This document shows, piece by piece, positions 1 to 64,000 of a stretch of 64,000 nucleotides of DNA. The DNA is from a virus. Lineage: Duplodnaviria > Heunggongvirae > Uroviricota > Caudoviricetes. The first letter of the stretch is position 1, and the number at the start of each line of letters is the position of its first letter. The notes beneath the pieces were generated by a model. It was not told where the DNA came from. It made no database searches and saw only the letters and a program-made list of their open reading frames with translations. The stretch covers positions 6,644 to 70,643 of the IMG/VR virus record IMGVR_UViG_3300013102_000003; one strand, given 5' to 3'. The position numbers were made by a program, and so were the translations under genes.

Positions 1-522
1 GAGTTTGAGTGGTATTTTGAAGTACCGATCTTTGTCTCCCGGCAGATCGTCAAGCACCGCTTGTCCTCCATCAACGAGGAATCTGGCCGCTACCGCGAGA
101 TGCAGGGTGTGTTCTATGTTGTACCTGAAGAGGGCCGTGACATCGTTCAGATCGGCAAGACGGGGAACTATGAGTTCGCTGCTGGCCGACCTGACCAGAT
201 GGAGGCTCTTCGCTGGGTCCAGAAGTCTCAGGCGGAATCCGCATGGGAGAACTACCAGAAGCTGATCGGCTTCGGGATCTCCAAGGAAGTTGCGCGTATG
301 CACCTTCCGGTAAGCCTGTACTCTTCAATGTACTTCAAGGCGAACCTCAGGTCAATGCTCAACTTCGTATCCCTCCGTAAGGACTGGGGTCCGGATGCAG
401 TACATGCCTCCAAGGCACAATACGAGATTGCTTTGCTCACTGAGCAGATCGTTCCCGTCATTCAGGAGAAGCTTCCCAACGTCTGGGATCTCTTCGTGGA
501 GAGCGGCTATCAGGCCGTTTGA
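1..522 (+). CDS. thyX: Flavin-dependent thymidylate synthase ThyX (5' partial; continues upstream of the window)
   Basis: Frame 1 is open from nt 1. The RHRxxSxNEESGRY ThyX signature (…VKHRLSSINEESGRY…) is seen in the translation, and a conserved ThyX-like C-terminal part follows. Confidence 0.8.
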   Translation, partial: EFEWYFEVPIFVSRQIVKHRLSSINEESGRYREMQGVFYVVPEEGRDIVQIGKTGNYEFAAGRPDQMEALRWVQKSQAESAWENYQKLIGFGISKEVARMHLPVSLYSSMYFKANLRSMLNFVSLRKDWGPDAVHASKAQYEIALLTEQIVPVIQEKLPNVWDLFVESGYQAV

Positions 523-545
523 CATTCAAACAAAGTTAGGCTAGA

Positions 546-1517
546 ATGGGATACAACACAGAGCCTTACTTGGGGAGGAATCCGGAGTCGGTGTCCATCA
601 CCAACTCCGAGATTCAGACCTTCAAGGATTGCAAGCGCAAGTGGTGGCTTGGTACTTACCGAGCACTGAAGCCCAAGAGCAAGACCTACGTCGGACCCCT
701 TACACTGGGCATCCGAATCCACAACGCCCTAGAAGCCTTCTACACTACTGGAGAAAATCCGGTAGACGAGTACGAGCGTCTTCAAAGAATCGACAACAAG
801 CTCTTCGCGGAGAGCAACGATTTCAACTTTGAGGACAAGGTCAAGAAGTTCAACTCTGAAGCTGAACTTGGCCGCATCATGCTTGAAGGCTACATGGAGT
901 GGATGGCAGAAGAGAATCCTGACGCGGACCTCGAAGTGATCGGTGCTGAGAAGAAACTATCAACCCGGCTGGAGATGGACCCGCGTGTGGAGCTAATGGG
1001 TAAGACCGACCTCAAGGTAAAGCGTGCCTCCAACGGGAAGCACGCCCTCCTTGACCACAAGACGGCCCAATCATTCAACATGTACTACGAAACTTCCCAC
1101 ATGTCCGAACAGCTTATGCTGTACGTGCTGCTGGAGAAGATGGACACCGTCAACGGTGATCCTTTGGTAGACGGCGGAATCTACAACCTTATCAAGAAGG
1201 TCAAGCGATCCGGAACAGCCAAGCCCCCGTTTTACGAGCGCTTGGACGTGCGGTTCAATGACAAGACTCTCCAGTCTTTCTGGATTAGGACAATGGGTAC
1301 TGTTCGTGATATAATGGAACTACGAGACCGGCTGGACGCTGGCGAGGACCACAAGTTCTACGCTTATCCCAGCCCTACCAAAGATTGCACTTGGAAATGT
1401 CCATTCTTCCAAGTATGTCCAATGTTTGATGATGGTTCGTCTGCGGAAGCAATGCTTGAAGAACTCTACGAGCAGGTTGATCCGAATGCGCGATATGAAG
1501 ATGAAAACGAAACATAA
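546..1517 (+). CDS. PD-(D/E)XK exonuclease, Cas4/RecB-like, with C-terminal Cys cluster
   Basis: 323 aa. A D..E.K-type nuclease core (TDLKVKRAS…DHKT) and a C-terminal CTWKCPFFQVC 4-Cys cluster typical of Cas4/RecB-family phage exonucleases. It is followed by an ATPase and an SSB-like gene, as in phage recombination modules. Confidence 0.6.
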   Translation: MGYNTEPYLGRNPESVSITNSEIQTFKDCKRKWWLGTYRALKPKSKTYVGPLTLGIRIHNALEAFYTTGENPVDEYERLQRIDNKLFAESNDFNFEDKVKKFNSEAELGRIMLEGYMEWMAEENPDADLEVIGAEKKLSTRLEMDPRVELMGKTDLKVKRASNGKHALLDHKTAQSFNMYYETSHMSEQLMLYVLLEKMDTVNGDPLVDGGIYNLIKKVKRSGTAKPPFYERLDVRFNDKTLQSFWIRTMGTVRDIMELRDRLDAGEDHKFYAYPSPTKDCTWKCPFFQVCPMFDDGSSAEAMLEELYEQVDPNARYEDENET

Positions 1518-1532
1518 GAAAGCAGGACTACA

Positions 1533-2339
1533 TTGTCCGATAGAGCACTAACAATCCTAATGCACGGTCTGTCTGGTGCGGGTAAAACTACCCTCGCAAC
1601 CACGGCACCAAAGCCCTTGCTTCTACTTGACGTAGAGATGGCAAGCAGGTTTGTCCGTGGACGTAAGATCAAGTGGAACCCTCTCACTGAGGCCCCGCCT
1701 GTTGCTGATGGAAGTTGGGATATCTGTGTGGTATCCGTCAACGAGTTCCAGAAGGCACAGGTTGCGTACGAGTACCTGAAGAGCGGTAACCACCCGTTCA
1801 AGTCCGTTGTTGTTGACTCCATCTCTGAACTTCAGTCTAAGGCTGTAGAGAAGATCAAGGGTCGCCAGCAGTTCCAGACTCAGGACTGGGGAAAGCTTCT
1901 GTCCGTTATGAGCTTCTTCTGCAAGGATCTTCGTGACCTCGCGGAAGCTGATGACAAGATCGAAGCGATCATCATCACGGCCACGTCGAAAGACTATGAC
2001 GGAATTATCAAGCCGTACCTTCAGGGCCAGATTGCATCTCAGGCTCCGTACTGGTTTGACATCACCGGCTACCTGTACGTCCAGCAGATTGCTGACGCTC
2101 AGGGAACTCTTACTGACCAGCGAAACCTCCTGATCGGCAACCACCCGAACTACGAGGCAAAGTCTCGTGTTCCGGGACTGCCAACCGTGATCGACAACCC
2201 TGACGTAACGGTCATGCTGAACAACATCTTCGGTCCTGAAGACGTTGTACAGGTTCCGGTCGCAGAAATCCAGTCTGCTCCGGTTCAGGAAGCTCAGGTT
2301 GCCGCACCATCGGGCCAGCCAGAACCTCCTAGCCTCTAA
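1533..2339 (+). CDS. RecA-like / AAA_24-type ATPase
   Basis: Walker A MHGLSGAGKTT near the N-terminus and a DSISEL Walker-B-like motif. Sits between the Cas4-like exonuclease and the DUF669-like gene. Confidence 0.55.
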   Translation: MSDRALTILMHGLSGAGKTTLATTAPKPLLLLDVEMASRFVRGRKIKWNPLTEAPPVADGSWDICVVSVNEFQKAQVAYEYLKSGNHPFKSVVVDSISELQSKAVEKIKGRQQFQTQDWGKLLSVMSFFCKDLRDLAEADDKIEAIIITATSKDYDGIIKPYLQGQIASQAPYWFDITGYLYVQQIADAQGTLTDQRNLLIGNHPNYEAKSRVPGLPTVIDNPDVTVMLNNIFGPEDVVQVPVAEIQSAPVQEAQVAAPSGQPEPPSL

Positions 2340-2401
2340 ATCTCCCTCCAATATAACTGAATAGCTAATCAAAAACAATAACCTGATAGGAAAAATACAG
2401 A

Positions 2402-2998
2402 ATGCCAGCTAAGTCTTGGAAAGAACTGATGAACGACGCCGAAGAGGGCGCAAAGGAATTTACTATCCTCGATGAGGGTATGTACTCCTTCGTTGTCAAG
2501 GACGCAGCAAAGGTCGGTACGACCTCAAAGGACAACCCCAAGTTCACGATCAACCCGTCCGTTGAGTCCGGCCCGCGTGCAAACGCCCGCGTTTACCACG
2601 ACTTCATTGTCTCGGACAGCGCTTTCGCCATGAAGAACTTCTTCTTCGGTGACCTTGCTGTTCTGGGTCTTGGTGCTTCGTTCTTCGACACCAACCCGAC
2701 TGACCAGCAGATTGCACAGGCTCTTCAGGGCCGTCGCTTCGTTGCTGAAGTATTCCACGAGCCGGGTCACAGCGATCCGACCAAGAAGTTCGCACGTCTG
2801 CGCAACTTCGCGGCTCCGACCAATGCGGCTCCGTCCGCAGGCGTTCCGGGCGGTCTTCCGTCCGCTGCTCCTGCTCCGGTTGCAGCGGCTGCTCCTGTAG
2901 CTGCTCCGGTCGATGCAGGCTCGCCGTGGGCAACTCCTGCCGCAGCACCGGCACCGGCTTTCAACAACTCGGTTCCGCTCCCGCCGTCCTTCGGCTAA
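2402..2998 (+). CDS. DUF669-like putative ssDNA-binding protein (Ala/Pro-rich C-terminal tail)
   Basis: Its position after the exonuclease+ATPase pair matches the common phage module. The C-terminus is low-complexity Ala/Pro-rich and ends in PPSFG. A rho-independent terminator follows. Confidence 0.4.
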   Translation: MPAKSWKELMNDAEEGAKEFTILDEGMYSFVVKDAAKVGTTSKDNPKFTINPSVESGPRANARVYHDFIVSDSAFAMKNFFFGDLAVLGLGASFFDTNPTDQQIAQALQGRRFVAEVFHEPGHSDPTKKFARLRNFAAPTNAAPSAGVPGGLPSAAPAPVAAAAPVAAPVDAGSPWATPAAAPAPAFNNSVPLPPSFG

Positions 2999-3014
2999 TC
3001 ACCACCCTCTAGAG

Positions 3015-3050
3015 TGTGGCCCTGTGACTTCGGTTGCAGGGCCACACTTT
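3015..3050 (+). terminator. Rho-independent terminator
   Basis: gtgtggccctg…cagggccacac perfect 11-bp stem followed by tttt. Confidence 0.7.
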
Positions 3051-3078
3051 TCCCTATACACTAAGAAAAGGAACAATT

Positions 3079-3660
3079 TTGTCAATCGAACAGGTCCGCG
3101 AATTCAACACTACTTTCGGCGTCCGCATGTCCGAAACCCCCAACGTCCGACTCCCTGAAGCCCCGCTCCGTGTGGAACTGATCCGCGAAGAGCTTGAAGA
3201 GCTTCAGGAAGCCGTAGACAACCTTGATATTGTAGAGATCGCTGACGCTCTCGGTGATATCCAGTATGTCGCCCACGGTGCTGTTCTCGTCTTCGGACTA
3301 GAGAAGCTGGTCTCTGAGACCTCCCACTCCGCTGGCCTGCAAATCGGAAATTCCCAAGAAGATCGGAGTACCATTCAGGATCTCCGCTGGGGTATCCTGT
3401 ATAACAGCCAGTTGATGGTTGCCCGCACACTGAAGGATGTTCTGACGGGGGTAGATCGTCTGGCAGATATGTACAATATCGATCTTGTAGCCGTGGTCGA
3501 TGCAATCCACAAGTCGAACATGTCCAAGCTTGGCGAAGACGGATTGCCGATTTACCGCGCAACTGACCGCAAGGTTCTCAAGGGTCCGAACTACGTGACG
3601 CCGACCAAGGACATCTGGACCATCGTGTTCGGTGACGACATTGCTTACGCTGGCGAATGA
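3079..3660 (+). CDS. MazG-like all-alpha NTP pyrophosphohydrolase
   Basis: EELEELQEAV…EIADALGDIQYV helix pair typical of MazG/HisE-type NTP-PPases. The start is reassigned to TTG 3079 with an aaggaac RBS, because the track start at 3034 lies inside the upstream terminator hairpin. Confidence 0.5.
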   Translation: MSIEQVREFNTTFGVRMSETPNVRLPEAPLRVELIREELEELQEAVDNLDIVEIADALGDIQYVAHGAVLVFGLEKLVSETSHSAGLQIGNSQEDRSTIQDLRWGILYNSQLMVARTLKDVLTGVDRLADMYNIDLVAVVDAIHKSNMSKLGEDGLPIYRATDRKVLKGPNYVTPTKDIWTIVFGDDIAYAGE

Positions 3661-4111
3661 CTTTGAGGGTATCCGGGAAGACCTTGTAGCTCTCGGATAC
3701 ACCGGAGAGCACAGAGACGATGAGAGCGTCATACAGGGCCTCGTAGCAGTGCACCTGACCTTGGAGACCTTGGAGCTATCTAAGGCCGCTAGAGAGGCCA
3801 TTCTGGACCTCCTGAGTGCCACTGGGCGGGAAGACCTCAACAACCTCCCGGACCTTTCGGAAGAGTCGTGGCAGGACTTCGATTACGGCAACGTCCGCCT
3901 CTTCAATCTTGTCCGCATCAAGCATGATGCGTACGATTCAGACACCGGAGTCAAGCACAACGGTTTGGTGGGCGTGCTCACCGACATGCGAGGCGGTCAA
4001 TGTACCGTCAAGTACATTGGATTGGCCTCCAGAAGCAGCCAGCGGCACCCGATGGAGAAACTTGACTCTCTCAAATACGGGTACAATAGAAGACCCTCAC
4101 AAAATAACTAG
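3632..4111 (+). CDS. Hypothetical protein (start uncertain)
   Basis: Long ORF with a GTG start and no clear RBS. It contains the nrdH promoter in its 3' end. Confidence 0.3.
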   Translation: MTTLLTLANDFEGIREDLVALGYTGEHRDDESVIQGLVAVHLTLETLELSKAAREAILDLLSATGREDLNNLPDLSEESWQDFDYGNVRLFNLVRIKHDAYDSDTGVKHNGLVGVLTDMRGGQCTVKYIGLASRSSQRHPMEKLDSLKYGYNRRPSQNN

Positions 4112-4121
4112 GAGTACATAA

Positions 4122-4364
4122 ATGGTGACAGTATACACCAAACCAGCTTGCGTTCAGTGCAACGCGACCTACCGCGCCCTCGACAGGGAGGGAATCGCAT
4201 ACAACACGGTCGATATCTCCACCGATGAGAACGCCCTTGACGAACTCAAGGCCCTCGGATACCAGCAGGCACCTGTTGTATCCGCCCCGATTGGTGACTG
4301 GTCCGGGTTCAATCCGGGCAAGATCAAAGAACTTGCAGAGTTCTACGCCCAGCCTGTAGGATAG
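4122..4364 (+). CDS. nrdH: NrdH glutaredoxin-like redoxin
   Basis: 80 aa with a CVQC redox motif. It immediately precedes nrdI-nrdE-nrdF. A tacaat -10 element lies upstream (~4082-4087). Confidence 0.8.
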   Translation: MVTVYTKPACVQCNATYRALDREGIAYNTVDISTDENALDELKALGYQQAPVVSAPIGDWSGFNPGKIKELAEFYAQPVG

Positions 4365-4366
4365 TC

Positions 4367-4750
4367 GTGCTGGTGTTCTTTAGCTCAACTACCGAGAACA
4401 CCGCCAGATTTGTAGAAAAACTTGACGTACCTGCCGTGCGTATCCCTCTCAAGACCGCCGAAGCTGCTGAGTTCACCGTGGATGAAGATTTTGTCCTCGT
4501 GACCCCAACCTACGCGGATGGACGGGTACCGCCGCAGGTCGTCAAGTTTTTGAATTTGGAGCAAAATAGGGTAAGATGTAAGGGAGTCATCAGTTCCGGC
4601 AACCGGAATTTCTTTGAGGACTTCGCCAAGGCCGGGGATATCATCTCAGCCAAGCTACAGGTGCCACTGCTCTACCAGTTTGAGCTAGCAGGCACCGCAG
4701 AAGACATAACTAAAACACAAGAAGGACTGAATAATTTTTGGCAAAAGTAA
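4367..4750 (+). CDS. nrdI: NrdI flavodoxin-like protein
   Basis: 127 aa with a GTG start, located between nrdH and nrdE. Canonical class Ib RNR operon order. Confidence 0.75.
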
Positions 4751-4753
4751 CAG

Positions 4754-6876
4754 ATGAGTCACCCGTTGAACTCAACGCAGAACTGAACCTCTACGGCCCG
4801 GACGGCAAGATCCAGTTCGGCAAAGACAAGGAAGCTGCCAAGCAGCTATTCCTTCAGGACATCAACCCTACCACCCAGCACTTCTATACACTAGAAGAGA
4901 AGCTAAACTTCCTCTTCGACAACGAGTACTACGAGCGCGAGGTCTTTGAGCAGTACGATTTCGAGGATCTGAAGGCCCTCTACCAGCTTGTCTACAGCTA
5001 CAAGCCGCGCTTTGAGTCCTACTTCTCCGCGTTCAAGTACGACAAGCAGTACGGCATGAAGTCCTTCGACGGTAAGACCCGTCTGGAGCGCTTTGAGGAC
5101 CGCGTTGTCGCCAACGCTGCTCTGCTGGGACGCGGCAACATCGAGCATGCCCGGAAGATTGCCGTGGAGATCGTCACTGGCCGTCTCCAGCCTGCCACGC
5201 CTACGTTCTCCAACGCTGGCAAGGCTCAGCGTGGCGAGTTCGTCTCCTGCTTCCTGCTCCGCATCGAAGACAACATGGAGTCGATTGGCCGGTCCATTAA
5301 CTCTGCCCTCCAGCTTTCCAAGCGCGGTGGAGGTGTGGCGCTGCTCCTGTCCAACATCCGTGAAACAGGCGCGGTTATCAAGCACATTGAGAACGCTTCA
5401 TCCGGTATCATCCCGGTCATGAAGATGCTTGAGGATGCCTTCAGCTACGCGAACCAGCTTGGCACCCGTCAGGGCGCTGGAGCGGTCTACCTGAACGCCC
5501 ACCACCCGGATATCTCCAAGTTCCTTGACACCAAGCGCGAGAACGCGGACGAGAAGATCCGCATCAAGACCCTCTCCCTCGGTGTTGTCGTCCCTGACAT
5601 CACCTACGAGCTTGCCAAAAACAACGAAGATATGTACCTCTTCTCACCGTACGACGTTGAGCGCGTCTATGGCAAGCCTTTCGCGGATATTTCTGTGACG
5701 GAAAAGTACCGAGAGATGGTTGCTGACGCCCGAATCAAGAAGTACAAGTTCGAGGGCGGCGCACGTGGCTTCCTCCAGACAACGGCAGAACTCTTGTTCG
5801 AATCCGGCTACCCGTACATCCTCTTTGAGGACAACGCAAACCGGGCACATGCCAACGGTGAACTTGGACGCATCAACATGTCCAACCTCTGCACGGAAAT
5901 CCTTCAGGCGAACACTCCGTCCGTCTTCAACGCTGACCTGTCCTACGACACCATGGGCCGGGACATCTCCTGTAACCTTGCGTCACTGAACATTGCCAAG
6001 ACGATGGAAGGTGGTAAGCTGGGTGAGACGGTTGCTACAGCCATCCGCGCCCTGTCGGCTGTCTCTGATCTGTCGTCCATCGACTCGGTTCCGTCTGTCC
6101 GTGAGGGCAACGACAAGAGCCGCGCCATCGGTCTGGGCCAGATGAACCTCCACGGATTCTTCATCAAGCACGGATGGAAGTACGGTAGCCCAGAGTCGCT
6201 GGACTTCACCAACGCCTACTTCATGACTGTCGCGTACCACGCGTATCACGCATCCATGGAACTTGCCAAGGAGACCGGAAGTCCGTTTGACGGATTCGAG
6301 AAGTCCAAGTACGCTGATTCTGACTATCTGACAAGAAAGTACAGCGCAGCAGATATGATTGAGTTCACTGATGCAACACATGACCTCTTTGCAGGGTATG
6401 GCATTAAGATCCCAACTGCTTCTGATTGGCTCTACCTCGCGGAAGATATTGCTGAGCACGGCCTCTACAACGCCTACCTTCAGGCGATCCCGCCGACCGG
6501 TTCAATCTCCTACATCAACTACTCCACCAGCAGCATTCACCCGGTGGCACAGGCGATTGAGACCCGCAAGGAAGGCCTCACAGGCCGCGTCTACTTCCCG
6601 CAGCCGTACGTCACCAACGAGAACTTCGCTGACGTGGAGGACGCGTATCAGGTTGGCCCGGAACGCACCATCGATGTTTACGCTGAGGCAACAAAGCACG
6701 TCGATCAGGGTCTGTCGCTGACGCTGTTCTTCCCGGACACCGCCACGACTCGTGATATCAACAAGGCACAGATCTACGCATGGCGCAAGGGCATCAAAAC
6801 TCTTTATTATTCGAGAGTTCGTCAAGGGGATATCGCTGGTACTGAGCTAGAGGGTTGCGTAAGCTGCGCCCTCTAG
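4754..6876 (+). CDS. nrdE: Ribonucleotide reductase class Ib alpha subunit NrdE
   Basis: About 707 aa with conserved RNR large-subunit features (…NLCTEI…, C-terminal CxxC-like GCVSCAL). ATG 4754 is preferred over the track start 4738, to avoid overlap with nrdI. Confidence 0.85.
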
Positions 6877-6948
6877 TGTAGGCTAGAGAGTGGTGGGGTA
6901 CCTGTAGTTGCGGGGTACTTAAATATAGGTAGTAATGCTTTGGACTAG

Positions 6949-7983
<1,035 letters not shown>

Positions 7984-7988
7984 GACTA

Positions 7989-8024
7989 GTCCAGCTATCC
8001 ACTCGGGTAGCTGGACTTTTCTTT
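7989..8024 (+). terminator. Rho-independent terminator after nrdF
   Basis: gtccagcta-tccactcgg-tagctggac followed by ttttctttt. Confidence 0.7.
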
Positions 8025-8046
8025 TGCCCTATGGTAAGCTGTAAGC

Positions 8047-8397
8047 ATGAGTAAAGAACCAGAATTTGAGAAGTGCCCTGACTGTCAGGTGGCTCCGGGT
8101 GAGCGGCATGAGGACGGATGTGACGTAACGCGTTGCCGATTCACCGGCAAACAGCAACTCATGTGTGGATTCGCTTTCAGCTTCGACGCAGCAGGGGCTA
8201 TCGATGTCATCGAGACCAACGACCACGAATGTGAGCCGTGCGTCTGGACCGGTGATTGGCCCGGAGTCAAGGTCTGCCACGACAACGGATGGTATACTAC
8301 AATGGTTGGGTTCGACGGACCCACCGAAGACCTGAACAGTGTGTCTCAGCGAGCCGTCTGGAACACCGAACTTGAAGATTGGGAGGCCCGTAAGTGA
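8047..8397 (+). CDS. Cys-rich hypothetical protein
   Basis: 116 aa with multiple CxxC-like pairs (CPDC, CEPC). Confidence 0.4.
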   Translation: MSKEPEFEKCPDCQVAPGERHEDGCDVTRCRFTGKQQLMCGFAFSFDAAGAIDVIETNDHECEPCVWTGDWPGVKVCHDNGWYTTMVGFDGPTEDLNSVSQRAVWNTELEDWEARK

Positions 8398-8825
8398 AGA
8401 TTGGAATCGACATTGGACGTGTCATCATCGGCGGCGAGGGTGAGGATACCATCTTCAACGAGGAGAACTACCTGCTCTCTCCGGAAGTTCCGGGAGCCTA
8501 CAGAGCGGTGAGCAAGCTCGCCAAGCAGCGGCATGAACTCCACATCATCTCCAAGTGTGGGGAAGTTGTGGAGGAACGGTCCATGGACTGGCTGGATGCT
8601 GAGGGATTCTTCTATCACATCCTCCCGCACCGAGTCCATTTCGTGCGGAAGCGCCATCTGAAGTCTCCGATGGCTCTGGCTCTTGAGCTTGACATCTTCA
8701 TTGATGACCGTCTGGACATCATCGACTCCATGGAGCAGACTGTCAAGAACCGCATCCTGTTCATCGACTGGGAGCACGCCAACAGGGAACTGGAGAAGAT
8801 CTTTGACAAAGCTCCTGAAGGGTGA
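8394..8825 (+). CDS. Hypothetical protein
   Basis: 143 aa, start overlaps the stop of the previous gene (ATGA-type). No confident family assignment. Confidence 0.4.
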   Translation: MKIGIDIGRVIIGGEGEDTIFNEENYLLSPEVPGAYRAVSKLAKQRHELHIISKCGEVVEERSMDWLDAEGFFYHILPHRVHFVRKRHLKSPMALALELDIFIDDRLDIIDSMEQTVKNRILFIDWEHANRELEKIFDKAPEG

Positions 8826-8868
8826 TATAGTTAAGATCGTTGGAGCGCATAAACGACTGACAACCGGA

Positions 8869-9012
8869 GAGATGATCGACAAGCTCGGTTTGATTTCTGA
8901 AGTCGTAGATGATACAATGATACGGGTAGGAAAGAATTGGTACCTTACCGAAGAGTTCGAAATCGAACTGCTTCACAGAGAAGTTGACACAGCCTCTCAG
9001 AGTATGGTATAA
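8869..9012 (+). CDS. Small hypothetical protein (47 aa) whose stop codon lies inside a promoter -10
   Basis: ggagag RBS then ATG 8869. It ends …ASQSMV* with the stop inside tggTATAATag. The C-terminus resembles that of the small ORF ending at 11527. Confidence 0.3.
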   Translation, partial: EMIDKLGLISEVVDDTMIRVGKNWYLTEEFEIELLHREVDTASQSMV

Positions 9013-9013
9013 T
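8984..9013 (+). promoter_or_regulatory. Sigma-70-like promoter (TTGACA-18-TGgTATAAT)
   Basis: ttgaca 8984-8989, 18-nt spacer ending tgg, tataat 9008-9013. Member of a motif repeated across the window. Confidence 0.6.
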
Positions 9014-9089
9014 AGAAGTACACGAAGCGCTGGAGAAGGTTACTTCTTTGGGTGAAAACACACTTTCTCTGTTTTTTCTCGTGTCACTT

Positions 9090-9160
9090 AGGTCTTTGGT
9101 GTAGTGGTAACATGTCGGTCTCCAAAACCGTTGTCAGCAGTTCGAACCTGCTAGGACCTG
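9090..9160 (+). tRNA. tRNA-Trp (CCA)
   Basis: Anticodon loop cuCCAaa, T-arm agcag-ttcgaac-ctgct, and a 7-bp acceptor aggtctt/aggacct. Folded by eye. Confidence 0.7.
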
Positions 9161-9209
9161 CAAGTTTGCACAAACTATAAATGTGTGATAGAATGTAGTA
9201 ACACAGCTT

Positions 9210-9283
9210 CGGGCTGTAGCTCAGCTTGGTAGAGCGCCTGTTTTGGGAACAGGAAGTCGCAGGTTCAAATCCTGTCTGCCCGA
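9210..9283 (+). tRNA. tRNA-Pro (TGG)
   Basis: D-arm tagctcagcttggtagagc, anticodon stem cctgt/acagg with loop ttTGGga, T-arm gcagg-ttcaaat-cctgt. Confidence 0.7.
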
Positions 9284-9469
9284 CGAATGACCGATGCGAT
9301 TGAAAAAGATACTTCATCGAATAGATAATATAGGTATCGGCCAAGAGGAAACTCTTGTCCCTAGCACTGGAACCTTCCAGTTTGTTTTTCAGTTTCACAT
9401 GTAGTACAATAGCTTTACCCGCAGTACAAACCTCTTTTTCTGGTTTTTCTCGGTCATACAATTTTGAAA

Positions 9470-9575
9470 GAAGCGCTAGGACTCTGTTACTTCTCGGATG
9501 AAACCGACCGTAACTGGTTGGTGAGGGTTCAAACCCCTCATTACACAGATTCCGCTTTTACTCTTTCATACAATG
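9470..9575 (+). ncRNA. tRNA-like element (GAAGCG…GTTACTTC motif + anticodon-arm-like + T-arm-like hairpins, no acceptor); candidate Y-RNA-like / tRNA-mimic RNA
   Basis: gaagcg 9470-9475 and gttacttc 9486-9493. Hairpin cgacc-gtaactg-ggttg, then gaggg-ttcaaac-ccctc. No complementary acceptor strands. Confidence 0.35.
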
Positions 9576-9647
9576 CGAAAGTAGCTCAGTTGGTAGAGCG
9601 CCTTCCTTCCAAGTAGGATGTCGCGGGTTCGAGTCCCGTCTTTCGCT
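9575..9647 (+). tRNA. tRNA-Gly (TCC)
   Basis: Acceptor gcgaaag/ctttcgc, D-arm tagctcagttggtagagc, anticodon loop cuTCCaa, T-arm gcggg-ttcgagt-cccgt. Confidence 0.7.
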
Positions 9648-9781
9648 CTAGTACAGATGTGATTAGTCAGGTTACTTCCAACTGTTAATTGAAATCAACA
9701 CTTGACTTACCGTGTTCTCTGTATTAAGCTTTAACTGTTATCAGGAATTCCTGAATTGAAAATGACGAAAGGTAAATAAAC

Positions 9782-11407
9782 ATGTCCAAGTTCAACAACA
9801 CTTCTGCCCGCGCTCGCGCTGGTGCAGGTCCAATCAACTCAACCACTGAAACGACCACCTTCAACGGTGCCAAGGGTTTCAACCGTGACGCCAAGTCCGA
9901 ACTCTTCCTCGCTGCTGTCTCCGACTTCGGTGGAGAGGGTTCGTTCTACGAGTCCGCGTCCAACCGCTCTGACCGTATCACCCGACTGACCCATGAGGTC
10001 GCCGTGGCTGACCCGGAGTGGCTGACCCAGTTCACCAACTGGCTTCGTGAAGAGGCCAACATGCGTACGATCTCCCTGACGATTGCTCTGGAAGGTGCCA
10101 AGGCACTCAACACGGCAAACATTCCGGGCGGACGCAAGGTTGTCTCCGGTGCGATCCGTCGTGCCGATGAGGCCGGTGAGGCTCTGGCCTACTGGTTCGC
10201 TGCCCACGGTCGCAAGATCCCTTCTGCCATCAAGCGTGGTATCGCTGACGGGGCTGTCAAGTCCTTCAACGAGTACTCCCTTGCCAAGTACGACACCTCC
10301 TCGCACGGCTTCCGCTTCGGTGACGTGATCGAACTGACCCACCCTTCCCCGAAGGATGACCGCCAGTCCGACCTCTTCAAGTTTGCGCTTGACCGTCGTC
10401 GTGACGCTTCTGCTGAGCCTGCCGAGTCCCTTGTCATGCTCCAGAAGCGCAAGGAATTCCTCGCTCTGTCCTCGGACAAGCAGAAGGCTCTTGTCAACTC
10501 CGGTGAGGCCATTCAGGTTCTCAAGGACGCTGGCCTGACGTGGGAGGTTCTGTCCTCTGCGTACGGTAAGGGTGGCCTCGACGCCAAGGCGTGGGAAGCT
10601 GTAATCCCGTCCATGGGTTACATGGCTCTGCTCCGCAACCTCCGCAGCTTCGAAGAGAAGGGCGTCTCTGAGGCCGTTCTCGCTCAGGTAGCGGCCCGTA
10701 TCGCTGATCCGGAAGAGGTTGCCAAGAGCCGCCAGCTTCCGTTCCGCTTCCTTGCGGCCTACAAGGCGAACTCCGGTTCGCTGCGTTGGGGCTTCCCGCT
10801 GGAGCAGGCTCTCAAGGCCTCTCTGGAGAACGTCCCGGCCCTGAAGGGTAATACCCTGATCCTTGTGGACCGTTCCGGCTCCATGTTCCAGTCGTTCTCC
10901 AAGAACACTGACCTCACCTTTGCGGACTCCGCTGCGATCTTTGGATCTGCTCTGGCTCTGCGTGCTGAAAATGCCACGCTTGTCCAGTTCGGTTCAAGCT
11001 CCGTTGCGGTACCGTTCAAGAAGAGCGACAGCGTTCTGAAGACCATCGAGAAGTTCTCATCCCTCGGTGGAACGGCAACGTACGACGCCATCAAGAACCA
11101 CTTCGATCCGAAGAAGCACACCCGTGTGGTTCTGATCACGGACGAGCAGGCGAACGGGTTCTACCACCGTCTCAACGGCAACAACGCGAACTACTGGAGC
11201 GGCTATGACCGTGTTCAGGGCAACGTCCTCGATGCGGTCCCGGCCAACGTTCCGACGTTCACGTGGAACCTTGAGGGGTACGCGGCAGGCCACGGCGAGT
11301 CCAAGCCCAACCGCACGTACCTCGGTGGACTGTCCGATCAGGCTTTCAAGCTGATCCCGATCCTCGAATCCGGGCGTGATGCCGGATGGCCTTGGGAAAC
11401 TAAGTGA
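9782..11407 (+). CDS. rsr: Ro60-like (TROVE domain) protein with C-terminal vWA domain (Rsr ortholog)
   Basis: 541 aa. Good RBS gaaagg. The C-terminal LILVDRSGSM MIDAS motif marks a vWA domain, and the N-terminal ~350 aa are helical and TROVE-like. TROVE+vWA is the Ro60/Rsr architecture. Confidence 0.6.
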   Translation: MSKFNNTSARARAGAGPINSTTETTTFNGAKGFNRDAKSELFLAAVSDFGGEGSFYESASNRSDRITRLTHEVAVADPEWLTQFTNWLREEANMRTISLTIALEGAKALNTANIPGGRKVVSGAIRRADEAGEALAYWFAAHGRKIPSAIKRGIADGAVKSFNEYSLAKYDTSSHGFRFGDVIELTHPSPKDDRQSDLFKFALDRRRDASAEPAESLVMLQKRKEFLALSSDKQKALVNSGEAIQVLKDAGLTWEVLSSAYGKGGLDAKAWEAVIPSMGYMALLRNLRSFEEKGVSEAVLAQVAARIADPEEVAKSRQLPFRFLAAYKANSGSLRWGFPLEQALKASLENVPALKGNTLILVDRSGSMFQSFSKNTDLTFADSAAIFGSALALRAENATLVQFGSSSVAVPFKKSDSVLKTIEKFSSLGGTATYDAIKNHFDPKKHTRVVLITDEQANGFYHRLNGNNANYWSGYDRVQGNVLDAVPANVPTFTWNLEGYAAGHGESKPNRTYLGGLSDQAFKLIPILESGRDAGWPWETK

Positions 11408-11497
11408 GTCTCTGGCTCCTGTTTCCTCTTGGTATCGCTCTCCTTGCATTTGCGGGAGAGCGGTACAAGGCCCAGCATGGGTCACCGTACGAAGAAG

Positions 11498-11527
11498 TTG
11501 ACAAGGCTTCTGAAGACGTGGTATAAT
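11498..11527 (+). promoter_or_regulatory. Sigma-70-like promoter (TTGACA-18-TGgTATAAT), embedded in the 3' end of a 41-codon ORF
   Basis: gaagttgacaaggcttctgaagacgtggtataatag is near-identical to the 8984 and 14380 copies. Confidence 0.6.
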
Positions 11528-11547
11528 AGATTTACTGATGCGATAGA

Positions 11548-11610
11548 GAAGCGTTACTTCCTTTCATGAAAAAGTTCTGGGTTCGAGTCCCAGTCACCTC
11601 CGGGTGGTAG
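11548..11610 (+). ncRNA. tRNA-like element: GAAGCGTTACTTC motif + T-arm-like hairpin + closed acceptor-like hairpin
   Basis: gaagcg 11548-11553 overlaps gttacttc 11553-11560. T-arm-like ctggg-ttcgagt-cccag is followed by a cacc-tccg-ggtg hairpin. No 5' acceptor or D-arm. Confidence 0.35.
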
Positions 11611-11657
11611 ATTAATTGGCAAATCAAACACGTTTCTCACCTCTTTCTCAGTATAAT

Positions 11658-11732
11658 GCTTCCTTAGCTCAGCACGGCCAGAGCGGCGCTCTTGTAAAGC
11701 GTAGGTCATCGGTTCGAATCCGATAGGAAGCT
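11658..11732 (+). tRNA. tRNA-Thr (TGT)
   Basis: Acceptor gcttcct/aggaagc perfect. Anticodon stem gcgct/agcgt with loop cuTGTaa. T-arm atcgg-ttcgaat-ccgat. Confidence 0.8.
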
Positions 11733-11741
11733 CGATGTTCA

Positions 11742-11835
11742 GAAGCGATTGAAAGCTGTTACTTCATATTGCACATGACCAGTGCCGGTTCGATTCCGGC
11801 TCACGCCCGTATGGGTGTGATAGTGTAAGGGTTCG
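11742..11835 (+). ncRNA. tRNA-like element: motif + T-arm-like hairpin + 7-bp acceptor-like stem closed by a short loop (permuted-tRNA-like order)
   Basis: gaagcg 11742-11747, gttacttc 11758-11765. T-arm gccgg-ttcgatt-ccggc 11784-11800. tcacgcc (11801-11807) pairs 7/7 with the downstream ggtgtga (11814-11820). Confidence 0.35.
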
Positions 11836-11886
11836 CACGGAAAACACACAGAGTTCGCCTTTTTCTCTGGACACTAAATTTATACC

Positions 11887-12029
11887 GAAGCGACGTGTCA
11901 AGTTACTTCATAGGAAACAGTGGGTCGCAGGTTCAAATCCTGCTCTCCCGACTTCATCGGGAGGTAGCTCAGTCCGGATAGAGCAACCGTATAGCAAATC
12001 ACTTGACCAGCCTTTTCTCGGTATATTAT
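11887..12029 (+). ncRNA. tRNA-like element: motif + T-arm + acceptor 3' strand followed (not preceded) by complementary acceptor 5' strand and D-arm; no anticodon arm
   Basis: gaagcg 11887-11892, gttacttc 11903-11910. T-arm gcagg-ttcaaat-cctgc. tctcccg, then a 7-nt loop acttcat, then cgggagg + tagctcagtccggatagagc (D-arm-like). The sequence then degenerates. Confidence 0.35.
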
Positions 12030-12103
12030 GGCACTGTAGCTCAGTTGGACAGAGTACTGGATTGAAAACCCAGAGGCCACGGGTTCGAATCCCGTTGGTG
12101 CCA
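12030..12103 (+). tRNA. tRNA-Phe (GAA)
   Basis: D-arm tagctcagttggacagagt, loop auuGAAaa, T-arm acggg-ttcgaat-cccgt, acceptor ggcactg/tggtgcc with G-U pairs. Confidence 0.7.
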
Positions 12104-12113
12104 CGTAAGACCT

Positions 12114-12184
12114 TCCCCTGTAGTGTAACGGCAGCACGAGAGCCTTTGGATCTCTTAGCCTAGGTTCGAATCCCAGTGGGGGAT
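12114..12184 (+). tRNA. tRNA, probably Gln (TTG); non-standard D-arm
   Basis: Loop cuTTGga, T-arm ctagg-ttcgaat-cccag (1 mismatch), acceptor tcccctg/tggggga. Isotype assignment is uncertain. Confidence 0.45.
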
Positions 12185-12229
12185 CTATGGTATAATGATA
12201 GAGTTACGTAACACACACTAGGAGTTCAA

Positions 12230-12427
12230 ATGGCTATTCCAGCTAACAGTTCAAAGATGTCGGAAAACCTCCGTCACGTCAATCAGGGTGCTCGCCCTGC
12301 CGAAATTACCGAGAACCAGCGCATTGCGCTGCGCGACGACTCCCCTGCCGGTGACTCCACTGGCGAGTCACACGCGACCGAGAACTCGGAAAACAAGCGT
12401 ATCGGGACCGTAGTCTACCCGGCTTAA
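12230..12427 (+). CDS. Small hypothetical protein (65 aa)
   Basis: Strong RBS aggag. It is preceded by a tggtataat promoter and followed by a terminator. Confidence 0.45.
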   Translation: MAIPANSSKMSENLRHVNQGARPAEITENQRIALRDDSPAGDSTGESHATENSENKRIGTVVYPA

Positions 12428-12440
12428 TCATTACCTGATT

Positions 12441-12480
12441 AAGGGGCTGACTACTACCAAGTAGTCGGCCCCTTTTTCTT
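12441..12480 (+). terminator. Rho-independent terminator
   Basis: aaggggctgactact-acca-agtagtcggcccctt followed by tttctt. Confidence 0.7.
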
Positions 12481-12551
12481 ACCCACATCGTATAACGGCA
12501 ATACAACGGTTTCTGGTACCGTTAATTGAGGTTCGAATCCTTGTGTGGGTG
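12481..12551 (+). tRNA. tRNA-Gln (CTG)
   Basis: Acceptor acccaca/tgtgggt perfect. Anticodon stem acggt/accgt with loop uuCTGgu. Confidence 0.65.
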
Positions 12552-12564
12552 CGCAGCACAATAA

Positions 12565-12637
12565 GGTCGCTTAGCTCAGCAGGTAGAGCGCCACTCTGAT
12601 AAGGTGGATGTCGTGGGTTCAAGTCCCACAGTGGCCA
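12565..12637 (+). tRNA. tRNA-Ile (GAT)
   Basis: D-arm tagctcagcaggtagagcg, stem ccact/ggtgg with loop cuGATaa, T-arm gtggg-ttcaagt-cccac. Confidence 0.7.
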
Positions 12638-12655
12638 CGTAATATAACTGAATAA

Positions 12656-12727
12656 GCCCCCATAGTCTATGGGTTAAGATTCTGGATTTTCACTCCGGGG
12701 TATCGAGTTCGAGTCTCGGTGGGGGTA
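12656..12727 (+). tRNA. tRNA-Glu (TTC)
   Basis: Acceptor gccccca/tgggggt. Stem ctgga/tccgg with loop uuTTCac. T-arm tcgag-ttcgagt-ctcgg. Confidence 0.65.
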
Positions 12728-12728
12728 C

Positions 12729-12864
12729 GGGAAAGTAGCTCAAGGTAGAGTGCTTGGCGTCGTGACGGTTGCAAACGGAACGTGCCCATGTTGGGGTTGA
12801 TCACCTAGCGTGTCGGTTTGTAGCCGAAGCGGATGAGGGTATCGCAGTCCGTCCTTTCCTGTCT
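12729..12864 (+). pseudogene. tRNA fragment/pseudogene (acceptor+D-arm only) plus another GAAGCG motif copy
   Basis: gggaaagtagctcaaggtagagt (tRNA 5' third) with no anticodon or T-arm. ccgaagcgg lies at ~12823. Confidence 0.3.
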
Positions 12865-12938
12865 GGTCCATTAGGCGAATTGGCCAAGCCGTCACCCTCT
12901 CACGGTGAAGATTAGGGGTTCGAGTCCCCTATGGACTA
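12865..12938 (+). tRNA. tRNA-Glu (CTC)
   Basis: Every element checks to the nucleotide. Acceptor ggtccat/atggact, D ggc-gaattggccaa-gcc, perfect stem tcacc/ggtga with loop cuCTCac, T-arm agggg-ttcgagt-cccct. Confidence 0.65.
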
Positions 12939-13141
12939 CGCGGAGCAGTAGAGCAGAATGACTCGCTCTCCGAGAGTTAGCAGGTAGCTTTTAAACTGCC
13001 TGCCAAATTATCGGATAAACGTTGGATTGGTCTCCAGCCTGCAATGCCAATGGAGTCTCCAGCCGATAGATGGCGGCGGCAGCAGTCTTGAAAACTGCCT
13101 GAGGTAAAACTCGTGTGGGTTCGACCCCCACAGGCTCCGCT
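12939..13141 (+). ncRNA. ~200-nt RNA with tRNA-like termini (perfect 7-bp acceptor gcggagc/gctccgc + T-arm) enclosing structured internal region; tmRNA-like or Y-RNA-like candidate
   Basis: 5' gcggagc 12940-12946 is the exact reverse complement of gctccgc 13134-13140, which directly follows the T-arm gtggg-ttcgacc-cccac. An internal perfect hairpin gcagt-cttgaaa-actgc lies at 13082-13098. Confidence 0.35.
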
Positions 13142-13248
13142 GACTCGACACTTGTAGCAAACAGGTGGTCATCAAAATGCTGGTAATGCTTGCGAGTAGC
13201 TAAGGCCAGACTGGTGCCAGTCCAACCGCCAGATGATTGTTGGACATT

Positions 13249-13333
13249 GGAAGAGAACCGAATGGCTAGGGACCGTCTTGGAAAGACGGTGCGGGTGTGA
13301 AAGCCCATGCGGGTTCGAACCCCGCCTCTTCCG
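13249..13333 (+). tRNA. tRNA-Ser (GGA), type II with long variable arm
   Basis: Acceptor ggaagag/ctcttcc perfect. Anticodon stem ccgtc/gacgg perfect with loop uuGGAaa. Variable arm ggg-tgtgaaag-ccc. T-arm gcggg-ttcgaac-cccgc. Confidence 0.7.
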
Positions 13334-13401
13334 CGAGTTGCACACTGGCATAGTCTTCGATAGACTATGACTACGCATCCAATACAAGGAAAAGGATTAC
13401 T

Positions 13402-14379
13402 ATGTTTATTGAACCCATGCTGGCCTCCAGCACTCCCGAGAAGAAGCGTGCTACGCTCTCCGACACAACTGGCTACGTGCTGGAACCCAAGCACGACGGC
13501 ATGCGGGCGGTCATCTCCAAGCGCGACGGAGAGGTCAAGATCTACAGCCGAGTCGGTCTGGAGTATCAGGAACACCTCCCGGCCCTTGTCTCGCAGCTTT
13601 CCCATCTCCCTGACGGAACCACCCTTGACGGTGAACTCATGATCGTCAGACACCGTACCGTCATTGACGGACACACGATTGCTGTGGCTGACTTCAACGC
13701 CACGATGCGTATCATGGGTTCCGGCCCGGAAAAGGCGATCAAGCGTCAGGAAGAGAGCACGATTGAGTTCTGTGTGTTCGACATGCCAAAGCTTGACGGA
13801 GTAAACCTCATGGGTTCATCCTACGACTCTCGGATGTTCGCCCTGAACGACTACCTCACCGGCAAGGAATGGATGATGCCTCACGTCTTCCAGAACGCAC
13901 GACTTACGGAGTGGGACAACGACTTCATCGACAAGCTGATGGCAGCAGGCATTGAGGGCGCGATCCTCAAGAACGTAGACTCGGTCTACATTCCGGGCAA
14001 GCGACGTGCCAACACGTGGTACAAGGTCAAGGCCGAACTCACCGCTGACGTGGTCGTAATGGGCTACACGGACGCCAAGGAAGGCAAGACAGGCAAATGG
14101 CTGGGAAAGGTAGGGGCACTAATTTTCGGTGCCTACAATGACCAGCAGGAGCTTGTGGAGGTCGGCCAGTGTTCCGGCATGACCGATGCAGAGCGTGACC
14201 GCTGGACATCGATCCGTGATTACGATACGGAGAATGCTCTCCGAGTCATCGAAGTGAAGTACAATGATCTGGTCGGTTCCGGCGAGTTCGGAACCCCGCG
14301 CCACCCGCAGTTCAAGATTGAGCGCATCGACAAGAACCCTGATGACTGCCTGATGGAGCAGTTCCGACTCGACAAGTAG
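13402..14379 (+). CDS. ATP-dependent DNA ligase
   Basis: Adenylation motif I LEPKHDGMRAV (KxDG). 325 aa, of minimal phage-ligase size, with downstream OB-like region motifs. Confidence 0.75.
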   Translation: MFIEPMLASSTPEKKRATLSDTTGYVLEPKHDGMRAVISKRDGEVKIYSRVGLEYQEHLPALVSQLSHLPDGTTLDGELMIVRHRTVIDGHTIAVADFNATMRIMGSGPEKAIKRQEESTIEFCVFDMPKLDGVNLMGSSYDSRMFALNDYLTGKEWMMPHVFQNARLTEWDNDFIDKLMAAGIEGAILKNVDSVYIPGKRRANTWYKVKAELTADVVVMGYTDAKEGKTGKWLGKVGALIFGAYNDQQELVEVGQCSGMTDAERDRWTSIRDYDTENALRVIEVKYNDLVGSGEFGTPRHPQFKIERIDKNPDDCLMEQFRLDK

Positions 14380-14409
14380 TTGACACCGCCTCTAAAAGGG
14401 TGGTATAAT
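14380..14409 (+). promoter_or_regulatory. Sigma-70-like promoter (TTGACA-18-TGgTATAAT) driving the next tRNA cluster
   Basis: ttgacaccgcctctaaaagggtggtataatagag lies directly after the ligase stop codon. Confidence 0.65.
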
Positions 14410-14442
14410 AGAGTAACAGTTCGGGATCTGTAAAATCCCAAT

Positions 14443-14515
14443 GGTTCTTTAGCTCAGTTGGTAGAGCGCGACTTTTACACAGTTGATGTCATGGGTTCGA
14501 GTCCCTTAGGAACCA
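14443..14515 (+). tRNA. tRNA-Val (TAC)
   Basis: D-arm tagctcagttggtagagc, stem cgact/agttg with loop uuTACac, acceptor ggttctt/aggaacc. Confidence 0.65.
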
Positions 14516-14588
14516 CGGAGAGCAGTTAACGGCTCTCAAGCAGATTGTGTGGGTTCGATTCCCTGCTGGTTGCAACACATCTGCGCTT
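14516..14588 (+). pseudogene. tRNA-like fragment (D-arm-like + T-arm-like hairpins, no acceptor pairing or anticodon arm)
   Basis: gagc-agttaacg-gctc then tgggttcgattccc. No complement for the ggagagc 5' end. Confidence 0.3.
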
Positions 14589-14669
14589 GCTCTCGTGGCG
14601 GAATGGCAGACGCGCTGGCTTCAAAACCCGGTATCGCAAGGTGTGTGGGTTCGAGTCCCACGGGGAGCA
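14589..14669 (+). tRNA. tRNA-Leu (CAA), type II
   Basis: Leu-type D-arm ggcggaatggcagacgcgc, loop cuuCAAaa, extended variable region, T-arm gtggg-ttcgagt-cccac. The acceptor has one mismatch. Confidence 0.55.
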
Positions 14670-14675
14670 CTGTAC

Positions 14676-14749
14676 GGCCCGGTAACTCAGACGGTAAGAG
14701 TGCCACTCTTATAAGGTGGAAGTCGAGGGATCAATACCCTCTCGGGCTA
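14676..14749 (+). tRNA. tRNA-Ile (TAT) with atypical T-loop
   Basis: Acceptor ggcccgg/tcgggct, D-stem actc/gagt, stem ccact/ggtgg with loop cuTATaa, T-arm gaggg-atcaata-ccctc (non-canonical loop). Confidence 0.5.
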
Positions 14750-14761
14750 CGCAACAAATAT

Positions 14762-14834
14762 GCCTCCATAGCTCAGTGGATAGAGCGCTTCGCTACGGAC
14801 GAAGAGGTCGGGAGTTCGAATCTCTCTGGGGGCA
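14762..14834 (+). tRNA. tRNA-Arg (ACG)
   Basis: D-arm tagctcagtggatagagc, stem cttcg/cgaag with loop cuACGga, T-arm gggag-ttcgaat-ctctc. Confidence 0.75.
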
Positions 14835-15049
14835 CTGATGTGTGAAAGATCGGCATGTTGTCGGAGTCTAAGGTCATAACTTGGATTGGTGGGTTCATCA
14901 CCCATACCGGTTGAATTCCGGATAGCACGTCACTAGGGAGTGTAAAGCAGTCAGGTGACTGTCTCTGTTTGCTAAACAGATGGTGGGTAAAACCATGGGA
15001 CTCGGTCTCTCTGCACTCCGCGTGAATACTCTAAAGAAATACTAGAAGG

Positions 15050-15274
15050 ATGGGTAATATGGATAGCGTAGAATCAATCCTAGTAGAAGAAGTTGAACTT
15101 CTCAAGAAAATCCTCGCATCGGTGGAGAATATCACAGGTATGCGCGAGATCCATGTACGCCTACCAGACGGTTCGGTAGAAATCTTGAAGCTGGAAGCAC
15201 GGGCAGAGGAACACGAGGAACTTCTTAGAAAGGCTGAACAACGGCTTGACACGTACCGCGAAAGTCTGGTATAA
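15050..15274 (+). CDS. Hypothetical protein (74 aa, coiled-coil-like) inside the tRNA array
   Basis: RBS aaggatgg. The ORF's last codons and stop form a tggtataatagag promoter -10. Confidence 0.45.
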   Translation: MGNMDSVESILVEEVELLKKILASVENITGMREIHVRLPDGSVEILKLEARAEEHEELLRKAEQRLDTYRESLV

Positions 15275-15275
15275 T
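15246..15275 (+). promoter_or_regulatory. Sigma-70-like promoter (TTGACA-18-TGgTATAAT)
   Basis: ttgacacgtaccgcgaaagtctggtataat. Drives tRNA-Leu(GAG) onward. Confidence 0.6.
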
Positions 15276-15286
15276 AGAGTAACAAT

Positions 15287-15369
15287 GTGAGTGTGGCGGA
15301 ATGGCAGACGCGCTAGCTTGAGGTGCTAGTGTCCTTATGGACGTGTGGGTTCGACTCCCATCATTCACA
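15287..15369 (+). tRNA. tRNA-Leu (GAG), type II
   Basis: Acceptor gtgagtg/cattcac. Leu D-arm gcggaatggcagacgcgc. Perfect stem ctagc/gctag with loop uuGAGgu. Variable arm gtcc-ttat-ggac. Confidence 0.7.
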
Positions 15370-15374
15370 CTGAG

Positions 15375-15403
15375 TTGACAGGTTCTTCGGAAGCTGGTAG
15401 ACT
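15375..15403 (+). promoter_or_regulatory. Sigma-70-like promoter (TTGACA-17-TAGACT)
   Basis: ttgacaggttcttcggaagctggtagact. Confidence 0.45.
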
Positions 15404-15536
15404 TGAATTATTCAGGAGGGGCGCGGTTCCTCTTTCTGACTAGGTAAGCGAAGCAGGCATGCAGATACCCTAGCTTGACCGTTGTACAGCGATCCACATT
15501 CTGTGATGGACCTCACTGCAACGGAAACCGCAGCAA

Positions 15537-15619
15537 GCCCAATTGGCGGAATGGCAGACGCGCTAGGTTTAGGCCCTAGTGGGGGTAACCCCGTGCGAGT
15601 TCGACTCTCGTGTTGGGCA
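15537..15619 (+). tRNA. tRNA-Leu (TAG), type II
   Basis: Acceptor gcccaat/gttgggc. Leu D-arm. Perfect stem ctagg/cctag with loop uuTAGgc. Variable arm gggg-taa-cccc. Confidence 0.7.
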
Positions 15620-15635
15620 CGAGTTTTTTGGTCTT
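15607..15635 (+). terminator. Terminator hairpin formed by tRNA-Leu(TAG) 3' end + downstream complement, followed by T6
   Basis: ctcgtg-ttggg-cacgag then tttttt. Confidence 0.5.
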
Positions 15636-15736
15636 TCTACTCAATAGAATAGACTAGGTTGACAACCTTCTAGATCATGAGCTAGAGTACAGTTTGGAAC
15701 GTTCGATCCAGAGGGTATACACTCGAAAGCGAACTT

Positions 15737-15809
15737 GCCTCTGTAGCTCAGTGGACAGAGCAGGACCCTTCTAAAGTCTTGGTCGCAGGTTCGAATCCTG
15801 CTAGGGGCG
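15737..15809 (+). tRNA. tRNA-Arg (TCT)
   Basis: D-arm tagctcagtggacagagc, loop cuTCTaa, T-arm gcagg-ttcgaat-cctgc, acceptor gcctctg/taggggc. Confidence 0.6.
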
Positions 15810-15919
15810 CGTTGTATGGACAAGGAGTCGGTAAGACTTTGTGTTCCACAGTTTCACCTATAGACTCTTTGCAGGGTGATATCGTCGTCGCAAAGGACAC
15901 AAGGCACCATCAACAATAT

Positions 15920-15991
15920 GTCTCTGTAGCTCAGCGGTAGAGCAGCGCACTCTTAATGCGCGGGTCGTGGGTTCGAACCCCACCGGGGACA
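15920..15991 (+). tRNA. tRNA-Lys (CTT)
   Basis: Perfect stem gcgca/tgcgc with loop cuCTTaa, T-arm gtggg-ttcgaac-cccac. Confidence 0.7.
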
Positions 15992-16012
15992 CGCAACAAC
16001 TGAATAAACAAT

Positions 16013-16095
16013 GGCAGTGTATCCAAGAGGACAAAGGGTGCTGACTGTAAATCAGATGTCGTAAGACTTCGTGAGTTCGAATCTCACCGCTGCCG
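16013..16095 (+). tRNA. tRNA-Tyr (GTA), type II
   Basis: Acceptor ggcagtg/cgctgcc perfect. Loop cuGTAaa. Long variable arm. T-arm gtgag-ttcgaat-ctcac. Confidence 0.6.
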
Positions 16096-16099
16096 CCAA

Positions 16100-16170
16100 G
16101 GGTCTATCGTTCAAAGGCAGGACCGCTGGCTTTTACCCAGCAGATGCGGTTTCGAGATCCGCTGGACCCA
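16100..16170 (+). tRNA. tRNA-Lys (TTT)
   Basis: Stem gctgg/ccagc with loop cuTTTac, T-arm gcggt-ttcgaga-tccgc, acceptor gggtcta/tggaccc. Confidence 0.65.
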
Positions 16171-16213
16171 CCACTATAGAGTATAATGGAACTACCAACA
16201 AGTAGGAGTTCCA

Positions 16214-16519
16214 GTGCTCGACAACCTCAAGACAAAATTCTACCTCTTCTGGGACAAATTCCAGAATGACCCCGTATTCTCTCGCAAGCTCAACGGATGG
16301 CTGGCGGTCATCTGGCTCGCAGCGTCCCTCCCGATCTGCATCTTCCTCTCAACATCTGTACCGTTCCTAGTGTTCGTCTCCGTGTACGCCATTGTCGCAA
16401 GCCACTGGAGCACGTGGCAGGCCTCACGAGTTGAGGTCAGGCAGGCGGAAGATTCCGTTGCCGAAGACATCCTCAAAGAACTCGATGAGAAGACCGATGT
16501 TGTGGTCACCAGAAAATAA
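16214..16519 (+). CDS. Membrane protein (2 TM helices)
   Basis: 101 aa with hydrophobic segments WLAVIWLAASLPICIFL and VPFLVFVSVYAIVASHW. A tataat promoter precedes it. Confidence 0.45.
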   Translation: MLDNLKTKFYLFWDKFQNDPVFSRKLNGWLAVIWLAASLPICIFLSTSVPFLVFVSVYAIVASHWSTWQASRVEVRQAEDSVAEDILKELDEKTDVVVTRK

Positions 16520-16599
16520 TGGTACAATAGTACTCTAGCGGACCGGCACCGCCTACAATCGAGTAGGCCGTGTCGGTCCCGTCAATTTAGGGGAGATCA

Positions 16600-16770
16600 T
16601 GAACCGCGAAGAGAAGATTTACATGGCCTACAAGGTTGCTCTGGCTGCTGCCAAGAAGGACAACGAAGCCACCGCCTCAATCCTAGCCATGATCCACACC
16701 GCCAAGGCTTTCAAGATCTCCGTGTTCACGATGCTTGACATTGCGAAAAGGCGCGGGAAAAAGAAGTAGC
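16600..16770 (+). CDS. Small basic protein (56 aa), not in ORF track
   Basis: RBS ggggag then ATG 16600. Lys-rich C-terminus. A structured 5' leader lies at 16536-16585. Confidence 0.35.
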
Positions 16771-16820
16771 AGGCTGGGGAGCCGCTTCGGCATCAACCAC
16801 CCACTAAAGATAGATATACT

Positions 16821-17228
16821 ATGTTCGATGAAATACCGTACACCCTTGTTGTCCCTGACTACACATACTACGCCTACGTAAATGATTGGACTGACGGTGA
16901 TACCGTCGATCTCCAGATCGTTGTCAAGCTGGACTTTGGGTTCCACAACTACAGCGCCCACCTCTTCAAGCTCAAGATGCGCCTGAACGGCCTTGACACT
17001 CCCGAGAACGGGCAGGTCAATCACGATGAGGCTACCGCATTCTCAGAGGCTCAGGCACCCGCTGGAACGCTTCTCAGGGCCAAGATCTTCAAGATGCCTA
17101 AGAACTACGCCAACACAGAGAAGTACGGACGCTATTTGGTGGAACTCTTCGAAAATGGTGAGAGCATCAATGAAGCCCTGCTTGCCTCTGGACTGGCGAA
17201 GAAGTACGATGGCGGAAAGAAATCTTGA
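16821..17228 (+). CDS. Staphylococcal-nuclease-like (SNase/thermonuclease) endonuclease
   Basis: DGDT…RLNGLDTPE…KYGRYL recapitulates the SNase catalytic signature. Confidence 0.65.
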   Translation: MFDEIPYTLVVPDYTYYAYVNDWTDGDTVDLQIVVKLDFGFHNYSAHLFKLKMRLNGLDTPENGQVNHDEATAFSEAQAPAGTLLRAKIFKMPKNYANTEKYGRYLVELFENGESINEALLASGLAKKYDGGKKS

Positions 17229-17299
17229 CAAACTGCCGCGCAGTGTGATAGTCGGCTGATGGTACAATAGAGTATAACAAACACTCTAAGGAGCCTTGA

Positions 17300-18082
17300 G
17301 TGACTACCATCAACGAATCCCACACAGCCAAGGGCTACACGCCTGCTGCTTACGTGAAGTCTGTCTTTGGGCAGGCCCGTACAATCGAGTCCATCACAAT
17401 CCACCACTGGGGCGTCTTCGGACAGAAGCACGACGACGTTGTGCGCTTTTTCGAGTCCGGACCCGGAACCACGTCGGCTCACTTTGTCGTCTCTGCTGGC
17501 CGCATTGACTGTCTGGTCAGCCCAGTAGATGCCGCGTGGCATGCAGGGTCGGCCAAGGGCAACGCTACCAGCATCGGAATTGAATGCCATCCAGAGGCAA
17601 CTCCGGAAGACTATGAGACTGTAGCAGAACTGATCCGTTTCCTGAGAACCGCCTACGGAAATTTGCCGCTCATTCCCCACCGCCAATGGCACGCAACAGC
17701 CTGCCCCGGAATCTGGGACCTTGCCAAGCTCGACAAGCTCGCAAAGGTTCAAGCGGCTGTCTCACCCGAATCTTCAACCGTCACACCTAACACACCAACG
17801 CCAACGAAAGAAGGCAAAATGCTCGTCATTACACAGTCCAAGGGAGACCCCGCAATCTGGATCGGTGACGGTGTTAGCCGCCGCCACATCCCAGACCCGA
17901 AGACCCTTGCAGATTACCAGAAGCTCGCCGCTTGGGGCGTCCTAAGCATCTACAAGAACGGCGAGATCCAGAACTTCCCACCGGAAACACTCGGTGCTGA
18001 CGTATCTAGCCAGAAGATTGAAGCCGTACAGGCTGAGGCTATCGCTGCTCGCGCAGCGGCCCTTGTGAAGGCCACTAAGTAA
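17300..18082 (+). CDS. N-acetylmuramoyl-L-alanine amidase (Amidase_2/PGRP-type lysin)
   Basis: HHWG…AHFVVS…AWHAG…IGIECH zinc-amidase motifs, plus a C-terminal putative wall-binding region. Confidence 0.7.
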   Translation: MTTINESHTAKGYTPAAYVKSVFGQARTIESITIHHWGVFGQKHDDVVRFFESGPGTTSAHFVVSAGRIDCLVSPVDAAWHAGSAKGNATSIGIECHPEATPEDYETVAELIRFLRTAYGNLPLIPHRQWHATACPGIWDLAKLDKLAKVQAAVSPESSTVTPNTPTPTKEGKMLVITQSKGDPAIWIGDGVSRRHIPDPKTLADYQKLAAWGVLSIYKNGEIQNFPPETLGADVSSQKIEAVQAEAIAARAAALVKATK

Positions 18083-18101
18083 GACCCACCGCGCTACATT
18101 G

Positions 18102-18140
18102 AAGGGCAGGAGAGGAATTTGACTCTCCTGCCCTTTGTTG
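18102..18140 (+). terminator. Terminator-like hairpin after amidase
   Basis: aagggcaggagag-N9-ctctcctgccctt (13-bp stem) followed by tgttgtt. Confidence 0.55.
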
Positions 18141-18220
18141 TTATACTATTGAGACCTGTCCATGCCGACCCCCCAACAAGAAAGAATAAGGCAGCCTAGC
18201 AACAACGACCCATAGGAATT

Positions 18221-18877
18221 ATGAAAAATCACACGAAGTACCCCGCCCTTGTCTCTACTATCCTGCTGTCCGTAGCCCTCTTCGCTACACCGGCCCACGC
18301 CGACACGGACACCACAATCCAGCGTGAGTCCGCTTCGGCAGACATCCCCGTTGCTGCTCCAGCCACTGCAAAGCTCAGCTATGCACGTACTGAGGTCACC
18401 ACCACAGCAGCTATCGAAGTCGTCCCTGTCTCTGAGCCTGTGTATCAGGACGCCGCACCGGAGAAAGTCGCCAACACACCAACCCAAACGCTTACACCTA
18501 AGGCTACAGCTACGCCCAAGGCCAAGGAAGCTCCAGCAGTTTCTGCCTCCGGTAAGGGAGCGGCCATAGCGTCCGCTGCTTACGCCCAGCTTGGAGTTCC
18601 ACAGGACTGCACGGCCCTTGTGACGAATTCCCTAGCCGCAGTCGGAATCCACTTCCACGACTGGCCCGCTGGCTACCTGACCCTTGGAACGGTCATCCCT
18701 GCTTCACAGGCACAGGCTGGAGACCTTGCCTACTACGCTAACGGTGGCACCGGAATGGCCCACATTGCAGTCTACGTCGGCAACGGCATGGCTGTACATG
18801 GCGGCTGGAACGGTGGAACCACAGCACTCTTCTCTGTGAACGTCGGCTCCGGCCCTGTTTTCATTAGAGTTGCGTAG
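18221..18877 (+). CDS. Secreted NlpC/P60-family peptidase (signal peptide)
   Basis: Signal peptide ending ATPAHA. Catalytic Cys in QDCTALV and His in MAHIAVYVGNGMAVHG. Adjacent to the amidase, so a possible second lysin activity. Confidence 0.6.
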   Translation: MKNHTKYPALVSTILLSVALFATPAHADTDTTIQRESASADIPVAAPATAKLSYARTEVTTTAAIEVVPVSEPVYQDAAPEKVANTPTQTLTPKATATPKAKEAPAVSASGKGAAIASAAYAQLGVPQDCTALVTNSLAAVGIHFHDWPAGYLTLGTVIPASQAQAGDLAYYANGGTGMAHIAVYVGNGMAVHGGWNGGTTALFSVNVGSGPVFIRVA

Positions 18878-19006
18878 CAGATCTAAATCTGGTACAATGG
18901 TATTGCCAGCGCTTCTCGGCAGAGGGATGAAGCTCATATCTTCGTCTGAGCGGGATCGACACCCGCCGTTGGTACTGTAAGATCAAGCAAACGACGAAAG
19001 AGAAAT

Positions 19007-19588
19007 ATGACAAACCCAGATTACACCGCACTTCTGTTCATCATCGACCGTTCCGGCTCCATGCGGACGATCAAGGAAGACATGGAGGGCGGAATCAACG
19101 CCGTTCTGGACGAGCAGAAGAAGATTCCGGGAACAGTTACCGTGGATGTCGCCTACTTTGACGACGAAATCATCTACGACGAGCGCTTCCTGTCCCTCGA
19201 TTCGGCATCCATCAAGATCGAACCTCGCGGCATGACGGCCCTGCACGACGCCATCGTGTCCAGCACCCGCAAGTTCGGTGAATCCCTGTCTCAGCTTGCA
19301 GAAGAGGACCGTCCCGGCACCGTCATGGTTATCATCGTTACTGACGGCCACGAAAACGTCTCCAAAGAGGCAAACATCTCGGATGTCAAGGACATCATCA
19401 CCCTCCAGCAGGACACCTACAACTGGGACTTCCTGTTCCTCGGTGCCAATCAGGACGCCATTCAGACCGGCGCTGACTTCGGCCTCCGTAAGGGCGCATC
19501 CATGACCTACGCAGCAACTCGCGGCGGCACCATGGACGCCTCCAACTTCATCTCCGCGTCAGTCACCAGCGCCCGTACCCGCGTTTAA
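19007..19588 (+). CDS. von Willebrand factor A domain protein
   Basis: MIDAS motif LFIIDRSGSM and a downstream …TDG… motif. 193 aa. Confidence 0.6.
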   Translation: MTNPDYTALLFIIDRSGSMRTIKEDMEGGINAVLDEQKKIPGTVTVDVAYFDDEIIYDERFLSLDSASIKIEPRGMTALHDAIVSSTRKFGESLSQLAEEDRPGTVMVIIVTDGHENVSKEANISDVKDIITLQQDTYNWDFLFLGANQDAIQTGADFGLRKGASMTYAATRGGTMDASNFISASVTSARTRV

Positions 19589-19610
19589 TCGCTGACAAGT
19601 TAGGTATACG

Positions 19611-19850
19611 ATGAAACAAAGAGATTTTGAGAAGATTTCGATCAGCAATGGAAACTTTCAAGGACTGAAGGTAGGGTTCGTATGCCCTCACCGACTATCT
19701 TATGAGGCTACAGAGAAAATCCTCGTACTTCTGCATAAGGTAAACGCACTGGCGTCGGATAAGAGCAACTTCATCACAGATGAGGAAGCCTCCGAACTGG
19801 ATGCCAGTGGTAAGATCCCCACGATAGACGCAGACGATTTCGATGACTGA
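19611..19850 (+). CDS. Hypothetical protein (79 aa)
   Basis: ORF with overlap into the next gene. No family recognised. Confidence 0.35.
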   Translation: MKQRDFEKISISNGNFQGLKVGFVCPHRLSYEATEKILVLLHKVNALASDKSNFITDEEASELDASGKIPTIDADDFDD

Positions 19851-20577
19851 CTACTTTGACGGCCCCCTCTTAGGATTCGACATCGAGAGCACTGGTGTTG
19901 ACCAGTGGGAGGATCGTGTGGTAACGTTCTCTATGGTGTACTCAGCCTACAGGGGAGCCAATCCGGAGATTCTGGAATGGCTCATTGACCCCGGAGTTGA
20001 GATTGCGGAAGGTGCCACAGCAGTACACGGGATCTCAACGGAGTACGCGGCAGAGTTCGGCAAGCAGGCGCACAACGCCATGCCGTACATTGCCCGTCGT
20101 ATGGAGAAGATCGTTGACCATGGAATCCCTTTCGTGATCTACAATGCGCCCTTCGACACGACGATGATCTACAACGAGTTCGAACGCTACAACGTTCCGC
20201 TCCGGTACACTAGGGAACAGATGTTCGCCAAAGTCATCGACCCTCTGGTCATCGACAAGGCGTGCGACAAGTACCGCAAGGGTTCCCGCAAACTGACGGA
20301 CACAGCCAAGCTCTACGGCTTCGACCTGACGAACGCCCACAACTCCACTGCGGACGTTTCGGCAACCCTCTATATCGCCCGCCAGCTTGGGAAGTTCTTC
20401 AAGCCGGAGATGACAATCGAGATGTTGCAGGAATTCCAGAAGGATGCTAAGATGGAGCAAAGCACTTCGTTCCAGCGCTACCTTCGGAAGAAGACGGACG
20501 AAGAGGGCAACCTCGTAGAACCAAACGCGGTCATCTCCACAGAGTGGCCGTTCCAAACGACGAAAGAGACACATTGA
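19843..20577 (+). CDS. DnaQ-like 3'-5' exonuclease (DEDDh)
   Basis: Exo I GFDIESTG, Exo II VIYNAPFD, Exo III HNSTADVSAT. Confidence 0.7.
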   Translation: MTDYFDGPLLGFDIESTGVDQWEDRVVTFSMVYSAYRGANPEILEWLIDPGVEIAEGATAVHGISTEYAAEFGKQAHNAMPYIARRMEKIVDHGIPFVIYNAPFDTTMIYNEFERYNVPLRYTREQMFAKVIDPLVIDKACDKYRKGSRKLTDTAKLYGFDLTNAHNSTADVSATLYIARQLGKFFKPEMTIEMLQEFQKDAKMEQSTSFQRYLRKKTDEEGNLVEPNAVISTEWPFQTTKETH

Positions 20578-20849
20578 CACAGACGACAACGCCTGATAAG
20601 CTAGTATCAGAAGTAATCGATGCATTCCTCAAGGGCTTCAACGCCCCTGAAAAACCTTCACAGGAAGCAGAGCCTAAGGACCCCGGAGAGCCGGTAGCCC
20701 CGAAGGACTTCTCGAATGTAGAGCCGTACACCGAAGCGCTCCGGATTCTCGGGGATCTTGAGGCCAATGCCGGAGATTTTGAAGACGACCTCCGTCTTCA
20801 GATTGCCGACCGGTACATCGAAATCGGACGCCAGCTTCTCAACGGTTGA
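20574..20849 (+). CDS. Acidic hypothetical protein
   Basis: TTG start at 20574 overlapping the upstream stop (ATTGA). The track's longer start at 20544 overlaps the exonuclease. Confidence 0.35.
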   Translation: MTQTTTPDKLVSEVIDAFLKGFNAPEKPSQEAEPKDPGEPVAPKDFSNVEPYTEALRILGDLEANAGDFEDDLRLQIADRYIEIGRQLLNG

Positions 20850-20875
20850 CAAGTAAGTAAATGGTATGGTATAAT
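20846..20875 (+). promoter_or_regulatory. Sigma-70-like promoter (TTGACA-18-TGgTATAAT) for tRNA cluster
   Basis: ttgacaagtaagtaaatggtatggtataat. Confidence 0.6.
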
Positions 20876-20888
20876 TAATGTTATACCT

Positions 20889-20965
20889 TGCGGAGTAGGG
20901 GAGTTCGGTTGTCCCCCGCTGGCCTCATAAGCCAGAGATCAAGAGTTCAAATCTCTTCTCCGCAA
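20889..20965 (+). tRNA. tRNA-Met/fMet/Ile2 (CAT)
   Basis: Perfect stem ctggc/gccag with loop cuCATaa, T-arm aagag-ttcaaat-ctctt, acceptor tgcggag/ctccgca perfect. Unusual 5-bp D-stem gggg…cccc. Confidence 0.6.
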
Positions 20966-20975
20966 CGAGGGCGTA

Positions 20976-21027
20976 TCGATTAGTTACCTTACCGAGAGGA
21001 AGGTATGCGGCAGGAAAGACTAATCAG
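20976..21027 (+). other. Nested stem-loop element between tRNAs
   Basis: Outer stem gattagt/actaatc encloses an inner stem tacctt/aaggta. Confidence 0.3.
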
Positions 21028-21099
21028 ACCCGTATAGCTCAACGGCAGAGCGACGAACTGTTAATTCGTAGGTTCTAGGTTCGAATCCTAGTATGGGTG
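21028..21099 (+). tRNA. tRNA-Asn (GTT)
   Basis: Stem acgaa/ttcgt with loop cuGTTaa, T-arm ctagg-ttcgaat-cctag, acceptor acccgta/tatgggt. Confidence 0.7.
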
Positions 21100-21182
21100 C
21101 GCAATTTAATGCCGCGAGGCCGTTAAACATCCCAAAAGGCGACTGGACCCAAACAGAGGTATGATCTACCACACAGATCAAT

Positions 21183-21255
21183 GGGGGCTTAGCTCAGTTG
21201 GTAGAGCACTTGCTTTGCAAGCAAGATGTCAAGGGTTCGAATCCCTTAGCCTCCA
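21183..21255 (+). tRNA. tRNA-Ala (TGC)
   Basis: gggggct acceptor. Stem cttgc/gcaag with loop uuTGCaa. T-arm aaggg-ttcgaat-ccctt. Confidence 0.8.
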
Positions 21256-21287
21256 CGCACCACCCTACGAGTAACGAAGGAGTTTCT

Positions 21288-21407
21288 ATGGAAGAAACAG
21301 TCGCACAAGAAATTGTGGCAAAAGCCCTTTATGAGCTTCAGATGATGAAGACTCGTGACTGTTTTGATTATGGTAAACTAAAGGCTGTACTTGAAGGTAA
21401 AGCTTGA
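21288..21407 (+). CDS. Small hypothetical protein (39 aa), not in ORF track
   Basis: Strong RBS aaggag 8 nt before ATG 21288. The track ORF 21198..21407 starts inside tRNA-Ala and is rejected. Confidence 0.3.
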   Translation: MEETVAQEIVAKALYELQMMKTRDCFDYGKLKAVLEGKA

Positions 21408-21478
21408 GCGGTTAGGTTTGCGGCTGCAACCTAATCCCCTTGTGCGAGTGCCGGAACGCACGCTCGATTTCCGGCTTT

Positions 21479-21552
21479 GGTATTGTGGAGCAGTTGGAGT
21501 GCTCGCCGTCCTGTCAAGACGGAGGTCGCGGGTTCAAGTCCCGTCAGTACCG
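21479..21552 (+). tRNA. tRNA-Asp (GTC)
   Basis: D-arm tggagcagttggagtgctc, perfect stem ccgtc/gacgg with loop cuGTCaa, T-arm gcggg-ttcaagt-cccgt. Confidence 0.75.
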
Positions 21553-21553
21553 C

Positions 21554-21627
21554 GTTGGCTGTAGCTCAGTTGGTAGAGCGTCTGGTTGTGGTCCAGAATG
21601 TCGCGGGTTCAAGCCCCGTCAGTCACC
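21554..21627 (+). tRNA. tRNA-His (GTG) with 5' G-1
   Basis: Stem tctgg/ccaga with loop uuGTGgu. An extra 5' G pairs with discriminator C, which is a His hallmark. T-arm gcggg-ttcaagc-cccgt. Confidence 0.65.
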
Positions 21628-21672
21628 CCACTTCAGTTAGAAGTACCCGGTAATAATAGAAACTAGGATGAT

Positions 21673-22044
21673 ATGAGAATAATAGCAGGAGCACATGGCT
21701 CGGGAAAGACGTACGAGACCATCCACGCAGCAGCAGCAGATCCCGATGGCTACTACGTATGTGAGGACTATCGGCAGTTGAAATTCCAATCTGAAGAGTA
21801 TGCGGATGTCATCCCGAAGGACAGGATGCTCACATACAAGCAGGTTCCCGATGAGACAAAGGCCCCGCTGAACCTCTACGTTGACGGTATGCGACACGGC
21901 CAAGAGATTCCGTCTCTCTGGTACACCCACCATAACCTTGTAACACTGGCCGTATCATCCAAGTACGCTGAAGAGAATCTACACCTTAGTGATAAATACA
22001 TTCAAACGGTACGTGATCACTTTGCTATGAAACGCAATACGTAA
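21673..22044 (+). CDS. Small P-loop protein
   Basis: Walker A GAHGSGKT at residues 6-13. 123 aa. Confidence 0.4.
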   Translation: MRIIAGAHGSGKTYETIHAAAADPDGYYVCEDYRQLKFQSEEYADVIPKDRMLTYKQVPDETKAPLNLYVDGMRHGQEIPSLWYTHHNLVTLAVSSKYAEENLHLSDKYIQTVRDHFAMKRNT

Positions 22045-22085
22045 CACAAAACAAAACAAAGAAAAGTAAAGTAGAAGGAGTATTT

Positions 22086-23054
22086 TTGCGTCAGCTTGTC
22101 ACGCTCGAAACCATTTCCGAAATCAATCCCATCCCAGATGCTGACCAAATTGAGGTAGCTAAAGTTAAGGGATGGAACGTTGTTGTTAAAAAAGGTGAGT
22201 TCTCCGTTGGTGAAGAAATTCTGTATTTCGAGATCGACTCATTTTTGCCCATCTCAGATCCGCGCTTTGCATTTCTGGAGCCACGTGGCGTCCGTGTACA
22301 GGATGGAGTCACGGGGCATGTCCTCAAGACCGTCCGTCTTCGTGGGCAGTACTCTCAAGGACTTCTCAAACCCGTCTCGGAATTCCCAGAAGGTATCCCT
22401 GATATCGCCAAGTTCGATCCGCCCCTGCCAGCAGGCCTCGACGGCTCGGTGGAGGGTCAATTCCTTTACCAGTTCGCACCAAAAACTGATGCTGAACGCA
22501 TCCAGAATCTCGGTCGAGTCCTCCCTGAAATTCTCTCGCACGAGTGGATTGCAACCGAGAAGATCGACGGCACTTCAACGACAATTGTCAATGACGACGG
22601 AACCATCCGGATCTGCTCCCGAAACTGGGAAATTAGTCGCCCCTCAGCACGTTTCGACCTTGCGGACAAACTCAATCTCGCTGAAATCCTTCCAGTAGAT
22701 CATACACTTCAGGGTGAATACTTCGGTGAGAACATCCAGAGCAACCCTCTCGGCATCAAGGGAACCGACTTCAAGGCCTTCAATCTCTACAAGAAGACCG
22801 AAGACGGCCCCGAAGCCATCCCGTTCAACGAGTGGCCCGACGCATTGCGCTCTCTACAGGTCCCTGTACTGCCTCTAAGGCTCCCGCAGACCATCGATGA
22901 CATCGTGGAGCAGGCTGACGGTTTGAAGTCTCAGATCGCCCCACAGCGCCTCGCAGAGGGTATCGTCTGGCAGGGTCCGAAGGGCTTCCCGTTCCTCGGT
23001 AACCGTCCGGGCTTCAAGGCCATCTCCAACAAGTACCTCGCCAAGCAAAAGTAA
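22086..23054 (+). CDS. ATP-dependent RNA ligase (nucleotidyltransferase superfamily, N-terminal OB-like domain + KxDG NTase domain)
   Basis: Motif I ATEKIDGTS (KxDG), TTG start. The N-terminal about 150 aa OB-like domain precedes the NTase domain, as in Rnl5/DraRnl-type ligases. A dedicated ATP-dependent DNA ligase is already present at 13402. Confidence 0.5.
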   Translation: MRQLVTLETISEINPIPDADQIEVAKVKGWNVVVKKGEFSVGEEILYFEIDSFLPISDPRFAFLEPRGVRVQDGVTGHVLKTVRLRGQYSQGLLKPVSEFPEGIPDIAKFDPPLPAGLDGSVEGQFLYQFAPKTDAERIQNLGRVLPEILSHEWIATEKIDGTSTTIVNDDGTIRICSRNWEISRPSARFDLADKLNLAEILPVDHTLQGEYFGENIQSNPLGIKGTDFKAFNLYKKTEDGPEAIPFNEWPDALRSLQVPVLPLRLPQTIDDIVEQADGLKSQIAPQRLAEGIVWQGPKGFPFLGNRPGFKAISNKYLAKQK

Positions 23055-23063
23055 AGGAGAAAC

Positions 23064-23843
23064 ATGACTGAAGTATTGGTTGGCTCCAAAGCCATGTACC
23101 ACTGGTTCTCGGACGCCCGAGAGCAGAAGGATGTAGACTACTTCTCCGAAAAGCTGGTCTTCGTTGTAGACGGTGCAAGGGTCAGGGTGGAGAACTTCTG
23201 GCACCCGGATCTCGCAAAGTGGAACTGGGGAGAAGTTGCAACTCCGGACGAGCTATACACTATCAAGGTCTCCCACGCTTTCTGGGAACTGAAGAACGGC
23301 TCTTGGGCCAAGCACATGATGGACGTGTTGTTTCTCCAGTCCAAGGGTGCTAAGCTCATCCCGGAGCTTTACAAGATCCTCTACAAGGTCTGGGAAGACA
23401 CCCACGGCAAGAAGAAGGTCAATCTTGAGGCTGACCCGGAGGAATTCTTCAATGACAAGATCGTCAAGCGCATCTATGACCACGACTCCATCCACGAGTC
23501 CGTAGCTTACTACGACCGTCCGCTCTTTGAGCGCATCCTGAGGGATGATTCGGATGTCGCCGTGGACAAGTCAAAGTGGGACGCCATGGATCACGAGGAC
23601 AAGCTGAAGATGGTCCGTGAGGAAATCTACGCCACCGCTCTTGAGCGCAAGCTGATTCCCTCCGACTACACCTCAAGCCCCGGAGCAGCCTACAACTGGA
23701 CGCTCCGTAAGACTATCACGTCCCTCACCAAGGGCTGGTTCGCATTGTTCGTTGTCGAAAACTTCAAAGACCTTACAAAGGCCGATGTCGATTACGTCAA
23801 GCGCCACAAGGACAACGCCCACATGCTAAGACCCTATAAGTAA
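23064..23843 (+). CDS. Hypothetical protein (259 aa)
   Basis: RBS aaggag then ATG. No family recognised. Confidence 0.45.
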   Translation: MTEVLVGSKAMYHWFSDAREQKDVDYFSEKLVFVVDGARVRVENFWHPDLAKWNWGEVATPDELYTIKVSHAFWELKNGSWAKHMMDVLFLQSKGAKLIPELYKILYKVWEDTHGKKKVNLEADPEEFFNDKIVKRIYDHDSIHESVAYYDRPLFERILRDDSDVAVDKSKWDAMDHEDKLKMVREEIYATALERKLIPSDYTSSPGAAYNWTLRKTITSLTKGWFALFVVENFKDLTKADVDYVKRHKDNAHMLRPYK

Positions 23844-23859
23844 AACGAAAGGCAACACA

Positions 23860-24213
23860 ATGTCAATCACACAGGAAATCATTGACTGGCTCAACACAGG
23901 AAATGATTACGATAATCTAGATAGCTACGGCACCTCTGAGTGGATGGAATTCTACGAGGAAATGCCCAACGACCGCTACAACTGGACCTCCAAACGGAAA
24001 CCCGTTATTCTGGCTTCGGGAGAGGCCCGCATCGTGCAGGACTTCGGCGGCGAAGGTCAGGGAGACCAGCGCTACGTCGTGTTCTCCGTAGGTGACAAGT
24101 TCTACCGGGTGGATGGCTACTACGCCTCTTGGGACGGCTCCAACTGGGATGACCCGACCCCGTATGAGGTTACACCCAAGGAAGTCACCGTTATCGAATA
24201 CGAGGCCGTCTAA
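23860..24213 (+). CDS. Paralog family B member 1 (about 115 aa, VVFSVxDxxFxVxGYYxSWxGxxWD motif)
   Basis: N-terminal IIDWLN, central YVVFSVGDKFYRVDGYYASWDGSNWD. Confidence 0.5.
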   Translation: MSITQEIIDWLNTGNDYDNLDSYGTSEWMEFYEEMPNDRYNWTSKRKPVILASGEARIVQDFGGEGQGDQRYVVFSVGDKFYRVDGYYASWDGSNWDDPTPYEVTPKEVTVIEYEAV

Positions 24214-24575
24214 TGTCAGCACTTACAGAGAAGATCGAACAAGAGATCATCGACTGGTACAATGAGGAAAACAAGGAGTACCTAGTCGAGGACGAGCAGG
24301 CTGAGCACCTTGACTCTGCCATTGACGAGTTCACTGACTCCTTGGACCGAAAGACGGGAATCCCTCTCCCGTCAGGACCGGCCAAACTGCTGGACCAGCA
24401 CGGCGGCGAAGATGAGGGTTCCGACTACTGGGTTGTCTTCAGTGTCAACGATGACATCTTCAAGGTCGAGGGCTACTACTCTTCTTGGGAAGGCGTAAAC
24501 TGGGACTCCGTCAAGCTCACCGAAGTTGAGGCAGTTCAGGTTCTCGTGACCAAGTACAAGAAGAAGGGTGTCTAA
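24213..24575 (+). CDS. Paralog family B member 2
   Basis: EIIDWYN…YWVVFSVNDDIFKVEGYYSSWEGVNWD. Start overlaps the previous stop (ATGA-type). Confidence 0.5.
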   Translation: MSALTEKIEQEIIDWYNEENKEYLVEDEQAEHLDSAIDEFTDSLDRKTGIPLPSGPAKLLDQHGGEDEGSDYWVVFSVNDDIFKVEGYYSSWEGVNWDSVKLTEVEAVQVLVTKYKKKGV

Positions 24576-24916
24576 TGGCATTCACCTTCAAGACCATCGG
24601 TCAGGAGATCGCCGTCTGGCACCTCCTGTCTTCCCGGTCCTACGAGGCCAACACGAACAAGGCATTCTATGACGCTGTAACCAGCGGAAAGGTTGTCGAA
24701 CTCAACGACGGCTATGTCCAACTGGTCAAGCACCATTCGGGCGGTTACGAGAACTACGATGACATCTCGTACGTCATCTTCGACTATGACGGCTCCACCT
24801 ACCGCATGGACGTTGACGAGTATGACTCGTGGGACGAAGAGAGCAGTGTCACTGAACCCTACCTTGTCATCCCGGTACCCGTCAATGAAGTACAATACGT
24901 AAGACGAAAGGTCTAA
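24575..24916 (+). CDS. Paralog family B member 3 (divergent)
   Basis: …SYVIFDYDGSTYRMDVDEYDSWDEES. Start overlaps the previous stop. Confidence 0.45.
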   Translation: MAFTFKTIGQEIAVWHLLSSRSYEANTNKAFYDAVTSGKVVELNDGYVQLVKHHSGGYENYDDISYVIFDYDGSTYRMDVDEYDSWDEESSVTEPYLVIPVPVNEVQYVRRKV

Positions 24917-25240
24917 ATGAGCAGCATCGATAAGATCAAGCAGGAAATCCTTGAGTGGGACGCATCCAACAAGGACCAGTACGACAAGTGGAAGGAACCC
25001 AACGCCAACTTCGTTGATCGGTCAGAGAGCCACGGAGACGTAGTCCTCCCGTCAGGCAGGGTCGAGTTCGTTGACATCGAGCGAGACGGAGACACTGCCC
25101 TAGCTGTATTCACCGTCAACGACGAACTGTTCGCTCTCGCGGGCTATTACAGTTCGTGGGGCAGCGAGTGGGACAACGGCCTTTTCCGTGTGGAGAAGCG
25201 CACCGTCACCCTTGAGCGCTACGAACGGGTGGACAGTTGA
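24917..25240 (+). CDS. Paralog family B member 4
   Basis: EILEWDA…LAVFTVNDELFALAGYYSSWGSEWD. Confidence 0.5.
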   Translation: MSSIDKIKQEILEWDASNKDQYDKWKEPNANFVDRSESHGDVVLPSGRVEFVDIERDGDTALAVFTVNDELFALAGYYSSWGSEWDNGLFRVEKRTVTLERYERVDS

Positions 25241-25423
25241 TCTGGCTGGGTGCACTAGGCACCCTAGTCCTGTTCATCCTCCAGATGACCGGCCTGATCG
25301 CCATCTCCGGATGGCTGATCCTTACCCCGCTGCTGATCGGCGTCAGCCTGACCGTCATCTTCTGGGTAATTATCCTGATTATCGGGGTCTTGACCAGCTA
25401 ACAATAATGTAGTAAAATAGAAG

Positions 25424-25452
25424 TACCGCCTCCACGTGGGGCGGTATTTTTA
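25424..25452 (+). terminator. Rho-independent terminator
   Basis: taccgcc-tccacgtgg-ggcggta followed by ttttt. Confidence 0.65.
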
Positions 25453-25453
25453 T

Positions 25454-25527
25454 ACCCCTGTAGCTCAGTTGGATAGAGCGTCCGCCTCCTAAGCGGAAGG
25501 TCACCAGTTCGAATCTGGTCAGGGGTA
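25454..25527 (+). tRNA. tRNA-Arg (CCT)
   Basis: Acceptor acccctg/caggggt perfect. Stem tccgc/gcgga with loop cuCCTaa. T-arm accag-ttcgaat-ctggt. Confidence 0.8.
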
Positions 25528-25547
25528 CTCACAGAAAGGAAAGACAA

Positions 25548-26060
25548 ATGAAAACAATCGTATATTTCGATGTTGACGGCGTCATCAACAGCTTCCACCG
25601 GACCAAGCAGGCCGGATGGAAGGGCGAGTGGGAGCTTGCACAGGTCATCGGCTACAAGATCCACTGGTACACTGACCTCGTTGAGGAAATCAACAAGCTC
25701 TCCAAGATGGAGAACGTCGAGGTCAAGTGGCTCACCACGTGGCAGGACAAGGCCGTAACGGATCTGTGCCCCGCTCTGGGGATCGAGGGCACCTCTTGGG
25801 ACGTTCTCTACGCTGCGGATCAGGAAGACCTGTTCGACCTGTCCAACGGCTGGTGGAAGCTCCGTGCGATCATCAAAGACTACAACATCAGCAAGCCTGA
25901 TAAGATGGTCTGGATTGACGATGACTTCAAGTACGAAGGCAACGCCATGGAGTGGGCCAACTTCCTTGGACCCGAGATTATCCACCCTGTCTCCCCGTTC
26001 ACTGACTGGGGGATGACAAAGGAAGATTTTAATGGTATAATAGAGTTTATCAACAACTAG
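25548..26060 (+). CDS. HAD-superfamily phosphatase
   Basis: Motif I VYFDVDGVIN near the N-terminus and motif IV WIDDD. 170 aa. Confidence 0.55.
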   Translation: MKTIVYFDVDGVINSFHRTKQAGWKGEWELAQVIGYKIHWYTDLVEEINKLSKMENVEVKWLTTWQDKAVTDLCPALGIEGTSWDVLYAADQEDLFDLSNGWWKLRAIIKDYNISKPDKMVWIDDDFKYEGNAMEWANFLGPEIIHPVSPFTDWGMTKEDFNGIIEFINN

Positions 26061-26070
26061 TTGATGAACT

Positions 26071-26142
26071 GCTTCCGTAGCTCAGTGGTAGAGCGCGTTC
26101 TTGGTAAGAACGAGGTCACGGGTTCAATCCCCGTCTGAAGCT
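26071..26142 (+). tRNA. tRNA-Thr (GGT)
   Basis: Perfect stem cgttc/gaacg with loop uuGGTaa, T-arm acggg-ttcaatc-cccgt. The acceptor has one mismatch. Confidence 0.65.
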
Positions 26143-26147
26143 CGGTG

Positions 26148-26251
26148 CTTTCCGTTCCCCATAGTTGGCCTATTGGGTACGTTGATAGGCCTAACCCTAT
26201 AGTGTCAACGCACTGGGGAGGGTCCGTGGGTTCGAATCCCACACGGAAGGC
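26148..26251 (+). ncRNA. Atypical 104-nt tRNA-like RNA with 8-bp acceptor stem, 6-bp internal stem and no canonical 7-nt anticodon loop
   Basis: ctttccgt (26148-26155) pairs 8/8 with acggaagg (26243-26250), which follows the T-arm gtggg-ttcgaat-cccac. D-like stem tcccca/tgggta. Internal 6-bp stem cgttga/tcaacg encloses 19 nt. Confidence 0.35.
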
Positions 26252-26260
26252 ATTCCACTT

Positions 26261-26331
26261 GCGGGTATGGATGAAAGGCAAGTCGTTTGGTTGCAACCCA
26301 AAAGATCTCGGTTCGATTCCGGGTTCCCGCT
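26261..26331 (+). tRNA. tRNA-Cys (GCA)
   Basis: Perfect stem tttgg/ccaaa with loop uuGCAac, T-arm ctcgg-ttcgatt-ccggg. The acceptor has one mismatch. Confidence 0.55.
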
Positions 26332-26878
26332 CCACTTAATCGCACGACCCTACGAAAGGACTGTCATGACAATCGCCACGCTACCAGTAAGAGTGTTCAA
26401 CGCCTCCTACGAAGACCTAGGACCCACCACACTGGATCGCGCCATTGCGCTTGTCGAAGTTCAGGGACGTGCGGAAATCATCATGGTTGATGAGAACACC
26501 ACCATCCGAACAATGGGTGGCCGTGAGTTCTTCCTGCCGAAGATCATTCGCCTGCTCACGATGCGCAAGGTATCCTTCCACTTCGCTCCGGAGACGTGGT
26601 CCAAGCACGGTGTCATCAAGCGTGACAACGCCACCTGTGCGTACTGTGGGAAGCATGGAGACACGGTGGACCACATCCTCGCCAAGGACTTGGGAGGAAG
26701 GGACGAGTGGATGAACACCGTAGCAGCCTGTGTCAAGTGTAACGGCCAGAAGTCCAACCTGACAATGGAGGAATGGGGTAAGCCTGTCCTCTTCGACATG
26801 TCTGAGGACCGTATGATCCCTCGCAAGATGTACTTCAGAGGCGAAAACCCTAGGCGCAAGCGCAAGAAGGACCGATAG
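26267..26878 (+). CDS. HNH endonuclease
   Basis: CAYCGKHGDTVDHILAKDLGGRDEWMNTVAACVKCNGQK HNH/zinc motif. The annotated start overlaps tRNA-Cys, so the true start is probably a downstream ATG (for example the M in …RTVMTIATLP). Confidence 0.6.
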   Translation: MDERQVVWLQPKRSRFDSGFPLHLIARPYERTVMTIATLPVRVFNASYEDLGPTTLDRAIALVEVQGRAEIIMVDENTTIRTMGGREFFLPKIIRLLTMRKVSFHFAPETWSKHGVIKRDNATCAYCGKHGDTVDHILAKDLGGRDEWMNTVAACVKCNGQKSNLTMEEWGKPVLFDMSEDRMIPRKMYFRGENPRRKRKKDR

Positions 26879-26882
26879 AAGC

Positions 26883-26910
26883 AGCCCTCATCTCCGGATG
26901 GGGGCTATTT
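26883..26910 (+). terminator. Terminator hairpin
   Basis: agccctcatc-tccg-gatgggggct followed by attt. Confidence 0.5.
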
Positions 26911-26971
26911 CTATGCCTAAACAGCAACAAGAGATACACTATTGCTGTTTGACCTGTAAAAGAGCAATAAG

Positions 26972-26995
26972 AAAGGCCCTCCGAAGAGGGCCTTT
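26972..26995. terminator. Bidirectional terminator between convergent genes
   Basis: aaaggccctc-cgaa-gagggccttt, symmetric, flanked by A-runs and T-runs. Confidence 0.6.
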
Positions 26996-27005
26996 CGTAT
27001 ATACT

Positions 27006-28403
27006 CTATAGAACTGTGAAGCTTTGGAGATCGAAGCCGATCTCGCTGTCAATGACGAATGCCATCAAGCCGGGATCAGAGTCCGAACCGGACTTGTTGG
27101 CCCACCAGTCGGAGCCGTTGTCGAGCGTCGGAGTGGCGATCCAGTACTTCTGCTTGCCGGTCTTGCGGGAACGGCCTGAAGGCTTGAGTCCCAGCGTGTG
27201 GTAGTGGGCAGTGATGAGAATGTCAGCGTCAGCAATCGGGCTGTTTCCGTGAACCTGCTTGGCCCACCAGTTCTCCATCTGCGCGAGAGACGAGTCCTCA
27301 CCATGTACAAGGCCGATGTCGAGGCCCTGAACGGGGATTGAGAGGCTTTTCTCCCAGTCTCCGGGATAGACGAACTCCACGTGGCCGAAAGCCTGTGGAG
27401 CGAGCTTGTACGCCTTCTGGATCTGCTTCAAGAGGAACAGGCCCCAGTCATCTGACGGACGGCCCAGAATGTCCTTGCCCTTGCGCCATGCAGCGTGATT
27501 GGACGGGACGCCACCGACAATAACCCTGTCGTGGGTCTCAGCCAGAAGCGTGATGAACTCCTGCTCCAGCGTACCGGCTAGGTCAAGCTGCTGCATGATG
27601 GACAGATCGTTGGTGAATCCCTGCTGGGCCACGTTCTCAAAGCTCTCGACAACGTCCCCACCGTCAAGGAATACGGCCTCAGAGCAGTTCTGATCTGCAA
27701 TGTAGTAGGCCAGCTTCTCTTTCTTCTCCATGACACGCTCCATGAGGTCATTGGAGTCTCCACGGGAACCTACTTTGCCTGCCTGAAGGTCAGAAAACGG
27801 GACGACGAGCGTCCGATTTGACTTCTTCTCGGGGATGGCGCTAAAGTAGTAATTGTTCGCGGCCCGGAGATTGGCCGATGCCTTTACCTCAGCGAAGAGG
27901 GTAGGGAGGTCTACGGTCTCGCCGGAGGTCTTCTTCTGGATTTCGAACTTGTAGGAAGTGAGCCATTCTCCGGACATGGACTGCCACTTGGAGATTTTGA
28001 CAGAGCCAACGACTTCAAATTCGTCTGGATCTACGTTGAACTCTTCGAGGATTGCGGAGAAGTCTGAGAGCTTGCCGTCAGTCTGTGGAGTGGAGGTTAC
28101 CGATCCGGTGTCCCCATCGAGTTCAAGCTTTGCTTCCCAGCCCTTGGGCGGTGTAGCAGGAGGCTTGACAACACCGACGAGCGGCTGTACAGTAGTATCA
28201 GGACCGGGAACGGTGATGAGAGCGTGCTTTCGAAGGTGGTTTGAGACGGCATCGGCAGAGATCGGGAATGCGGGGTACACGCTGCTAGCGATATACTCGT
28301 AGGTATCTCCCGCGTTGAACATGTCGAGAATCCGCTGTTGGATCTCGGGGTCCGCGTTGCACGTGCGGCACTGTTGGGAATATCCTGTGGGGTTAGTTGT
28401 CAT
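27006..28403 (-). CDS. Calcineurin-like metallophosphoesterase with N-terminal Cys/HTH-like domain
   Basis: 465 aa on the - strand. The GD(VVE), SNHA, VHGED and AHYHT motifs are arranged as in metallophosphatases. The N-terminal about 60 aa carry CRTC. Confidence 0.55.
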   Translation of the reverse strand: MTTNPTGYSQQCRTCNADPEIQQRILDMFNAGDTYEYIASSVYPAFPISADAVSNHLRKHALITVPGPDTTVQPLVGVVKPPATPPKGWEAKLELDGDTGSVTSTPQTDGKLSDFSAILEEFNVDPDEFEVVGSVKISKWQSMSGEWLTSYKFEIQKKTSGETVDLPTLFAEVKASANLRAANNYYFSAIPEKKSNRTLVVPFSDLQAGKVGSRGDSNDLMERVMEKKEKLAYYIADQNCSEAVFLDGGDVVESFENVAQQGFTNDLSIMQQLDLAGTLEQEFITLLAETHDRVIVGGVPSNHAAWRKGKDILGRPSDDWGLFLLKQIQKAYKLAPQAFGHVEFVYPGDWEKSLSIPVQGLDIGLVHGEDSSLAQMENWWAKQVHGNSPIADADILITAHYHTLGLKPSGRSRKTGKQKYWIATPTLDNGSDWWANKSGSDSDPGLMAFVIDSEIGFDLQSFTVL

Positions 28404-28466
28404 GTACCTATTTTACCACACCGCGCCCATTTTGCGAAAAGCCACGAAAAATGGTATACTAGTTGG

Positions 28467-28844
28467 ATGACAAACACAACCCCTGAAACAGAAGTTTCTA
28501 ACGACCCCGTCAACCACCCGAAGCACTACACGGAACATCCTTCCGGCATCGAAGCGATTCAAATCACTGAGCACATGGGCTTCAACCTCGGGAACGCCAC
28601 CAAGTACATTTGGCGCTGCGACCTGAAGAAGGACGCCATCGAAGACCTGAAAAAGGCCCGCTGGTACATCGACCGCGAAATCGCCAAGCGCGAAGCAGAA
28701 GCCAAGAAGGCATCTGAAGCAAAGTTCACTGCCGGTCTGTGGGCACGAGACATCAAGTCGGGAACCATCACAGGCGCAAAGCTGGATGAGGATGCCATCC
28801 GCAAGGCTGCGATTGATGCTGTTCGGTTCGAGGTACAGCGCTAA
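28467..28844 (+). CDS. DUF3310-family phage protein
   Basis: NHPKHYTEHPSGIEAIQI…GNATKYIWR signature. The start is reassigned to ATG 28467, downstream of the tggtatact promoter. Confidence 0.5.
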   Translation: MTNTTPETEVSNDPVNHPKHYTEHPSGIEAIQITEHMGFNLGNATKYIWRCDLKKDAIEDLKKARWYIDREIAKREAEAKKASEAKFTAGLWARDIKSGTITGAKLDEDAIRKAAIDAVRFEVQR

Positions 28845-29035
28845 TGCTTGGAGCGTACCAGAAATACGAAGTATCTGTCAAGTTCACCTACGAGTCCGAA
28901 GTCTTCCCTGAAGATCCGGATGACGTATTCGAGCTTGCCGCGCTGGAAAAGCTTGCGGTTCTTACTGATCTAAACGTAGCATTCCCCGAACTAGATGTCA
29001 AGGAACTCGAAATCGTTCCTGTTATTGGAGACTAA
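28844..29035 (+). CDS. Hypothetical protein (63 aa, acidic)
   Basis: ATGA-type start overlap on both sides. Confidence 0.4.
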   Translation: MLGAYQKYEVSVKFTYESEVFPEDPDDVFELAALEKLAVLTDLNVAFPELDVKELEIVPVIGD

Positions 29036-30093
29036 TGAAAGTACTAGCCCTCGCGGCTGACTCTGGCGGGTGCGGATTCTACAGAGTCCGCGCTCCCGCT
29101 GAAGAGTTGACACGGCTGGGTGTCGATGTTACCGTTTCTGACGGAATCGACGCTCAAGCCTATAAAGATTCAGACGGAATTGTCACGGTGGCCGAGGTCA
29201 ACACAGACGCAGACCTGATTGTATTCCAGCGTCCGCTGGACAACGCCATGACAGCCGTCATCAAGCAGGCGCAGCGTCAGGGGATCGCCACCGTTGTTGA
29301 ACTCGATGACGATTTCTCCAGTGTCCACCAGAAAAACATTGCCCATGACATCATCAAGGGCGACAAAGCCACCGGAAACCACTGGCTCACTGAAGCGGCC
29401 AACATTGCTGACCTTGTTACAGTATCTACGCCACAGCTATCCAAGTATGCACGTCACGGACGGTTCGAAATCCTGAGGAACTGTGTCCCGAACTCCATCT
29501 TCACCACTCCGGTCCACAAGTCGGAGCAGCAATGGCCTAGGGTTGGATGGACTGGTACGGTACAGACCCACCCCAATGACCTACAGGAGACGAAGAAGGC
29601 GCTGGGCACCGTCCTGAAGGACAATGACCTGCCCTTCAACGTCATTGGTGACGGCAAATACGTGGCCGCACACCTAGGACTGCACAAAGACACGGAAGTC
29701 TACGCCACCGGCTGGGTTGATCTGAGCCTCTACTACCAGTTCATTGCACGGTATCTGGACATTGGCATCGTTCCGTTGGAACTGTCCCCGTTCAATCAGG
29801 CGAAGTCTGCCCTGAAGGGTCTGGAATATGCAGCACTGGGCATCCCGTTCGTGGCTTCCCCGACAAGGGAATATGAGCGTCTGGAAGCCTACGGCATCGG
29901 AAAGACGGCCAAGACTCCCGGAGAATGGCGCAAGCACCTCCAGCGAATGATCGACCGTCCGGAAGAAACCGAACGTATCGCCCGTGAGGCCCGTGATAGA
30001 ATTGAAGCAGAGTTTACGTATCGTGTAAACGCCCCCAAGTGGATCGACGCTTGGGAGAAAGCTATAGACTATCGAAAGACCCACCATGAATAA
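29035..30093 (+). CDS. Glycosyltransferase (GT-B fold, GT4-like)
   Basis: 352 aa with a C-terminal EYAALGIPFVASP…E motif typical of GT-B retaining glycosyltransferases. Confidence 0.55.
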   Translation: MKVLALAADSGGCGFYRVRAPAEELTRLGVDVTVSDGIDAQAYKDSDGIVTVAEVNTDADLIVFQRPLDNAMTAVIKQAQRQGIATVVELDDDFSSVHQKNIAHDIIKGDKATGNHWLTEAANIADLVTVSTPQLSKYARHGRFEILRNCVPNSIFTTPVHKSEQQWPRVGWTGTVQTHPNDLQETKKALGTVLKDNDLPFNVIGDGKYVAAHLGLHKDTEVYATGWVDLSLYYQFIARYLDIGIVPLELSPFNQAKSALKGLEYAALGIPFVASPTREYERLEAYGIGKTAKTPGEWRKHLQRMIDRPEETERIAREARDRIEAEFTYRVNAPKWIDAWEKAIDYRKTHHE

Positions 30094-30328
30094 ATCGCAA
30101 CTGATCGAAGAGATCAATAAGCTGCCTGACAACATCGAGTTCCTGTCCTCCAAGGACGACGAAGGGAACGGGTACCGATGGATATCCGGAATCTCAGTGG
30201 ATTACATCCGTAAAGAAGAGTCCGAATCGTGGGAGATTGAAAGTCTACTCTCAGAAGATGACGTTCAGGAAGATTACTCACCGGAGGAAATCGAGCGGGA
30301 TCTCACGAAGGTTGCGGTCATCTGGTAG
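30086..30328 (+). CDS. Acidic hypothetical protein (80 aa)
   Basis: Translationally coupled to the GT gene. Confidence 0.4.
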   Translation: MNKSQLIEEINKLPDNIEFLSSKDDEGNGYRWISGISVDYIRKEESESWEIESLLSEDDVQEDYSPEEIERDLTKVAVIW

Positions 30329-30333
30329 ACAGC

Positions 30334-30402
30334 TTGACACTATGAAGGCTCTCCTGTAGAGTATCGTCCATAAGCAAGACGGTGCACTACAGGAGAGCTT
30401 TT
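30334..30402 (+). promoter_or_regulatory. Promoter (TTGACA-17-TAGAGT) overlapped by a 12-bp inverted repeat separated by 27 nt; candidate operator/terminator
   Basis: ttgaca 30334-30339 and tagagt 30357-30362. The inverted repeat gctctcctgtag (30347-30359) … ctacaggagagc (30387-30398) is followed by tttt. Confidence 0.45.
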
Positions 30403-30515
30403 CAGGTTCAAATGCCGGGCATCGGAATCCACCAATCATAGTGTTGACAAGCTAGCCTCTCTAGACTATAGTTGAGACATAAGCAGTCAACCACTCAAAG
30501 AAAAGGATTAAGATC

Positions 30516-31487
30516 ATGGCACATGAAATTGAGATGAAAAACGGCAAGGGTCAGATGTTCTCCGGAGAGGGAATCACCCCGTGGCACAACCTCGGGACCG
30601 TCATCCCCGGACTGGCCACCTCTGAGGAAGCCCTGAAGCTCGCCGGTCTCGACTGGGAAGTTGAGATGATTCAGGCCACGAAGCTGTGGAACGGTGAGGT
30701 TGTTCCGATCAAGGACCGCTTCTCCACTACCCGCATGACGGACGGCAAGGATCTTGGCATCGTCTCCAAGGACTACCACGTGTACAACAACCTTGAGGCC
30801 TTCCAGTTCCTCAACAAGCTCACGGATACGGCCTCCGGTGACGCGGTATTCACCTCGGCTGGCTCTCTCTTCGGCGGCTCCCGGACCTTCATGGTCCTGA
30901 AGCTCACCAACGGCTTCACCGTAGGCGACAACGACGCCCATGACCTCTACCTCATGGCCACCAACAGCCACGACGGTTCTCAGGCCTTCAGTGTCACGGT
31001 CACCCCGATCCGCGCCGTCTGCAACAACACGGTCACCATGGGTCTCGCGGCAGCAAAGGCCAAGTGGAGCATCCGTCACAAGATCTCCCTTGAGCAGCAG
31101 ACCCAGAAGGCCCGTGACATCCTCGAACTCGGATTCAGCTACGAGGATGCCTTCCAGAAGGAAGTCGAGAAGCTGATGGCCATTCCGGTCTCCAAGGACC
31201 AGATGTACGCAGTGGCCGACAAGATCGTCCCGGCCTCCACTGTCCAGCACGCCCTCACGGTCGATGAGATCATGAACATCTGGGAGTTCGAAGACACCTG
31301 CAAGATGGGCGGCGGCGAAGACAACGCATGGGGCGCATTCAACGCCATGACGTTCTTCATCGATCACAAGGAATACAAGACTCCCGAATCCAAGTTCAAC
31401 TCCGTCATCGGAACCGGAACGGGTCAGGGTTTCGGGGAAGCACTTCGCCCCAAGGCCCACAAAGCACTTCTCGCACTTGCAAAGTAA
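30516..31487 (+). CDS. DUF932-family protein
   Basis: N-terminus MAHEIEMKNG…GITPWHNLG is typical of the DUF932 (phage/plasmid) family. RBS aaaaggattaag. Confidence 0.55.
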   Translation: MAHEIEMKNGKGQMFSGEGITPWHNLGTVIPGLATSEEALKLAGLDWEVEMIQATKLWNGEVVPIKDRFSTTRMTDGKDLGIVSKDYHVYNNLEAFQFLNKLTDTASGDAVFTSAGSLFGGSRTFMVLKLTNGFTVGDNDAHDLYLMATNSHDGSQAFSVTVTPIRAVCNNTVTMGLAAAKAKWSIRHKISLEQQTQKARDILELGFSYEDAFQKEVEKLMAIPVSKDQMYAVADKIVPASTVQHALTVDEIMNIWEFEDTCKMGGGEDNAWGAFNAMTFFIDHKEYKTPESKFNSVIGTGTGQGFGEALRPKAHKALLALAK

Positions 31488-31577
31488 GTGAGAGGATGGT
31501 AGGCTAGTCTCAACGGAGGCTAGCCTACCGAAAGATTTACCAAGACAAATGACAGAACGACGAAGGGTATTTATTAC

Positions 31578-32480
31578 ATGGCATGGTTGATTATCGCGGC
31601 AATTGTTATCGCCGCAAGCTGGGTAGCAGCACGGATTACAACGCACCTGTTCATCGGTGTTATCGGAACGATTGTCGGCATTGGTTTGCTGTTCTTCTCG
31701 TCCGTATACACACAGGACGTCGGAGAGGCACTGGTCATCAAGAACTCCGATGGCACGGTAGCAAGCGTTGACATGGAAGCCGGATTGGGCTTCAAGGCCC
31801 CGTGGCAGGACACCATCTCTTGGGACATCACCGGTCAGCAGATCGTGTACAAGGGCAACGGACAGGCAACCCAGCAGAATGAAGTCGTAGACGGCCCGGA
31901 GATCACGGTCTCCGGCAGCGACAAGCTCTCGTCCAACGTTGACGCGGCAGTCCGGTACTCGCTGGACGCACGGAAGATCGAAGAGATCTACACGGCCTAC
32001 AAGACTCAGGAAAACTTTGAGAACCGGGTCATCAGCAAGGACAGCCAGACGGTCATCCGAGATTCAGCCAACAAGTTCCTCACCGAAGACCTTCCGGTCA
32101 AGCGTGCTGACTACTCCAAGGCCATCGAAGACAACCTCCGGGCACGCTGGGAACCGCTGGGCATCAAGGTAGACTCGATTGCTCTCCAGAACATCCGCAT
32201 CCCTGCATCTGTTCAGGACAAGTTCACCAAGACTCAGGAAGCCAACGCTCAGATCATTGCTGAACAGGCTCAGACGAAGGTCATTGAAGAACAGGCCAAG
32301 CAGAAGGTCATCGAGGCCAAGGGCGAAGCCGATGCCAACCGCATCAAGAGCGATTCCCTCACTGACAAGATCCTTCAGAACAACTACATCGACGCTCTGA
32401 AGAACTCGAAGTACCTGATCGCTGGCGGCGGAAACGGTTCGGGCACCATGCTCCAGCTTCCTGCCCCTGACGGCAAGTAA
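31578..32480 (+). CDS. SPFH/band-7 (prohibitin-like) membrane protein
   Basis: N-terminal TM helix, an SPFH core (…KAPWQDTISWDITGQ…), and an Ala/Gln-rich coiled-coil C-terminus. Confidence 0.6.
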   Translation: MAWLIIAAIVIAASWVAARITTHLFIGVIGTIVGIGLLFFSSVYTQDVGEALVIKNSDGTVASVDMEAGLGFKAPWQDTISWDITGQQIVYKGNGQATQQNEVVDGPEITVSGSDKLSSNVDAAVRYSLDARKIEEIYTAYKTQENFENRVISKDSQTVIRDSANKFLTEDLPVKRADYSKAIEDNLRARWEPLGIKVDSIALQNIRIPASVQDKFTKTQEANAQIIAEQAQTKVIEEQAKQKVIEAKGEADANRIKSDSLTDKILQNNYIDALKNSKYLIAGGGNGSGTMLQLPAPDGK

Positions 32481-32503
32481 CTTGCAAAACTAAGTGAATA
32501 ATG

Positions 32504-32543
32504 GTAGGATGGTTCTAGAAATAGAACCATCCTACTGTTGTTT
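32504..32543 (+). terminator. Rho-independent terminator (perfect 14-bp stem)
   Basis: gtaggatggttcta-gaaa-tagaaccatcctac followed by tgttgttt. Confidence 0.7.
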
Positions 32544-32556
32544 AAGGAACAAATAC

Positions 32557-33666
32557 ATGCCATGGAGCGCCGACGAAAACCGTGATTGGGTACTCTCCCA
32601 CGTTACCAAGGCCGACAGGGTGCTGGATGTAGGGGCAGGAGCCGGAATATGGTCAGACCTCCTACGATCCCGCGTTGAGACTATCTCCGCTGTGGAGATT
32701 TTCGAACCCTACATCGAGCGCTTCGGCCTCAAGGGCAAGTACGACAGCATCTATCTCGGTGACTTCAGGGAACTGGTGATCCCGTACGGACACTTCACCA
32801 CAGTGATCCTTGGGGACGTTCTGGAACACTTTGAGATGGAAGACGCGCTCAAGGTCTGGGTGAAGGCACGTCTGATTGCCGGTCCCACCGGACAAGTCCT
32901 GCTCTCCACCCCGATTGTGGACTGGCCACAGGGAGAGGAAGAAGGAAACATCCACGAGGCACACCTCTCCTTCTTCGACTACGAGGCCCTGTGTGCCCTC
33001 TCAGGCGTCGAGGAAGGCGTGGAGGGGCAACTTATCGGGTCGGTCCGTGCGAGGGGCGCAGCGGCCCCCACAGCGCCTGTCACAGTGGTTATTCCGACCA
33101 TTGCCACACGCCAAGAACAACTCAACCGGGCTGTGGCCAGTGTTTACACCCAGACACTCCGTCCTCAGGCCTTGATTATCTCCGAAGACACTGCTAGACT
33201 AGGCGCACCGGGCAACCGTGATGCAGGACTAGCAAGGGTTTCCACGGAGTGGGTCGCCATGCTGGACGATGACGACTACTTCTACCCTGACCACTTGGAA
33301 ACTCTCTACACGGCAGCGGTTGACACAGGCGCAGACATCGTGTATTCTTGGTTCGACGTTGAAGGCGGGGAAGATCCATTCCCCGAAAACTTCGGCAAGC
33401 CATGGAACCCGGACAAGCCTGTCCAGACGACCGTCACCATCCTTGCCAAGGCTGATGTCATCCGTCAGGCAGGAGGATATTCCGTCAAGGAAGGTATGAC
33501 TGAGGAAGATCTTAGCGAGTTCGCTCAAGGCAACACTGCCGGTGAAGACTTCCGGATGATCTACACTGCCAACAAGCAGGGAGCCAAGATCGTCCACGTG
33601 GCAAAGAAAACTTGGGCATACTGCCATTGGGTAGGGAACACGTCAGGTCGCCCGGACCGTTGGTAA
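32557..33666 (+). CDS. Fusion protein: class I SAM-methyltransferase + GT2 glycosyltransferase
   Basis: N-terminal VLDVGAGAGIW (MTase motif I). C-terminal VTVVIPTIATR…DDDD (GT-A DxD). The start is reassigned to ATG 32557 because the track start lies inside the terminator. Confidence 0.55.
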   Translation: MPWSADENRDWVLSHVTKADRVLDVGAGAGIWSDLLRSRVETISAVEIFEPYIERFGLKGKYDSIYLGDFRELVIPYGHFTTVILGDVLEHFEMEDALKVWVKARLIAGPTGQVLLSTPIVDWPQGEEEGNIHEAHLSFFDYEALCALSGVEEGVEGQLIGSVRARGAAAPTAPVTVVIPTIATRQEQLNRAVASVYTQTLRPQALIISEDTARLGAPGNRDAGLARVSTEWVAMLDDDDYFYPDHLETLYTAAVDTGADIVYSWFDVEGGEDPFPENFGKPWNPDKPVQTTVTILAKADVIRQAGGYSVKEGMTEEDLSEFAQGNTAGEDFRMIYTANKQGAKIVHVAKKTWAYCHWVGNTSGRPDRW

Positions 33667-33719
33667 GTTACTCTATGGTAAACTGGTAATGGAGGCCCCT
33701 GACTACAGGGGAATAATCA

Positions 33720-34000
33720 TGACTAAAAAGCCAGATTACGAACTAGAGTACGTCTACACCAAAAGCCGATTCAAGAAAACCCTGTGGTGGTGCCTAGGAA
33801 TTTACATTGTCCTAAGGATTCTTCGCGCCATTCTGTACCTGACCATTGGAATCGCATTCCTTAGCTCAATCCCTGCTGCATTCATTTTCTTCTTCACTGG
33901 ATTCATCTGGGGGATTGCTGCGCTAGCCATCTACCGCTACCGCAAGTCTGTCCGCGTTGTTGATATAGAGCGCGAGAAGGACAGACTACTCAACAAATAA
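33720..34000 (+). CDS. Small membrane protein (2 TM)
   Basis: RBS agggga then ATG 33720. Two long hydrophobic helices. Confidence 0.45.
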
Positions 34001-34020
34001 CATATCAAAAGAAAGACGAA

Positions 34021-35229
34021 ATGACAACACTTTTTGACTTGCTTGATCCTGAAGAACTCTCCCAGATGATTTCTGAGAAGAGGATCGCCAAGCAGGTCCA
34101 TCCTTCCCTGCCCATCTCCATCTACAACTACACAAACCGCGCCCAATTCATGAACAAATGGACCCAGTCGGAGCGTGTCTGCCGTGGTCTCATTGTCGAA
34201 GACGGCACCAACAAGGTCATTGCCCGTGGTCCGGAGAAGTTCTTCAACTACGGCCAGCCCGGAGCACCGGAGATCGATCTGGATTCTCCCGTGATGATTA
34301 CCCAGAAGGAGGACGGCTCTCTCGGTATCGGATGGTACTATGACGGATTCTCCGGTGTCGCCACTCGCGGAAGCTTCGCCTCAGATCAGGCCAAACACGC
34401 CTCGGCCATGCTTCCCGACTTCCGGAGAGAGTCTTTCAAGTGGCACATGGACCACGACAAGACGAGCATCTTTGAGATAGTCTATCCCGAAAACCGGATT
34501 GTGCTTGATTACGGCGACCGTGACGAGCTTATCGAACTCGGCACTGTGGATAACAAGTCCGGCCTGATTGTCAACAGGCGTCGTGACGCTATTAGGGGCC
34601 GGTGGTACATGCCCCTCTCAGAGGCGCTTGTCTTCCCTATCCCTGCCGACGAGGAAGGGTACGTTCTCGACATCTTCTCGAAAGATTTTGACGAGTGGGG
34701 TACCGGAACCGTGACGGGCCACATTAAGCTCAAGGGCGAAGAGTACAAGATTCTCCACGGCCTGCTGACGAACACCAACGCACGCCGGATCTGGGTCCAG
34801 CTTGCAGCACGTGCATGCCATCAGCTTGTCGAGCAGACCGCCGCCAACAACGGCAAGGAGGTCGAGAAGGTCTGGGCTACGTACGTCGGAGGTGATCCGG
34901 AGGACTTCAAGCGCGTCAAGATCGAAAAGGACATTGTCGATACCCTCTTGACAAATGTACCCGATGAGTTCTATGATTGGGTTACCAAGAAGATCGACGG
35001 CATCAACGACACTGTATCAGACCTGATTTCTCAGGCTATAGCGTTGAGCGGCCAAGCTGCTCTTGTCACTGACAAGCGTAAGCGCCACGAACTCGTGAAG
35101 GATCACCCTCTTTGCAAGGAGATCCTGAACTACGTTGACGACCGAGATCTGTCCCGAATCACACTCAAGGCATGGAAATTTGCAAAGCCGGAAGGTGATG
35201 ACACCCCATTTAGAACAGAAGAGGATTAA
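34021..35229 (+). CDS. Rnl1-family (T4 RnlA-like) RNA ligase
   Basis: Motif I ITQKEDGSLG (KEDG, the Rnl1 hallmark). 402 aa. A Pnkp gene follows two genes downstream, as in the T4 tRNA-repair pair. Confidence 0.6.
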   Translation: MTTLFDLLDPEELSQMISEKRIAKQVHPSLPISIYNYTNRAQFMNKWTQSERVCRGLIVEDGTNKVIARGPEKFFNYGQPGAPEIDLDSPVMITQKEDGSLGIGWYYDGFSGVATRGSFASDQAKHASAMLPDFRRESFKWHMDHDKTSIFEIVYPENRIVLDYGDRDELIELGTVDNKSGLIVNRRRDAIRGRWYMPLSEALVFPIPADEEGYVLDIFSKDFDEWGTGTVTGHIKLKGEEYKILHGLLTNTNARRIWVQLAARACHQLVEQTAANNGKEVEKVWATYVGGDPEDFKRVKIEKDIVDTLLTNVPDEFYDWVTKKIDGINDTVSDLISQAIALSGQAALVTDKRKRHELVKDHPLCKEILNYVDDRDLSRITLKAWKFAKPEGDDTPFRTEED

Positions 35230-35673
35230 TTGAAGAAGCTTGCAGTGGCCGGTATCGTACTGGCATCCGCCCTTACCCTGACAGCCTGTGGAAGTTCCGG
35301 ATACAACTCCGGTTTCGACGGGTTCAACGACGGATACTCCAACAATGGAGGTTGGAATTCCTCCGACTGGGACATGAACAACCCGTCAGTTTGGAACAAC
35401 AACTCCTACTGCCACGGCGGAACGTACCAGCCACTTGCAGGCAATCAGTACTCTTGCGTCAACAATGGAGTGACCTCGCGCCCATCGGCACGGCCCAAAG
35501 CCCCCATTGTCCCGCCGAAGACCCAGCAGGCACCGCCCAAGGAGATTCAGCAGAAGCGCCAGCAGGCTACACAGCAGCGCCAGCAGCAACAGCAAAAGCA
35601 GAACAGTGCCCCGAAGCAGAACAGCTACAAGGCACCGTCAGCACCACGTCCCGCAACGAAGTCGGGTAAATAG
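35230..35673 (+). CDS. Lipoprotein with Gln-rich C-terminus
   Basis: Lipobox LTLTAC. Low-complexity Q/P-rich tail. Confidence 0.5.
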   Translation: MKKLAVAGIVLASALTLTACGSSGYNSGFDGFNDGYSNNGGWNSSDWDMNNPSVWNNNSYCHGGTYQPLAGNQYSCVNNGVTSRPSARPKAPIVPPKTQQAPPKEIQQKRQQATQQRQQQQQKQNSAPKQNSYKAPSAPRPATKSGK

Positions 35674-35682
35674 AAAGGCAAC

Positions 35683-36624
35683 ATGCAGAACAAGAACCAA
35701 GAACTGGTAGTGCTTAGAGGCCTTCAGGGTTCAGGCAAGACCACGTTTGCCCACCAGTGGGTAGCAGAAAACCCGGACTGGCGTTTCCGCCTCAACCGTG
35801 ACGATACCCGCAAGGCAGCTTACAACAAGCTGCACGGACTCTCCCACCACATGGAAGAGAACGTCACACTCTCCGAAACGGCACAGGCAGAAGTCTTGCT
35901 CGCTGCCGGAATCTCCGTCATCGTTGACGCCACCAACCTGAGGGCCAAGGCCGTCAAGGACTGGTACGGTGTAGCGAACAAGGCCGGAGTCCCCGTTCGA
36001 GTCCACGACATTGACACTCCGCTGGAAGAGTGTATTGTTAATGATCAGAACCGAGAAAAGAAGGTAGGTGAGGACGTTATCAGACACTACAATGACCGCT
36101 TTTTCAACAAGGGCAAGCTCCCGCCTGTCCCTCCTAACGTTCTCGCTGAGCCTCTGGGCAGGGCGTGGACACCCAATCCTGACCTGCCTAAGGCTATCTG
36201 GGTTGACATCGACGGCACTCTAGCTGAGCGCGTCCACGATCTGGCTCCCCAGCCCGTCCGTGGCCCGTTTGACGAGGCACGAGTCTACGAGGACGCCGTG
36301 ATCGAGCACATTGCTGAACTGGTCCGACTGCTTCACGCTGCCGGGTACAAGATCATCATCATGTCCGGACGAACGGACTCCTGCCAGCCTGAGACTGAGC
36401 GCTGGCTTCGGGACAACAACATCCCGTACGACGAGATCTTCATGCGCCGTACGGAGCTTGACAAGGGCCGAAAGGACAACCTTGTCAAGCACGATCTCTT
36501 CTGGGATAACGTTGCCCCGAAGTACAACGTGGAGTTCTGCCTTGACGACCGCCAGCAGGTAGTGGACTTCACTCGTGATGTCCTGAAGATCCCGGTACTG
36601 CAAGTACAGCCGGGTAACTTCTGA
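35683..36624 (+). CDS. pnkP: Polynucleotide 5'-kinase/3'-phosphatase (T4 Pnkp-like)
   Basis: N-terminal P-loop kinase LRGLQGSGKTT. C-terminal HAD phosphatase WVDIDGTLAE plus IIMSGR. 313 aa, matching the T4 Pnkp layout. Confidence 0.7.
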   Translation: MQNKNQELVVLRGLQGSGKTTFAHQWVAENPDWRFRLNRDDTRKAAYNKLHGLSHHMEENVTLSETAQAEVLLAAGISVIVDATNLRAKAVKDWYGVANKAGVPVRVHDIDTPLEECIVNDQNREKKVGEDVIRHYNDRFFNKGKLPPVPPNVLAEPLGRAWTPNPDLPKAIWVDIDGTLAERVHDLAPQPVRGPFDEARVYEDAVIEHIAELVRLLHAAGYKIIIMSGRTDSCQPETERWLRDNNIPYDEIFMRRTELDKGRKDNLVKHDLFWDNVAPKYNVEFCLDDRQQVVDFTRDVLKIPVLQVQPGNF

Positions 36625-36809
36625 TGGGCCGGATACCACCAGACCCGCTCACCATCCTCACCTTTGAGGAAAGAAATTCATGGCTTGAGCGGGACGAGGA
36701 AGAGTATTACAACTGGGTACGACGGATTCAGAAGGTTGATTCCGAGCTTCTTGTGAACAACAAGAAGGTCCCGCGTCACCGCTACAATAAGAACCCGCTT
36801 ATCCCGTAG
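36624..36809 (+). CDS. Hypothetical protein (61 aa)
   Basis: Coupled start (ATGA-type). Confidence 0.35.
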   Translation: MGRIPPDPLTILTFEERNSWLERDEEEYYNWVRRIQKVDSELLVNNKKVPRHRYNKNPLIP

Positions 36810-36819
36810 CTTGACCAAG

Positions 36820-36861
36820 AGCAGGCTGTCGTGTAGACTCATACATGACAGCCTGCTTTTG
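36820..36861 (+). terminator. Rho-independent terminator (11-bp perfect stem)
   Basis: agcaggctgtc-N16-gacagcctgct followed by tttt. A tataat at 36865-36870 follows, for the next gene. Confidence 0.7.
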
Positions 36862-36896
36862 CAGTATAATTGAACTACAACAACGAAGGAGTCACC

Positions 36897-37238
36897 ATGT
36901 CTGCTACAACGAAGACCGCCGATCCGATTGTCGAGAGCATCGAGCCGGAGTGCGAGATCATCAAACTCCCGGAGGACAGCGAGGACTACGAGCTTGACGC
37001 CCGAATCCGTTGTGACCACAGTGCCACAGTCGGCAACGAATACACCGCTGGCGGGAAGACAGGCATCACCTGTGGCTCCCAGTCCTACGTCAAGGTGACG
37101 CTGAAGTCGGGCGGAAGCCTGTTCTTCTGCAAGCACCACGCCGACAAGGAGGAAGCGGCCCTCAAGCCCATCTCCAAGCAGTGGTACACCGAAGAAGCAC
37201 GACTCATCGAAAACCGAAAGACAGGATCAGAAAACTAG
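36897..37238 (+). CDS. Hypothetical Cys-containing protein
   Basis: Strong RBS aaggag then ATG 36897. CDH…CGSQ…CKHH motifs. Confidence 0.45.
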   Translation: MSATTKTADPIVESIEPECEIIKLPEDSEDYELDARIRCDHSATVGNEYTAGGKTGITCGSQSYVKVTLKSGGSLFFCKHHADKEEAALKPISKQWYTEEARLIENRKTGSEN

Positions 37239-37239
37239 A

Positions 37240-38067
37240 ATGACAACCATCATCCGAGGGCCGGAGTCAGGCCCTCCAAGCCCAAGCGAAATGACCTTCG
37301 AAGAAGAACTCATGGAAGCCCTGTCCAAGCCGGTCAGTGATCCACTGGACAATGTATCCATCTACCTCGTAGGTGGCGCTGTCCGTGAGATCGTTCGCGG
37401 GTTCCCGGAGAAGGTCAAGGACTGGGACTTCGCTGTAGCGGCACGTTCGTTTGATGAGATGCGTGACTACCTGATCGAGAACGGTTTCGAGATCTTCCTC
37501 GAAACCCCGCAGTACTTCACCATCCGTGCCCGTGCGCCCAAGGACACGTTCACGTTCGCTGGGCTGGACATGACGGGGAAGACGTTCGACTTCACGCTGT
37601 GCCGCTCTGAGGGCGATTACACCGATGGCCGTCACCCGGACTCGGTTGAGGTCGGCACCATCCGGGAGGATCTGGCGCGTCGTGACTTCACGATGAACGC
37701 AATCGCTCTGGACGCCGCTGGAGGCCTCATTGACCCCTTCGGTGGGGCTGAGGACATCAAGGTCGGTTTGATCCGCTGTGTGGGCGGTACAGAGCGTCTG
37801 AGGGAGGATTCCCTGAGGATGCTCCGGGCCATCAGGTTCGCGGTTCAACTTGACTTCAACCTGTCCAACGAAATCGTTGGATTCCTGTATGATGTCAACA
37901 ACGTACCGCTACTGGATAACGTCTCGTCGGAGCGCATCCGCGAAGAGTTGACCAAGGCGTTCAAGGCTGATACTCTGGAGACGTTGTATTACCTCCAGTC
38001 CTACCACGCTCTGACGGCTTCGATCTTCTCCGGAGACATGTGGCTGCTGCCTACGGTCAAAGGATAG
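37240..38067 (+). CDS. tRNA nucleotidyltransferase / poly(A) polymerase head-domain protein (CCA-adding-like, truncated form)
   Basis: YLVGGAVRE…DWDF (GG…D.D) head motif and RRDFTMNAIAL (RRD motif). 275 aa. Confidence 0.6.
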   Translation: MTTIIRGPESGPPSPSEMTFEEELMEALSKPVSDPLDNVSIYLVGGAVREIVRGFPEKVKDWDFAVAARSFDEMRDYLIENGFEIFLETPQYFTIRARAPKDTFTFAGLDMTGKTFDFTLCRSEGDYTDGRHPDSVEVGTIREDLARRDFTMNAIALDAAGGLIDPFGGAEDIKVGLIRCVGGTERLREDSLRMLRAIRFAVQLDFNLSNEIVGFLYDVNNVPLLDNVSSERIREELTKAFKADTLETLYYLQSYHALTASIFSGDMWLLPTVKG

Positions 38068-38096
38068 TTGTATGTCCTTGGAATTCGTGGTAGAAT
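38068..38096 (+). promoter_or_regulatory. Promoter (TTGTAT-17-TAGAAT)
   Basis: ttgtatgtccttggaattcgtggtagaatagag. Confidence 0.4.
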
Positions 38097-38146
38097 AGAG
38101 TGGTAAGTCCCCGTAATGGGGTAACTACCACCGTAAGTGAATACAA

Positions 38147-39442
38147 ATGGCTAATACCGTTGTTCTAGACACGTCCGTACTCCTATCCGCTGGAAGGACG
38201 GCGTTGTATTCCTTTGGTGAACAAAACGTAGTCCTCCCCCTTGTAGTTGTAAGTGAGCTTGAGACGAAACGCAATGACCCCGATCTTGGTCTTGCTGCTC
38301 GCTCCGTCCTACGAGCCTTGGATACCCTCATCTCTCAGGGTGACATCCGGGAAGGCGTCTCCCTTGGGGAGGGCTATGGCACCATCCGCATCGAAACCAA
38401 CCATGTGACCGACGTTCCGGCTGCTCTGAAGAGTAGCCAGTCCAACGACACGAAGATCATCACGGTTGCCCTCATGCTCAGCAATGAGCTAGATGGGGAT
38501 GTGTTCCTTGTTACTAAGGACATCCCTCTCAGGGTAAAGGCTTCCATCGTGAATGTCAAGACCCAGAATTTTACTCCGGCGAACATCTCCGGAGACTACA
38601 TCGACAACACGGAAATCCACTGGGTTACCGCTGATCAGATCGCTGAAGTCCACGCTGCCGGATTCATCCGCCTTGATCTGGACATCCCGCGTAACGTTGG
38701 TGTCATTCTCCGCAGTGAAGAGAATCCCAAGAACACCGCCATGGTGATCTCCGGAAAGCAGTACGAGTTTGACCTCATCGAACAGCACAACGTTGCTGGG
38801 CTGGCTTCCCGGTCTGCCGAGCAGGCTTTCGCGGTCAACTACCTCATGGATGACTCAATCAAGATTGTCTCCCTTGGCGGGCGTGCAGGTACCGGTAAGA
38901 CTACCCTAGCACTTGCTGCCGGTGTTGAACAGCTAAACATCAACAATGGCACGTACAAGAAGATCATCGTCTTCCGCTCCATGCAGTCCGTTGGCGGCGA
39001 AGAGCTTGGCTTCCTTCCGGGAACCGAGTCCGAGAAGATGGACCCTTGGACCGCAGCCGTCTATGATAGTCTAAACTCCTTCCTCACACCGAAGCAGATT
39101 GGTGATCTGAAGGTTCGTCAGGCTATCGAGGTTCTTCCGCTGACACACATCCGTGGACGTACGTTCAACAACGCATTCATCATCATTGATGAGTCCCAGA
39201 ACCTTGAGCGTGCAACCCTCCTGACCGCGCTCTCCCGCCTTGGAAAGAACTCTAAGGCTGTCATGACGTGGGACGTGTCCCAGCGTGACAACTTCCGCGT
39301 AGGCCGTCACGATGGCGTTTACGAGGTTGCCAGCAGGCTTCTTGGTGAGAAGCTGTTCGCCCACACTAGCCTCAAAAAGTCCGAACGTTCCGACGTTGCA
39401 GAGCTTGTTTCCCGTGTTCTAGATGACTTTGACATGAAGTAA
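38147..39442 (+). CDS. PhoH2-like protein (N-terminal PIN RNase domain + PhoH ATPase)
   Basis: The N-terminus MANTVVLDTSVLL is a PIN motif. Walker A GRAGTGKTT and IIIDESQNL Walker B mark the PhoH domain. Confidence 0.7.
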   Translation: MANTVVLDTSVLLSAGRTALYSFGEQNVVLPLVVVSELETKRNDPDLGLAARSVLRALDTLISQGDIREGVSLGEGYGTIRIETNHVTDVPAALKSSQSNDTKIITVALMLSNELDGDVFLVTKDIPLRVKASIVNVKTQNFTPANISGDYIDNTEIHWVTADQIAEVHAAGFIRLDLDIPRNVGVILRSEENPKNTAMVISGKQYEFDLIEQHNVAGLASRSAEQAFAVNYLMDDSIKIVSLGGRAGTGKTTLALAAGVEQLNINNGTYKKIIVFRSMQSVGGEELGFLPGTESEKMDPWTAAVYDSLNSFLTPKQIGDLKVRQAIEVLPLTHIRGRTFNNAFIIIDESQNLERATLLTALSRLGKNSKAVMTWDVSQRDNFRVGRHDGVYEVASRLLGEKLFAHTSLKKSERSDVAELVSRVLDDFDMK

Positions 39443-39459
39443 CCTCTACACTATAAGTT

Positions 39460-39495
39460 GAGACCCGTATCCCTGTGATGCGGGTCTCTTCTTTC
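39460..39495 (+). terminator. Rho-independent terminator
   Basis: gagacccg-N13-cgggtctc followed by ttctttc. Confidence 0.6.
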
Positions 39496-39536
39496 ATGGT
39501 ATCATAGAGTAATACCACTTCAATACGGGGGACATT

Positions 39537-39959
39537 ATGTCCATTGAACTTCCATGGGGCGACAGGAAAGTTGCCGAACTTCTAATTTCCGACAGTGAAA
39601 CTGCATCGGCACTTCGCACTGCATTGGAACCCATCATCCAAGCAGCCGGTGACGGCGGCACGGTAGGCCTCATCGGGCCAGCAGGACCGGCAGGACCTCA
39701 AGGACCCGCTGGACCGGCAGGGGCTGACGGTCAGGACGGAGCAGACGGCGCTACCGGACCGGCAGGAGCTACAGGGGCCACAGGCGCTACGGGACCAGCA
39801 GGGCCTACAGGTCCGGCAGGAGCTACAGGAGCTACAGGAGCTACAGGAGCTACAGGAGCTACAGGTCCAACGGGACCGGCAATGACTCTCGTGCTTGGAC
39901 CCAACGATCCGATCCCGCCGAACACTCCAGCAGGTACAGTTATTTATAGGACTGCGTAA
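39537..39959 (+). CDS. Collagen-like repeat protein (GXY x about 30)
   Basis: [37 protein letters not shown]… uninterrupted Gly-X-Y triplets. Confidence 0.65.
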
Positions 39960-41482
39960 TGGCTGTCGAACGTATAGGGTACACCACAGTAGTCAATACT
40001 GGTGGGTCACAGGACGTAACCATAGGCCCTACTGGAGGAACAATCCAAGAGGGCGACTGGATGGTTATGGTCGTTGCGGCGAATCAGTCGCAGGTGCTAA
40101 CTGTACCTACCGGTTGGACATCCATCAAGAACATGCAAGTGTCTGGTACACTGTCCACGGCCATCTTCACAAAAAAGCGCACCAGCACAGATAGCACCTA
40201 CGCACTCCATGTCACTGCTGGCACCCTTGTGACTGTCTCCCTGATGTGGTTCAGAGGCGTTGCAGACACCGGCTGGGTCATCGGAACCGGGATGAACCGC
40301 AGCGCCACTGGCAGCACGTTCAACAACATTGCCCCATCCATTGCTACGACTGGTAGCATGATGGCGCTCACCATCTCCACAGAGCGCACCAGCGCCACGG
40401 AAGTGTCATACACATCCATCTCTGGCGCTACCCCGTGGTTCTACTATGGGCAGACTGCGTCCTACATCGAGACCATCCTCATTGCCTACAAGGACATGCC
40501 TTCGGCTGGCACCACCGGTGACGTAACCGTAGTCTACCCCAACACACAGGCATCTAATGGCTACGGAATCCAGATCGGACTCCCGGCAGCAGCGGCTCCT
40601 GCTGCCCCTATGGGGCCTCTGCGTATCTACACAGGCGGTCAGGAGCATGCTGTCACGGCTACTCACTGGAACGGCACCTCGGAGATCCCTACACCCGTCG
40701 TGGAGCCGTACAACGGCAACTGGCACATTGCCGATCTTCTCTCCACCACTCCGTTCTACATTGCACACCGTGGCAGTGGAGGGAACTGGCCGGAACACAC
40801 CTACCGAAGCTACACCTCTGCGGCCAACTGGGGTATGAAGGCGATTGAAATCTCCTGCCATATAACCTCTGATGGGCTGATCGTCTGCCACCATGACGCC
40901 AGTACGCTCCGGATGACCGGTGTGGATATGAATATCGGTTCCTCCACGAAAGCCCAGCTTGATACGCTATCCAACACAGCGGCTTTCACGGACTATACCA
41001 GCCAACCTAGCCAGCCAATACCACTTCTCACCGACGTGCTTGACAAGTTGGGTAACTCTCACGTACTCTTTATAGAGCCGAAGGTTGGCGGATCATGGCA
41101 GCTAAACACTCTGATGCCTTTGATCCAGTCCAAGGTCTCTGACCCTACCCGTGTCGTCTGGAAGCAACCCATCAACTCCGGTCAATGGGGCAACGCCAAG
41201 GCTCGCGGCTGGACAACATGGGGCTATGTGCTGTCACAGGACACCAACCACACCAGCAGCCTCGACACGTTGATCCCTCAGGCCAACGTTGATATGATCG
41301 GCGTGGAGCGCATTGCCTCTGACGCGTTCGTATCAGACATCGTGGCCCGTGCCAATGCTGTCGGCAAGAAGGTCATTATGTGGGAGATTCGCTCTATTGC
41401 AGACCGTGACCGCGCTCTCGCACTTGGGTGCGTCGGACTGATGACATCCAACATCCGTGTGGTGCTCCCGAAGTTCGGGTAG
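39959..41482 (+). CDS. Beta-rich fibre-like protein with C-terminal glycerophosphodiester phosphodiesterase (GDPD) domain
   Basis: C-terminal FYIAHRGSGGNWPEHT…AIEISCHITSDG…HHD GDPD catalytic motifs. The N-terminal about 230 aa are Thr/Ser/Gly-rich and beta-like. Confidence 0.55.
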   Translation: MAVERIGYTTVVNTGGSQDVTIGPTGGTIQEGDWMVMVVAANQSQVLTVPTGWTSIKNMQVSGTLSTAIFTKKRTSTDSTYALHVTAGTLVTVSLMWFRGVADTGWVIGTGMNRSATGSTFNNIAPSIATTGSMMALTISTERTSATEVSYTSISGATPWFYYGQTASYIETILIAYKDMPSAGTTGDVTVVYPNTQASNGYGIQIGLPAAAAPAAPMGPLRIYTGGQEHAVTATHWNGTSEIPTPVVEPYNGNWHIADLLSTTPFYIAHRGSGGNWPEHTYRSYTSAANWGMKAIEISCHITSDGLIVCHHDASTLRMTGVDMNIGSSTKAQLDTLSNTAAFTDYTSQPSQPIPLLTDVLDKLGNSHVLFIEPKVGGSWQLNTLMPLIQSKVSDPTRVVWKQPINSGQWGNAKARGWTTWGYVLSQDTNHTSSLDTLIPQANVDMIGVERIASDAFVSDIVARANAVGKKVIMWEIRSIADRDRALALGCVGLMTSNIRVVLPKFG

Positions 41483-41518
41483 TTTACTTTTCGAGTAGCC
41501 TGTGGTAGACTCTAGTCA

Positions 41519-42166
41519 ATGGAAAACATTGTATTAGAGGCTATCACAGGCTCTCGCGCTTATGGCCTACATCACGAAAAATCAGACACCGACAAAATGG
41601 GCATCTTTGTTGCCCCGACCGTGGAAGTGGCCGGTCTCGACTGGAACTCCAGCAAGGAATCATGGTCCGATGCAGGACCCGAAGGTGACGACACCACTTA
41701 CCACGAGATTGGGAAGTTCCTCAAGCTCGCGCTGAAGTCCAACCCAACCCTCATCGAACTCTTCTTCATGAACGAGTACGAAATCCTGACACCGGAAGGT
41801 GCAGGTCTGGTTGACATCAGGGACGCCGTCCTGTACACTGATGGTATCAGAAACGCGTACTACGGTTACGCAGTCGCCCAGCACTCCAGAGTGCTTCGGG
41901 AATACCCTGACCACAAGATCAAAATGGCACGACACTGCCTGAGAATCACGGATCAGGCCATTGATCTCCTGACCACAGGAACATGCAGCCCGAAAGTGGC
42001 TGACCCTCAGAGGTATTTCGCCCTAGATGAGATGAATTTCACAGACCTTAGCCTAATGCTAGGACAATCCGTGGCACTTATCAACACTTCTGAGTCCGTT
42101 TTACCAGACAAGCCTGACCGTGATACAGTAAGAGATTTCCTTCGGGAGATTAGACGTAACAATTAG
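41519..42166 (+). CDS. Pol-beta-superfamily nucleotidyltransferase (GS…DxD)
   Basis: GSRAYGLHHEKSDTDKMG minimal NTase signature. 215 aa. Confidence 0.5.
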   Translation: MENIVLEAITGSRAYGLHHEKSDTDKMGIFVAPTVEVAGLDWNSSKESWSDAGPEGDDTTYHEIGKFLKLALKSNPTLIELFFMNEYEILTPEGAGLVDIRDAVLYTDGIRNAYYGYAVAQHSRVLREYPDHKIKMARHCLRITDQAIDLLTTGTCSPKVADPQRYFALDEMNFTDLSLMLGQSVALINTSESVLPDKPDRDTVRDFLREIRRNN

Positions 42167-42176
42167 AGAGAAGGAT

Positions 42177-43619
42177 ATGGAAAAGAACAATAAGCTAGAT
42201 CGTCTGAAGTCTTTCATTGCGGAAGACAAGGACGCAAAGGGTGAGGCAATTGACATCTCACGCGATATCCTTTATCTGGTCAACAATGCACTGGAAGGTT
42301 CGTCAAACCCACGGCTCTCCAAGGCCGTAGCCATCGGGTCCGCAGTCTACACCCTGTGTGTGGCCGGTAAGAAGCTCTGGGGGATCTACAAGAAGAGCAA
42401 CGTTGAAGACACCTACACCATCAAGATCACCGAAGATGATGCAATCTTCGACATCGTGGAAGACTGGCTCATGGAGGCCCTTCCCGAAGAGGACCAGCGC
42501 TCCATTTACGCCCACTCGACCATCGTCAAAGGTACGGATACCAAACGCAACCGCTACGATGACATGGACATCCTCTCCCGCATCGAGGAAGACCGGTTGG
42601 ACGATGAGAAGAGCCGGGTTGTCATCGAACATTCCTTCGACGGTACGGTGGTACAGACCATCAACATCGGAGGATACGATGTGGAGGTCTACTCAACCAT
42701 CCCTGAGCACCGCGTAGGGGCCGGTGAGGGCGGTCAGAAAGCCGGTTGGAACTCTCGGTCCATCAACATCGTTTGCAAGACCGTAGAGGCCCGTACAGCG
42801 GTCCTGACGGAGATCCAGAACCAGTCCCAGTTCCTCGTGGAATCCCAGCCGCGCATGTACGTGACCTCACGGTGGGGCGACTGGCGCAAGCGGGCTGAAA
42901 TCCAGCCCCGCTCCCGCGACTCGGTCATCCTGAAGGACGGCCAGATGGACCGTATCATGGACTACCTGAACAACTTCCTGTCCAACCGTGAGGCGTACCG
43001 CAAGGCGGACATCCCGTTCCGCACCGGCATCCTGCTTTACGGCGATCCGGGATCAGGCAAGTCGTCCACAGCGCTGGCCATTGCCAACGAACTGAAGATG
43101 AACGTCTACATCATTGCCCTGTCCTCATTGCTCAACGACGAATCCCTGAATGACTGCTTCAGCGCCATTCCGGCCAACTCAATTGTCATCCTTGAGGACA
43201 TCGACATTGCGTCTGCTGTGAAGGATCGTGACGGTGACGACGATAAGGGCGTGACCATGTCTGGTATGCTGAACGTGCTGGACGGCTTCCAGTCCCCTCC
43301 CGGAGTGATCACCATCATGACCACCAACCGCAAGGACGTACTCGACCCTGCAATCATCCGTCCGGGCCGTGTGGATCTTGAGGAAGAGCTTGACTGCCTT
43401 GACGATTCGCAGCTTCGCGGTCTATGCTCCTACTTCATGGGCCACGTTCCCGAGGATCTTCCGGTCATCACACCGGCAGACGGTATCACTTCCGCTGAGG
43501 TCATGGGTGTCGTCCGCAAGCACCTCCCGGACTTCGAAAACGCAGGTCCGGACATGGTTGCATTCATCCAGAAGAAGACGAAAAAGAGGGCCAAAAAGGC
43601 CTTGACAAAGGTCGCCTAG
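42177..43619 (+). CDS. AAA+ ATPase (BCS1-like N-terminal domain + classic AAA module)
   Basis: Walker A ILLYGDPGSGKSS, Walker B IVILEDID, sensor/arginine finger IIRPGRVD. Confidence 0.6.
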   Translation: MEKNNKLDRLKSFIAEDKDAKGEAIDISRDILYLVNNALEGSSNPRLSKAVAIGSAVYTLCVAGKKLWGIYKKSNVEDTYTIKITEDDAIFDIVEDWLMEALPEEDQRSIYAHSTIVKGTDTKRNRYDDMDILSRIEEDRLDDEKSRVVIEHSFDGTVVQTINIGGYDVEVYSTIPEHRVGAGEGGQKAGWNSRSINIVCKTVEARTAVLTEIQNQSQFLVESQPRMYVTSRWGDWRKRAEIQPRSRDSVILKDGQMDRIMDYLNNFLSNREAYRKADIPFRTGILLYGDPGSGKSSTALAIANELKMNVYIIALSSLLNDESLNDCFSAIPANSIVILEDIDIASAVKDRDGDDDKGVTMSGMLNVLDGFQSPPGVITIMTTNRKDVLDPAIIRPGRVDLEEELDCLDDSQLRGLCSYFMGHVPEDLPVITPADGITSAEVMGVVRKHLPDFENAGPDMVAFIQKKTKKRAKKALTKVA

Positions 43620-43629
43620 TAGGGTAAAC

Positions 43630-43658
43630 TTTACAAAAGTGCGTCTATAGTGTAGAAT
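43630..43658 (+). promoter_or_regulatory. Promoter (TTTACA-17-TAGAAT)
   Basis: tttacaaaagtgcgtctatagtgtagaatagaag. Confidence 0.45.
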
Positions 43659-43689
43659 AGAAGACATAAGTTTCTACCAAAGGACATCT

Positions 43690-43950
43690 ATGTCGCACAA
43701 TTTTCTAGTACACTACCAGTTTGCATTCCCCAAGAGTGATCTCCGACCGGAAGATCAGCGCTGGGGCAGCGGGTCCATCCCTATCAACACGGATAAGGAA
43801 CCGAAGACTGAAGAAGAGTTCTTGGAGATCGCAAGGACCATCGGCCATCAGGGAGGCTACGAGCGCGTAGCCATCACCAAGATCGACCCGACTGATCACT
43901 TCATTGAAGATACCGGAGAAATCCTCGAAGGTCTCATCGTCAATGACTAA
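43690..43950 (+). CDS. Hypothetical protein (86 aa)
   Basis: RBS aaaggacatctATG. Confidence 0.4.
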   Translation: MSHNFLVHYQFAFPKSDLRPEDQRWGSGSIPINTDKEPKTEEEFLEIARTIGHQGGYERVAITKIDPTDHFIEDTGEILEGLIVND

Positions 43951-44371
43951 TGCTAACTGGATAGCTGACGCGCCTTGCGCCCTGCCTCAGACGACGAATG
44001 ATGCTGAAGAACCTCGAATGCTCGACTTCTACAGCAACGATTCGGAAGAAAAGGTCAGGGCCAAGGCCGTCTGCGGTGAATGCCCCTTTAAACTACAATG
44101 CCTGCAACTGGCCCTCAACAACCACGAACGCTGGGGCATCCACGGAGGTGCCGACGAGACCGAGCTACGCCGCGTACAAGCCATCAACTCACTTGGTGAG
44201 GCTCACGTGTCCAAGCTGGGTCCGATCCGCTGCCCAAACTGTGGCCCCTACTCCACCAAAAATCTAGACATCATCGAACGTAAGCGAACCCGTACGCACA
44301 TCAAGTGCACCGTCTGCGGGATCGACTGGGTTGCCCGGAAATCGATCAACAACAAGCGTAGTAACTGGTAG
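43944..44371 (+). CDS. WhiB-family Fe-S transcription regulator with C-terminal zinc-ribbon extension
   Basis: Four Cys (APC…VCGEC…LQC) and a GIHGG turn (the WhiB G[VI]WGG equivalent). An extra CPNCGP…CTVCG ribbon is present. Start is ATG 43944 (ATGA overlap). Confidence 0.6.
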
Positions 44372-44376
44372 GACGT

Positions 44377-44404
44377 TGACTTAACTCATATCCTGCCGTA
44401 CAAT
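44377..44404 (+). promoter_or_regulatory. Promoter (TTGACT-16-TACAAT)
   Basis: ttgacttaactcatatcctgccgtacaat. Confidence 0.45.
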
Positions 44405-44434
44405 GTAACATACAAGTACAAGAAAAGGCAGCAT

Positions 44435-46531
44435 ATGAGCACAACTAAATGGAATGACATCTTCGCGCCAGTCATGGCGCTGGGGAGAGAGACGCGTGAA
44501 GGACAGACCCAGCTTGGGCAGGCCGTCATCAACGCCGTTGAAACCAAATCAAACCTCGTGGCTGAGGCGAGCACTGGCACGGGAAAATCATTCGCGTCAC
44601 TGATTCCTCTCATCCACCAGATCCAGACGGCCAAGAAACACAAGAAGCCCTACCGAGCCATCGTCTCCACTGAGACCCTGATCCTCCAGAAGCAGCTTAT
44701 CGAGAAGGATCTTCCCTTCCTCTCTACACTATACAAGGGATTCACTTACCGCAAGCTTATGGGCCGGAGCAATTACCTGTGCTTCGAAGTAGCCAAGAGC
44801 GCCGCCGTGGGTGACATTCAGATGAACCACATTGTGGAGAAGCTGAAGACACGCCAGTCCAGCATTGAGCACGGTGAAAAGGGAGAGATTGAGCGCATCA
44901 TTGGACGCGCCCTGACCCCCGACCAGTGGAGCAAGATTGCCTCATCGTCCAGCTTTTGCCCGGACAACCAGTGCAGCACCGAGAAGTGCTACAGCACTCT
45001 GGCCCGTGAGCGTGCCAAGGCCGCTGACCTTGTGGTAGTGAACCATGCCATCCTCGCCACCGACCTTGAAATGAAGGCCGGTGACCCGCTGGCAGATGGT
45101 ATGCTGGGGCAGTTCGAAGCCCTCGTGGTCGATGAAGGCCACCAGCTAGAGCCGGTACTGGTCAGCCAATGGACCAAGGAGTTCTCCGAGTGGGAACTGA
45201 CCACCAAGGCAGCTTCCGTACAGCAGGGCGTCGAGGACGCCAAGGGCATCGTTGCCAACCACGAAATCGGCAAGATCGCCAACGACTCCATGGAGGAACT
45301 TCGGGCCTTGCTGGCGAACGTCAAGAGCTTCTACATGCTTTTGGGCGAAAAGGCAAATCAGGAGTGGCAGAACTCGTCAACGTCCTTGTCCCTGAAGACC
45401 GTACGCGGCGCTGTAACGGGTCCGTTGCTCTACGCCATGAATGAGTTCGAGAACGAGAATCCGGGCCGTCTGGTACGTGCTGAGAAGTCTCTGGAGGCCA
45501 TCTCCGCGTACCTGTCCAAGGTGGTCATCAAGGCCATTGATGAGAAGATCAAGGGTGTCCGTAAAATCCGCAAGGGTTACACCGCCGCTAGGGAAATGCT
45601 GGAAATCGTCCAGATCATCTCTAAGGCTCTCGAAACCAATGACGGCATCATTCAGGCCTACGGCACCTACGGGGCGCTTGTGGACGGCTGGGAGAAGCGT
45701 GACGGTACCTCAGGCATGACAATCCGTCTGGTCCCGCTGGATGTCTCCACACGTGCCAAGGCGCTCTGGGGTAAAGAAGGCGGGCAGACCAACATCCTGC
45801 TCTCTGCCACCCTGACTGACCTGACTGACGGCTCTTTCCGCTACGCACGTGAGTGTGTCGGATTCCCCGCTGGCCCGGAACTTCGGGTAGGCTCAGCATT
45901 TGATATGGCCCAGCAGCAGCTTGTGTACATCACACCGGCCAACCGGAAGAGGGAGGAAGGGGCGCAGTACAGTTTCTCGGAACTGCTGGATCTGATCATG
46001 GCCGCACGCGGTCGCTCACTGGTCCTCTTCACGTCGCGTAAGGAACTTGATCATGCCACCGAGCAGCTTCAGTTCATGCGCAACATGGGAAGCTTCCCGT
46101 ACCAGCTTCTGGTACAGACCAAGGACGCTGACAAGCAGATGCTCATGGATCAGTTCAAGTCCGACACGGCGTCGGTACTTCTGGCAACCAAGTCATTCTT
46201 CGTGGGCATCGACGTTCCCGGCGAAGCCCTGTCCCATCTCGCCCTTGCCAAGTGGCCCAATGCCCGCTATGATGCTCTGTGCAAACAGCAGATCGTCCAC
46301 TGGCGTGCCCGTGGCTTCCCACGGTGGTACGAACGCGAGTCGCTGACCCTCTTCGGGCAGGCGTCTGGCCGTCTCATCCGTTCCTCAGGTTGCAAAGGCG
46401 TCGTTTCTCTGCTAGACTTTAGGGCAAACGACGCGGATAGCAACGTCTTCAAGACGGCAAAGCTGGGCGTCACGACGCTTGGCTCTCCGATCACACAGGA
46501 CATTGCCGCAGTCAAAGCATTTCTATCCTAA
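44435..46531 (+). CDS. DinG/Rad3-family ATP-dependent helicase
   Basis: Motif I EASTGTGKSFASLIP, DEGH box VVDEGHQL, C-terminal helicase motifs. 698 aa. Confidence 0.7.
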   Translation: MSTTKWNDIFAPVMALGRETREGQTQLGQAVINAVETKSNLVAEASTGTGKSFASLIPLIHQIQTAKKHKKPYRAIVSTETLILQKQLIEKDLPFLSTLYKGFTYRKLMGRSNYLCFEVAKSAAVGDIQMNHIVEKLKTRQSSIEHGEKGEIERIIGRALTPDQWSKIASSSSFCPDNQCSTEKCYSTLARERAKAADLVVVNHAILATDLEMKAGDPLADGMLGQFEALVVDEGHQLEPVLVSQWTKEFSEWELTTKAASVQQGVEDAKGIVANHEIGKIANDSMEELRALLANVKSFYMLLGEKANQEWQNSSTSLSLKTVRGAVTGPLLYAMNEFENENPGRLVRAEKSLEAISAYLSKVVIKAIDEKIKGVRKIRKGYTAAREMLEIVQIISKALETNDGIIQAYGTYGALVDGWEKRDGTSGMTIRLVPLDVSTRAKALWGKEGGQTNILLSATLTDLTDGSFRYARECVGFPAGPELRVGSAFDMAQQQLVYITPANRKREEGAQYSFSELLDLIMAARGRSLVLFTSRKELDHATEQLQFMRNMGSFPYQLLVQTKDADKQMLMDQFKSDTASVLLATKSFFVGIDVPGEALSHLALAKWPNARYDALCKQQIVHWRARGFPRWYERESLTLFGQASGRLIRSSGCKGVVSLLDFRANDADSNVFKTAKLGVTTLGSPITQDIAAVKAFLS

Positions 46532-46543
46532 GGACAAAATCAA

Positions 46544-47698
46544 TTGAAGCTATCAGATCTGACCGGACAGGTCAAGATCTCTGCTCACCACGCCAGAACA
46601 TTCGTCTCCACGTGGTTCGCACCTGAGGACAAATTTGTCATTGTCGGGCGTAGGACAGAGAAAACCGGCAAGCACGATACACTATCACAGTCGATGTTGG
46701 CAAAGGATTTTGCTGGCATGGACGACGAGACCCTTGAAAGCATGATCTTCGATGAGGACGGCGGCAAGTGGAACCTCTACTTCGGCGTCTGTCCAATTCT
46801 GGAGGACGTGGACTACAACAAGCGCGGCACCGAGGACAACATTGACTATGTCACGGGGGTCTGGGCCGATATTGACATCAAGCCCAAGGGATTCGAGACA
46901 CAGGAAGACATCATCCAATACCTGTTCGGACTGACCCTGCACCCTACGATGGTGGTAGGGTCAGGTTCGGGAGGTGTCCACGCCTACTGGAAGCTCTCAG
47001 AGGGCGAACGCGGAACCAAGGAACTGGTGGACCGCTGGTGGTGCTACCTTGATGAAGCTGCCGGTGAGCGCAAGATCGACAAGCTGGTGGACCTCACTCG
47101 TATCCTCCGTATGCCCGGATCGGTGTACTTCCCCAAGGCTGACACGGCTTCCAAGGTGGGCAAGGTGGAGATCCTGTACAAGATCGACAACACCTACACC
47201 ATTGAGGAAATCCATTCCATCTCCGCAGAGGCCTTCACGGTCAAACATAACCGGCGCAAGGCCGTCATCACCAAGGACGCCAACGCACGTCTGGAGATGG
47301 ACGGGTTCGCCCGCAACGCCCTCAAGGAACGCAGCGACAACTACTGGAGGCTGCTCCGTGCCATCTCCGAACTGGAGGACTACGTCAACAAGCAGATGTC
47401 GTGGGCCGAGATTCTGGAACCCTACGGGTGGACGTGGCAGCGGACTCTTCGGGATGGCTCCAACGAGTGGGCCAGACCGGGACGCAACGAACGCAGCGCC
47501 GTCGTGGATTACGAGGACTCCCCTGTGATGTCCCTGCTGTCTATGGCGGATGAGACAGGTCTGAGCGACCTGAAGGACGCGGGAATCCCGCTGACCAAGT
47601 TCCGAGTGCTCAGGCGACTGAGGTTCGATGACAACGACGACCCTATGCCCATGCTCAACTGGGTCATCCAGCGCATGGAAGCGGACGGATTTTTCTAA
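46544..47698 (+). CDS. Archaeo-eukaryotic-type primase-polymerase (Prim-Pol) domain protein
   Basis: VWADIDIK (DxD), GSGSGGVHAYW, LRMPGSVYFPK are the three Prim-Pol catalytic motifs in order. Confidence 0.6.
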   Translation: MKLSDLTGQVKISAHHARTFVSTWFAPEDKFVIVGRRTEKTGKHDTLSQSMLAKDFAGMDDETLESMIFDEDGGKWNLYFGVCPILEDVDYNKRGTEDNIDYVTGVWADIDIKPKGFETQEDIIQYLFGLTLHPTMVVGSGSGGVHAYWKLSEGERGTKELVDRWWCYLDEAAGERKIDKLVDLTRILRMPGSVYFPKADTASKVGKVEILYKIDNTYTIEEIHSISAEAFTVKHNRRKAVITKDANARLEMDGFARNALKERSDNYWRLLRAISELEDYVNKQMSWAEILEPYGWTWQRTLRDGSNEWARPGRNERSAVVDYEDSPVMSLLSMADETGLSDLKDAGIPLTKFRVLRRLRFDDNDDPMPMLNWVIQRMEADGFF

Positions 47699-47989
47699 GA
47701 GAGAGGAAACAACATCAGCAAACTGTACGACCTAGCCCTGTACGTCTACCTGTATACGTGGATCGTCATCGACCACAAAGTGGATGAGTACATGGACTAC
47801 CGACGTAACGTGAAGTTCTTCCGGGAACAGAAGCGCACCTTCCGATGACGAACGCCCTCCTGCCTTGTGCGGGAGGGTTTCGTCGTTTCAACCCAACTAT
47901 GATAGGCTATACCCATTTACAAAACAAGAGGCCACGGCGGACCAGATCTCCGTGGAAACAGCAAAGACCGCAAAGCCCGCAAGCTCTGG

Positions 47990-48229
47990 ATGCTGGAGCA
48001 CTTCGGGGACGGGGAAACAGTTCCCTGCTCCTTCGAGGACTGTGACGCAATTCTCACCTATGAGACCGTCACGGCAGACCGCTACCCGTTATCCGGCAAA
48101 GAGGGTGGACGGTACATTCGATCCAACATCCGGCCCGCTTGCAGCTTCTGCAACTCATCCGATGGTCAGCGAGTCAAGGATCTGGATCTTCCGCCGCTTG
48201 AGGCTGGGCCTACGGGACTCACATGGTAA
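47990..48229 (+). CDS. Small HNH-like endonuclease
   Basis: CSFEDC…GGRYIRSNIRPACSFCN Cys-pair/Asn architecture. 79 aa. Confidence 0.4.
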   Translation: MLEHFGDGETVPCSFEDCDAILTYETVTADRYPLSGKEGGRYIRSNIRPACSFCNSSDGQRVKDLDLPPLEAGPTGLTW

Positions 48230-48264
48230 GCCCCAGCTAGATTTCTCCTCAAAAGTATGGTATC

Positions 48265-48663
48265 ATGGAGAGTCACCAAAGACAAGAACTAACCAAAGAA
48301 ATTTTAGGAACTACAATGAACGACTTCAAACCCAAAGCAGATTACGCCCCCAACGAGAAGAAGGTGTGGCGACCGGAAGAGGTCGAGTTCGTCCCGACTC
48401 CCGTTGGTAAGCCTGAAGGTGTATACTTTATTGCCATCGAAGAGCTTCAGGGCGCTTGGATCGACAATGAGTGGGAAGAGGCTGACGGCGACGAGACGTG
48501 GACCGAGACCTACACCGACAAAGAAGGCAACTTCATCACCCGAGTCATCGAGAAGCGCATTCCCCGCTCCCGCAGATATGTCCTGAAGAAGTTCAACGAA
48601 AACGGAAAAGCAGAGAACGCATTCTCATCCGGTTACGCTGGACCTCGTCAGTACCAAAAGTAA
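48265..48663 (+). CDS. Hypothetical protein (132 aa)
   Basis: Preceded by a tggtatcat promoter-like element. Confidence 0.4.
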   Translation: MESHQRQELTKEILGTTMNDFKPKADYAPNEKKVWRPEEVEFVPTPVGKPEGVYFIAIEELQGAWIDNEWEEADGDETWTETYTDKEGNFITRVIEKRIPRSRRYVLKKFNENGKAENAFSSGYAGPRQYQK

Positions 48664-48710
48664 AACGTCGAACGACAGGTAAATATGAGTACAAATACAA
48701 AAGGTAGACT

Positions 48711-50378
48711 ATGGGAGAAAAAGAAATTCTGGACAAGCTCTATCAGGAGCTTCGCCTAGACCTGTGGTGGCAGGAACTCCTTGCCCAGAAGGACCCTCGA
48801 TTCGAGACGTTCGATCTGGACAAGGCCATCGATTCGCTTCCGCGAACGGAAGTGAAGGCAGCTAAGGCTGTCAGCAATAAATTCAGGCACATCCTCTCCT
48901 TCAATGAGGGGTCCAAGCAGTGGTACATCTGGAACGGAACCATCCACGTTCCGTGCACGGGTGACGGCATCTCCATCAAGATCGCAAAGTTCTACTTTGA
49001 GGCCATGGCGGACGCACTGGACTTCTGCAAGGAGTACCTTGAATCCGAAGCCAAGAAGGTGGAAGCGTCCAACGCAACCGGTGCCAAGGATGAAGCCAAG
49101 AAGATCCGTGCCCAGTACGACAAGGGAGAGCTAGCCAAGCACAAGCGTTTCCGTGACCGTGTGTCCGGTGAGGCCGGTCTGACTGCCCTCTCGCGCATCA
49201 TGCGTACGGAGTGCGACGTGGACCCGAAGTACTTTGACAATGACCAGCAGTGGTTTGTCATGCGCAACATGGTCCTTGACCTCTTCGCCCTCAAGGAAGG
49301 CCGCTGGGAGATCCATGAGCACGACCCTAACCGGCCCGTGACCAAGTTCTTCGACGCTGACTACAAGCACGAGCACGAGCGCCTGAACCTTGGGCACTGG
49401 GACAACTTCCTGTTGTACTCCATCCCGGATGAGGAAGCCCGTAACTACCTCCAGAAGGTGGTTGGGGCGGCGTTCATGGGTGAGTCCAAGCTGCGTGCCA
49501 TCATGAACCTGCACGGCCCTCCGGGGTCCGGCAAGTCCGTGTTCATCAACACCTTCTTCAAGCTTGGTAAGGAGGGAGCAGGATACGTCTGCATGCCTGA
49601 CTCCAAGTCCATTATCAAGGTGTCCGGACAGAACTTTGAGCAGGACTCATTCAAGGGCCGCAGATTCTACGGTATCTCGGAACCTCCGATGCATGACCCC
49701 ATCGACAACGAGTTCCTGAAGAAGCTGACCGGTGACGAATGGGTGGAGACCCGTACCCTGAACGTCCAGTCCGCTGGCTGGATTCCTCAGGGTGTGCCGT
49801 TCGTGGCGACCAACAAGCCCATGAAGATCAACACCCGTGATAAGGCCATTGTCGAACGCGTCCAGATGATTGAGTTCCCCGTGGAGTTCGAGTATGATCA
49901 TCCGGACCCTGCCCGACGCAAGATCAAGGGCCTTGAGGAACTGATTATGGCTGACAGTGAACGTGTGCTAGAGTGGGTAATTCAAGGCATGCGACGTTAC
50001 GTCACACTAGACAACCGTCAGCTAACACCGCCACAGTCCGTAGTGGATCTCCAGACAAGCGTCGTCATGGAGGCGTCAACAGCCCTTCGTTGGGTTGACG
50101 AGTTCCAAGAAGACGGACTTCTTATGGTAGACTTTGAGTCTCCCGAAGAGTACTTCCTTCCAGTGAAGGACGCCTACCAGCGTTACCAGAACTGGATCGT
50201 AATGTCCGGAGAGAAGCACCCGCTGACTATGAAGTTCTTCAAGCAGGATATTGAAAACCGCTTTGATGGATCTGTAAGAGTTGGTGGAGTGCACCGTTTC
50301 AAGGGTTTGACTGTCACACCCGAGTTCCGGAGAATCCACGGCGGAAATGGAATCAACGCCATCATCAGCGGATTCTAA
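48711..50378 (+). CDS. SF3-type helicase / primase C-terminal domain (D5/P4-alpha-like) protein
   Basis: Walker A NLHGPPGSGKSVF and Walker B-like motifs about 40 aa downstream. 555 aa with an N-terminal D5_N-like region. Confidence 0.55.
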   Translation: MGEKEILDKLYQELRLDLWWQELLAQKDPRFETFDLDKAIDSLPRTEVKAAKAVSNKFRHILSFNEGSKQWYIWNGTIHVPCTGDGISIKIAKFYFEAMADALDFCKEYLESEAKKVEASNATGAKDEAKKIRAQYDKGELAKHKRFRDRVSGEAGLTALSRIMRTECDVDPKYFDNDQQWFVMRNMVLDLFALKEGRWEIHEHDPNRPVTKFFDADYKHEHERLNLGHWDNFLLYSIPDEEARNYLQKVVGAAFMGESKLRAIMNLHGPPGSGKSVFINTFFKLGKEGAGYVCMPDSKSIIKVSGQNFEQDSFKGRRFYGISEPPMHDPIDNEFLKKLTGDEWVETRTLNVQSAGWIPQGVPFVATNKPMKINTRDKAIVERVQMIEFPVEFEYDHPDPARRKIKGLEELIMADSERVLEWVIQGMRRYVTLDNRQLTPPQSVVDLQTSVVMEASTALRWVDEFQEDGLLMVDFESPEEYFLPVKDAYQRYQNWIVMSGEKHPLTMKFFKQDIENRFDGSVRVGGVHRFKGLTVTPEFRRIHGGNGINAIISGF

Positions 50379-50462
50379 GGTAATGCCCTGCTTGTCGGGG
50401 CATTTCCTGTATGCAAAACAAAAACCCCTACTAAAGCACTAAACTGAAAGAGAGCACTATTA

Positions 50463-50750
50463 ATGTCTGAACTGTCTGGCGAAAAGATCGAGGAACTTCT
50501 GTGGGAAGCTGGCTGCGAAGTCGAGCACGACGGAGGGCTGGAAGAGATCAGTCCGATCAAGGTGACGGTAGGGGACACCGTTGTACTGATCTCTGAAGCA
50601 TGGTTCGAAGAGGGCGACTGGTTCGCTGACACCGAAACCCTTGTGCTGGAGAAACTGGAGTATGGCGAGAAGGTTGACGAAGACCTCGCAGTATGCAATA
50701 CTGAAGAGGAACTTGTAGAACACATTCTCAAACTCGGAGGCGAAGATTAA
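50463..50750 (+). CDS. Acidic hypothetical protein (95 aa)
   Basis: ORF with a plausible start. No family recognised. Confidence 0.35.
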   Translation: MSELSGEKIEELLWEAGCEVEHDGGLEEISPIKVTVGDTVVLISEAWFEEGDWFADTETLVLEKLEYGEKVDEDLAVCNTEEELVEHILKLGGED

Positions 50751-51012
50751 AGGAAACACAGTACGCATCAGTCCTAAGTTCCCACTGCCTAGCGGCTATG
50801 ACCGCATCGGCACGGTGCTGGCGGAAACTGAACTCGTCGTGGCCGTGAAGTTCGAAGGTCAGGATGTACCAGTCCTGATCCGCAAACCCTATGCCGCAAC
50901 GGTGGCAACACCGATAGCCGAAACCCGGCCTTAGACTAGGGTTGACACAGGAACCAACCTCCTGTAGTCTTTATACATCAAGACAAACCAACCACTTGAA
51001 AGGACAAAGACA

Positions 51013-51393
51013 ATGGCAGCAAAGACCAAGACCGAGAAGTCAGTCTCCCTCGCTGAAGAAGCGGCGGCAGTAAAGGCGGAACAGAAGCGGCCCACCGCAC
51101 CGATTTCGGCCTCCGGACTGAAGAAGGTCCAGCGGGTTCACCACCTCAAGGAGCAGATGGCACCGCTTCTGGCCGAGATCGAAATGATCAAGGGCGACAT
51201 CTACAGCGAGATGGACAAGCGCGGCGTCGATGTCCTGACCCGCAAGGGCGTGGAGATCGTCTCCCGTGACCGGGTGGAGGGCGAAGAGTGGAACAAGAAG
51301 GCCATCAAGGACATGTTCCCCGAAGTCGTCGTCCAGTTCGTGGTCGAGAAGATCTCGTACCGGATCAACTGGAAGAACCCCTTCAACCTCTAA
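51013..51393 (+). CDS. Hypothetical protein (126 aa)
   Basis: RBS aaaggacaaagacaATG. Confidence 0.4.
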   Translation: MAAKTKTEKSVSLAEEAAAVKAEQKRPTAPISASGLKKVQRVHHLKEQMAPLLAEIEMIKGDIYSEMDKRGVDVLTRKGVEIVSRDRVEGEEWNKKAIKDMFPEVVVQFVVEKISYRINWKNPFNL

Positions 51394-51450
51394 CCACGAG
51401 GGAGGTAGTCACCCGGCTACCTCCCTCAACCATGCAAAGAAAAGGACCAC

Positions 51451-51669
51451 GTGTACAAAGCACTAAAGGATCAGATTGACCTGACCCTCAGCAACATCGA
51501 CCACGGCACCATCGGGCGAGAGGACCGTGTCTTCCTGACCCATCTGCTGGAAGAGATTCACAGTTCCCTGTCCACCGTGGAGACAAACAAGCAGATCGAC
51601 GTGGCGGATGCCTACTTTGATGTGCTAGGCTCCACTCAGGAACTCATCGAAGACGGGTTGGGAGACTGA
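51451..51669 (+). CDS. Hypothetical protein (72 aa)
   Basis: RBS aaaggaccacgtgt. Confidence 0.35.
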   Translation: MYKALKDQIDLTLSNIDHGTIGREDRVFLTHLLEEIHSSLSTVETNKQIDVADAYFDVLGSTQELIEDGLGD

Positions 51670-51974
51670 TGACCGCACCAGTAGCCCCGCTACCACCACC
51701 GCCCGCCGCCTACATGACACATGTACCGGGCAGGGCCAAGATCTTCAAGCCCCACACCAACATCGGACACGTCAAGAACGCGATTCGGAGCAGCCTGAGT
51801 AGCCGATCTGATAAGATCATGTATGCCTACGAACTCAAAGACGGTGAATACGAAGTCATGTGGGTAGTCCCCATGAACAGCAGGCTTGAAGACCTCCCAT
51901 GGGACACCTACATCAGACCACCGTACGTACCTAACCCCAAGTGCTCGCATCCCGGATGTACCTGCAACAACTAG
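51669..51974 (+). CDS. Hypothetical protein (101 aa)
   Basis: ATGA-coupled. Confidence 0.35.
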   Translation: MTAPVAPLPPPPAAYMTHVPGRAKIFKPHTNIGHVKNAIRSSLSSRSDKIMYAYELKDGEYEVMWVVPMNSRLEDLPWDTYIRPPYVPNPKCSHPGCTCNN

Positions 51975-52078
51975 CTTGACACCAACACTCCCAGCGTGTT
52001 ATACTTAGTACGTTGGTAGCCGGTGAGGGAACTTCCTCCTAATCCTCATTGGCACAGATCCGGTTTGGTACCCGGATC

Positions 52079-52137
52079 GGGAGTCCCGCAGTCGAGCGAA
52101 AATGGGTTTCGACCCTAGCTCCTGCGGGACTCTTCTT
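52079..52137 (+). other. Large hairpin (11-bp stem, about 30-nt loop containing a T-arm-like gggtttcgaccc) followed by T-run
   Basis: gagtcccgcag…ctgcgggactc followed by ttcttttc. Confidence 0.4.
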
Positions 52138-52175
52138 TTCAGATCAATCACAATACACTATGCAAAGGAAATCAT

Positions 52176-52397
52176 TTGACCAAGCAGGACCTGACCCTTC
52201 ACCGCACCTCCGTCAAGCTGGTAGCAAACACCAGCAACTGGCGCAAAGTAGTCAAGGATCTCATCGGTGATGAGCCTGTCGGCTACGAGGAACGGTCCAA
52301 GAAGGACACACTCCGGAAGTTCCCCATCGTGGACATCTTCTCGGAGAGCAAAGATGCACTCGACCGCGTTTTGACCAAGGCAGCAGAAGTAGAGTAG
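52176..52397 (+). CDS. Hypothetical protein (73 aa)
   Basis: ORF directly upstream of the HslV-like gene. Confidence 0.35.
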   Translation: MTKQDLTLHRTSVKLVANTSNWRKVVKDLIGDEPVGYEERSKKDTLRKFPIVDIFSESKDALDRVLTKAAEVE

Positions 52398-52406
52398 GAT
52401 ACAGAC

Positions 52407-52940
52407 ATGACAACCATTATCGCTAAAGAGACCAACAAGGGTGTAGAGATCGCCTTTGACTCCCTGTGCACCGGATACGATTCCTTCGACCTCGACCAGA
52501 ACAAGGTCTTCGTCAACGCTGGCATGATCTTCGGTGTTGCCGGTCGCCTGCTGATCGCCACCGAACTCAAGCACGCTGACCTCCCCGCACCGCCCGCAGC
52601 CGGTATCGAGAAGTGGCTCACGTCACGGCTCATCCCGAAGATCCGCCAGATCCTCAACGAGATCGCACCGCGCCGCGACAGTGACGGCTTCGGCATGTCC
52701 ATTCTCGTGGTCATCCACGGCAAGGTCTACGAGATCTCCGGTGACACCGGCTGGCACCGCCGCAAGGACGGCCTGTACACTGTCGGCTCCGGAAGCCCCT
52801 ACGCCTTCGGCGTGATCGCAAACGGTGGCTCTGTCGGTGACGCGCTCCGTGTCGCGGCATCCGTCGATCCGGGAACCGGTGGACGGCTGACTGTCACCAC
52901 GGACAAGGAACTGCTTGACAACGCTGCACGAGTGCGCTAG
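52407..52940 (+). CDS. HslV/proteasome-beta-like Ntn-hydrolase peptidase
   Basis: N-terminus MTTIIAK (Thr right after Met, as in HslV TTIV). GSGSPYAFG matches HslV GSGGPYA. 177 aa. Confidence 0.55.
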   Translation: MTTIIAKETNKGVEIAFDSLCTGYDSFDLDQNKVFVNAGMIFGVAGRLLIATELKHADLPAPPAAGIEKWLTSRLIPKIRQILNEIAPRRDSDGFGMSILVVIHGKVYEISGDTGWHRRKDGLYTVGSGSPYAFGVIANGGSVGDALRVAASVDPGTGGRLTVTTDKELLDNAARVR

Positions 52941-52943
52941 GCT

Positions 52944-53159
52944 ATGAAGAAAGCAATCGCACTTGCGGGAGTAACCATCCTCTCGCTCCTTGCACTGACA
53001 GGGTGCCGGATTGACTCCGGGCAGACCTATGACGTGACACAGGGCGGAATGACAGAATTCAGGTACAAGTACGGCAGTGGAGAAATGCTGGACTGCTTGA
53101 AATTCTCAGACAAAATTACCTGCTGGATCTCCCCAGACCAAACTACGAGAGGCAAATAA
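52944..53159 (+). CDS. Small lipoprotein
   Basis: Signal peptide plus lipobox LALTGC. Confidence 0.45.
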   Translation: MKKAIALAGVTILSLLALTGCRIDSGQTYDVTQGGMTEFRYKYGSGEMLDCLKFSDKITCWISPDQTTRGK

Positions 53160-53162
53160 CAT

Positions 53163-53585
53163 ATGGGTTACAAGACAGACGCAGCAAAGGGCATCGGAGC
53201 AGGCTGGATTCTCCTGATCGTGCTGCTGGTGATCGGCGGACTCACGTCGGCTGGCATTTGGGGTTTCAATGTGCTAACCTCGAATGCGAAGGGTGCCGGT
53301 GACACGGTCATCAAGAACAACAGTGTGGCGAACCGCACCGAGAAGCAGGAAAAGTTCGAGAAGCTGTTCGCACAGGTCCAGACCAACAAGGATCTGGTTG
53401 CCCAGCACACCAAGACCGTTGAGGCCAACCCGACTGACAAGACCGCACAGCAGACCCTCTCCGGCGTCCAGAGCGCGTGTGCCGCCTCGGTCAACACGTA
53501 CAACGCTGAAGCCCGCAAGGTACTCTCGATGGACTGGAAGGCAGCAGACCTGCCCGACAGCCTCACCACTGCTGGCTGCAACTAA
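53163..53585 (+). CDS. Membrane protein (1 TM) with extracellular domain
   Basis: Hydrophobic GAGWILLIVLLVIGGLTSAGIWGF segment. Confidence 0.45.
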   Translation: MGYKTDAAKGIGAGWILLIVLLVIGGLTSAGIWGFNVLTSNAKGAGDTVIKNNSVANRTEKQEKFEKLFAQVQTNKDLVAQHTKTVEANPTDKTAQQTLSGVQSACAASVNTYNAEARKVLSMDWKAADLPDSLTTAGCN

Positions 53586-53615
53586 CACATAACAACTACA
53601 GGAAGAAGATAACTT

Positions 53616-54119
53616 TTGAAGAACTTTGGTAAGAAGATTGCATCGGTCGCCCTCCTTGGTGCGCTGACTGTCGGCGGACTCTCCGCTTGCTCGACCGTCA
53701 CGGACGAGTATCAGGACCGCAAGGCAGCACAGTCCACCAGCCAGATCACGAACTCGCTGGAGAAGCAGAACCTTGAGAAGAAGCGGGACAAGGAAGAAGA
53801 CTCCAACGCCATCCGCTACGTCTACCTGATGAACTACGGCAACATCACCGGTTTCTACGTCATCAAGGGAAAGGTCTCATCCAGCGGCTCGCAGATCGGC
53901 CCGGAGCAGGAAATCATCAAGCGCTGGAGCGACGGCTACGTGCTGGACTCCGCACAGGATGACGGAACCTACGGTGACGGCGATCCCGGTGTGTTCTTCT
54001 TCACCACGGACGGCATGATGGTTGAGACTTCCCTCGACTACGTGATCTCCGACCGGCCCATGACCCTCGACGTTCCGCGTCTCGGTGGGGCCGCACCGAC
54101 TGATAAAAAGAAGCCATGA
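53616..54119 (+). CDS. Lipoprotein
   Basis: Lipobox GGLSAC. TTG start. Confidence 0.45.
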   Translation: MKNFGKKIASVALLGALTVGGLSACSTVTDEYQDRKAAQSTSQITNSLEKQNLEKKRDKEEDSNAIRYVYLMNYGNITGFYVIKGKVSSSGSQIGPEQEIIKRWSDGYVLDSAQDDGTYGDGDPGVFFFTTDGMMVETSLDYVISDRPMTLDVPRLGGAAPTDKKKP

Positions 54120-54403
54120 AGCGCCTCGTAGCAGGACTTCTCCTGTTGGCTGTCATCTGCTCCATGGCGCTGCTTCTGACCTCATGCTCATCAGAGCCTG
54201 AAGGTAAGAAGTCAAATTACCAAGAGCCTGCACCGGCACCCAAACCTGCACCTGAGTTCTTCCAAGAGAAGTACCAGAAGCTCAAGGACGGGCGCACGGT
54301 TCTCTGCCTCTACCGTGAAGTAGACATCAACGGGTACTCCAATGGAGCCTCACCCACCATGTCATGCGACTGGGACGGCGCAATCATCCATCCCGCCAAA
54401 TAA
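54116..54403 (+). CDS. Lipoprotein/secreted protein
   Basis: Lipobox LLTSCS. ATGA-coupled to the previous gene. Confidence 0.45.
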   Translation: MKRLVAGLLLLAVICSMALLLTSCSSEPEGKKSNYQEPAPAPKPAPEFFQEKYQKLKDGRTVLCLYREVDINGYSNGASPTMSCDWDGAIIHPAK

Positions 54404-54405
54404 GA

Positions 54406-54446
54406 AAAGACCCGATACTCTATACCCAGAGTATCGGGTCTTTCTT
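54406..54446. terminator. Bidirectional terminator between convergent transcription units
   Basis: aagacccgatactct-atacc-cagagtatcgggtctt (15-bp stem), flanked by A-runs and T-runs. Confidence 0.65.
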
Positions 54447-54447
54447 G

Positions 54448-55893
54448 TTAGAAGCGCCTTTGTTGTCGGACAGGGCCGACGTTGCGCGTACGACCGCTTC
54501 CCAAGCCCGTAGGAAGCTTTCTGCCAGCCGCAGACTGTGCAGAGTACCTGCCAGCCCTCAGGCCCGGTGGAGGGCTTAGAATGGCCGCGTAGACGCCCCA
54601 GACCATGGCATCCATTCGGTCAGGTGAGAAGCGAGATGTCTCGGGATCGAAGTACAGACACTGCTCCATGAGTTCCGCCATCATTCCGTTGAACCTCACA
54701 CGCTCCTGCTGCATGGCCACGACGACCGGCTCAGCACGAGTCTGCTTGCCCTTGGTCGCCACGACGGGGAACGTCTTCAGGGACTCGTCAAGGGCTGTCA
54801 GGGCCATTGACACCAGAGCGCCGCCTTGGTTCTTCTCATAGACTACGAACTTGGTGTTCCAGCGTGCCGCTGCATCAACAACGACCTTGGACCACACGTC
54901 AGGACCGGCCTTGACAGAACAGTCCTCAAGGACGTAGACTGTTCTCTTAGTTAGATCACGCTCCTGCGTGACACCCATGACCATGATGCCGCATTCGTCA
55001 GTTGGAGTCTCCGACACGGACGGGTCAACGGCTACGAAACGGAGAGGCATGTATGGAGTTTCCCCGGATTCATCCAAAGCCTTGTCCAGCATCTCAGTGG
55101 TGAAGACAAGGCCTTCCTGATCTTCAAGCATCTGACCGTCAAGCTCCTGCTTGGCAAGATCGGAGTTACCGTACTGGCCCACAAGGTTGTCGATGTAGTT
55201 CTTGGAGAGGGAGGTGTTGTCGAACGTGGAACCGGTGATGATCTTGATACGTCGCTGGGGATCTTTCGCATCCTCCATCAGGTTCTTCATGACCTTCGTA
55301 CGCTTAGGCGTGGTCGCAAGAAGAAGCTGAGGGTTGTCACCCAGACGGGTGGCGGCTACGAGGTTGGAGAACAGGGTGGCTCCAGATGAGTCCACCGTGG
55401 TCTTCCACGCCGCAAACTCGTCACCTACACCATAATGGAACTGGGGTCCACGGGCACCGTCAGGGCTTTCGGAGGACAGCAGCAGGGCTGTTGACTGCTT
55501 GCCATCCACTTCAGGCCAAATGAGGGACGTGGTGGAGGGCTTGTATTCCGGCCTCTCGTGCGGGGCATGTACTGCCAGCACTCCGGACTCACCCATAATC
55601 ATGGTGTTACGAACGTCAGCCACGGTACGGGCGGCAATGGCGATACGACAGCCCGGATGTTCCAGCGCCTTGCGCCTGATCCACTGGGATGCTGTCAGAG
55701 TCTTACCAAAACCACGGCCAGCGACAAGGGCCGTGATGAACCAGTCGCCGTCCGGAATCTTCTGCTCAGGTCGAAGCCAGAAGTTGGCATCGTAGTTGAG
55801 CTTTTCGTAGTCTGCTGGGGTATAATCTTTGAAGATTTCGGCCTGCTCTTCAGGAGACAGGCTCGCAATTTCTTCAGCTAGGGATTTTGCCAT
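54448..55893 (-). CDS. terL: Terminase large subunit
   Basis: Walker A FITALVAGRGFGKT near the N-terminus, with a downstream nuclease-like acidic region. 481 aa on the - strand. Confidence 0.65.
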   Translation of the reverse strand: MAKSLAEEIASLSPEEQAEIFKDYTPADYEKLNYDANFWLRPEQKIPDGDWFITALVAGRGFGKTLTASQWIRRKALEHPGCRIAIAARTVADVRNTMIMGESGVLAVHAPHERPEYKPSTTSLIWPEVDGKQSTALLLSSESPDGARGPQFHYGVGDEFAAWKTTVDSSGATLFSNLVAATRLGDNPQLLLATTPKRTKVMKNLMEDAKDPQRRIKIITGSTFDNTSLSKNYIDNLVGQYGNSDLAKQELDGQMLEDQEGLVFTTEMLDKALDESGETPYMPLRFVAVDPSVSETPTDECGIMVMGVTQERDLTKRTVYVLEDCSVKAGPDVWSKVVVDAAARWNTKFVVYEKNQGGALVSMALTALDESLKTFPVVATKGKQTRAEPVVVAMQQERVRFNGMMAELMEQCLYFDPETSRFSPDRMDAMVWGVYAAILSPPPGLRAGRYSAQSAAGRKLPTGLGSGRTRNVGPVRQQRRF

Positions 55894-56161
55894 TCAGTGG
55901 CCTCTCGGGTAGTTTGCTTTCGGCCAACGCCCAAGGGTATACTGTCAGGACTTCGGTTTTCACACCGAGATCTCGTTGATGTGCGTCAGTCTGGTCCCGT
56001 AGATCCACGGGAATGTTGGTAGGAGTTGACTCAGTGACCGTAAAGTGGTATTCTGAATCAGGAAAGTAACCGGCAGCTACGCGTGCTGCGATTTCTTCAG
56101 CGCGTGTGGAGTCGGTCAGCACCAGTACGGCACCGGCAAAGTCATTTGTTAGAGTTGTCAT
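55874..56161 (-). CDS. Hypothetical protein upstream of terminase (possible small terminase subunit)
   Basis: 95 aa, translationally coupled to terL. No motif. Confidence 0.35.
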   Translation of the reverse strand: MTTLTNDFAGAVLVLTDSTRAEEIAARVAAGYFPDSEYHFTVTESTPTNIPVDLRDQTDAHQRDLGVKTEVLTVYPWALAESKLPERPLNGKIPS

Positions 56162-56166
56162 ACTCT

Positions 56167-56175
56167 ATTATACCA
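56167..56175 (-). promoter_or_regulatory. -10 element (TGgTATAAT on minus strand) for terminase operon
   Basis: Reverse complement of 56161-56186 reads …ttatggtataatagagta, the same consensus as the + strand promoters. Confidence 0.5.
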
Positions 56176-56211
56176 TAATTAGCACGTTTTACCAATCAAA
56201 AGGAGAAATAC

Positions 56212-56643
56212 TTGGAGAACAAAGAAGCACACCTCAGTAATGTCAAGCGAATCATCGAAAACGCACAGGGCTGGATGGGTGTCCAGCCTGCGCTTGCTGA
56301 CATCGACAGGAGCTACCTGTTGATCCCCAAGGCCATTCTCCCCGTCATTGGCACCAACGGCACCACCTCTCTGATCTACGTCAACGAAACTTCCGGCAAT
56401 GGCGACCCGGCTGTGATGCGGAAAATGGCCTATGAGTATCTTGCCTTGGCCGAACACGTGGACCGGAAGAAGGAAATCGAGGCAGCAGCCAAGCTCAAGG
56501 AACGGCAGTACGAAGCATTCAAGATGCTCTACCCGACCTCCGCGCTCTCGGTCCGTGACTTCACCTACGGAGCACTGATCGAGGCCGAGAAGCGAGCCAT
56601 TGACGTTATTTCGAACCTGCTGCACAAGATTGACAACCAGTAA
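56212..56643 (+). CDS. Hypothetical protein (143 aa)
   Basis: RBS aaaggagaaatacTTG. Divergent from the terminase unit. Confidence 0.4.
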   Translation: MENKEAHLSNVKRIIENAQGWMGVQPALADIDRSYLLIPKAILPVIGTNGTTSLIYVNETSGNGDPAVMRKMAYEYLALAEHVDRKKEIEAAAKLKERQYEAFKMLYPTSALSVRDFTYGALIEAEKRAIDVISNLLHKIDNQ

Positions 56644-56696
56644 CGGTTGACGTAAGCTTGTTCCAACAGCCAAACAAGATATACCAAAAGGAGAAT

Positions 56697-56903
56697 ATGA
56701 AGGTCATCACGAAGAGCGAAGCAATGGAAGCTCTTAAGAAGGTCAGTCGGGGTGACGAGCGGTACTCCATCGTTGGAGAGCCGGAGCACTTGGTAAATCA
56801 GGTCAGCGTTTTCTTTGTCCGCGTCTGGGACGGCGAGGAAGTCAACTGGGATTACGTCATGTTCAACAAGAAGGATGGAAAGGTAAACGTTTATGAAGGG
56901 TAA
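56697..56903 (+). CDS. Hypothetical protein (68 aa)
   Basis: Strong RBS aaaaggagaat then ATG 56697. The track start at 56658 is too long. Confidence 0.4.
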   Translation: MKVITKSEAMEALKKVSRGDERYSIVGEPEHLVNQVSVFFVRVWDGEEVNWDYVMFNKKDGKVNVYEG

Positions 56904-56974
56904 GCACCGCGAGACAGGGCTGGATGTGCTGGAAGAAATTTTGGATTTGTTTTTCGACAACGGAGAGGTAGACT

Positions 56975-57346
56975 GTGGCGCGTAGCTTTACAGATGAACT
57001 GACAATTGACCCGGAGACTGGGCTTCCTGCCCTGCCGGATGGTCTTGCTTGGAGGGTCCGGTCAATCGGATCAAGCACACTCACAGTCGAGTTGGTGGTA
57101 CGGCGTGAACACCAGACCTTCTGGAAGAAGCTCTTCGGGGTAGAGCCACGGGTTACATGGGAAGATGTCACGTGGGAAGAGACAAAGGGCGCGGACTCAT
57201 ACACCTACATCTACAGTGATGAACCTACCAAGCAGGACGTTCTCGACGCTGCCACCAAGATCTACGGGTTCGTCTACTCAAGGCATCAGAGCAATCAGGT
57301 CATGGAAGACCTCGTTGGCCTCTACCCGCCGAAATCAGTCCTGTGA
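56975..57346 (+). CDS. Paralog family A member (ETGLPxLPxGLxWRV … LYPPKSVL)
   Basis: N-terminal DPETGLPALPDGLAWRV and C-terminal LVGLYPPKSVL. Confidence 0.5.
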   Translation: MARSFTDELTIDPETGLPALPDGLAWRVRSIGSSTLTVELVVRREHQTFWKKLFGVEPRVTWEDVTWEETKGADSYTYIYSDEPTKQDVLDAATKIYGFVYSRHQSNQVMEDLVGLYPPKSVL

Positions 57347-57894
57347 GCGCGAGTGAAGAGATCGTCATCGATCCGGCTACGGGCCTGCCGGAACTCCCTG
57401 AAGGGTTGTTCTGGCGGGTAGGGGACTTCGCCCGTTCGTACGCGTCGGGCGGCTGGTCAAGGGGCAGCGGGGGTCTCCTTCCCGGAATCGGCATCATGAG
57501 GTGGGAGTATGTCAAGAAGGCAGTCACGACCCCCATCTATGGTACGCGCTGGTACAATAAGAAGACCGTCGTGGAGTACGATATTGACTACACGACCGAA
57601 AAGGAGGCCCAGACTGTCCGGGCCGCACTCTTCACCGGCCACACGGCCTACTCGAAGACGGAGATACCCTCCATCGGATACGAGACCGGCTCCATGAGCA
57701 TGCACGGCAAGACCACCGAGTGGAACTACGAGATTCCGGTGACCCGAGAGGGTACACTCTGGCTTGCAGAAAAACTCCTGAAGGCTTACACGGCAAGCGA
57801 ACTGTATTGGAAGAAGTACAACGAAGGCGAAGAGGCAAAGAAAAAGATGCGTGACGAAATCTACGGGGACTACCCGCCCAAGACGATTTTGTAA
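57343..57894 (+). CDS. Paralog family A member
   Basis: DPATGLPELPEGLFWRV … IYGDYPPKTIL. Overlapping start. Confidence 0.5.
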   Translation: MSASEEIVIDPATGLPELPEGLFWRVGDFARSYASGGWSRGSGGLLPGIGIMRWEYVKKAVTTPIYGTRWYNKKTVVEYDIDYTTEKEAQTVRAALFTGHTAYSKTEIPSIGYETGSMSMHGKTTEWNYEIPVTREGTLWLAEKLLKAYTASELYWKKYNEGEEAKKKMRDEIYGDYPPKTIL

Positions 57895-57942
57895 GCACCC
57901 TTACAGTATGGTACAATAGAGGTTCACCGATTGGAGAATCAT

Positions 57943-58107
57943 ATGACTACCACTGGCGCAATTATTGCACTAATTCTAGGCATCCTGATCCTGTCCTTCT
58001 GGGCTGTCCACATTCTTCTCACCATCCTCGGATGGGTTTTGATTGTGGTGGGCGCGGTATGGCTGGTTCGAATCCTACTAGGTAACCGTAAACGAAGCGA
58101 CCTATAA
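57943..58107 (+). CDS. Small hydrophobic membrane peptide (54 aa), not in track
   Basis: Promoter tatggtacaatagagg, RBS ggaga, two TM segments, own terminator at 58118-58159. Confidence 0.4.
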   Translation: MTTTGAIIALILGILILSFWAVHILLTILGWVLIVVGAVWLVRILLGNRKRSDL

Positions 58108-58117
58108 GTGAACGAAG

Positions 58118-58159
58118 GTGGCCCTGTCTCAGTATATGAGGCGGGGCCACTTGCTTTTG
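58118..58159 (+). terminator. Rho-independent terminator
   Basis: gtggccc-N19-gggccac followed by ttgcttttg. Confidence 0.5.
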
Positions 58160-58214
58160 TCGGTACGGAGTGCTATACTGTATCTGATAACCAACCAATA
58201 GAAAGACAACACAC

Positions 58215-58391
58215 TTGAACGCTACGACCGTTTTCTCCATCCTGCTCAACATCTCCGCAACCATCTGCATCCTCTTCGCCGTCCCCATCGTCATGCCCGT
58301 CGTATCACTTCTGGGAACCCTGCTGCTCATCTTTGGCATCCTGTTCGCCCTCGGAACACTGGCACAGATCTGGACCGCATACAGTACCTAA
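58215..58391 (+). CDS. Small hydrophobic membrane peptide (58 aa), not in track
   Basis: TTG start, two TM segments, followed by a terminator at 58395-58419. Confidence 0.35.
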   Translation: MNATTVFSILLNISATICILFAVPIVMPVVSLLGTLLLIFGILFALGTLAQIWTAYST

Positions 58392-58394
58392 GAA

Positions 58395-58419
58395 AAAGGC
58401 CTTCTCTGAGGGCCTTTTC
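58395..58419 (+). terminator. Rho-independent terminator
   Basis: aaaggcc-ttctctga-ggccttt followed by tcg. Confidence 0.5.
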
Positions 58420-58498
58420 GCGTTGACAGGGGGAACTACATTCGTGTAAGTTAGAGACATCAACCAAGCACCATCAACGGAAGGTCTCAAACAATTTC

Positions 58499-59185
58499 AT
58501 GCTTTCAGCAGTAAAAGGGTTCCTGAAGCGAATCTTCGGAGCCGACAAAACCACGACCATTGCAGTTCCACCACCGGAGAATACAGGATTCTCCATCGGC
58601 CATCCGTGGCCCTTTCCCTCACCTGAACCGCCCAACCCGGAGTACCTTGTAGGAGAACTGATCAAGGGAGTCGAGAAGGAGGGTGACCACGTTTTCTTCT
58701 TCTGGGGAGATCAGAAACGTCGCCACCTCCGCACCACTCGGGGCACCGAAACAGTGCTGGCCCGACACATCGTCTGGTGGATGGAAGGCCGGAAGGTCCC
58801 TGCCATGGCGAACGGCCTCACGACGAACTGCGGGGAGCAGAAATGCATCAAGCTCTCCCACCTGATCCTGAAGATGCCACAGACCGTCTACGGCCCGGAG
58901 AAGCCACTTCCCAAGGCAACCCACGTCGCCAAGAAGAAGCAGCCCCCGCTTCCGCCCAAGCTGGAGAAGTTCGCCAGTGAGAACCGGCAAAAATGTATTA
59001 CCCGCAAGGCATACTTTGAAACGGAGAGTCAGGCCGCAGCGTTTGCCCGACAGTTGAACAAGCCTGAGGTTCGAGGCAAGGGACGGCGGCAATACACTTA
59101 CCCTTGCACTCAGGGTTGTGGTGGTTTCCACCTGACCAAGCACAACCCGAAGAAGTTCAACGAGAAGAGAGTAGGCTCTTGGTGA
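58499..59185 (+). CDS. HNH endonuclease (HNH_3-like)
   Basis: …ARHIVWWMEGRKVPAMANGLTTNCGEQKCIKLSHL… matches the H-N-H beta-beta-alpha core. The C-terminal half is basic. Confidence 0.5.
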   Translation: MLSAVKGFLKRIFGADKTTTIAVPPPENTGFSIGHPWPFPSPEPPNPEYLVGELIKGVEKEGDHVFFFWGDQKRRHLRTTRGTETVLARHIVWWMEGRKVPAMANGLTTNCGEQKCIKLSHLILKMPQTVYGPEKPLPKATHVAKKKQPPLPPKLEKFASENRQKCITRKAYFETESQAAAFARQLNKPEVRGKGRRQYTYPCTQGCGGFHLTKHNPKKFNEKRVGSW

Positions 59186-59397
59186 GCAAGAAGAAAACCA
59201 TCATCCGTACCCTCAGATGGCACACGGATACCGGATCGTACCTCAATGGTGAATGGTACACGGCCATGGCAACCTGTGGCTGTGGCTGGGAGAAGGAATG
59301 TTCCGACAAGGACACAGCCTCCGAGTTGTATGCCAAGCATGTATACGCTATGATTAAGAAAGCGCTGAAGCAGCGAAAGCTTATTCGCAGCCTCTAA
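59182..59397 (+). CDS. Hypothetical Cys-containing protein (71 aa)
   Basis: GTG start overlapping the upstream stop. CGCGWEKEC. Confidence 0.3.
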   Translation: MSKKKTIIRTLRWHTDTGSYLNGEWYTAMATCGCGWEKECSDKDTASELYAKHVYAMIKKALKQRKLIRSL

Positions 59398-59434
59398 CGG
59401 CTGATTAGATAAAATCAAACGAAAAGGACTTAGT

Positions 59435-59707
59435 ATGGAAATCGACAAGACACAGCTTACGCACGACGTAGCCGCCAAGATCTGGGAGGCTGAGGACCCG
59501 TTCGGGTTCAAGGGTCCGCTGGAGGCTCAGGAAAAGATCGTGCAGTTCAACCTCAAGATGCGGGTCCTTCCGGTCCTTGTACAGGTTCTGCCTGTCGCGG
59601 AAACCCACGTCAAGGACAAGATCCGCTCAATCATCTCGCGGGGCCACAGCCTTGGGCTGAGCGCCGATATGATCCTGCTGGATCTGAGCACGGAGTTGGG
59701 AGAATGA
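59435..59707 (+). CDS. Hypothetical protein (90 aa)
   Basis: RBS aaaggacttagtATG. Confidence 0.4.
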   Translation: MEIDKTQLTHDVAAKIWEAEDPFGFKGPLEAQEKIVQFNLKMRVLPVLVQVLPVAETHVKDKIRSIISRGHSLGLSADMILLDLSTELGE

Positions 59708-59788
59708 TGACTCGGATTGCTTTCCTTCTTCTCGACTTTGTGGTAGCGTTGGGGCTATCAGCATAGAAAACTAACAGAAAGGTTCGTC

Positions 59789-60031
59789 ATGGCAAAGATG
59801 TACGGCAAGTTCGTTGCAGCCCACCAGAACTCCAAAGGCTGGACCAAGGCGGCAATGCGCCATGACGAAGAGCGTCAGATCGCCAAGGACGTAGAGGCTG
59901 AGGGAGAGTGGAAACAGGACTGCCCTCACGGACTGTCCACCGCTGACCAGATAGCTGGACGCAACGCCTGCCACGAGTGCTGGCACCTTGCACGCGGACT
60001 CGACCCCTACACGGAGGATTACGATGGCTAG
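59789..60031 (+). CDS. Cys/His-rich small protein
   Basis: CPHG…ACHECWH motifs. RBS aaaggttcgtcATG. Confidence 0.4.
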   Translation: MAKMYGKFVAAHQNSKGWTKAAMRHDEERQIAKDVEAEGEWKQDCPHGLSTADQIAGRNACHECWHLARGLDPYTEDYDG

Positions 60032-60317
60032 AATGATTGGGAAGTCCCAGTGGCACCCGCAGTGCCCGTATGGATGCTGTCGTGGATGGAAAGATAAGAC
60101 CACCACCAAGCAGCAGGAGAAAACCCAGTGGACTGCTGAGGCAGCAGATGAACTCTACGACGAGCGCGACGAGCGTCACGCCCGAGGTATCTGCTTCGAC
60201 CCGAAGACCAAGATGTACGGGTGTGACTACTGCTACGACAGCACAGACTACTTCGACGCCTCAGAGCTTGATGGCATCAAGGGAGTCTGGACGGACACGG
60301 CTAGGCTGATCTACTGA
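60024..60317 (+). CDS. Cys-rich small protein, MARMIG paralog 1
   Basis: MARMIGKSQWHPQCPYGCC…GICFDP…GCDYCYD. Start is taken from alignment with paralog 2. Confidence 0.45.
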   Translation: MARMIGKSQWHPQCPYGCCRGWKDKTTTKQQEKTQWTAEAADELYDERDERHARGICFDPKTKMYGCDYCYDSTDYFDASELDGIKGVWTDTARLIY

Positions 60318-60583
60318 TGGCTAGGATGATCGGAATGTCCGGTGGACGACGATTCACCTGTGGATGCTGTGACTGGTCCAAAGGAAAACGTGGTGTCAAG
60401 GCTGATGAAGACCGGATATGGCGTACCGAGGCCGACGAGGAAATCAACTTTACCGATGTAGAGCGACACATCGGTGCCGGTGGTTACTGCTGCATGGCAT
60501 GTCGGGACGAATACACTGGTGCCCTTGGCACACCTGAAGACCTAGAAGGGATCGAGGGAGTCACGTATGGCGGCAGCGCCTAA
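60317..60583 (+). CDS. Cys-rich small protein, MARMIG paralog 2
   Basis: MARMIGMSGGRRFTCGCCDW…GGYCCMACRDEY. Confidence 0.45.
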   Translation: MARMIGMSGGRRFTCGCCDWSKGKRGVKADEDRIWRTEADEEINFTDVERHIGAGGYCCMACRDEYTGALGTPEDLEGIEGVTYGGSA

Positions 60584-60806
60584 GATCGACCTCACAGCAC
60601 ACTCTGGCTGGTGCATGAAGTGGCCTCTAAGCGCCTATAATACGGCAGAACATGACGGGTGCCCCGAGCACTTCGCCACGCGCTCCTGTGCCTGCACATG
60701 CGGGCACAAGGGTAGCCGTACACTGGAGAGCCGTGATATAGTACGGTATGAAGTAGCAAAGCCCAAGACAAAGAAAGAGGAAAAGACAGATGACGAAGAA
60801 ACTTGA
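60567..60806 (+). CDS. Cys/His-rich small protein
   Basis: GCPEHFATRSCACTCGHKG. Confidence 0.4.
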   Translation: MAAAPKIDLTAHSGWCMKWPLSAYNTAEHDGCPEHFATRSCACTCGHKGSRTLESRDIVRYEVAKPKTKKEEKTDDEET

Positions 60807-61149
60807 TCCACACGGAAAAGCGCTGGACCTGCTGCTGGAAGAGCGGGACGATCTGGAGGATGCGCTCAAGGATGTCAAGCCCAAGATCAACGAACTGCAA
60901 CGGTGCTACCAGACAGGAGACATGCCCGGATACAACCTCAGGGTGGCACTCTGGGGCGGCAACATCTCCCAGTTGACCAAGATCCGCAACGACCTGCAAC
61001 AACAGTTCAGCAGCGTCGAGGCGACCCGCAGACTCCTGAAGGAGGACCGAGCCGAGCAGCTACAGGACGCGTGGGATGAAGAGCAGTACATCCTCGAAGC
61101 CACTTCCGGCCCGTGCAGCAAGACCGTCCTGCCGTGCGGGTGCTGGTAG
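60790..61149 (+). CDS. Hypothetical protein (119 aa)
   Basis: Coupled start. The C-terminus ends CSKTVLPCGCW. Confidence 0.4.
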   Translation: MTKKLDPHGKALDLLLEERDDLEDALKDVKPKINELQRCYQTGDMPGYNLRVALWGGNISQLTKIRNDLQQQFSSVEATRRLLKEDRAEQLQDAWDEEQYILEATSGPCSKTVLPCGCW

Positions 61150-61215
61150 CTTGACATCCCTAGTGGAGTGGGCTAGTCTTAGACTATCGGAACAACCACT
61201 TCATAAGGAGGAACC

Positions 61216-61635
61216 ATGGAAATCGCAATCGGAATCATCCTGCTCATCTCCAATCTGGTGATGGCGCACCGGCTGGGGCAACTCAAGCCGCCCAGACAAT
61301 ACAGGGATGCCTACGAACTGGAGGCCCCCAAGGCGCACCGGCTGGTCCGGACGTGGATCGAACCCGACCCGATAGACGGAGGCCTACCCGGCTGGCGCTT
61401 CCTTTGCACCTGCGGCACCCAAGGCATGGCGACCAACATCAAGGACAGGGTTCTCGGGAGTGAAGAGAACGTTGTCAAGCAGTTCAGCGGACACGCCGCG
61501 CTGTTCGCCTCAGTCAACGAGGACGGCTGGAAGCAGCGCTACGACAAGCTCAAGGCCATGTTTGATTGGTACGTCGAAACGTGCTACTGTAAGGACACAA
61601 ACAACGACCTCATCGAATGGAGGAACAAGCAATGA
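61216..61635 (+). CDS. Hypothetical protein (139 aa)
   Basis: Strong RBS aaggaggaaccATG. Confidence 0.45.
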   Translation: MEIAIGIILLISNLVMAHRLGQLKPPRQYRDAYELEAPKAHRLVRTWIEPDPIDGGLPGWRFLCTCGTQGMATNIKDRVLGSEENVVKQFSGHAALFASVNEDGWKQRYDKLKAMFDWYVETCYCKDTNNDLIEWRNKQ

Positions 61636-61751
61636 TCGGACTCTGGTTCATCATTATCGCGCAGTTCGCGGTGATCGTCTGGCTGGTCTACGACAAGCTC
61701 AAGAAAAGCCCGCCCAGCCGTGGACACGGAGTAAGCAGTGAGGGCGACTGA
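61632..61751 (+). CDS. Small membrane peptide (39 aa), not in track
   Basis: ATGA-coupled. Single TM segment LWFIIIAQFAVIVWLV. Confidence 0.3.
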   Translation: MIGLWFIIIAQFAVIVWLVYDKLKKSPPSRGHGVSSEGD

Positions 61752-61894
61752 TGCTGAAGAACGGGAAGAACGCGCCCAACAAACTCCACAACAACGGCTG
61801 CTCCTGCTGCAACACCAAACAGGAGCGCCGTGTCGTACGAAAGATTGCACGACTCAAGGAAAAACTACGATGGAAGAGAGACCAACAGCTTGAC

Positions 61895-62447
61895 AAAGAT
61901 TGACGAAACAACAGGCCTGCCAGCACTCCCGCATGACATGTTTTGGCGGGTCACCGAAGTGAAGCTCAGTACCCGATACGGCGAAGCGAAGAGTGTCGGG
62001 GCGGTGGAGATCTCGCTGATGCAGAAATACACCACGGTCACCAAGGCCTACGAAGACTACCGCTTCCGTAGAAACGGCTTCTGGAAGCGTATGTGGACCG
62101 GAGAGACAAATACGAAGGAAAACTACACTGTCCCGGAGAAGACCGAGGACAACGTGAGGCGGGTAAGCTACTACAACATGCTCTCGGACACGTCACAAGA
62201 GCCTAAAGACATGTCAGGATGGGCCGAGCACACTTACACCGGCTACAGCAGCGGCAACACCCACAAGCGCTACTACAAGGTGACCCCGGCAACCCCGGAA
62301 AATCTTCTGGAAGCTGCCATCGACACACTGAAGCACTACCTCGACCTCCAGCACGCAGAGGCCCTGAATGAGGACCGCCAGCGTGAGCTTGACCGGATTC
62401 TCGGAGACTACCCACCCAAGTCGCTCAAGGATCTGGTGGACGCGTGA
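61895..62447 (+). CDS. Paralog family A member
   Basis: TTG 61895 gives MTKIDETTGLPALPHDMFWRV…ILGDYPPKSL, aligned with the other family members. The track start at 61830 is too long. Confidence 0.45.
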
Positions 62448-62749
62448 GCATGGAAATTGACGAGCGCACCGGCCTTCCCAAGCTTCCCGATTGGCACTTC
62501 TGGCATGTAGGCCGACGTGACAGGGCTGGAGATTACCGGTTCTCCCTGAGAGTCGGCTGGACGCGGTGGTTCAGCAGTGAACTGAGCCATGCATGGATCT
62601 ACGACAGGCTGACCGAAGACAAGATCAGGTCAAAGGCCGAATCCCTTTACGTTGACTGGGAAAAGAAAACAGCCCATGCCAAGGAAGCCGCACGTCTCGT
62701 CGGCAGCTACCCTCCCAAGACACTCAACAAGAAGAAGGATACAGTATGA
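62444..62749 (+). CDS. Paralog family A member (short form)
   Basis: MSMEIDERTGLPKLPDWHFWHV…LVGSYPPKTL. Confidence 0.45.
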   Translation: MSMEIDERTGLPKLPDWHFWHVGRRDRAGDYRFSLRVGWTRWFSSELSHAWIYDRLTEDKIRSKAESLYVDWEKKTAHAKEAARLVGSYPPKTLNKKKDTV

Positions 62750-62970
62750 CAACAGAACAGCAAGACTGGGCCGACACCAACCGTCGCATCCAGTTGCAAT
62801 CCAAGCCCGAGTACTTCGAAGTCGTGAAGCGTGAAGTGGCGTACTCCGACCAGCGCGAAGGCACCACGTACAAGGAAACCCTGATTAGTGTACACACCTC
62901 GCGTGCCGCCGCCTTGGAGTCCGTGATGCCCAAGGGGATAATCATCCGACCTCTGACGGTGAAAAGCTGA
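62746..62970 (+). CDS. Hypothetical protein (74 aa)
   Basis: ATGA-coupled. Confidence 0.35.
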   Translation: MTTEQQDWADTNRRIQLQSKPEYFEVVKREVAYSDQREGTTYKETLISVHTSRAAALESVMPKGIIIRPLTVKS

Positions 62971-63146
62971 TGGCGGAACGCAAGAAGCGCACCAGCCACA
63001 CACTCGCGGCACTGGAGAAGCAGATCGCATCCGACAAGGCCCGAGATGAAGCCGAACCGCTGGAGGCTCTGATCGGAGTCATCCAGCCCCTGATTGCCAA
63101 GGAGGAAGCGAAGAATGACGAAGCCGACAAGCCAACAGAGGGATGA
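62970..63146 (+). CDS. Small hypothetical protein (58 aa), not in track
   Basis: ATG coupled to the upstream stop. Charged, helical. Confidence 0.3.
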   Translation: MAERKKRTSHTLAALEKQIASDKARDEAEPLEALIGVIQPLIAKEEAKNDEADKPTEG

Positions 63147-63288
63147 CGCTGGGAAGGCCCTGTACGACCGCTGGCGGTCCACTGACGCCGAACTGAAGAC
63201 CGAGTGGGCAGATGCCCCAGACACGCTGCGCGGGGTCTTCCTGAGGCACGTGGACACCGTTACGGCGGTGTTCTTCCCGGATGAATAA
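63115..63288 (+). CDS. Small hypothetical protein
   Basis: ATG 63115 (MTKPTSQQ…) in the frame of track ORF 63094..63288. Confidence 0.3.
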   Translation: MTKPTSQQRDDAGKALYDRWRSTDAELKTEWADAPDTLRGVFLRHVDTVTAVFFPDE

Positions 63289-63456
63289 GCACGGACTGGC
63301 CATCTCGGTACTGGAGAACAAGGCTGACTACTATCGGCGCATTGCCAACGACGGCGAGTACCGCTACGGCGACCCGAAGGATGAGATCGATACGTGGAGG
63401 TCCATGGCCGTCAAGTGCGACGAGGCCGCTGAAGCACTGAAGGCCTTGAGTTGACT
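63283..63456 (+). CDS. Small hypothetical protein (57 aa), not in track
   Basis: ATGA-coupled. MNKHGLAISVLENKADYYRRIAN…. Confidence 0.3.
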
Positions 63457-63478
63457 TGCGGGCCGGTCTAGTCTAGAC
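63450..63478 (+). promoter_or_regulatory. Promoter (TTGACT-17-TAGACT)
   Basis: ttgacttgcgggccggtctagtctagact. RBS aaggag follows. Confidence 0.5.
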
Positions 63479-63518
63479 TGATATCAACGAGTCAACCACA
63501 CTACTTAAGGAGAATACA

Positions 63519-64000
63519 TTGAGCATTACAGAAAGCACCCACGCTCTCGGGGATCGGGTCAAGATCACGAACGAGATGCACGAGTACCACAACCAGATCG
63601 GTGAGGTTGCATTTACAACGGCCACCCACGTCTGGGTGAGGTTCCCATCGTCCCCGCTGGCGGCATGCAGCTTCAAGAACGAGTCGGTGACCAAGCTGAA
63701 GAACCCCGAGAAGGGTGACCGCGTGCGGGTGCTCCAGCCCGGACGCTGGCAGGCCCATGAGGGAACCGTCTCGTCGGTCTACGACAAGGTGGTCAACGTC
63801 CTGCTGGACGAGGACCAGACCTCTCCGGCACGCCTTCACGTCAAGGAGGTCGAGGTCTTCGACGCTGCCCCCATTGAGCGCCGTGTCGAAGGTGAAGCCA
63901 TCCTCTTCGAGCACGTGAAGAAGGGCGACCTGATCGAGACGCTGAGCTTCCGGGAGAAGAGCGGCGTCAAGCAGAAGACCTACACCGAAGGTGTCGTGGA
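63519..64000 (+). CDS. Hypothetical protein, 3' partial (runs off window end), not in track
   Basis: Strong RBS ttaaggagaataca then TTG 63519. Open frame to nt 64000 with no stop. Confidence 0.45.
   Translation, partial: MSITESTHALGDRVKITNEMHEYHNQIGEVAFTTATHVWVRFPSSPLAACSFKNESVTKLKNPEKGDRVRVLQPGRWQAHEGTVSSVYDKVVNVLLDEDQTSPARLHVKEVEVFDAAPIERRVEGEAILFEHVKKGDLIETLSFREKSGVKQKTYTEGVV

Follow-up and report, generated by a model that had tools for sequence, protein, structure and literature searches.

The analysed sequence, referred to throughout as the window, is a stretch of 64,000 nucleotides from a virus of the class Caudoviricetes (IMG/VR record IMGVR_UViG_3300013102_000003, positions 6,644 to 70,643). 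It contains four consecutive open reading frames for small proteins, and these raise the questions of whether the proteins are related, how they came to stand in a row, and what they do. A preliminary description of the sequence had regarded them as a locally amplified and diversifying family of the kind found at host-range or anti-defence loci. Our analysis suggests instead that the four ORFs are diverged paralogues which probably act as partner subunits controlling a MenT/AbiEii-like phage nucleotidyltransferase (NTase). The relevant features of the window are as follows.

23064..23843, + strand: NTase gene, 259 aa, Pfam DUF7277 and DUF7275, the conserved partner of the array
23860..24213, + strand: paralogue 1, ATG start, 117 aa, pI 4.06, canonical
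24213..24575, + strand: paralogue 2, ATG start, 120 aa, pI 4.22, near-canonical loop
24575..24916, + strand: paralogue 3, ATG start, 113 aa, pI 4.49, divergent subfamily
24917..25240, + strand: paralogue 4, ATG start, 107 aa, pI 4.45, degenerate loop
25237..25401, + strand: hydrophobic (membrane) ORF, 54 aa, TTG start, translation nearly all hydrophobic
37240-38067: canonical PolyA_pol-type (CCA) enzyme, separate from the DUF7275 gene

The pairwise and profile comparisons that the preliminary description had proposed were carried out, and the similarity between the four proteins is significant. BLASTP E values for paralogues 1 and 2 (1.3e-21), 2 and 4 (6.6e-15), and 1 and 4 (3.9e-13) lie far beyond chance, and paralogue 3 gave 1.3e-5 with paralogue 1 and 2.4e-4 with paralogue 2. 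The ORFs are thus paralogues as had been proposed, with 1, 2 and 4 clearly related and 3 divergent, and the N-terminal and core motifs quoted for them are present. The orthologue of paralogue 3 in Arthrobacter phage Atuin, gp151 (2e-15), also matches paralogue 1 at 4e-8, and a hidden Markov model (HMM) built from canonical members only scores paralogue 3 at 16.4 bits, the best of about 2000 shuffled sequences reaching 10.1. By these sequence comparisons paralogue 3 is a divergent yet real member of the family, and its subfamily provides 25 of the 74 sequences in our family alignment (A3). The HMM of this alignment matches paralogues 1 to 4 at 8e-44, 4e-37, 5e-32 and 8e-25, respectively, scores that are partly circular as the alignment includes the four array ORFs.

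Recent local amplification is rejected as the origin of the array. Nucleotide similarity among the copies is nearly nil (at best 81% across 42 nt), and the same four-gene set is carried by Atuin and related viral contigs, in which positional orthologues were found for copies c1, c3 and c4; paralogue 2 falls together with Atuin gp148 and L012_c1. Sequence divergence and shared orthologue groups thus mark the duplications as old. The description of the family as diversifying fared better than that of local amplification. In two related loci (L005 and L006) the orthologues of paralogue 1 are 55-56% identical, those of paralogue 3 (c3) 48-50% and those of paralogue 4 41-45%, against 84-86% for the NTase in the same genome pairs and 80-91% for flanking enzymes. 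The small partners evolve much faster than the NTase, an asymmetry commonly described for fast-evolving antitoxins and slowly evolving toxins. Copy number in related phages, which had also been named as worth determining, varies from 1 to 4.

The statement that each start codon overlaps the preceding stop codon holds at only two of the three junctions (1/2 and 2/3, both TAATG, with an overlap of 1 nt), because paralogues 3 and 4 abut at TAAATG with no overlap. The NTase gene ends at 23843 and paralogue 1 begins at 23860 on the same strand, and a Shine-Dalgarno-like motif (GAAAGG, GAGG or GAAGGG) precedes each array ATG by about 6-10 nt. The overlapping or abutting codons and these motifs fit coupled, stoichiometric expression. 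An independent metagenome (ENA) assembly has gene calls identical to these four, and a family HMM scan of the whole window found no further copies. The stop codon of paralogue 4 (TGA) overlaps the TTG start of the 54-aa membrane ORF, which likewise has a gene call in the ENA assembly. This ORF has only weak PHROG matches and is not conserved beside the array among the relatives compared, and its membership in the module is uncertain.

The evidence that bears most directly on function comes from gene neighborhoods. A search by small-protein similarity alone, using canonical family members only, fetched 23 loci (the window, Atuin, BillNye, ClubL, NiceHouse and 18 IMG/VR contigs), and at every one of them the small gene, in 1-4 tandem copies, is immediately preceded by a DUF7277/DUF7275 gene in the same orientation. 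In the reverse search, which started from the NTase alone, 69 of 75 viral contigs had 1-4 copies downstream; the other six comprise three truncated contigs and three distant partial NTases, leaving 69 of 69 informative contigs with the partner. Adjacent copies were also present at all 16 NTase loci in the genomes of 185,579 bacterial and archaeal species. Gene order is not fixed, as KVP40.0036 (family match 3e-11) is encoded directly upstream of the NTase KVP40.0037, and a 695-kb contig has two family copies upstream of its NTase. The linkage survives rearrangement and extends to phages of Proteobacteria.

In one phage the two families are joined covalently: ORF138 of Alteromonas phage V22 (383 aa) consists of an NTase (residues 2-254, 1e-55) and a small-family domain (residues 276-383, 6.6e-15). 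No NTase fusion was found among the best 120 family matches, so such fusion is rare. Fusions of copies to one another were also recovered, with two matched stretches present in about 20 of the best 150 representative clusters; all four of the clusters inspected (P0089, P0098, P0180 and P0183) contain two-copy proteins, usually with one degenerate and one canonical copy, which suggests that the small proteins may form hetero-oligomers. For the T-even-type DUF7275 protein RB69 ORF134c no partner was detectable, so the NTase can exist without one. The constant linkage to the NTase and the natural fusion point to a role as NTase partners, and the proposal of a free-standing host-range or anti-defence locus is not supported. 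Since the small proteins are the obligate genomic partner of the NTase, the functional unit would be a co-oriented, tightly packed five-gene cassette of the NTase and four partners, and it is likely that these proteins work as one unit.

The NTase itself has a pol-beta signature (G7-S8, 14 residues, D23-V-D25-Y), in which D23 and D25 are invariant among 38 homologues and G7 and S8 are kept in at least 90%. The AbiEii/MenT motif I/II, defined as hG[GS] x9-13 Dh[DE]h (PMC10435456), is present, with a spacing one residue beyond the x9-13 range of that definition. Further invariant residues, which may or may not correspond to the DUF1814-specific C-terminal motifs III and IV, are K68/S70/H71, R136/H140/D141/S142/H144 and R185-E186-E187/E194-R195. 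A structural comparison with the PDB placed MenT1, MenT4 and MenT3 at the top; the NTase profile has no sequence relatives of solved structure. The NTase of the window does not match Pfam AbiEii (PF08843) at E <= 0.01, and AbiEii matches were obtained for 7 of the 38 homologues, all of them sub-threshold (best 1.9e-4). Taken together, the protein looks like an active MenT/AbiEii-type enzyme, and by analogy its substrate may be the 3' ends of tRNA or other RNA.

The genomic setting agrees with such a substrate in part. The cassette belongs to a tRNA and RNA-repair island that also comprises 29 tRNAs, a HAD_SAK_2 phosphatase, an RNA ligase and a CCA-type NTase; 25 of the 29 tRNA genes in the window do not encode CCA. 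The possibility that the DUF7275 protein is the CCA-adding enzyme is weakened by the canonical PolyA_pol-type enzyme at 37240-38067, because of which the DUF7275 protein is not needed for CCA addition. tRNA genes lie within 4 kb of the module at 35 of 75 loci, and at other loci the module is found among nucleotide-metabolism genes; the link to tRNA is therefore partial and the substrate may not be tRNA. Relatives of the RNA ligase of the window occur within 4 kb of the module at four of the 75 loci, all close relatives, and BillNye and L102 have RNA ligases of other types close to it.

The small proteins are about 100-140 aa long, predicted to be alpha+beta, and acidic throughout the family (median pI 4.3, range 4.05-5.1, 74 sequences). 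The family core is defined by an acidic Gly-rich loop (GGEGxGD), GYYxS[WY] and a C-terminal EV...V.V..Y. All three core motifs occur in paralogue 1, where the loop (FGGEGQGD) is intact and the second motif reads GYYASWDG, and the loop of paralogue 2 (HGGEDEGSD) is near-canonical. Paralogue 3 has an N-terminal QEIxVW, the core YRMD...SWD and a degenerate Gly-rich loop; paralogue 4 has the degenerate loop ERDGD and the core GYYSSW-GSEWD. Both keep Y..S and EV/V despite the degenerate loop. A strict GGEGxG loop is found in at least one copy at 51 of 74 loci, so the idea that each locus always retains a canonical copy is rejected, and the family has no one obvious functional site common to all. 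In alignment A3 the sole invariant positions are S91 and V105, with Y89 nearly so, and the same Y-x-S is kept in a core alignment of 10 sequences that includes Vibrio and Alteromonas members (A6).

The AF2 model of paralogue 2 (pLDDT 91.9, pTM 0.83) predicts two N-terminal helices followed by a five-stranded antiparallel meander, in which S91 would sit at the turn joining the last two strands. The C-terminal EVxPxxVTVxxY segment is predicted with high confidence and has no intramolecular strand partner in the model. A PDB search with this predicted fold gave no significant match, and the family has no sequence relatives of solved structure. A housekeeping domain, which the preliminary description had named as evidence against its view, was sought in Pfam, and the scan of the four proteins returned only sub-threshold noise (DUF3472, DUF1493, Turandot, YqhI); a known domain of this kind is rejected.

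How might such proteins control an NTase? From gene context we infer a mechanism in which the NTase is bound by the small proteins, which probably also bind one another. In the version that we prefer they would be antitoxin-like gatekeepers, acidic proteins covering the nucleic-acid-binding face of the NTase, and distinct fast-evolving paralogues would allow alternative or combinatorial control. Classical AbiE and MenAT systems usually have one antitoxin gene, placed upstream, and the mostly downstream position and 1-4 partners found here count against gating of that type; the covalent fusion would suit a specificity or substrate-binding domain just as well as an inhibitor. MenT toxins are neutralised by small unrelated partners that block the electropositive active-site cavity (PMC10435456). 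We propose a specifically inhibitory or gating role only tentatively. A wider reading seems doubtful at present: phages of Actinobacteria and some Proteobacteria may carry a MenT-like tRNA/RNA-end NTase gated by an expandable array of small, acidic, fast-evolving partners without a solved structural relative, a 'toxin plus multiple antitoxin/sensor' module that could serve takeover of host translation or counter attacks by the host on tRNA, with each paralogue tuning the NTase to a different host or signal.

An unlikely alternative, though the strongest that we considered, is that the small proteins are specificity or adaptor subunits, each docking on the NTase and steering it to a different substrate (tRNAs, RNAs or others), so that four copies would let a phage assemble either four alternative holoenzymes or a single hetero-oligomeric one. 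Linkage and fusion speak for this explanation just as they do for control of the NTase by its partners, and covalent fusion would be most natural for a constitutive functional domain. Old, divergent paralogues with conserved orthologue groups are what subfunctionalisation would give, tandem fusions of degenerate and canonical copies exist, and the unpaired C-terminal segment of the model could mean strand addition to a partner. However, uniform acidity (pI around 4.3) is unsuited to adaptors that recruit RNA, no nucleic-acid-binding fold was recognised in the small proteins, and close relative phages manage with a single copy (L007, whose NTase is 80% identical to that of the window).

It is less probable still that each paralogue neutralises a different host factor, such as MenT/AbiE toxins or nucleic-acid-binding defence proteins, adjacency to the NTase reflecting shared regulation or captured toxin-antitoxin ancestry and not a complex. 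Small size, acidity, fast evolution and variable copy number are all commonly described for phage anti-defence proteins, and the island resembles a counter-measure to tRNA attack. The hosts are Actinobacteria, and a single species of these, M. tuberculosis, has four MenAT systems (PMC10435456). The four proteins matched no profile of catalogued defence or anti-defence families and no solved anti-defence structure. Finally, nucleotidylylation of the small proteins by the NTase at the Tyr/Ser of GYYxS[WY], switching their activity on or off much as the antitoxin MNT transfers AMP to tyrosine in HepT, would accommodate the conserved Y-x-S, the modelled position of S91 at a turn, and the linkage and fusion, but is very improbable, as the conserved aromatic and Ser residues may be merely structural and the solved structures closest to the NTase are those of enzymes that modify tRNA 3' ends and not proteins.

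MenT/AbiEii NTases are bacterial toxins that extend tRNA 3' ends and thereby block translation. Phage tRNAs are among their proposed targets (PMC10435456). The module described here would place a related enzyme on the phage side, paired with a new, uncharacterised and rapidly evolving partner family that comprises about 2,800 clusters at 50% identity. The literature searched gave no account of DUF7275 or of a module of an NTase and small partners. The pairing offers a testable handle on two large families of unknown function, DUF7275/DUF7277 and PHROG 18295/8206. It also bears on the role of non-tRNA genes in phage tRNA islands and, if the partners inhibit MenT-type enzymes, might yield tools or leads against M. 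tuberculosis toxins.

With regard to known systems, the small proteins are a family that has no Pfam entry and is already catalogued as PHROG 18295, 8206 and 13591. Paralogues 1, 2 and 4 match phrog_18295 (1.2e-19, 6.8e-16 and 5.7e-9), and the first two of these also hit phrog_8206 and phrog_13591; no function is assigned to these entries, nor are they connected with an NTase, and the subfamily of paralogue 3, which did not match phrog_18295, lies outside them. The DUF7275 protein shares with class II CCA-adding enzymes (PolyA_pol, PF01743) the pol-beta NTase superfamily and occurrence in a phage with many tRNA genes, but has no PF01743 match. In the toxSAS CapRel and FaRel, of which fused forms exist, an enzyme of the tRNA acceptor end is combined with a small control domain, separate or fused, to which V22 may be analogous. 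ToxSAS enzymes act on tRNA 3' ends (PMC11559606). The resemblance is one of logic only, since the catalytic fold there is RelA/SpoT and here a pol-beta NTase, and toxSAS is a host defence that phage proteins set off, while the module of the window is encoded by the phage itself.

The closest comparison is with MenAT and AbiE, here taken to include DUF1814/Pfam AbiEii PF08843, M. tuberculosis MenT1, MenT3/TglT and MenT4 with the antitoxins MenA1, MenA3 and MenA4, and S. agalactiae AbiEi-AbiEii. Unlike those systems, the module belongs to phages (the NTase occurs in 737 phage records, compared with the 16 cellular loci), and the NTase falls below the Pfam AbiEii threshold and has its own families, DUF7277 and DUF7275. 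The partner belongs to a different family with a predicted fold that has no solved relative, and it is usually encoded downstream, in 1-4 divergent copies, and occasionally fused to the NTase. The likeness, in sequence, predicted structure and gene context, consists in the pol-beta core and motif of the NTase, its best PDB matches and the weak AbiEii matches of some homologues, and in the pairing of an NTase with small proteins lacking a DNA-binding domain, as in MenT1 with MenA1 (68 aa), in actinobacterial hosts, where M. tuberculosis encodes four MenAT systems (PMC10435456).

The four small genes, m1 to m4, follow a nucleotidyltransferase (NTase) gene on the same strand.

23064-23843, plus strand: NTase, 259 aa, Pfam DUF7277 + DUF7275, immediately upstream of m1
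23860-24213, plus strand: m1, 117 aa, ATG start
24213-24575, plus strand: m2, 120 aa, ATG start
24575-24916, plus strand: m3, 113 aa, ATG start
24917-25240, plus strand: m4, 107 aa, ATG start
25237-25401: 54-aa ORF, almost entirely hydrophobic, with two predicted membrane helices; its TTG start overlaps the m4 stop

At both the m1/m2 and the m2/m3 junction the sequence is TAATG, with stop and start sharing one base, and a GAAAGG, GAGG or GAAGGG motif lies ~6-10 nt 5' of every ATG in the array. The preliminary description had each start overlapping the previous stop, which holds for these two junctions but not for the third, where m3 and m4 abut without overlap (TAAATG). Identical genes were called in an independent metagenome assembly, and a search of the 64-kb window for a fifth family copy found none. 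The 54-aa ORF, also called in an independent assembly, has only weak PHROG matches and is not a conserved neighbour of the array in relatives.

Pairwise BLASTP similarity is significant between m1 and m2 (1.3e-21), m2 and m4 (6.6e-15) and m1 and m4 (3.9e-13), and connects m3 to m1 (1.3e-5) and m2 (2.4e-4). An HMM trained on canonical members alone gives m3 16.4 bits, while ~2000 shuffles reach at most 10.1; its orthologue gp151 in Arthrobacter phage Atuin (2e-15) matches m1 at 4e-8. These scores show m3 to be a divergent yet genuine family member, and they uphold the earlier account of four related ORFs with a divergent third, whose quoted motifs are found in the ORFs.

The array had also been described as locally amplified and diversifying. 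Nucleotide similarity among the copies is nearly lost (at best 81% over 42 nt), and Atuin (194 kb), the nearest GenBank relative, carries the same four-gene array at the same place (gp148-151), with the divergent member last rather than third. Compared with the two closest viral contigs, positional orthologues of the first, third and fourth copies are 55-56%, 48-50% and 41-45% identical, respectively, and the second window copy clusters with Atuin gp148 rather than with its positional counterpart. Local amplification is ruled out by the near absence of nucleotide similarity together with these orthologues, and for the same reasons the array is an old, maintained gene set. Diversification is borne out: across those same pairs of genomes, identity reaches 84-86% in the adjacent NTase and 80-91% in the RNA ligase, so the small family evolves fast relative to the conserved NTase. 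Another close relative (NTase 80% identical) has kept a single copy.

No housekeeping domain could be identified in the small proteins. Pfam searches with the four proteins singly and over 74 homologues gave nothing meaningful, PADLOC gave no match, and m1, m2 and m4 matched phrog_18295 and related PHROGs, every one of unknown function. Among 5.8 billion proteins searched with a profile, 87 relatives turned up, and not one carries a Pfam domain or functional annotation. Exhaustive HMM searching of 1.84 billion cluster representatives recovered 2,817 clusters at E <= 1e-3, of which 681 also pass E <= 1e-10. In about 20 of the 150 top clusters a single protein contains two matched stretches; all four such proteins inspected carry two fused copies, the first usually degenerate and the second canonical. 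Every family member is acidic (median pI 4.3). Conserved features comprise a Gly-rich acidic loop (GGEGxGD), GYYxS[WY] and a C-terminal EV..V.V..Y segment, of which only G-G-E, Y..S and E-V are invariant across very distant members.

All 23 loci fetched by small-protein similarity (the window, Atuin, Streptomyces phage BillNye, Gordonia phage ClubL, Rhodococcus phage NiceHouse and 18 IMG/VR contigs) have the co-oriented NTase gene directly upstream, with 1-4 copies of the small gene after it. In the reverse search, 69 of 75 viral contigs fetched by the NTase alone have 1-4 downstream copies (one copy in 10 loci, two in 16, three in 25, four in 18); of the remaining six, three are truncated contigs and three are distant partial NTase homologues. 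One genome from each of 185,579 bacterial and archaeal species yielded only 16 loci, mostly in Actinobacteria, all with adjacent family copies and one flanked by phage-type nucleotide-metabolism genes. Reversed gene order does not break the pairing: KVP40.0036, the family member in vibriophage KVP40, lies ahead of the NTase KVP40.0037, and a 695-kb JGI contig (355617-372384) has two copies upstream of the NTase, with an RNA ligase, a 2',5' RNA ligase/LigT-like protein, a YqeY-like protein and NAD synthase within 8 kb. This very large contig is possibly a huge phage. A Foldseek search of viral models found Alteromonas phage V22 ORF138, a single 383-aa protein that its domain matches mark as a Rosetta-stone fusion of NTase (residues 2-254, 1e-55) and family domain (residues 276-383, 6.6e-15). 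Such fusions are rare: the best 120 hits of a core-domain profile include no example. Overall, 737 phage records match the NTase. A longer DUF7277+DUF7275 NTase (318 aa) is widespread in T4-like phages; in Escherichia phage RB69 this T-even-type enzyme, ORF134c, sits among the e.2-e.6 genes beside the lysozyme gene e, with no detectable adjoining family copy.

Across 38 NTase homologues D23-x-D25 is invariant and the preceding G7-S8 nearly so; this is the pol-beta nucleotidyltransferase signature, and the enzyme is apparently catalytically intact. Pfam AbiEii matches 7 of the 38 weakly (best 1.9e-4) and the window NTase not at all, and an NTase profile search of PDB sequences was empty; the likeness to MenT/AbiEii is therefore one of fold or superfamily, and the enzyme is not an AbiEii family member. 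The surrounding features are as follows.

9090-26334, plus strand: tRNA island, 29 tRNA genes, most amino acids covered, with the cassette inside
17300-18082: Amidase_2, lysis-type, inside the island
18221-18877: NlpC/P60 peptidase, lysis-type, inside the island
19843-20577: RNase T-like exonuclease
22086-23054: RNA ligase (PHA02142 OB fold + RNA_ligase)
25548-26060: HAD_SAK_2 RNA-repair-type phosphatase
26267-26878: HNH endonuclease ORF, longest frame overlapping tRNA-Cys (26261-26334)
27006-28403, minus strand: 465-aa ORF, no Pfam match at E <= 0.01
37240-38067: canonical PolyA_pol-type (CCA-adding class) tRNA nucleotidyltransferase
38147-39442: PIN-PhoH fusion protein

The ligase, phosphatase, exonuclease, PolyA_pol-type enzyme and PIN-PhoH protein make up a tool kit for RNA repair and tRNA maintenance around the array. 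An encoded 3' CCA is absent from 25 of the 29 tRNA genes; the DUF7275 protein is unneeded as its supplier because the canonical enzyme can provide it. That tRNA may be the NTase substrate is suggested by analogy only, since tRNA genes lie <=4 kb from the module in 35 of 75 loci, with nucleotide-metabolism neighbours elsewhere. Atuin has endolysin genes at the place corresponding to Amidase_2 and NlpC/P60. The HNH ORF, given a later start (170 aa) in an independent gene call, looks like a homing-endonuclease insertion among tRNA genes, and transcription switches direction at the 465-aa ORF, just past the island. An unannotated human-gut record, MT836783 ('Bacteriophage sp.'), is matched over 42 nt (25461-25502) at 97.6% identity; the matched segment lies within tRNA-Arg(cct) and most likely shows no more than conservation of tRNA sequence.

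These comparisons show paralogy, ancient duplication, obligate linkage, fusion to the NTase, copy-copy fusions, tight stop/start spacing, acidity and fast evolution, and we consider it probable that the small proteins and the NTase work as one unit. MenT toxins extend tRNA 3' ends by adding nucleotides, and a small antitoxin blocks MenT1 by covering its electropositive cavity (PMC10435456). As to mechanism, we infer that the small proteins bind the NTase and probably also one another. Our preferred reading, tentative and drawn by analogy, is that they inhibit or gate the enzyme in the manner of MenA1-type antitoxins; the acidic partners would compete with its nucleic-acid substrate, and the divergent paralogues may provide alternative or combinatorial control. 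Specificity or adaptor subunits are an unlikely alternative identity for them. Still more doubtful is an NTase-independent anti-defence role, proposed in the preliminary description, which held such families typical of host-range or anti-defence loci. That they are substrates, nucleotidylylated by the NTase on the invariant Tyr/Ser, is the least probable.

No paper among those searched describes DUF7275 or its pairing with the small family. The association is clean, general and testable, and gives two large families that lack an assigned function a link to tRNA-targeting NTase biology. Among known systems, the MenAT/AbiE NTase toxin-antitoxin pairs come closest, resembling the module in enzyme fold and motif and in pairing with small proteins. 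Unlike them, the module is phage-borne, its NTase has its own Pfam DUFs and scores below the AbiEii threshold, and its partner family is unrelated to known antitoxins, with a fold without a solved relative. The partner is moreover present in multiple divergent copies, mostly downstream of the enzyme and occasionally fused to it.
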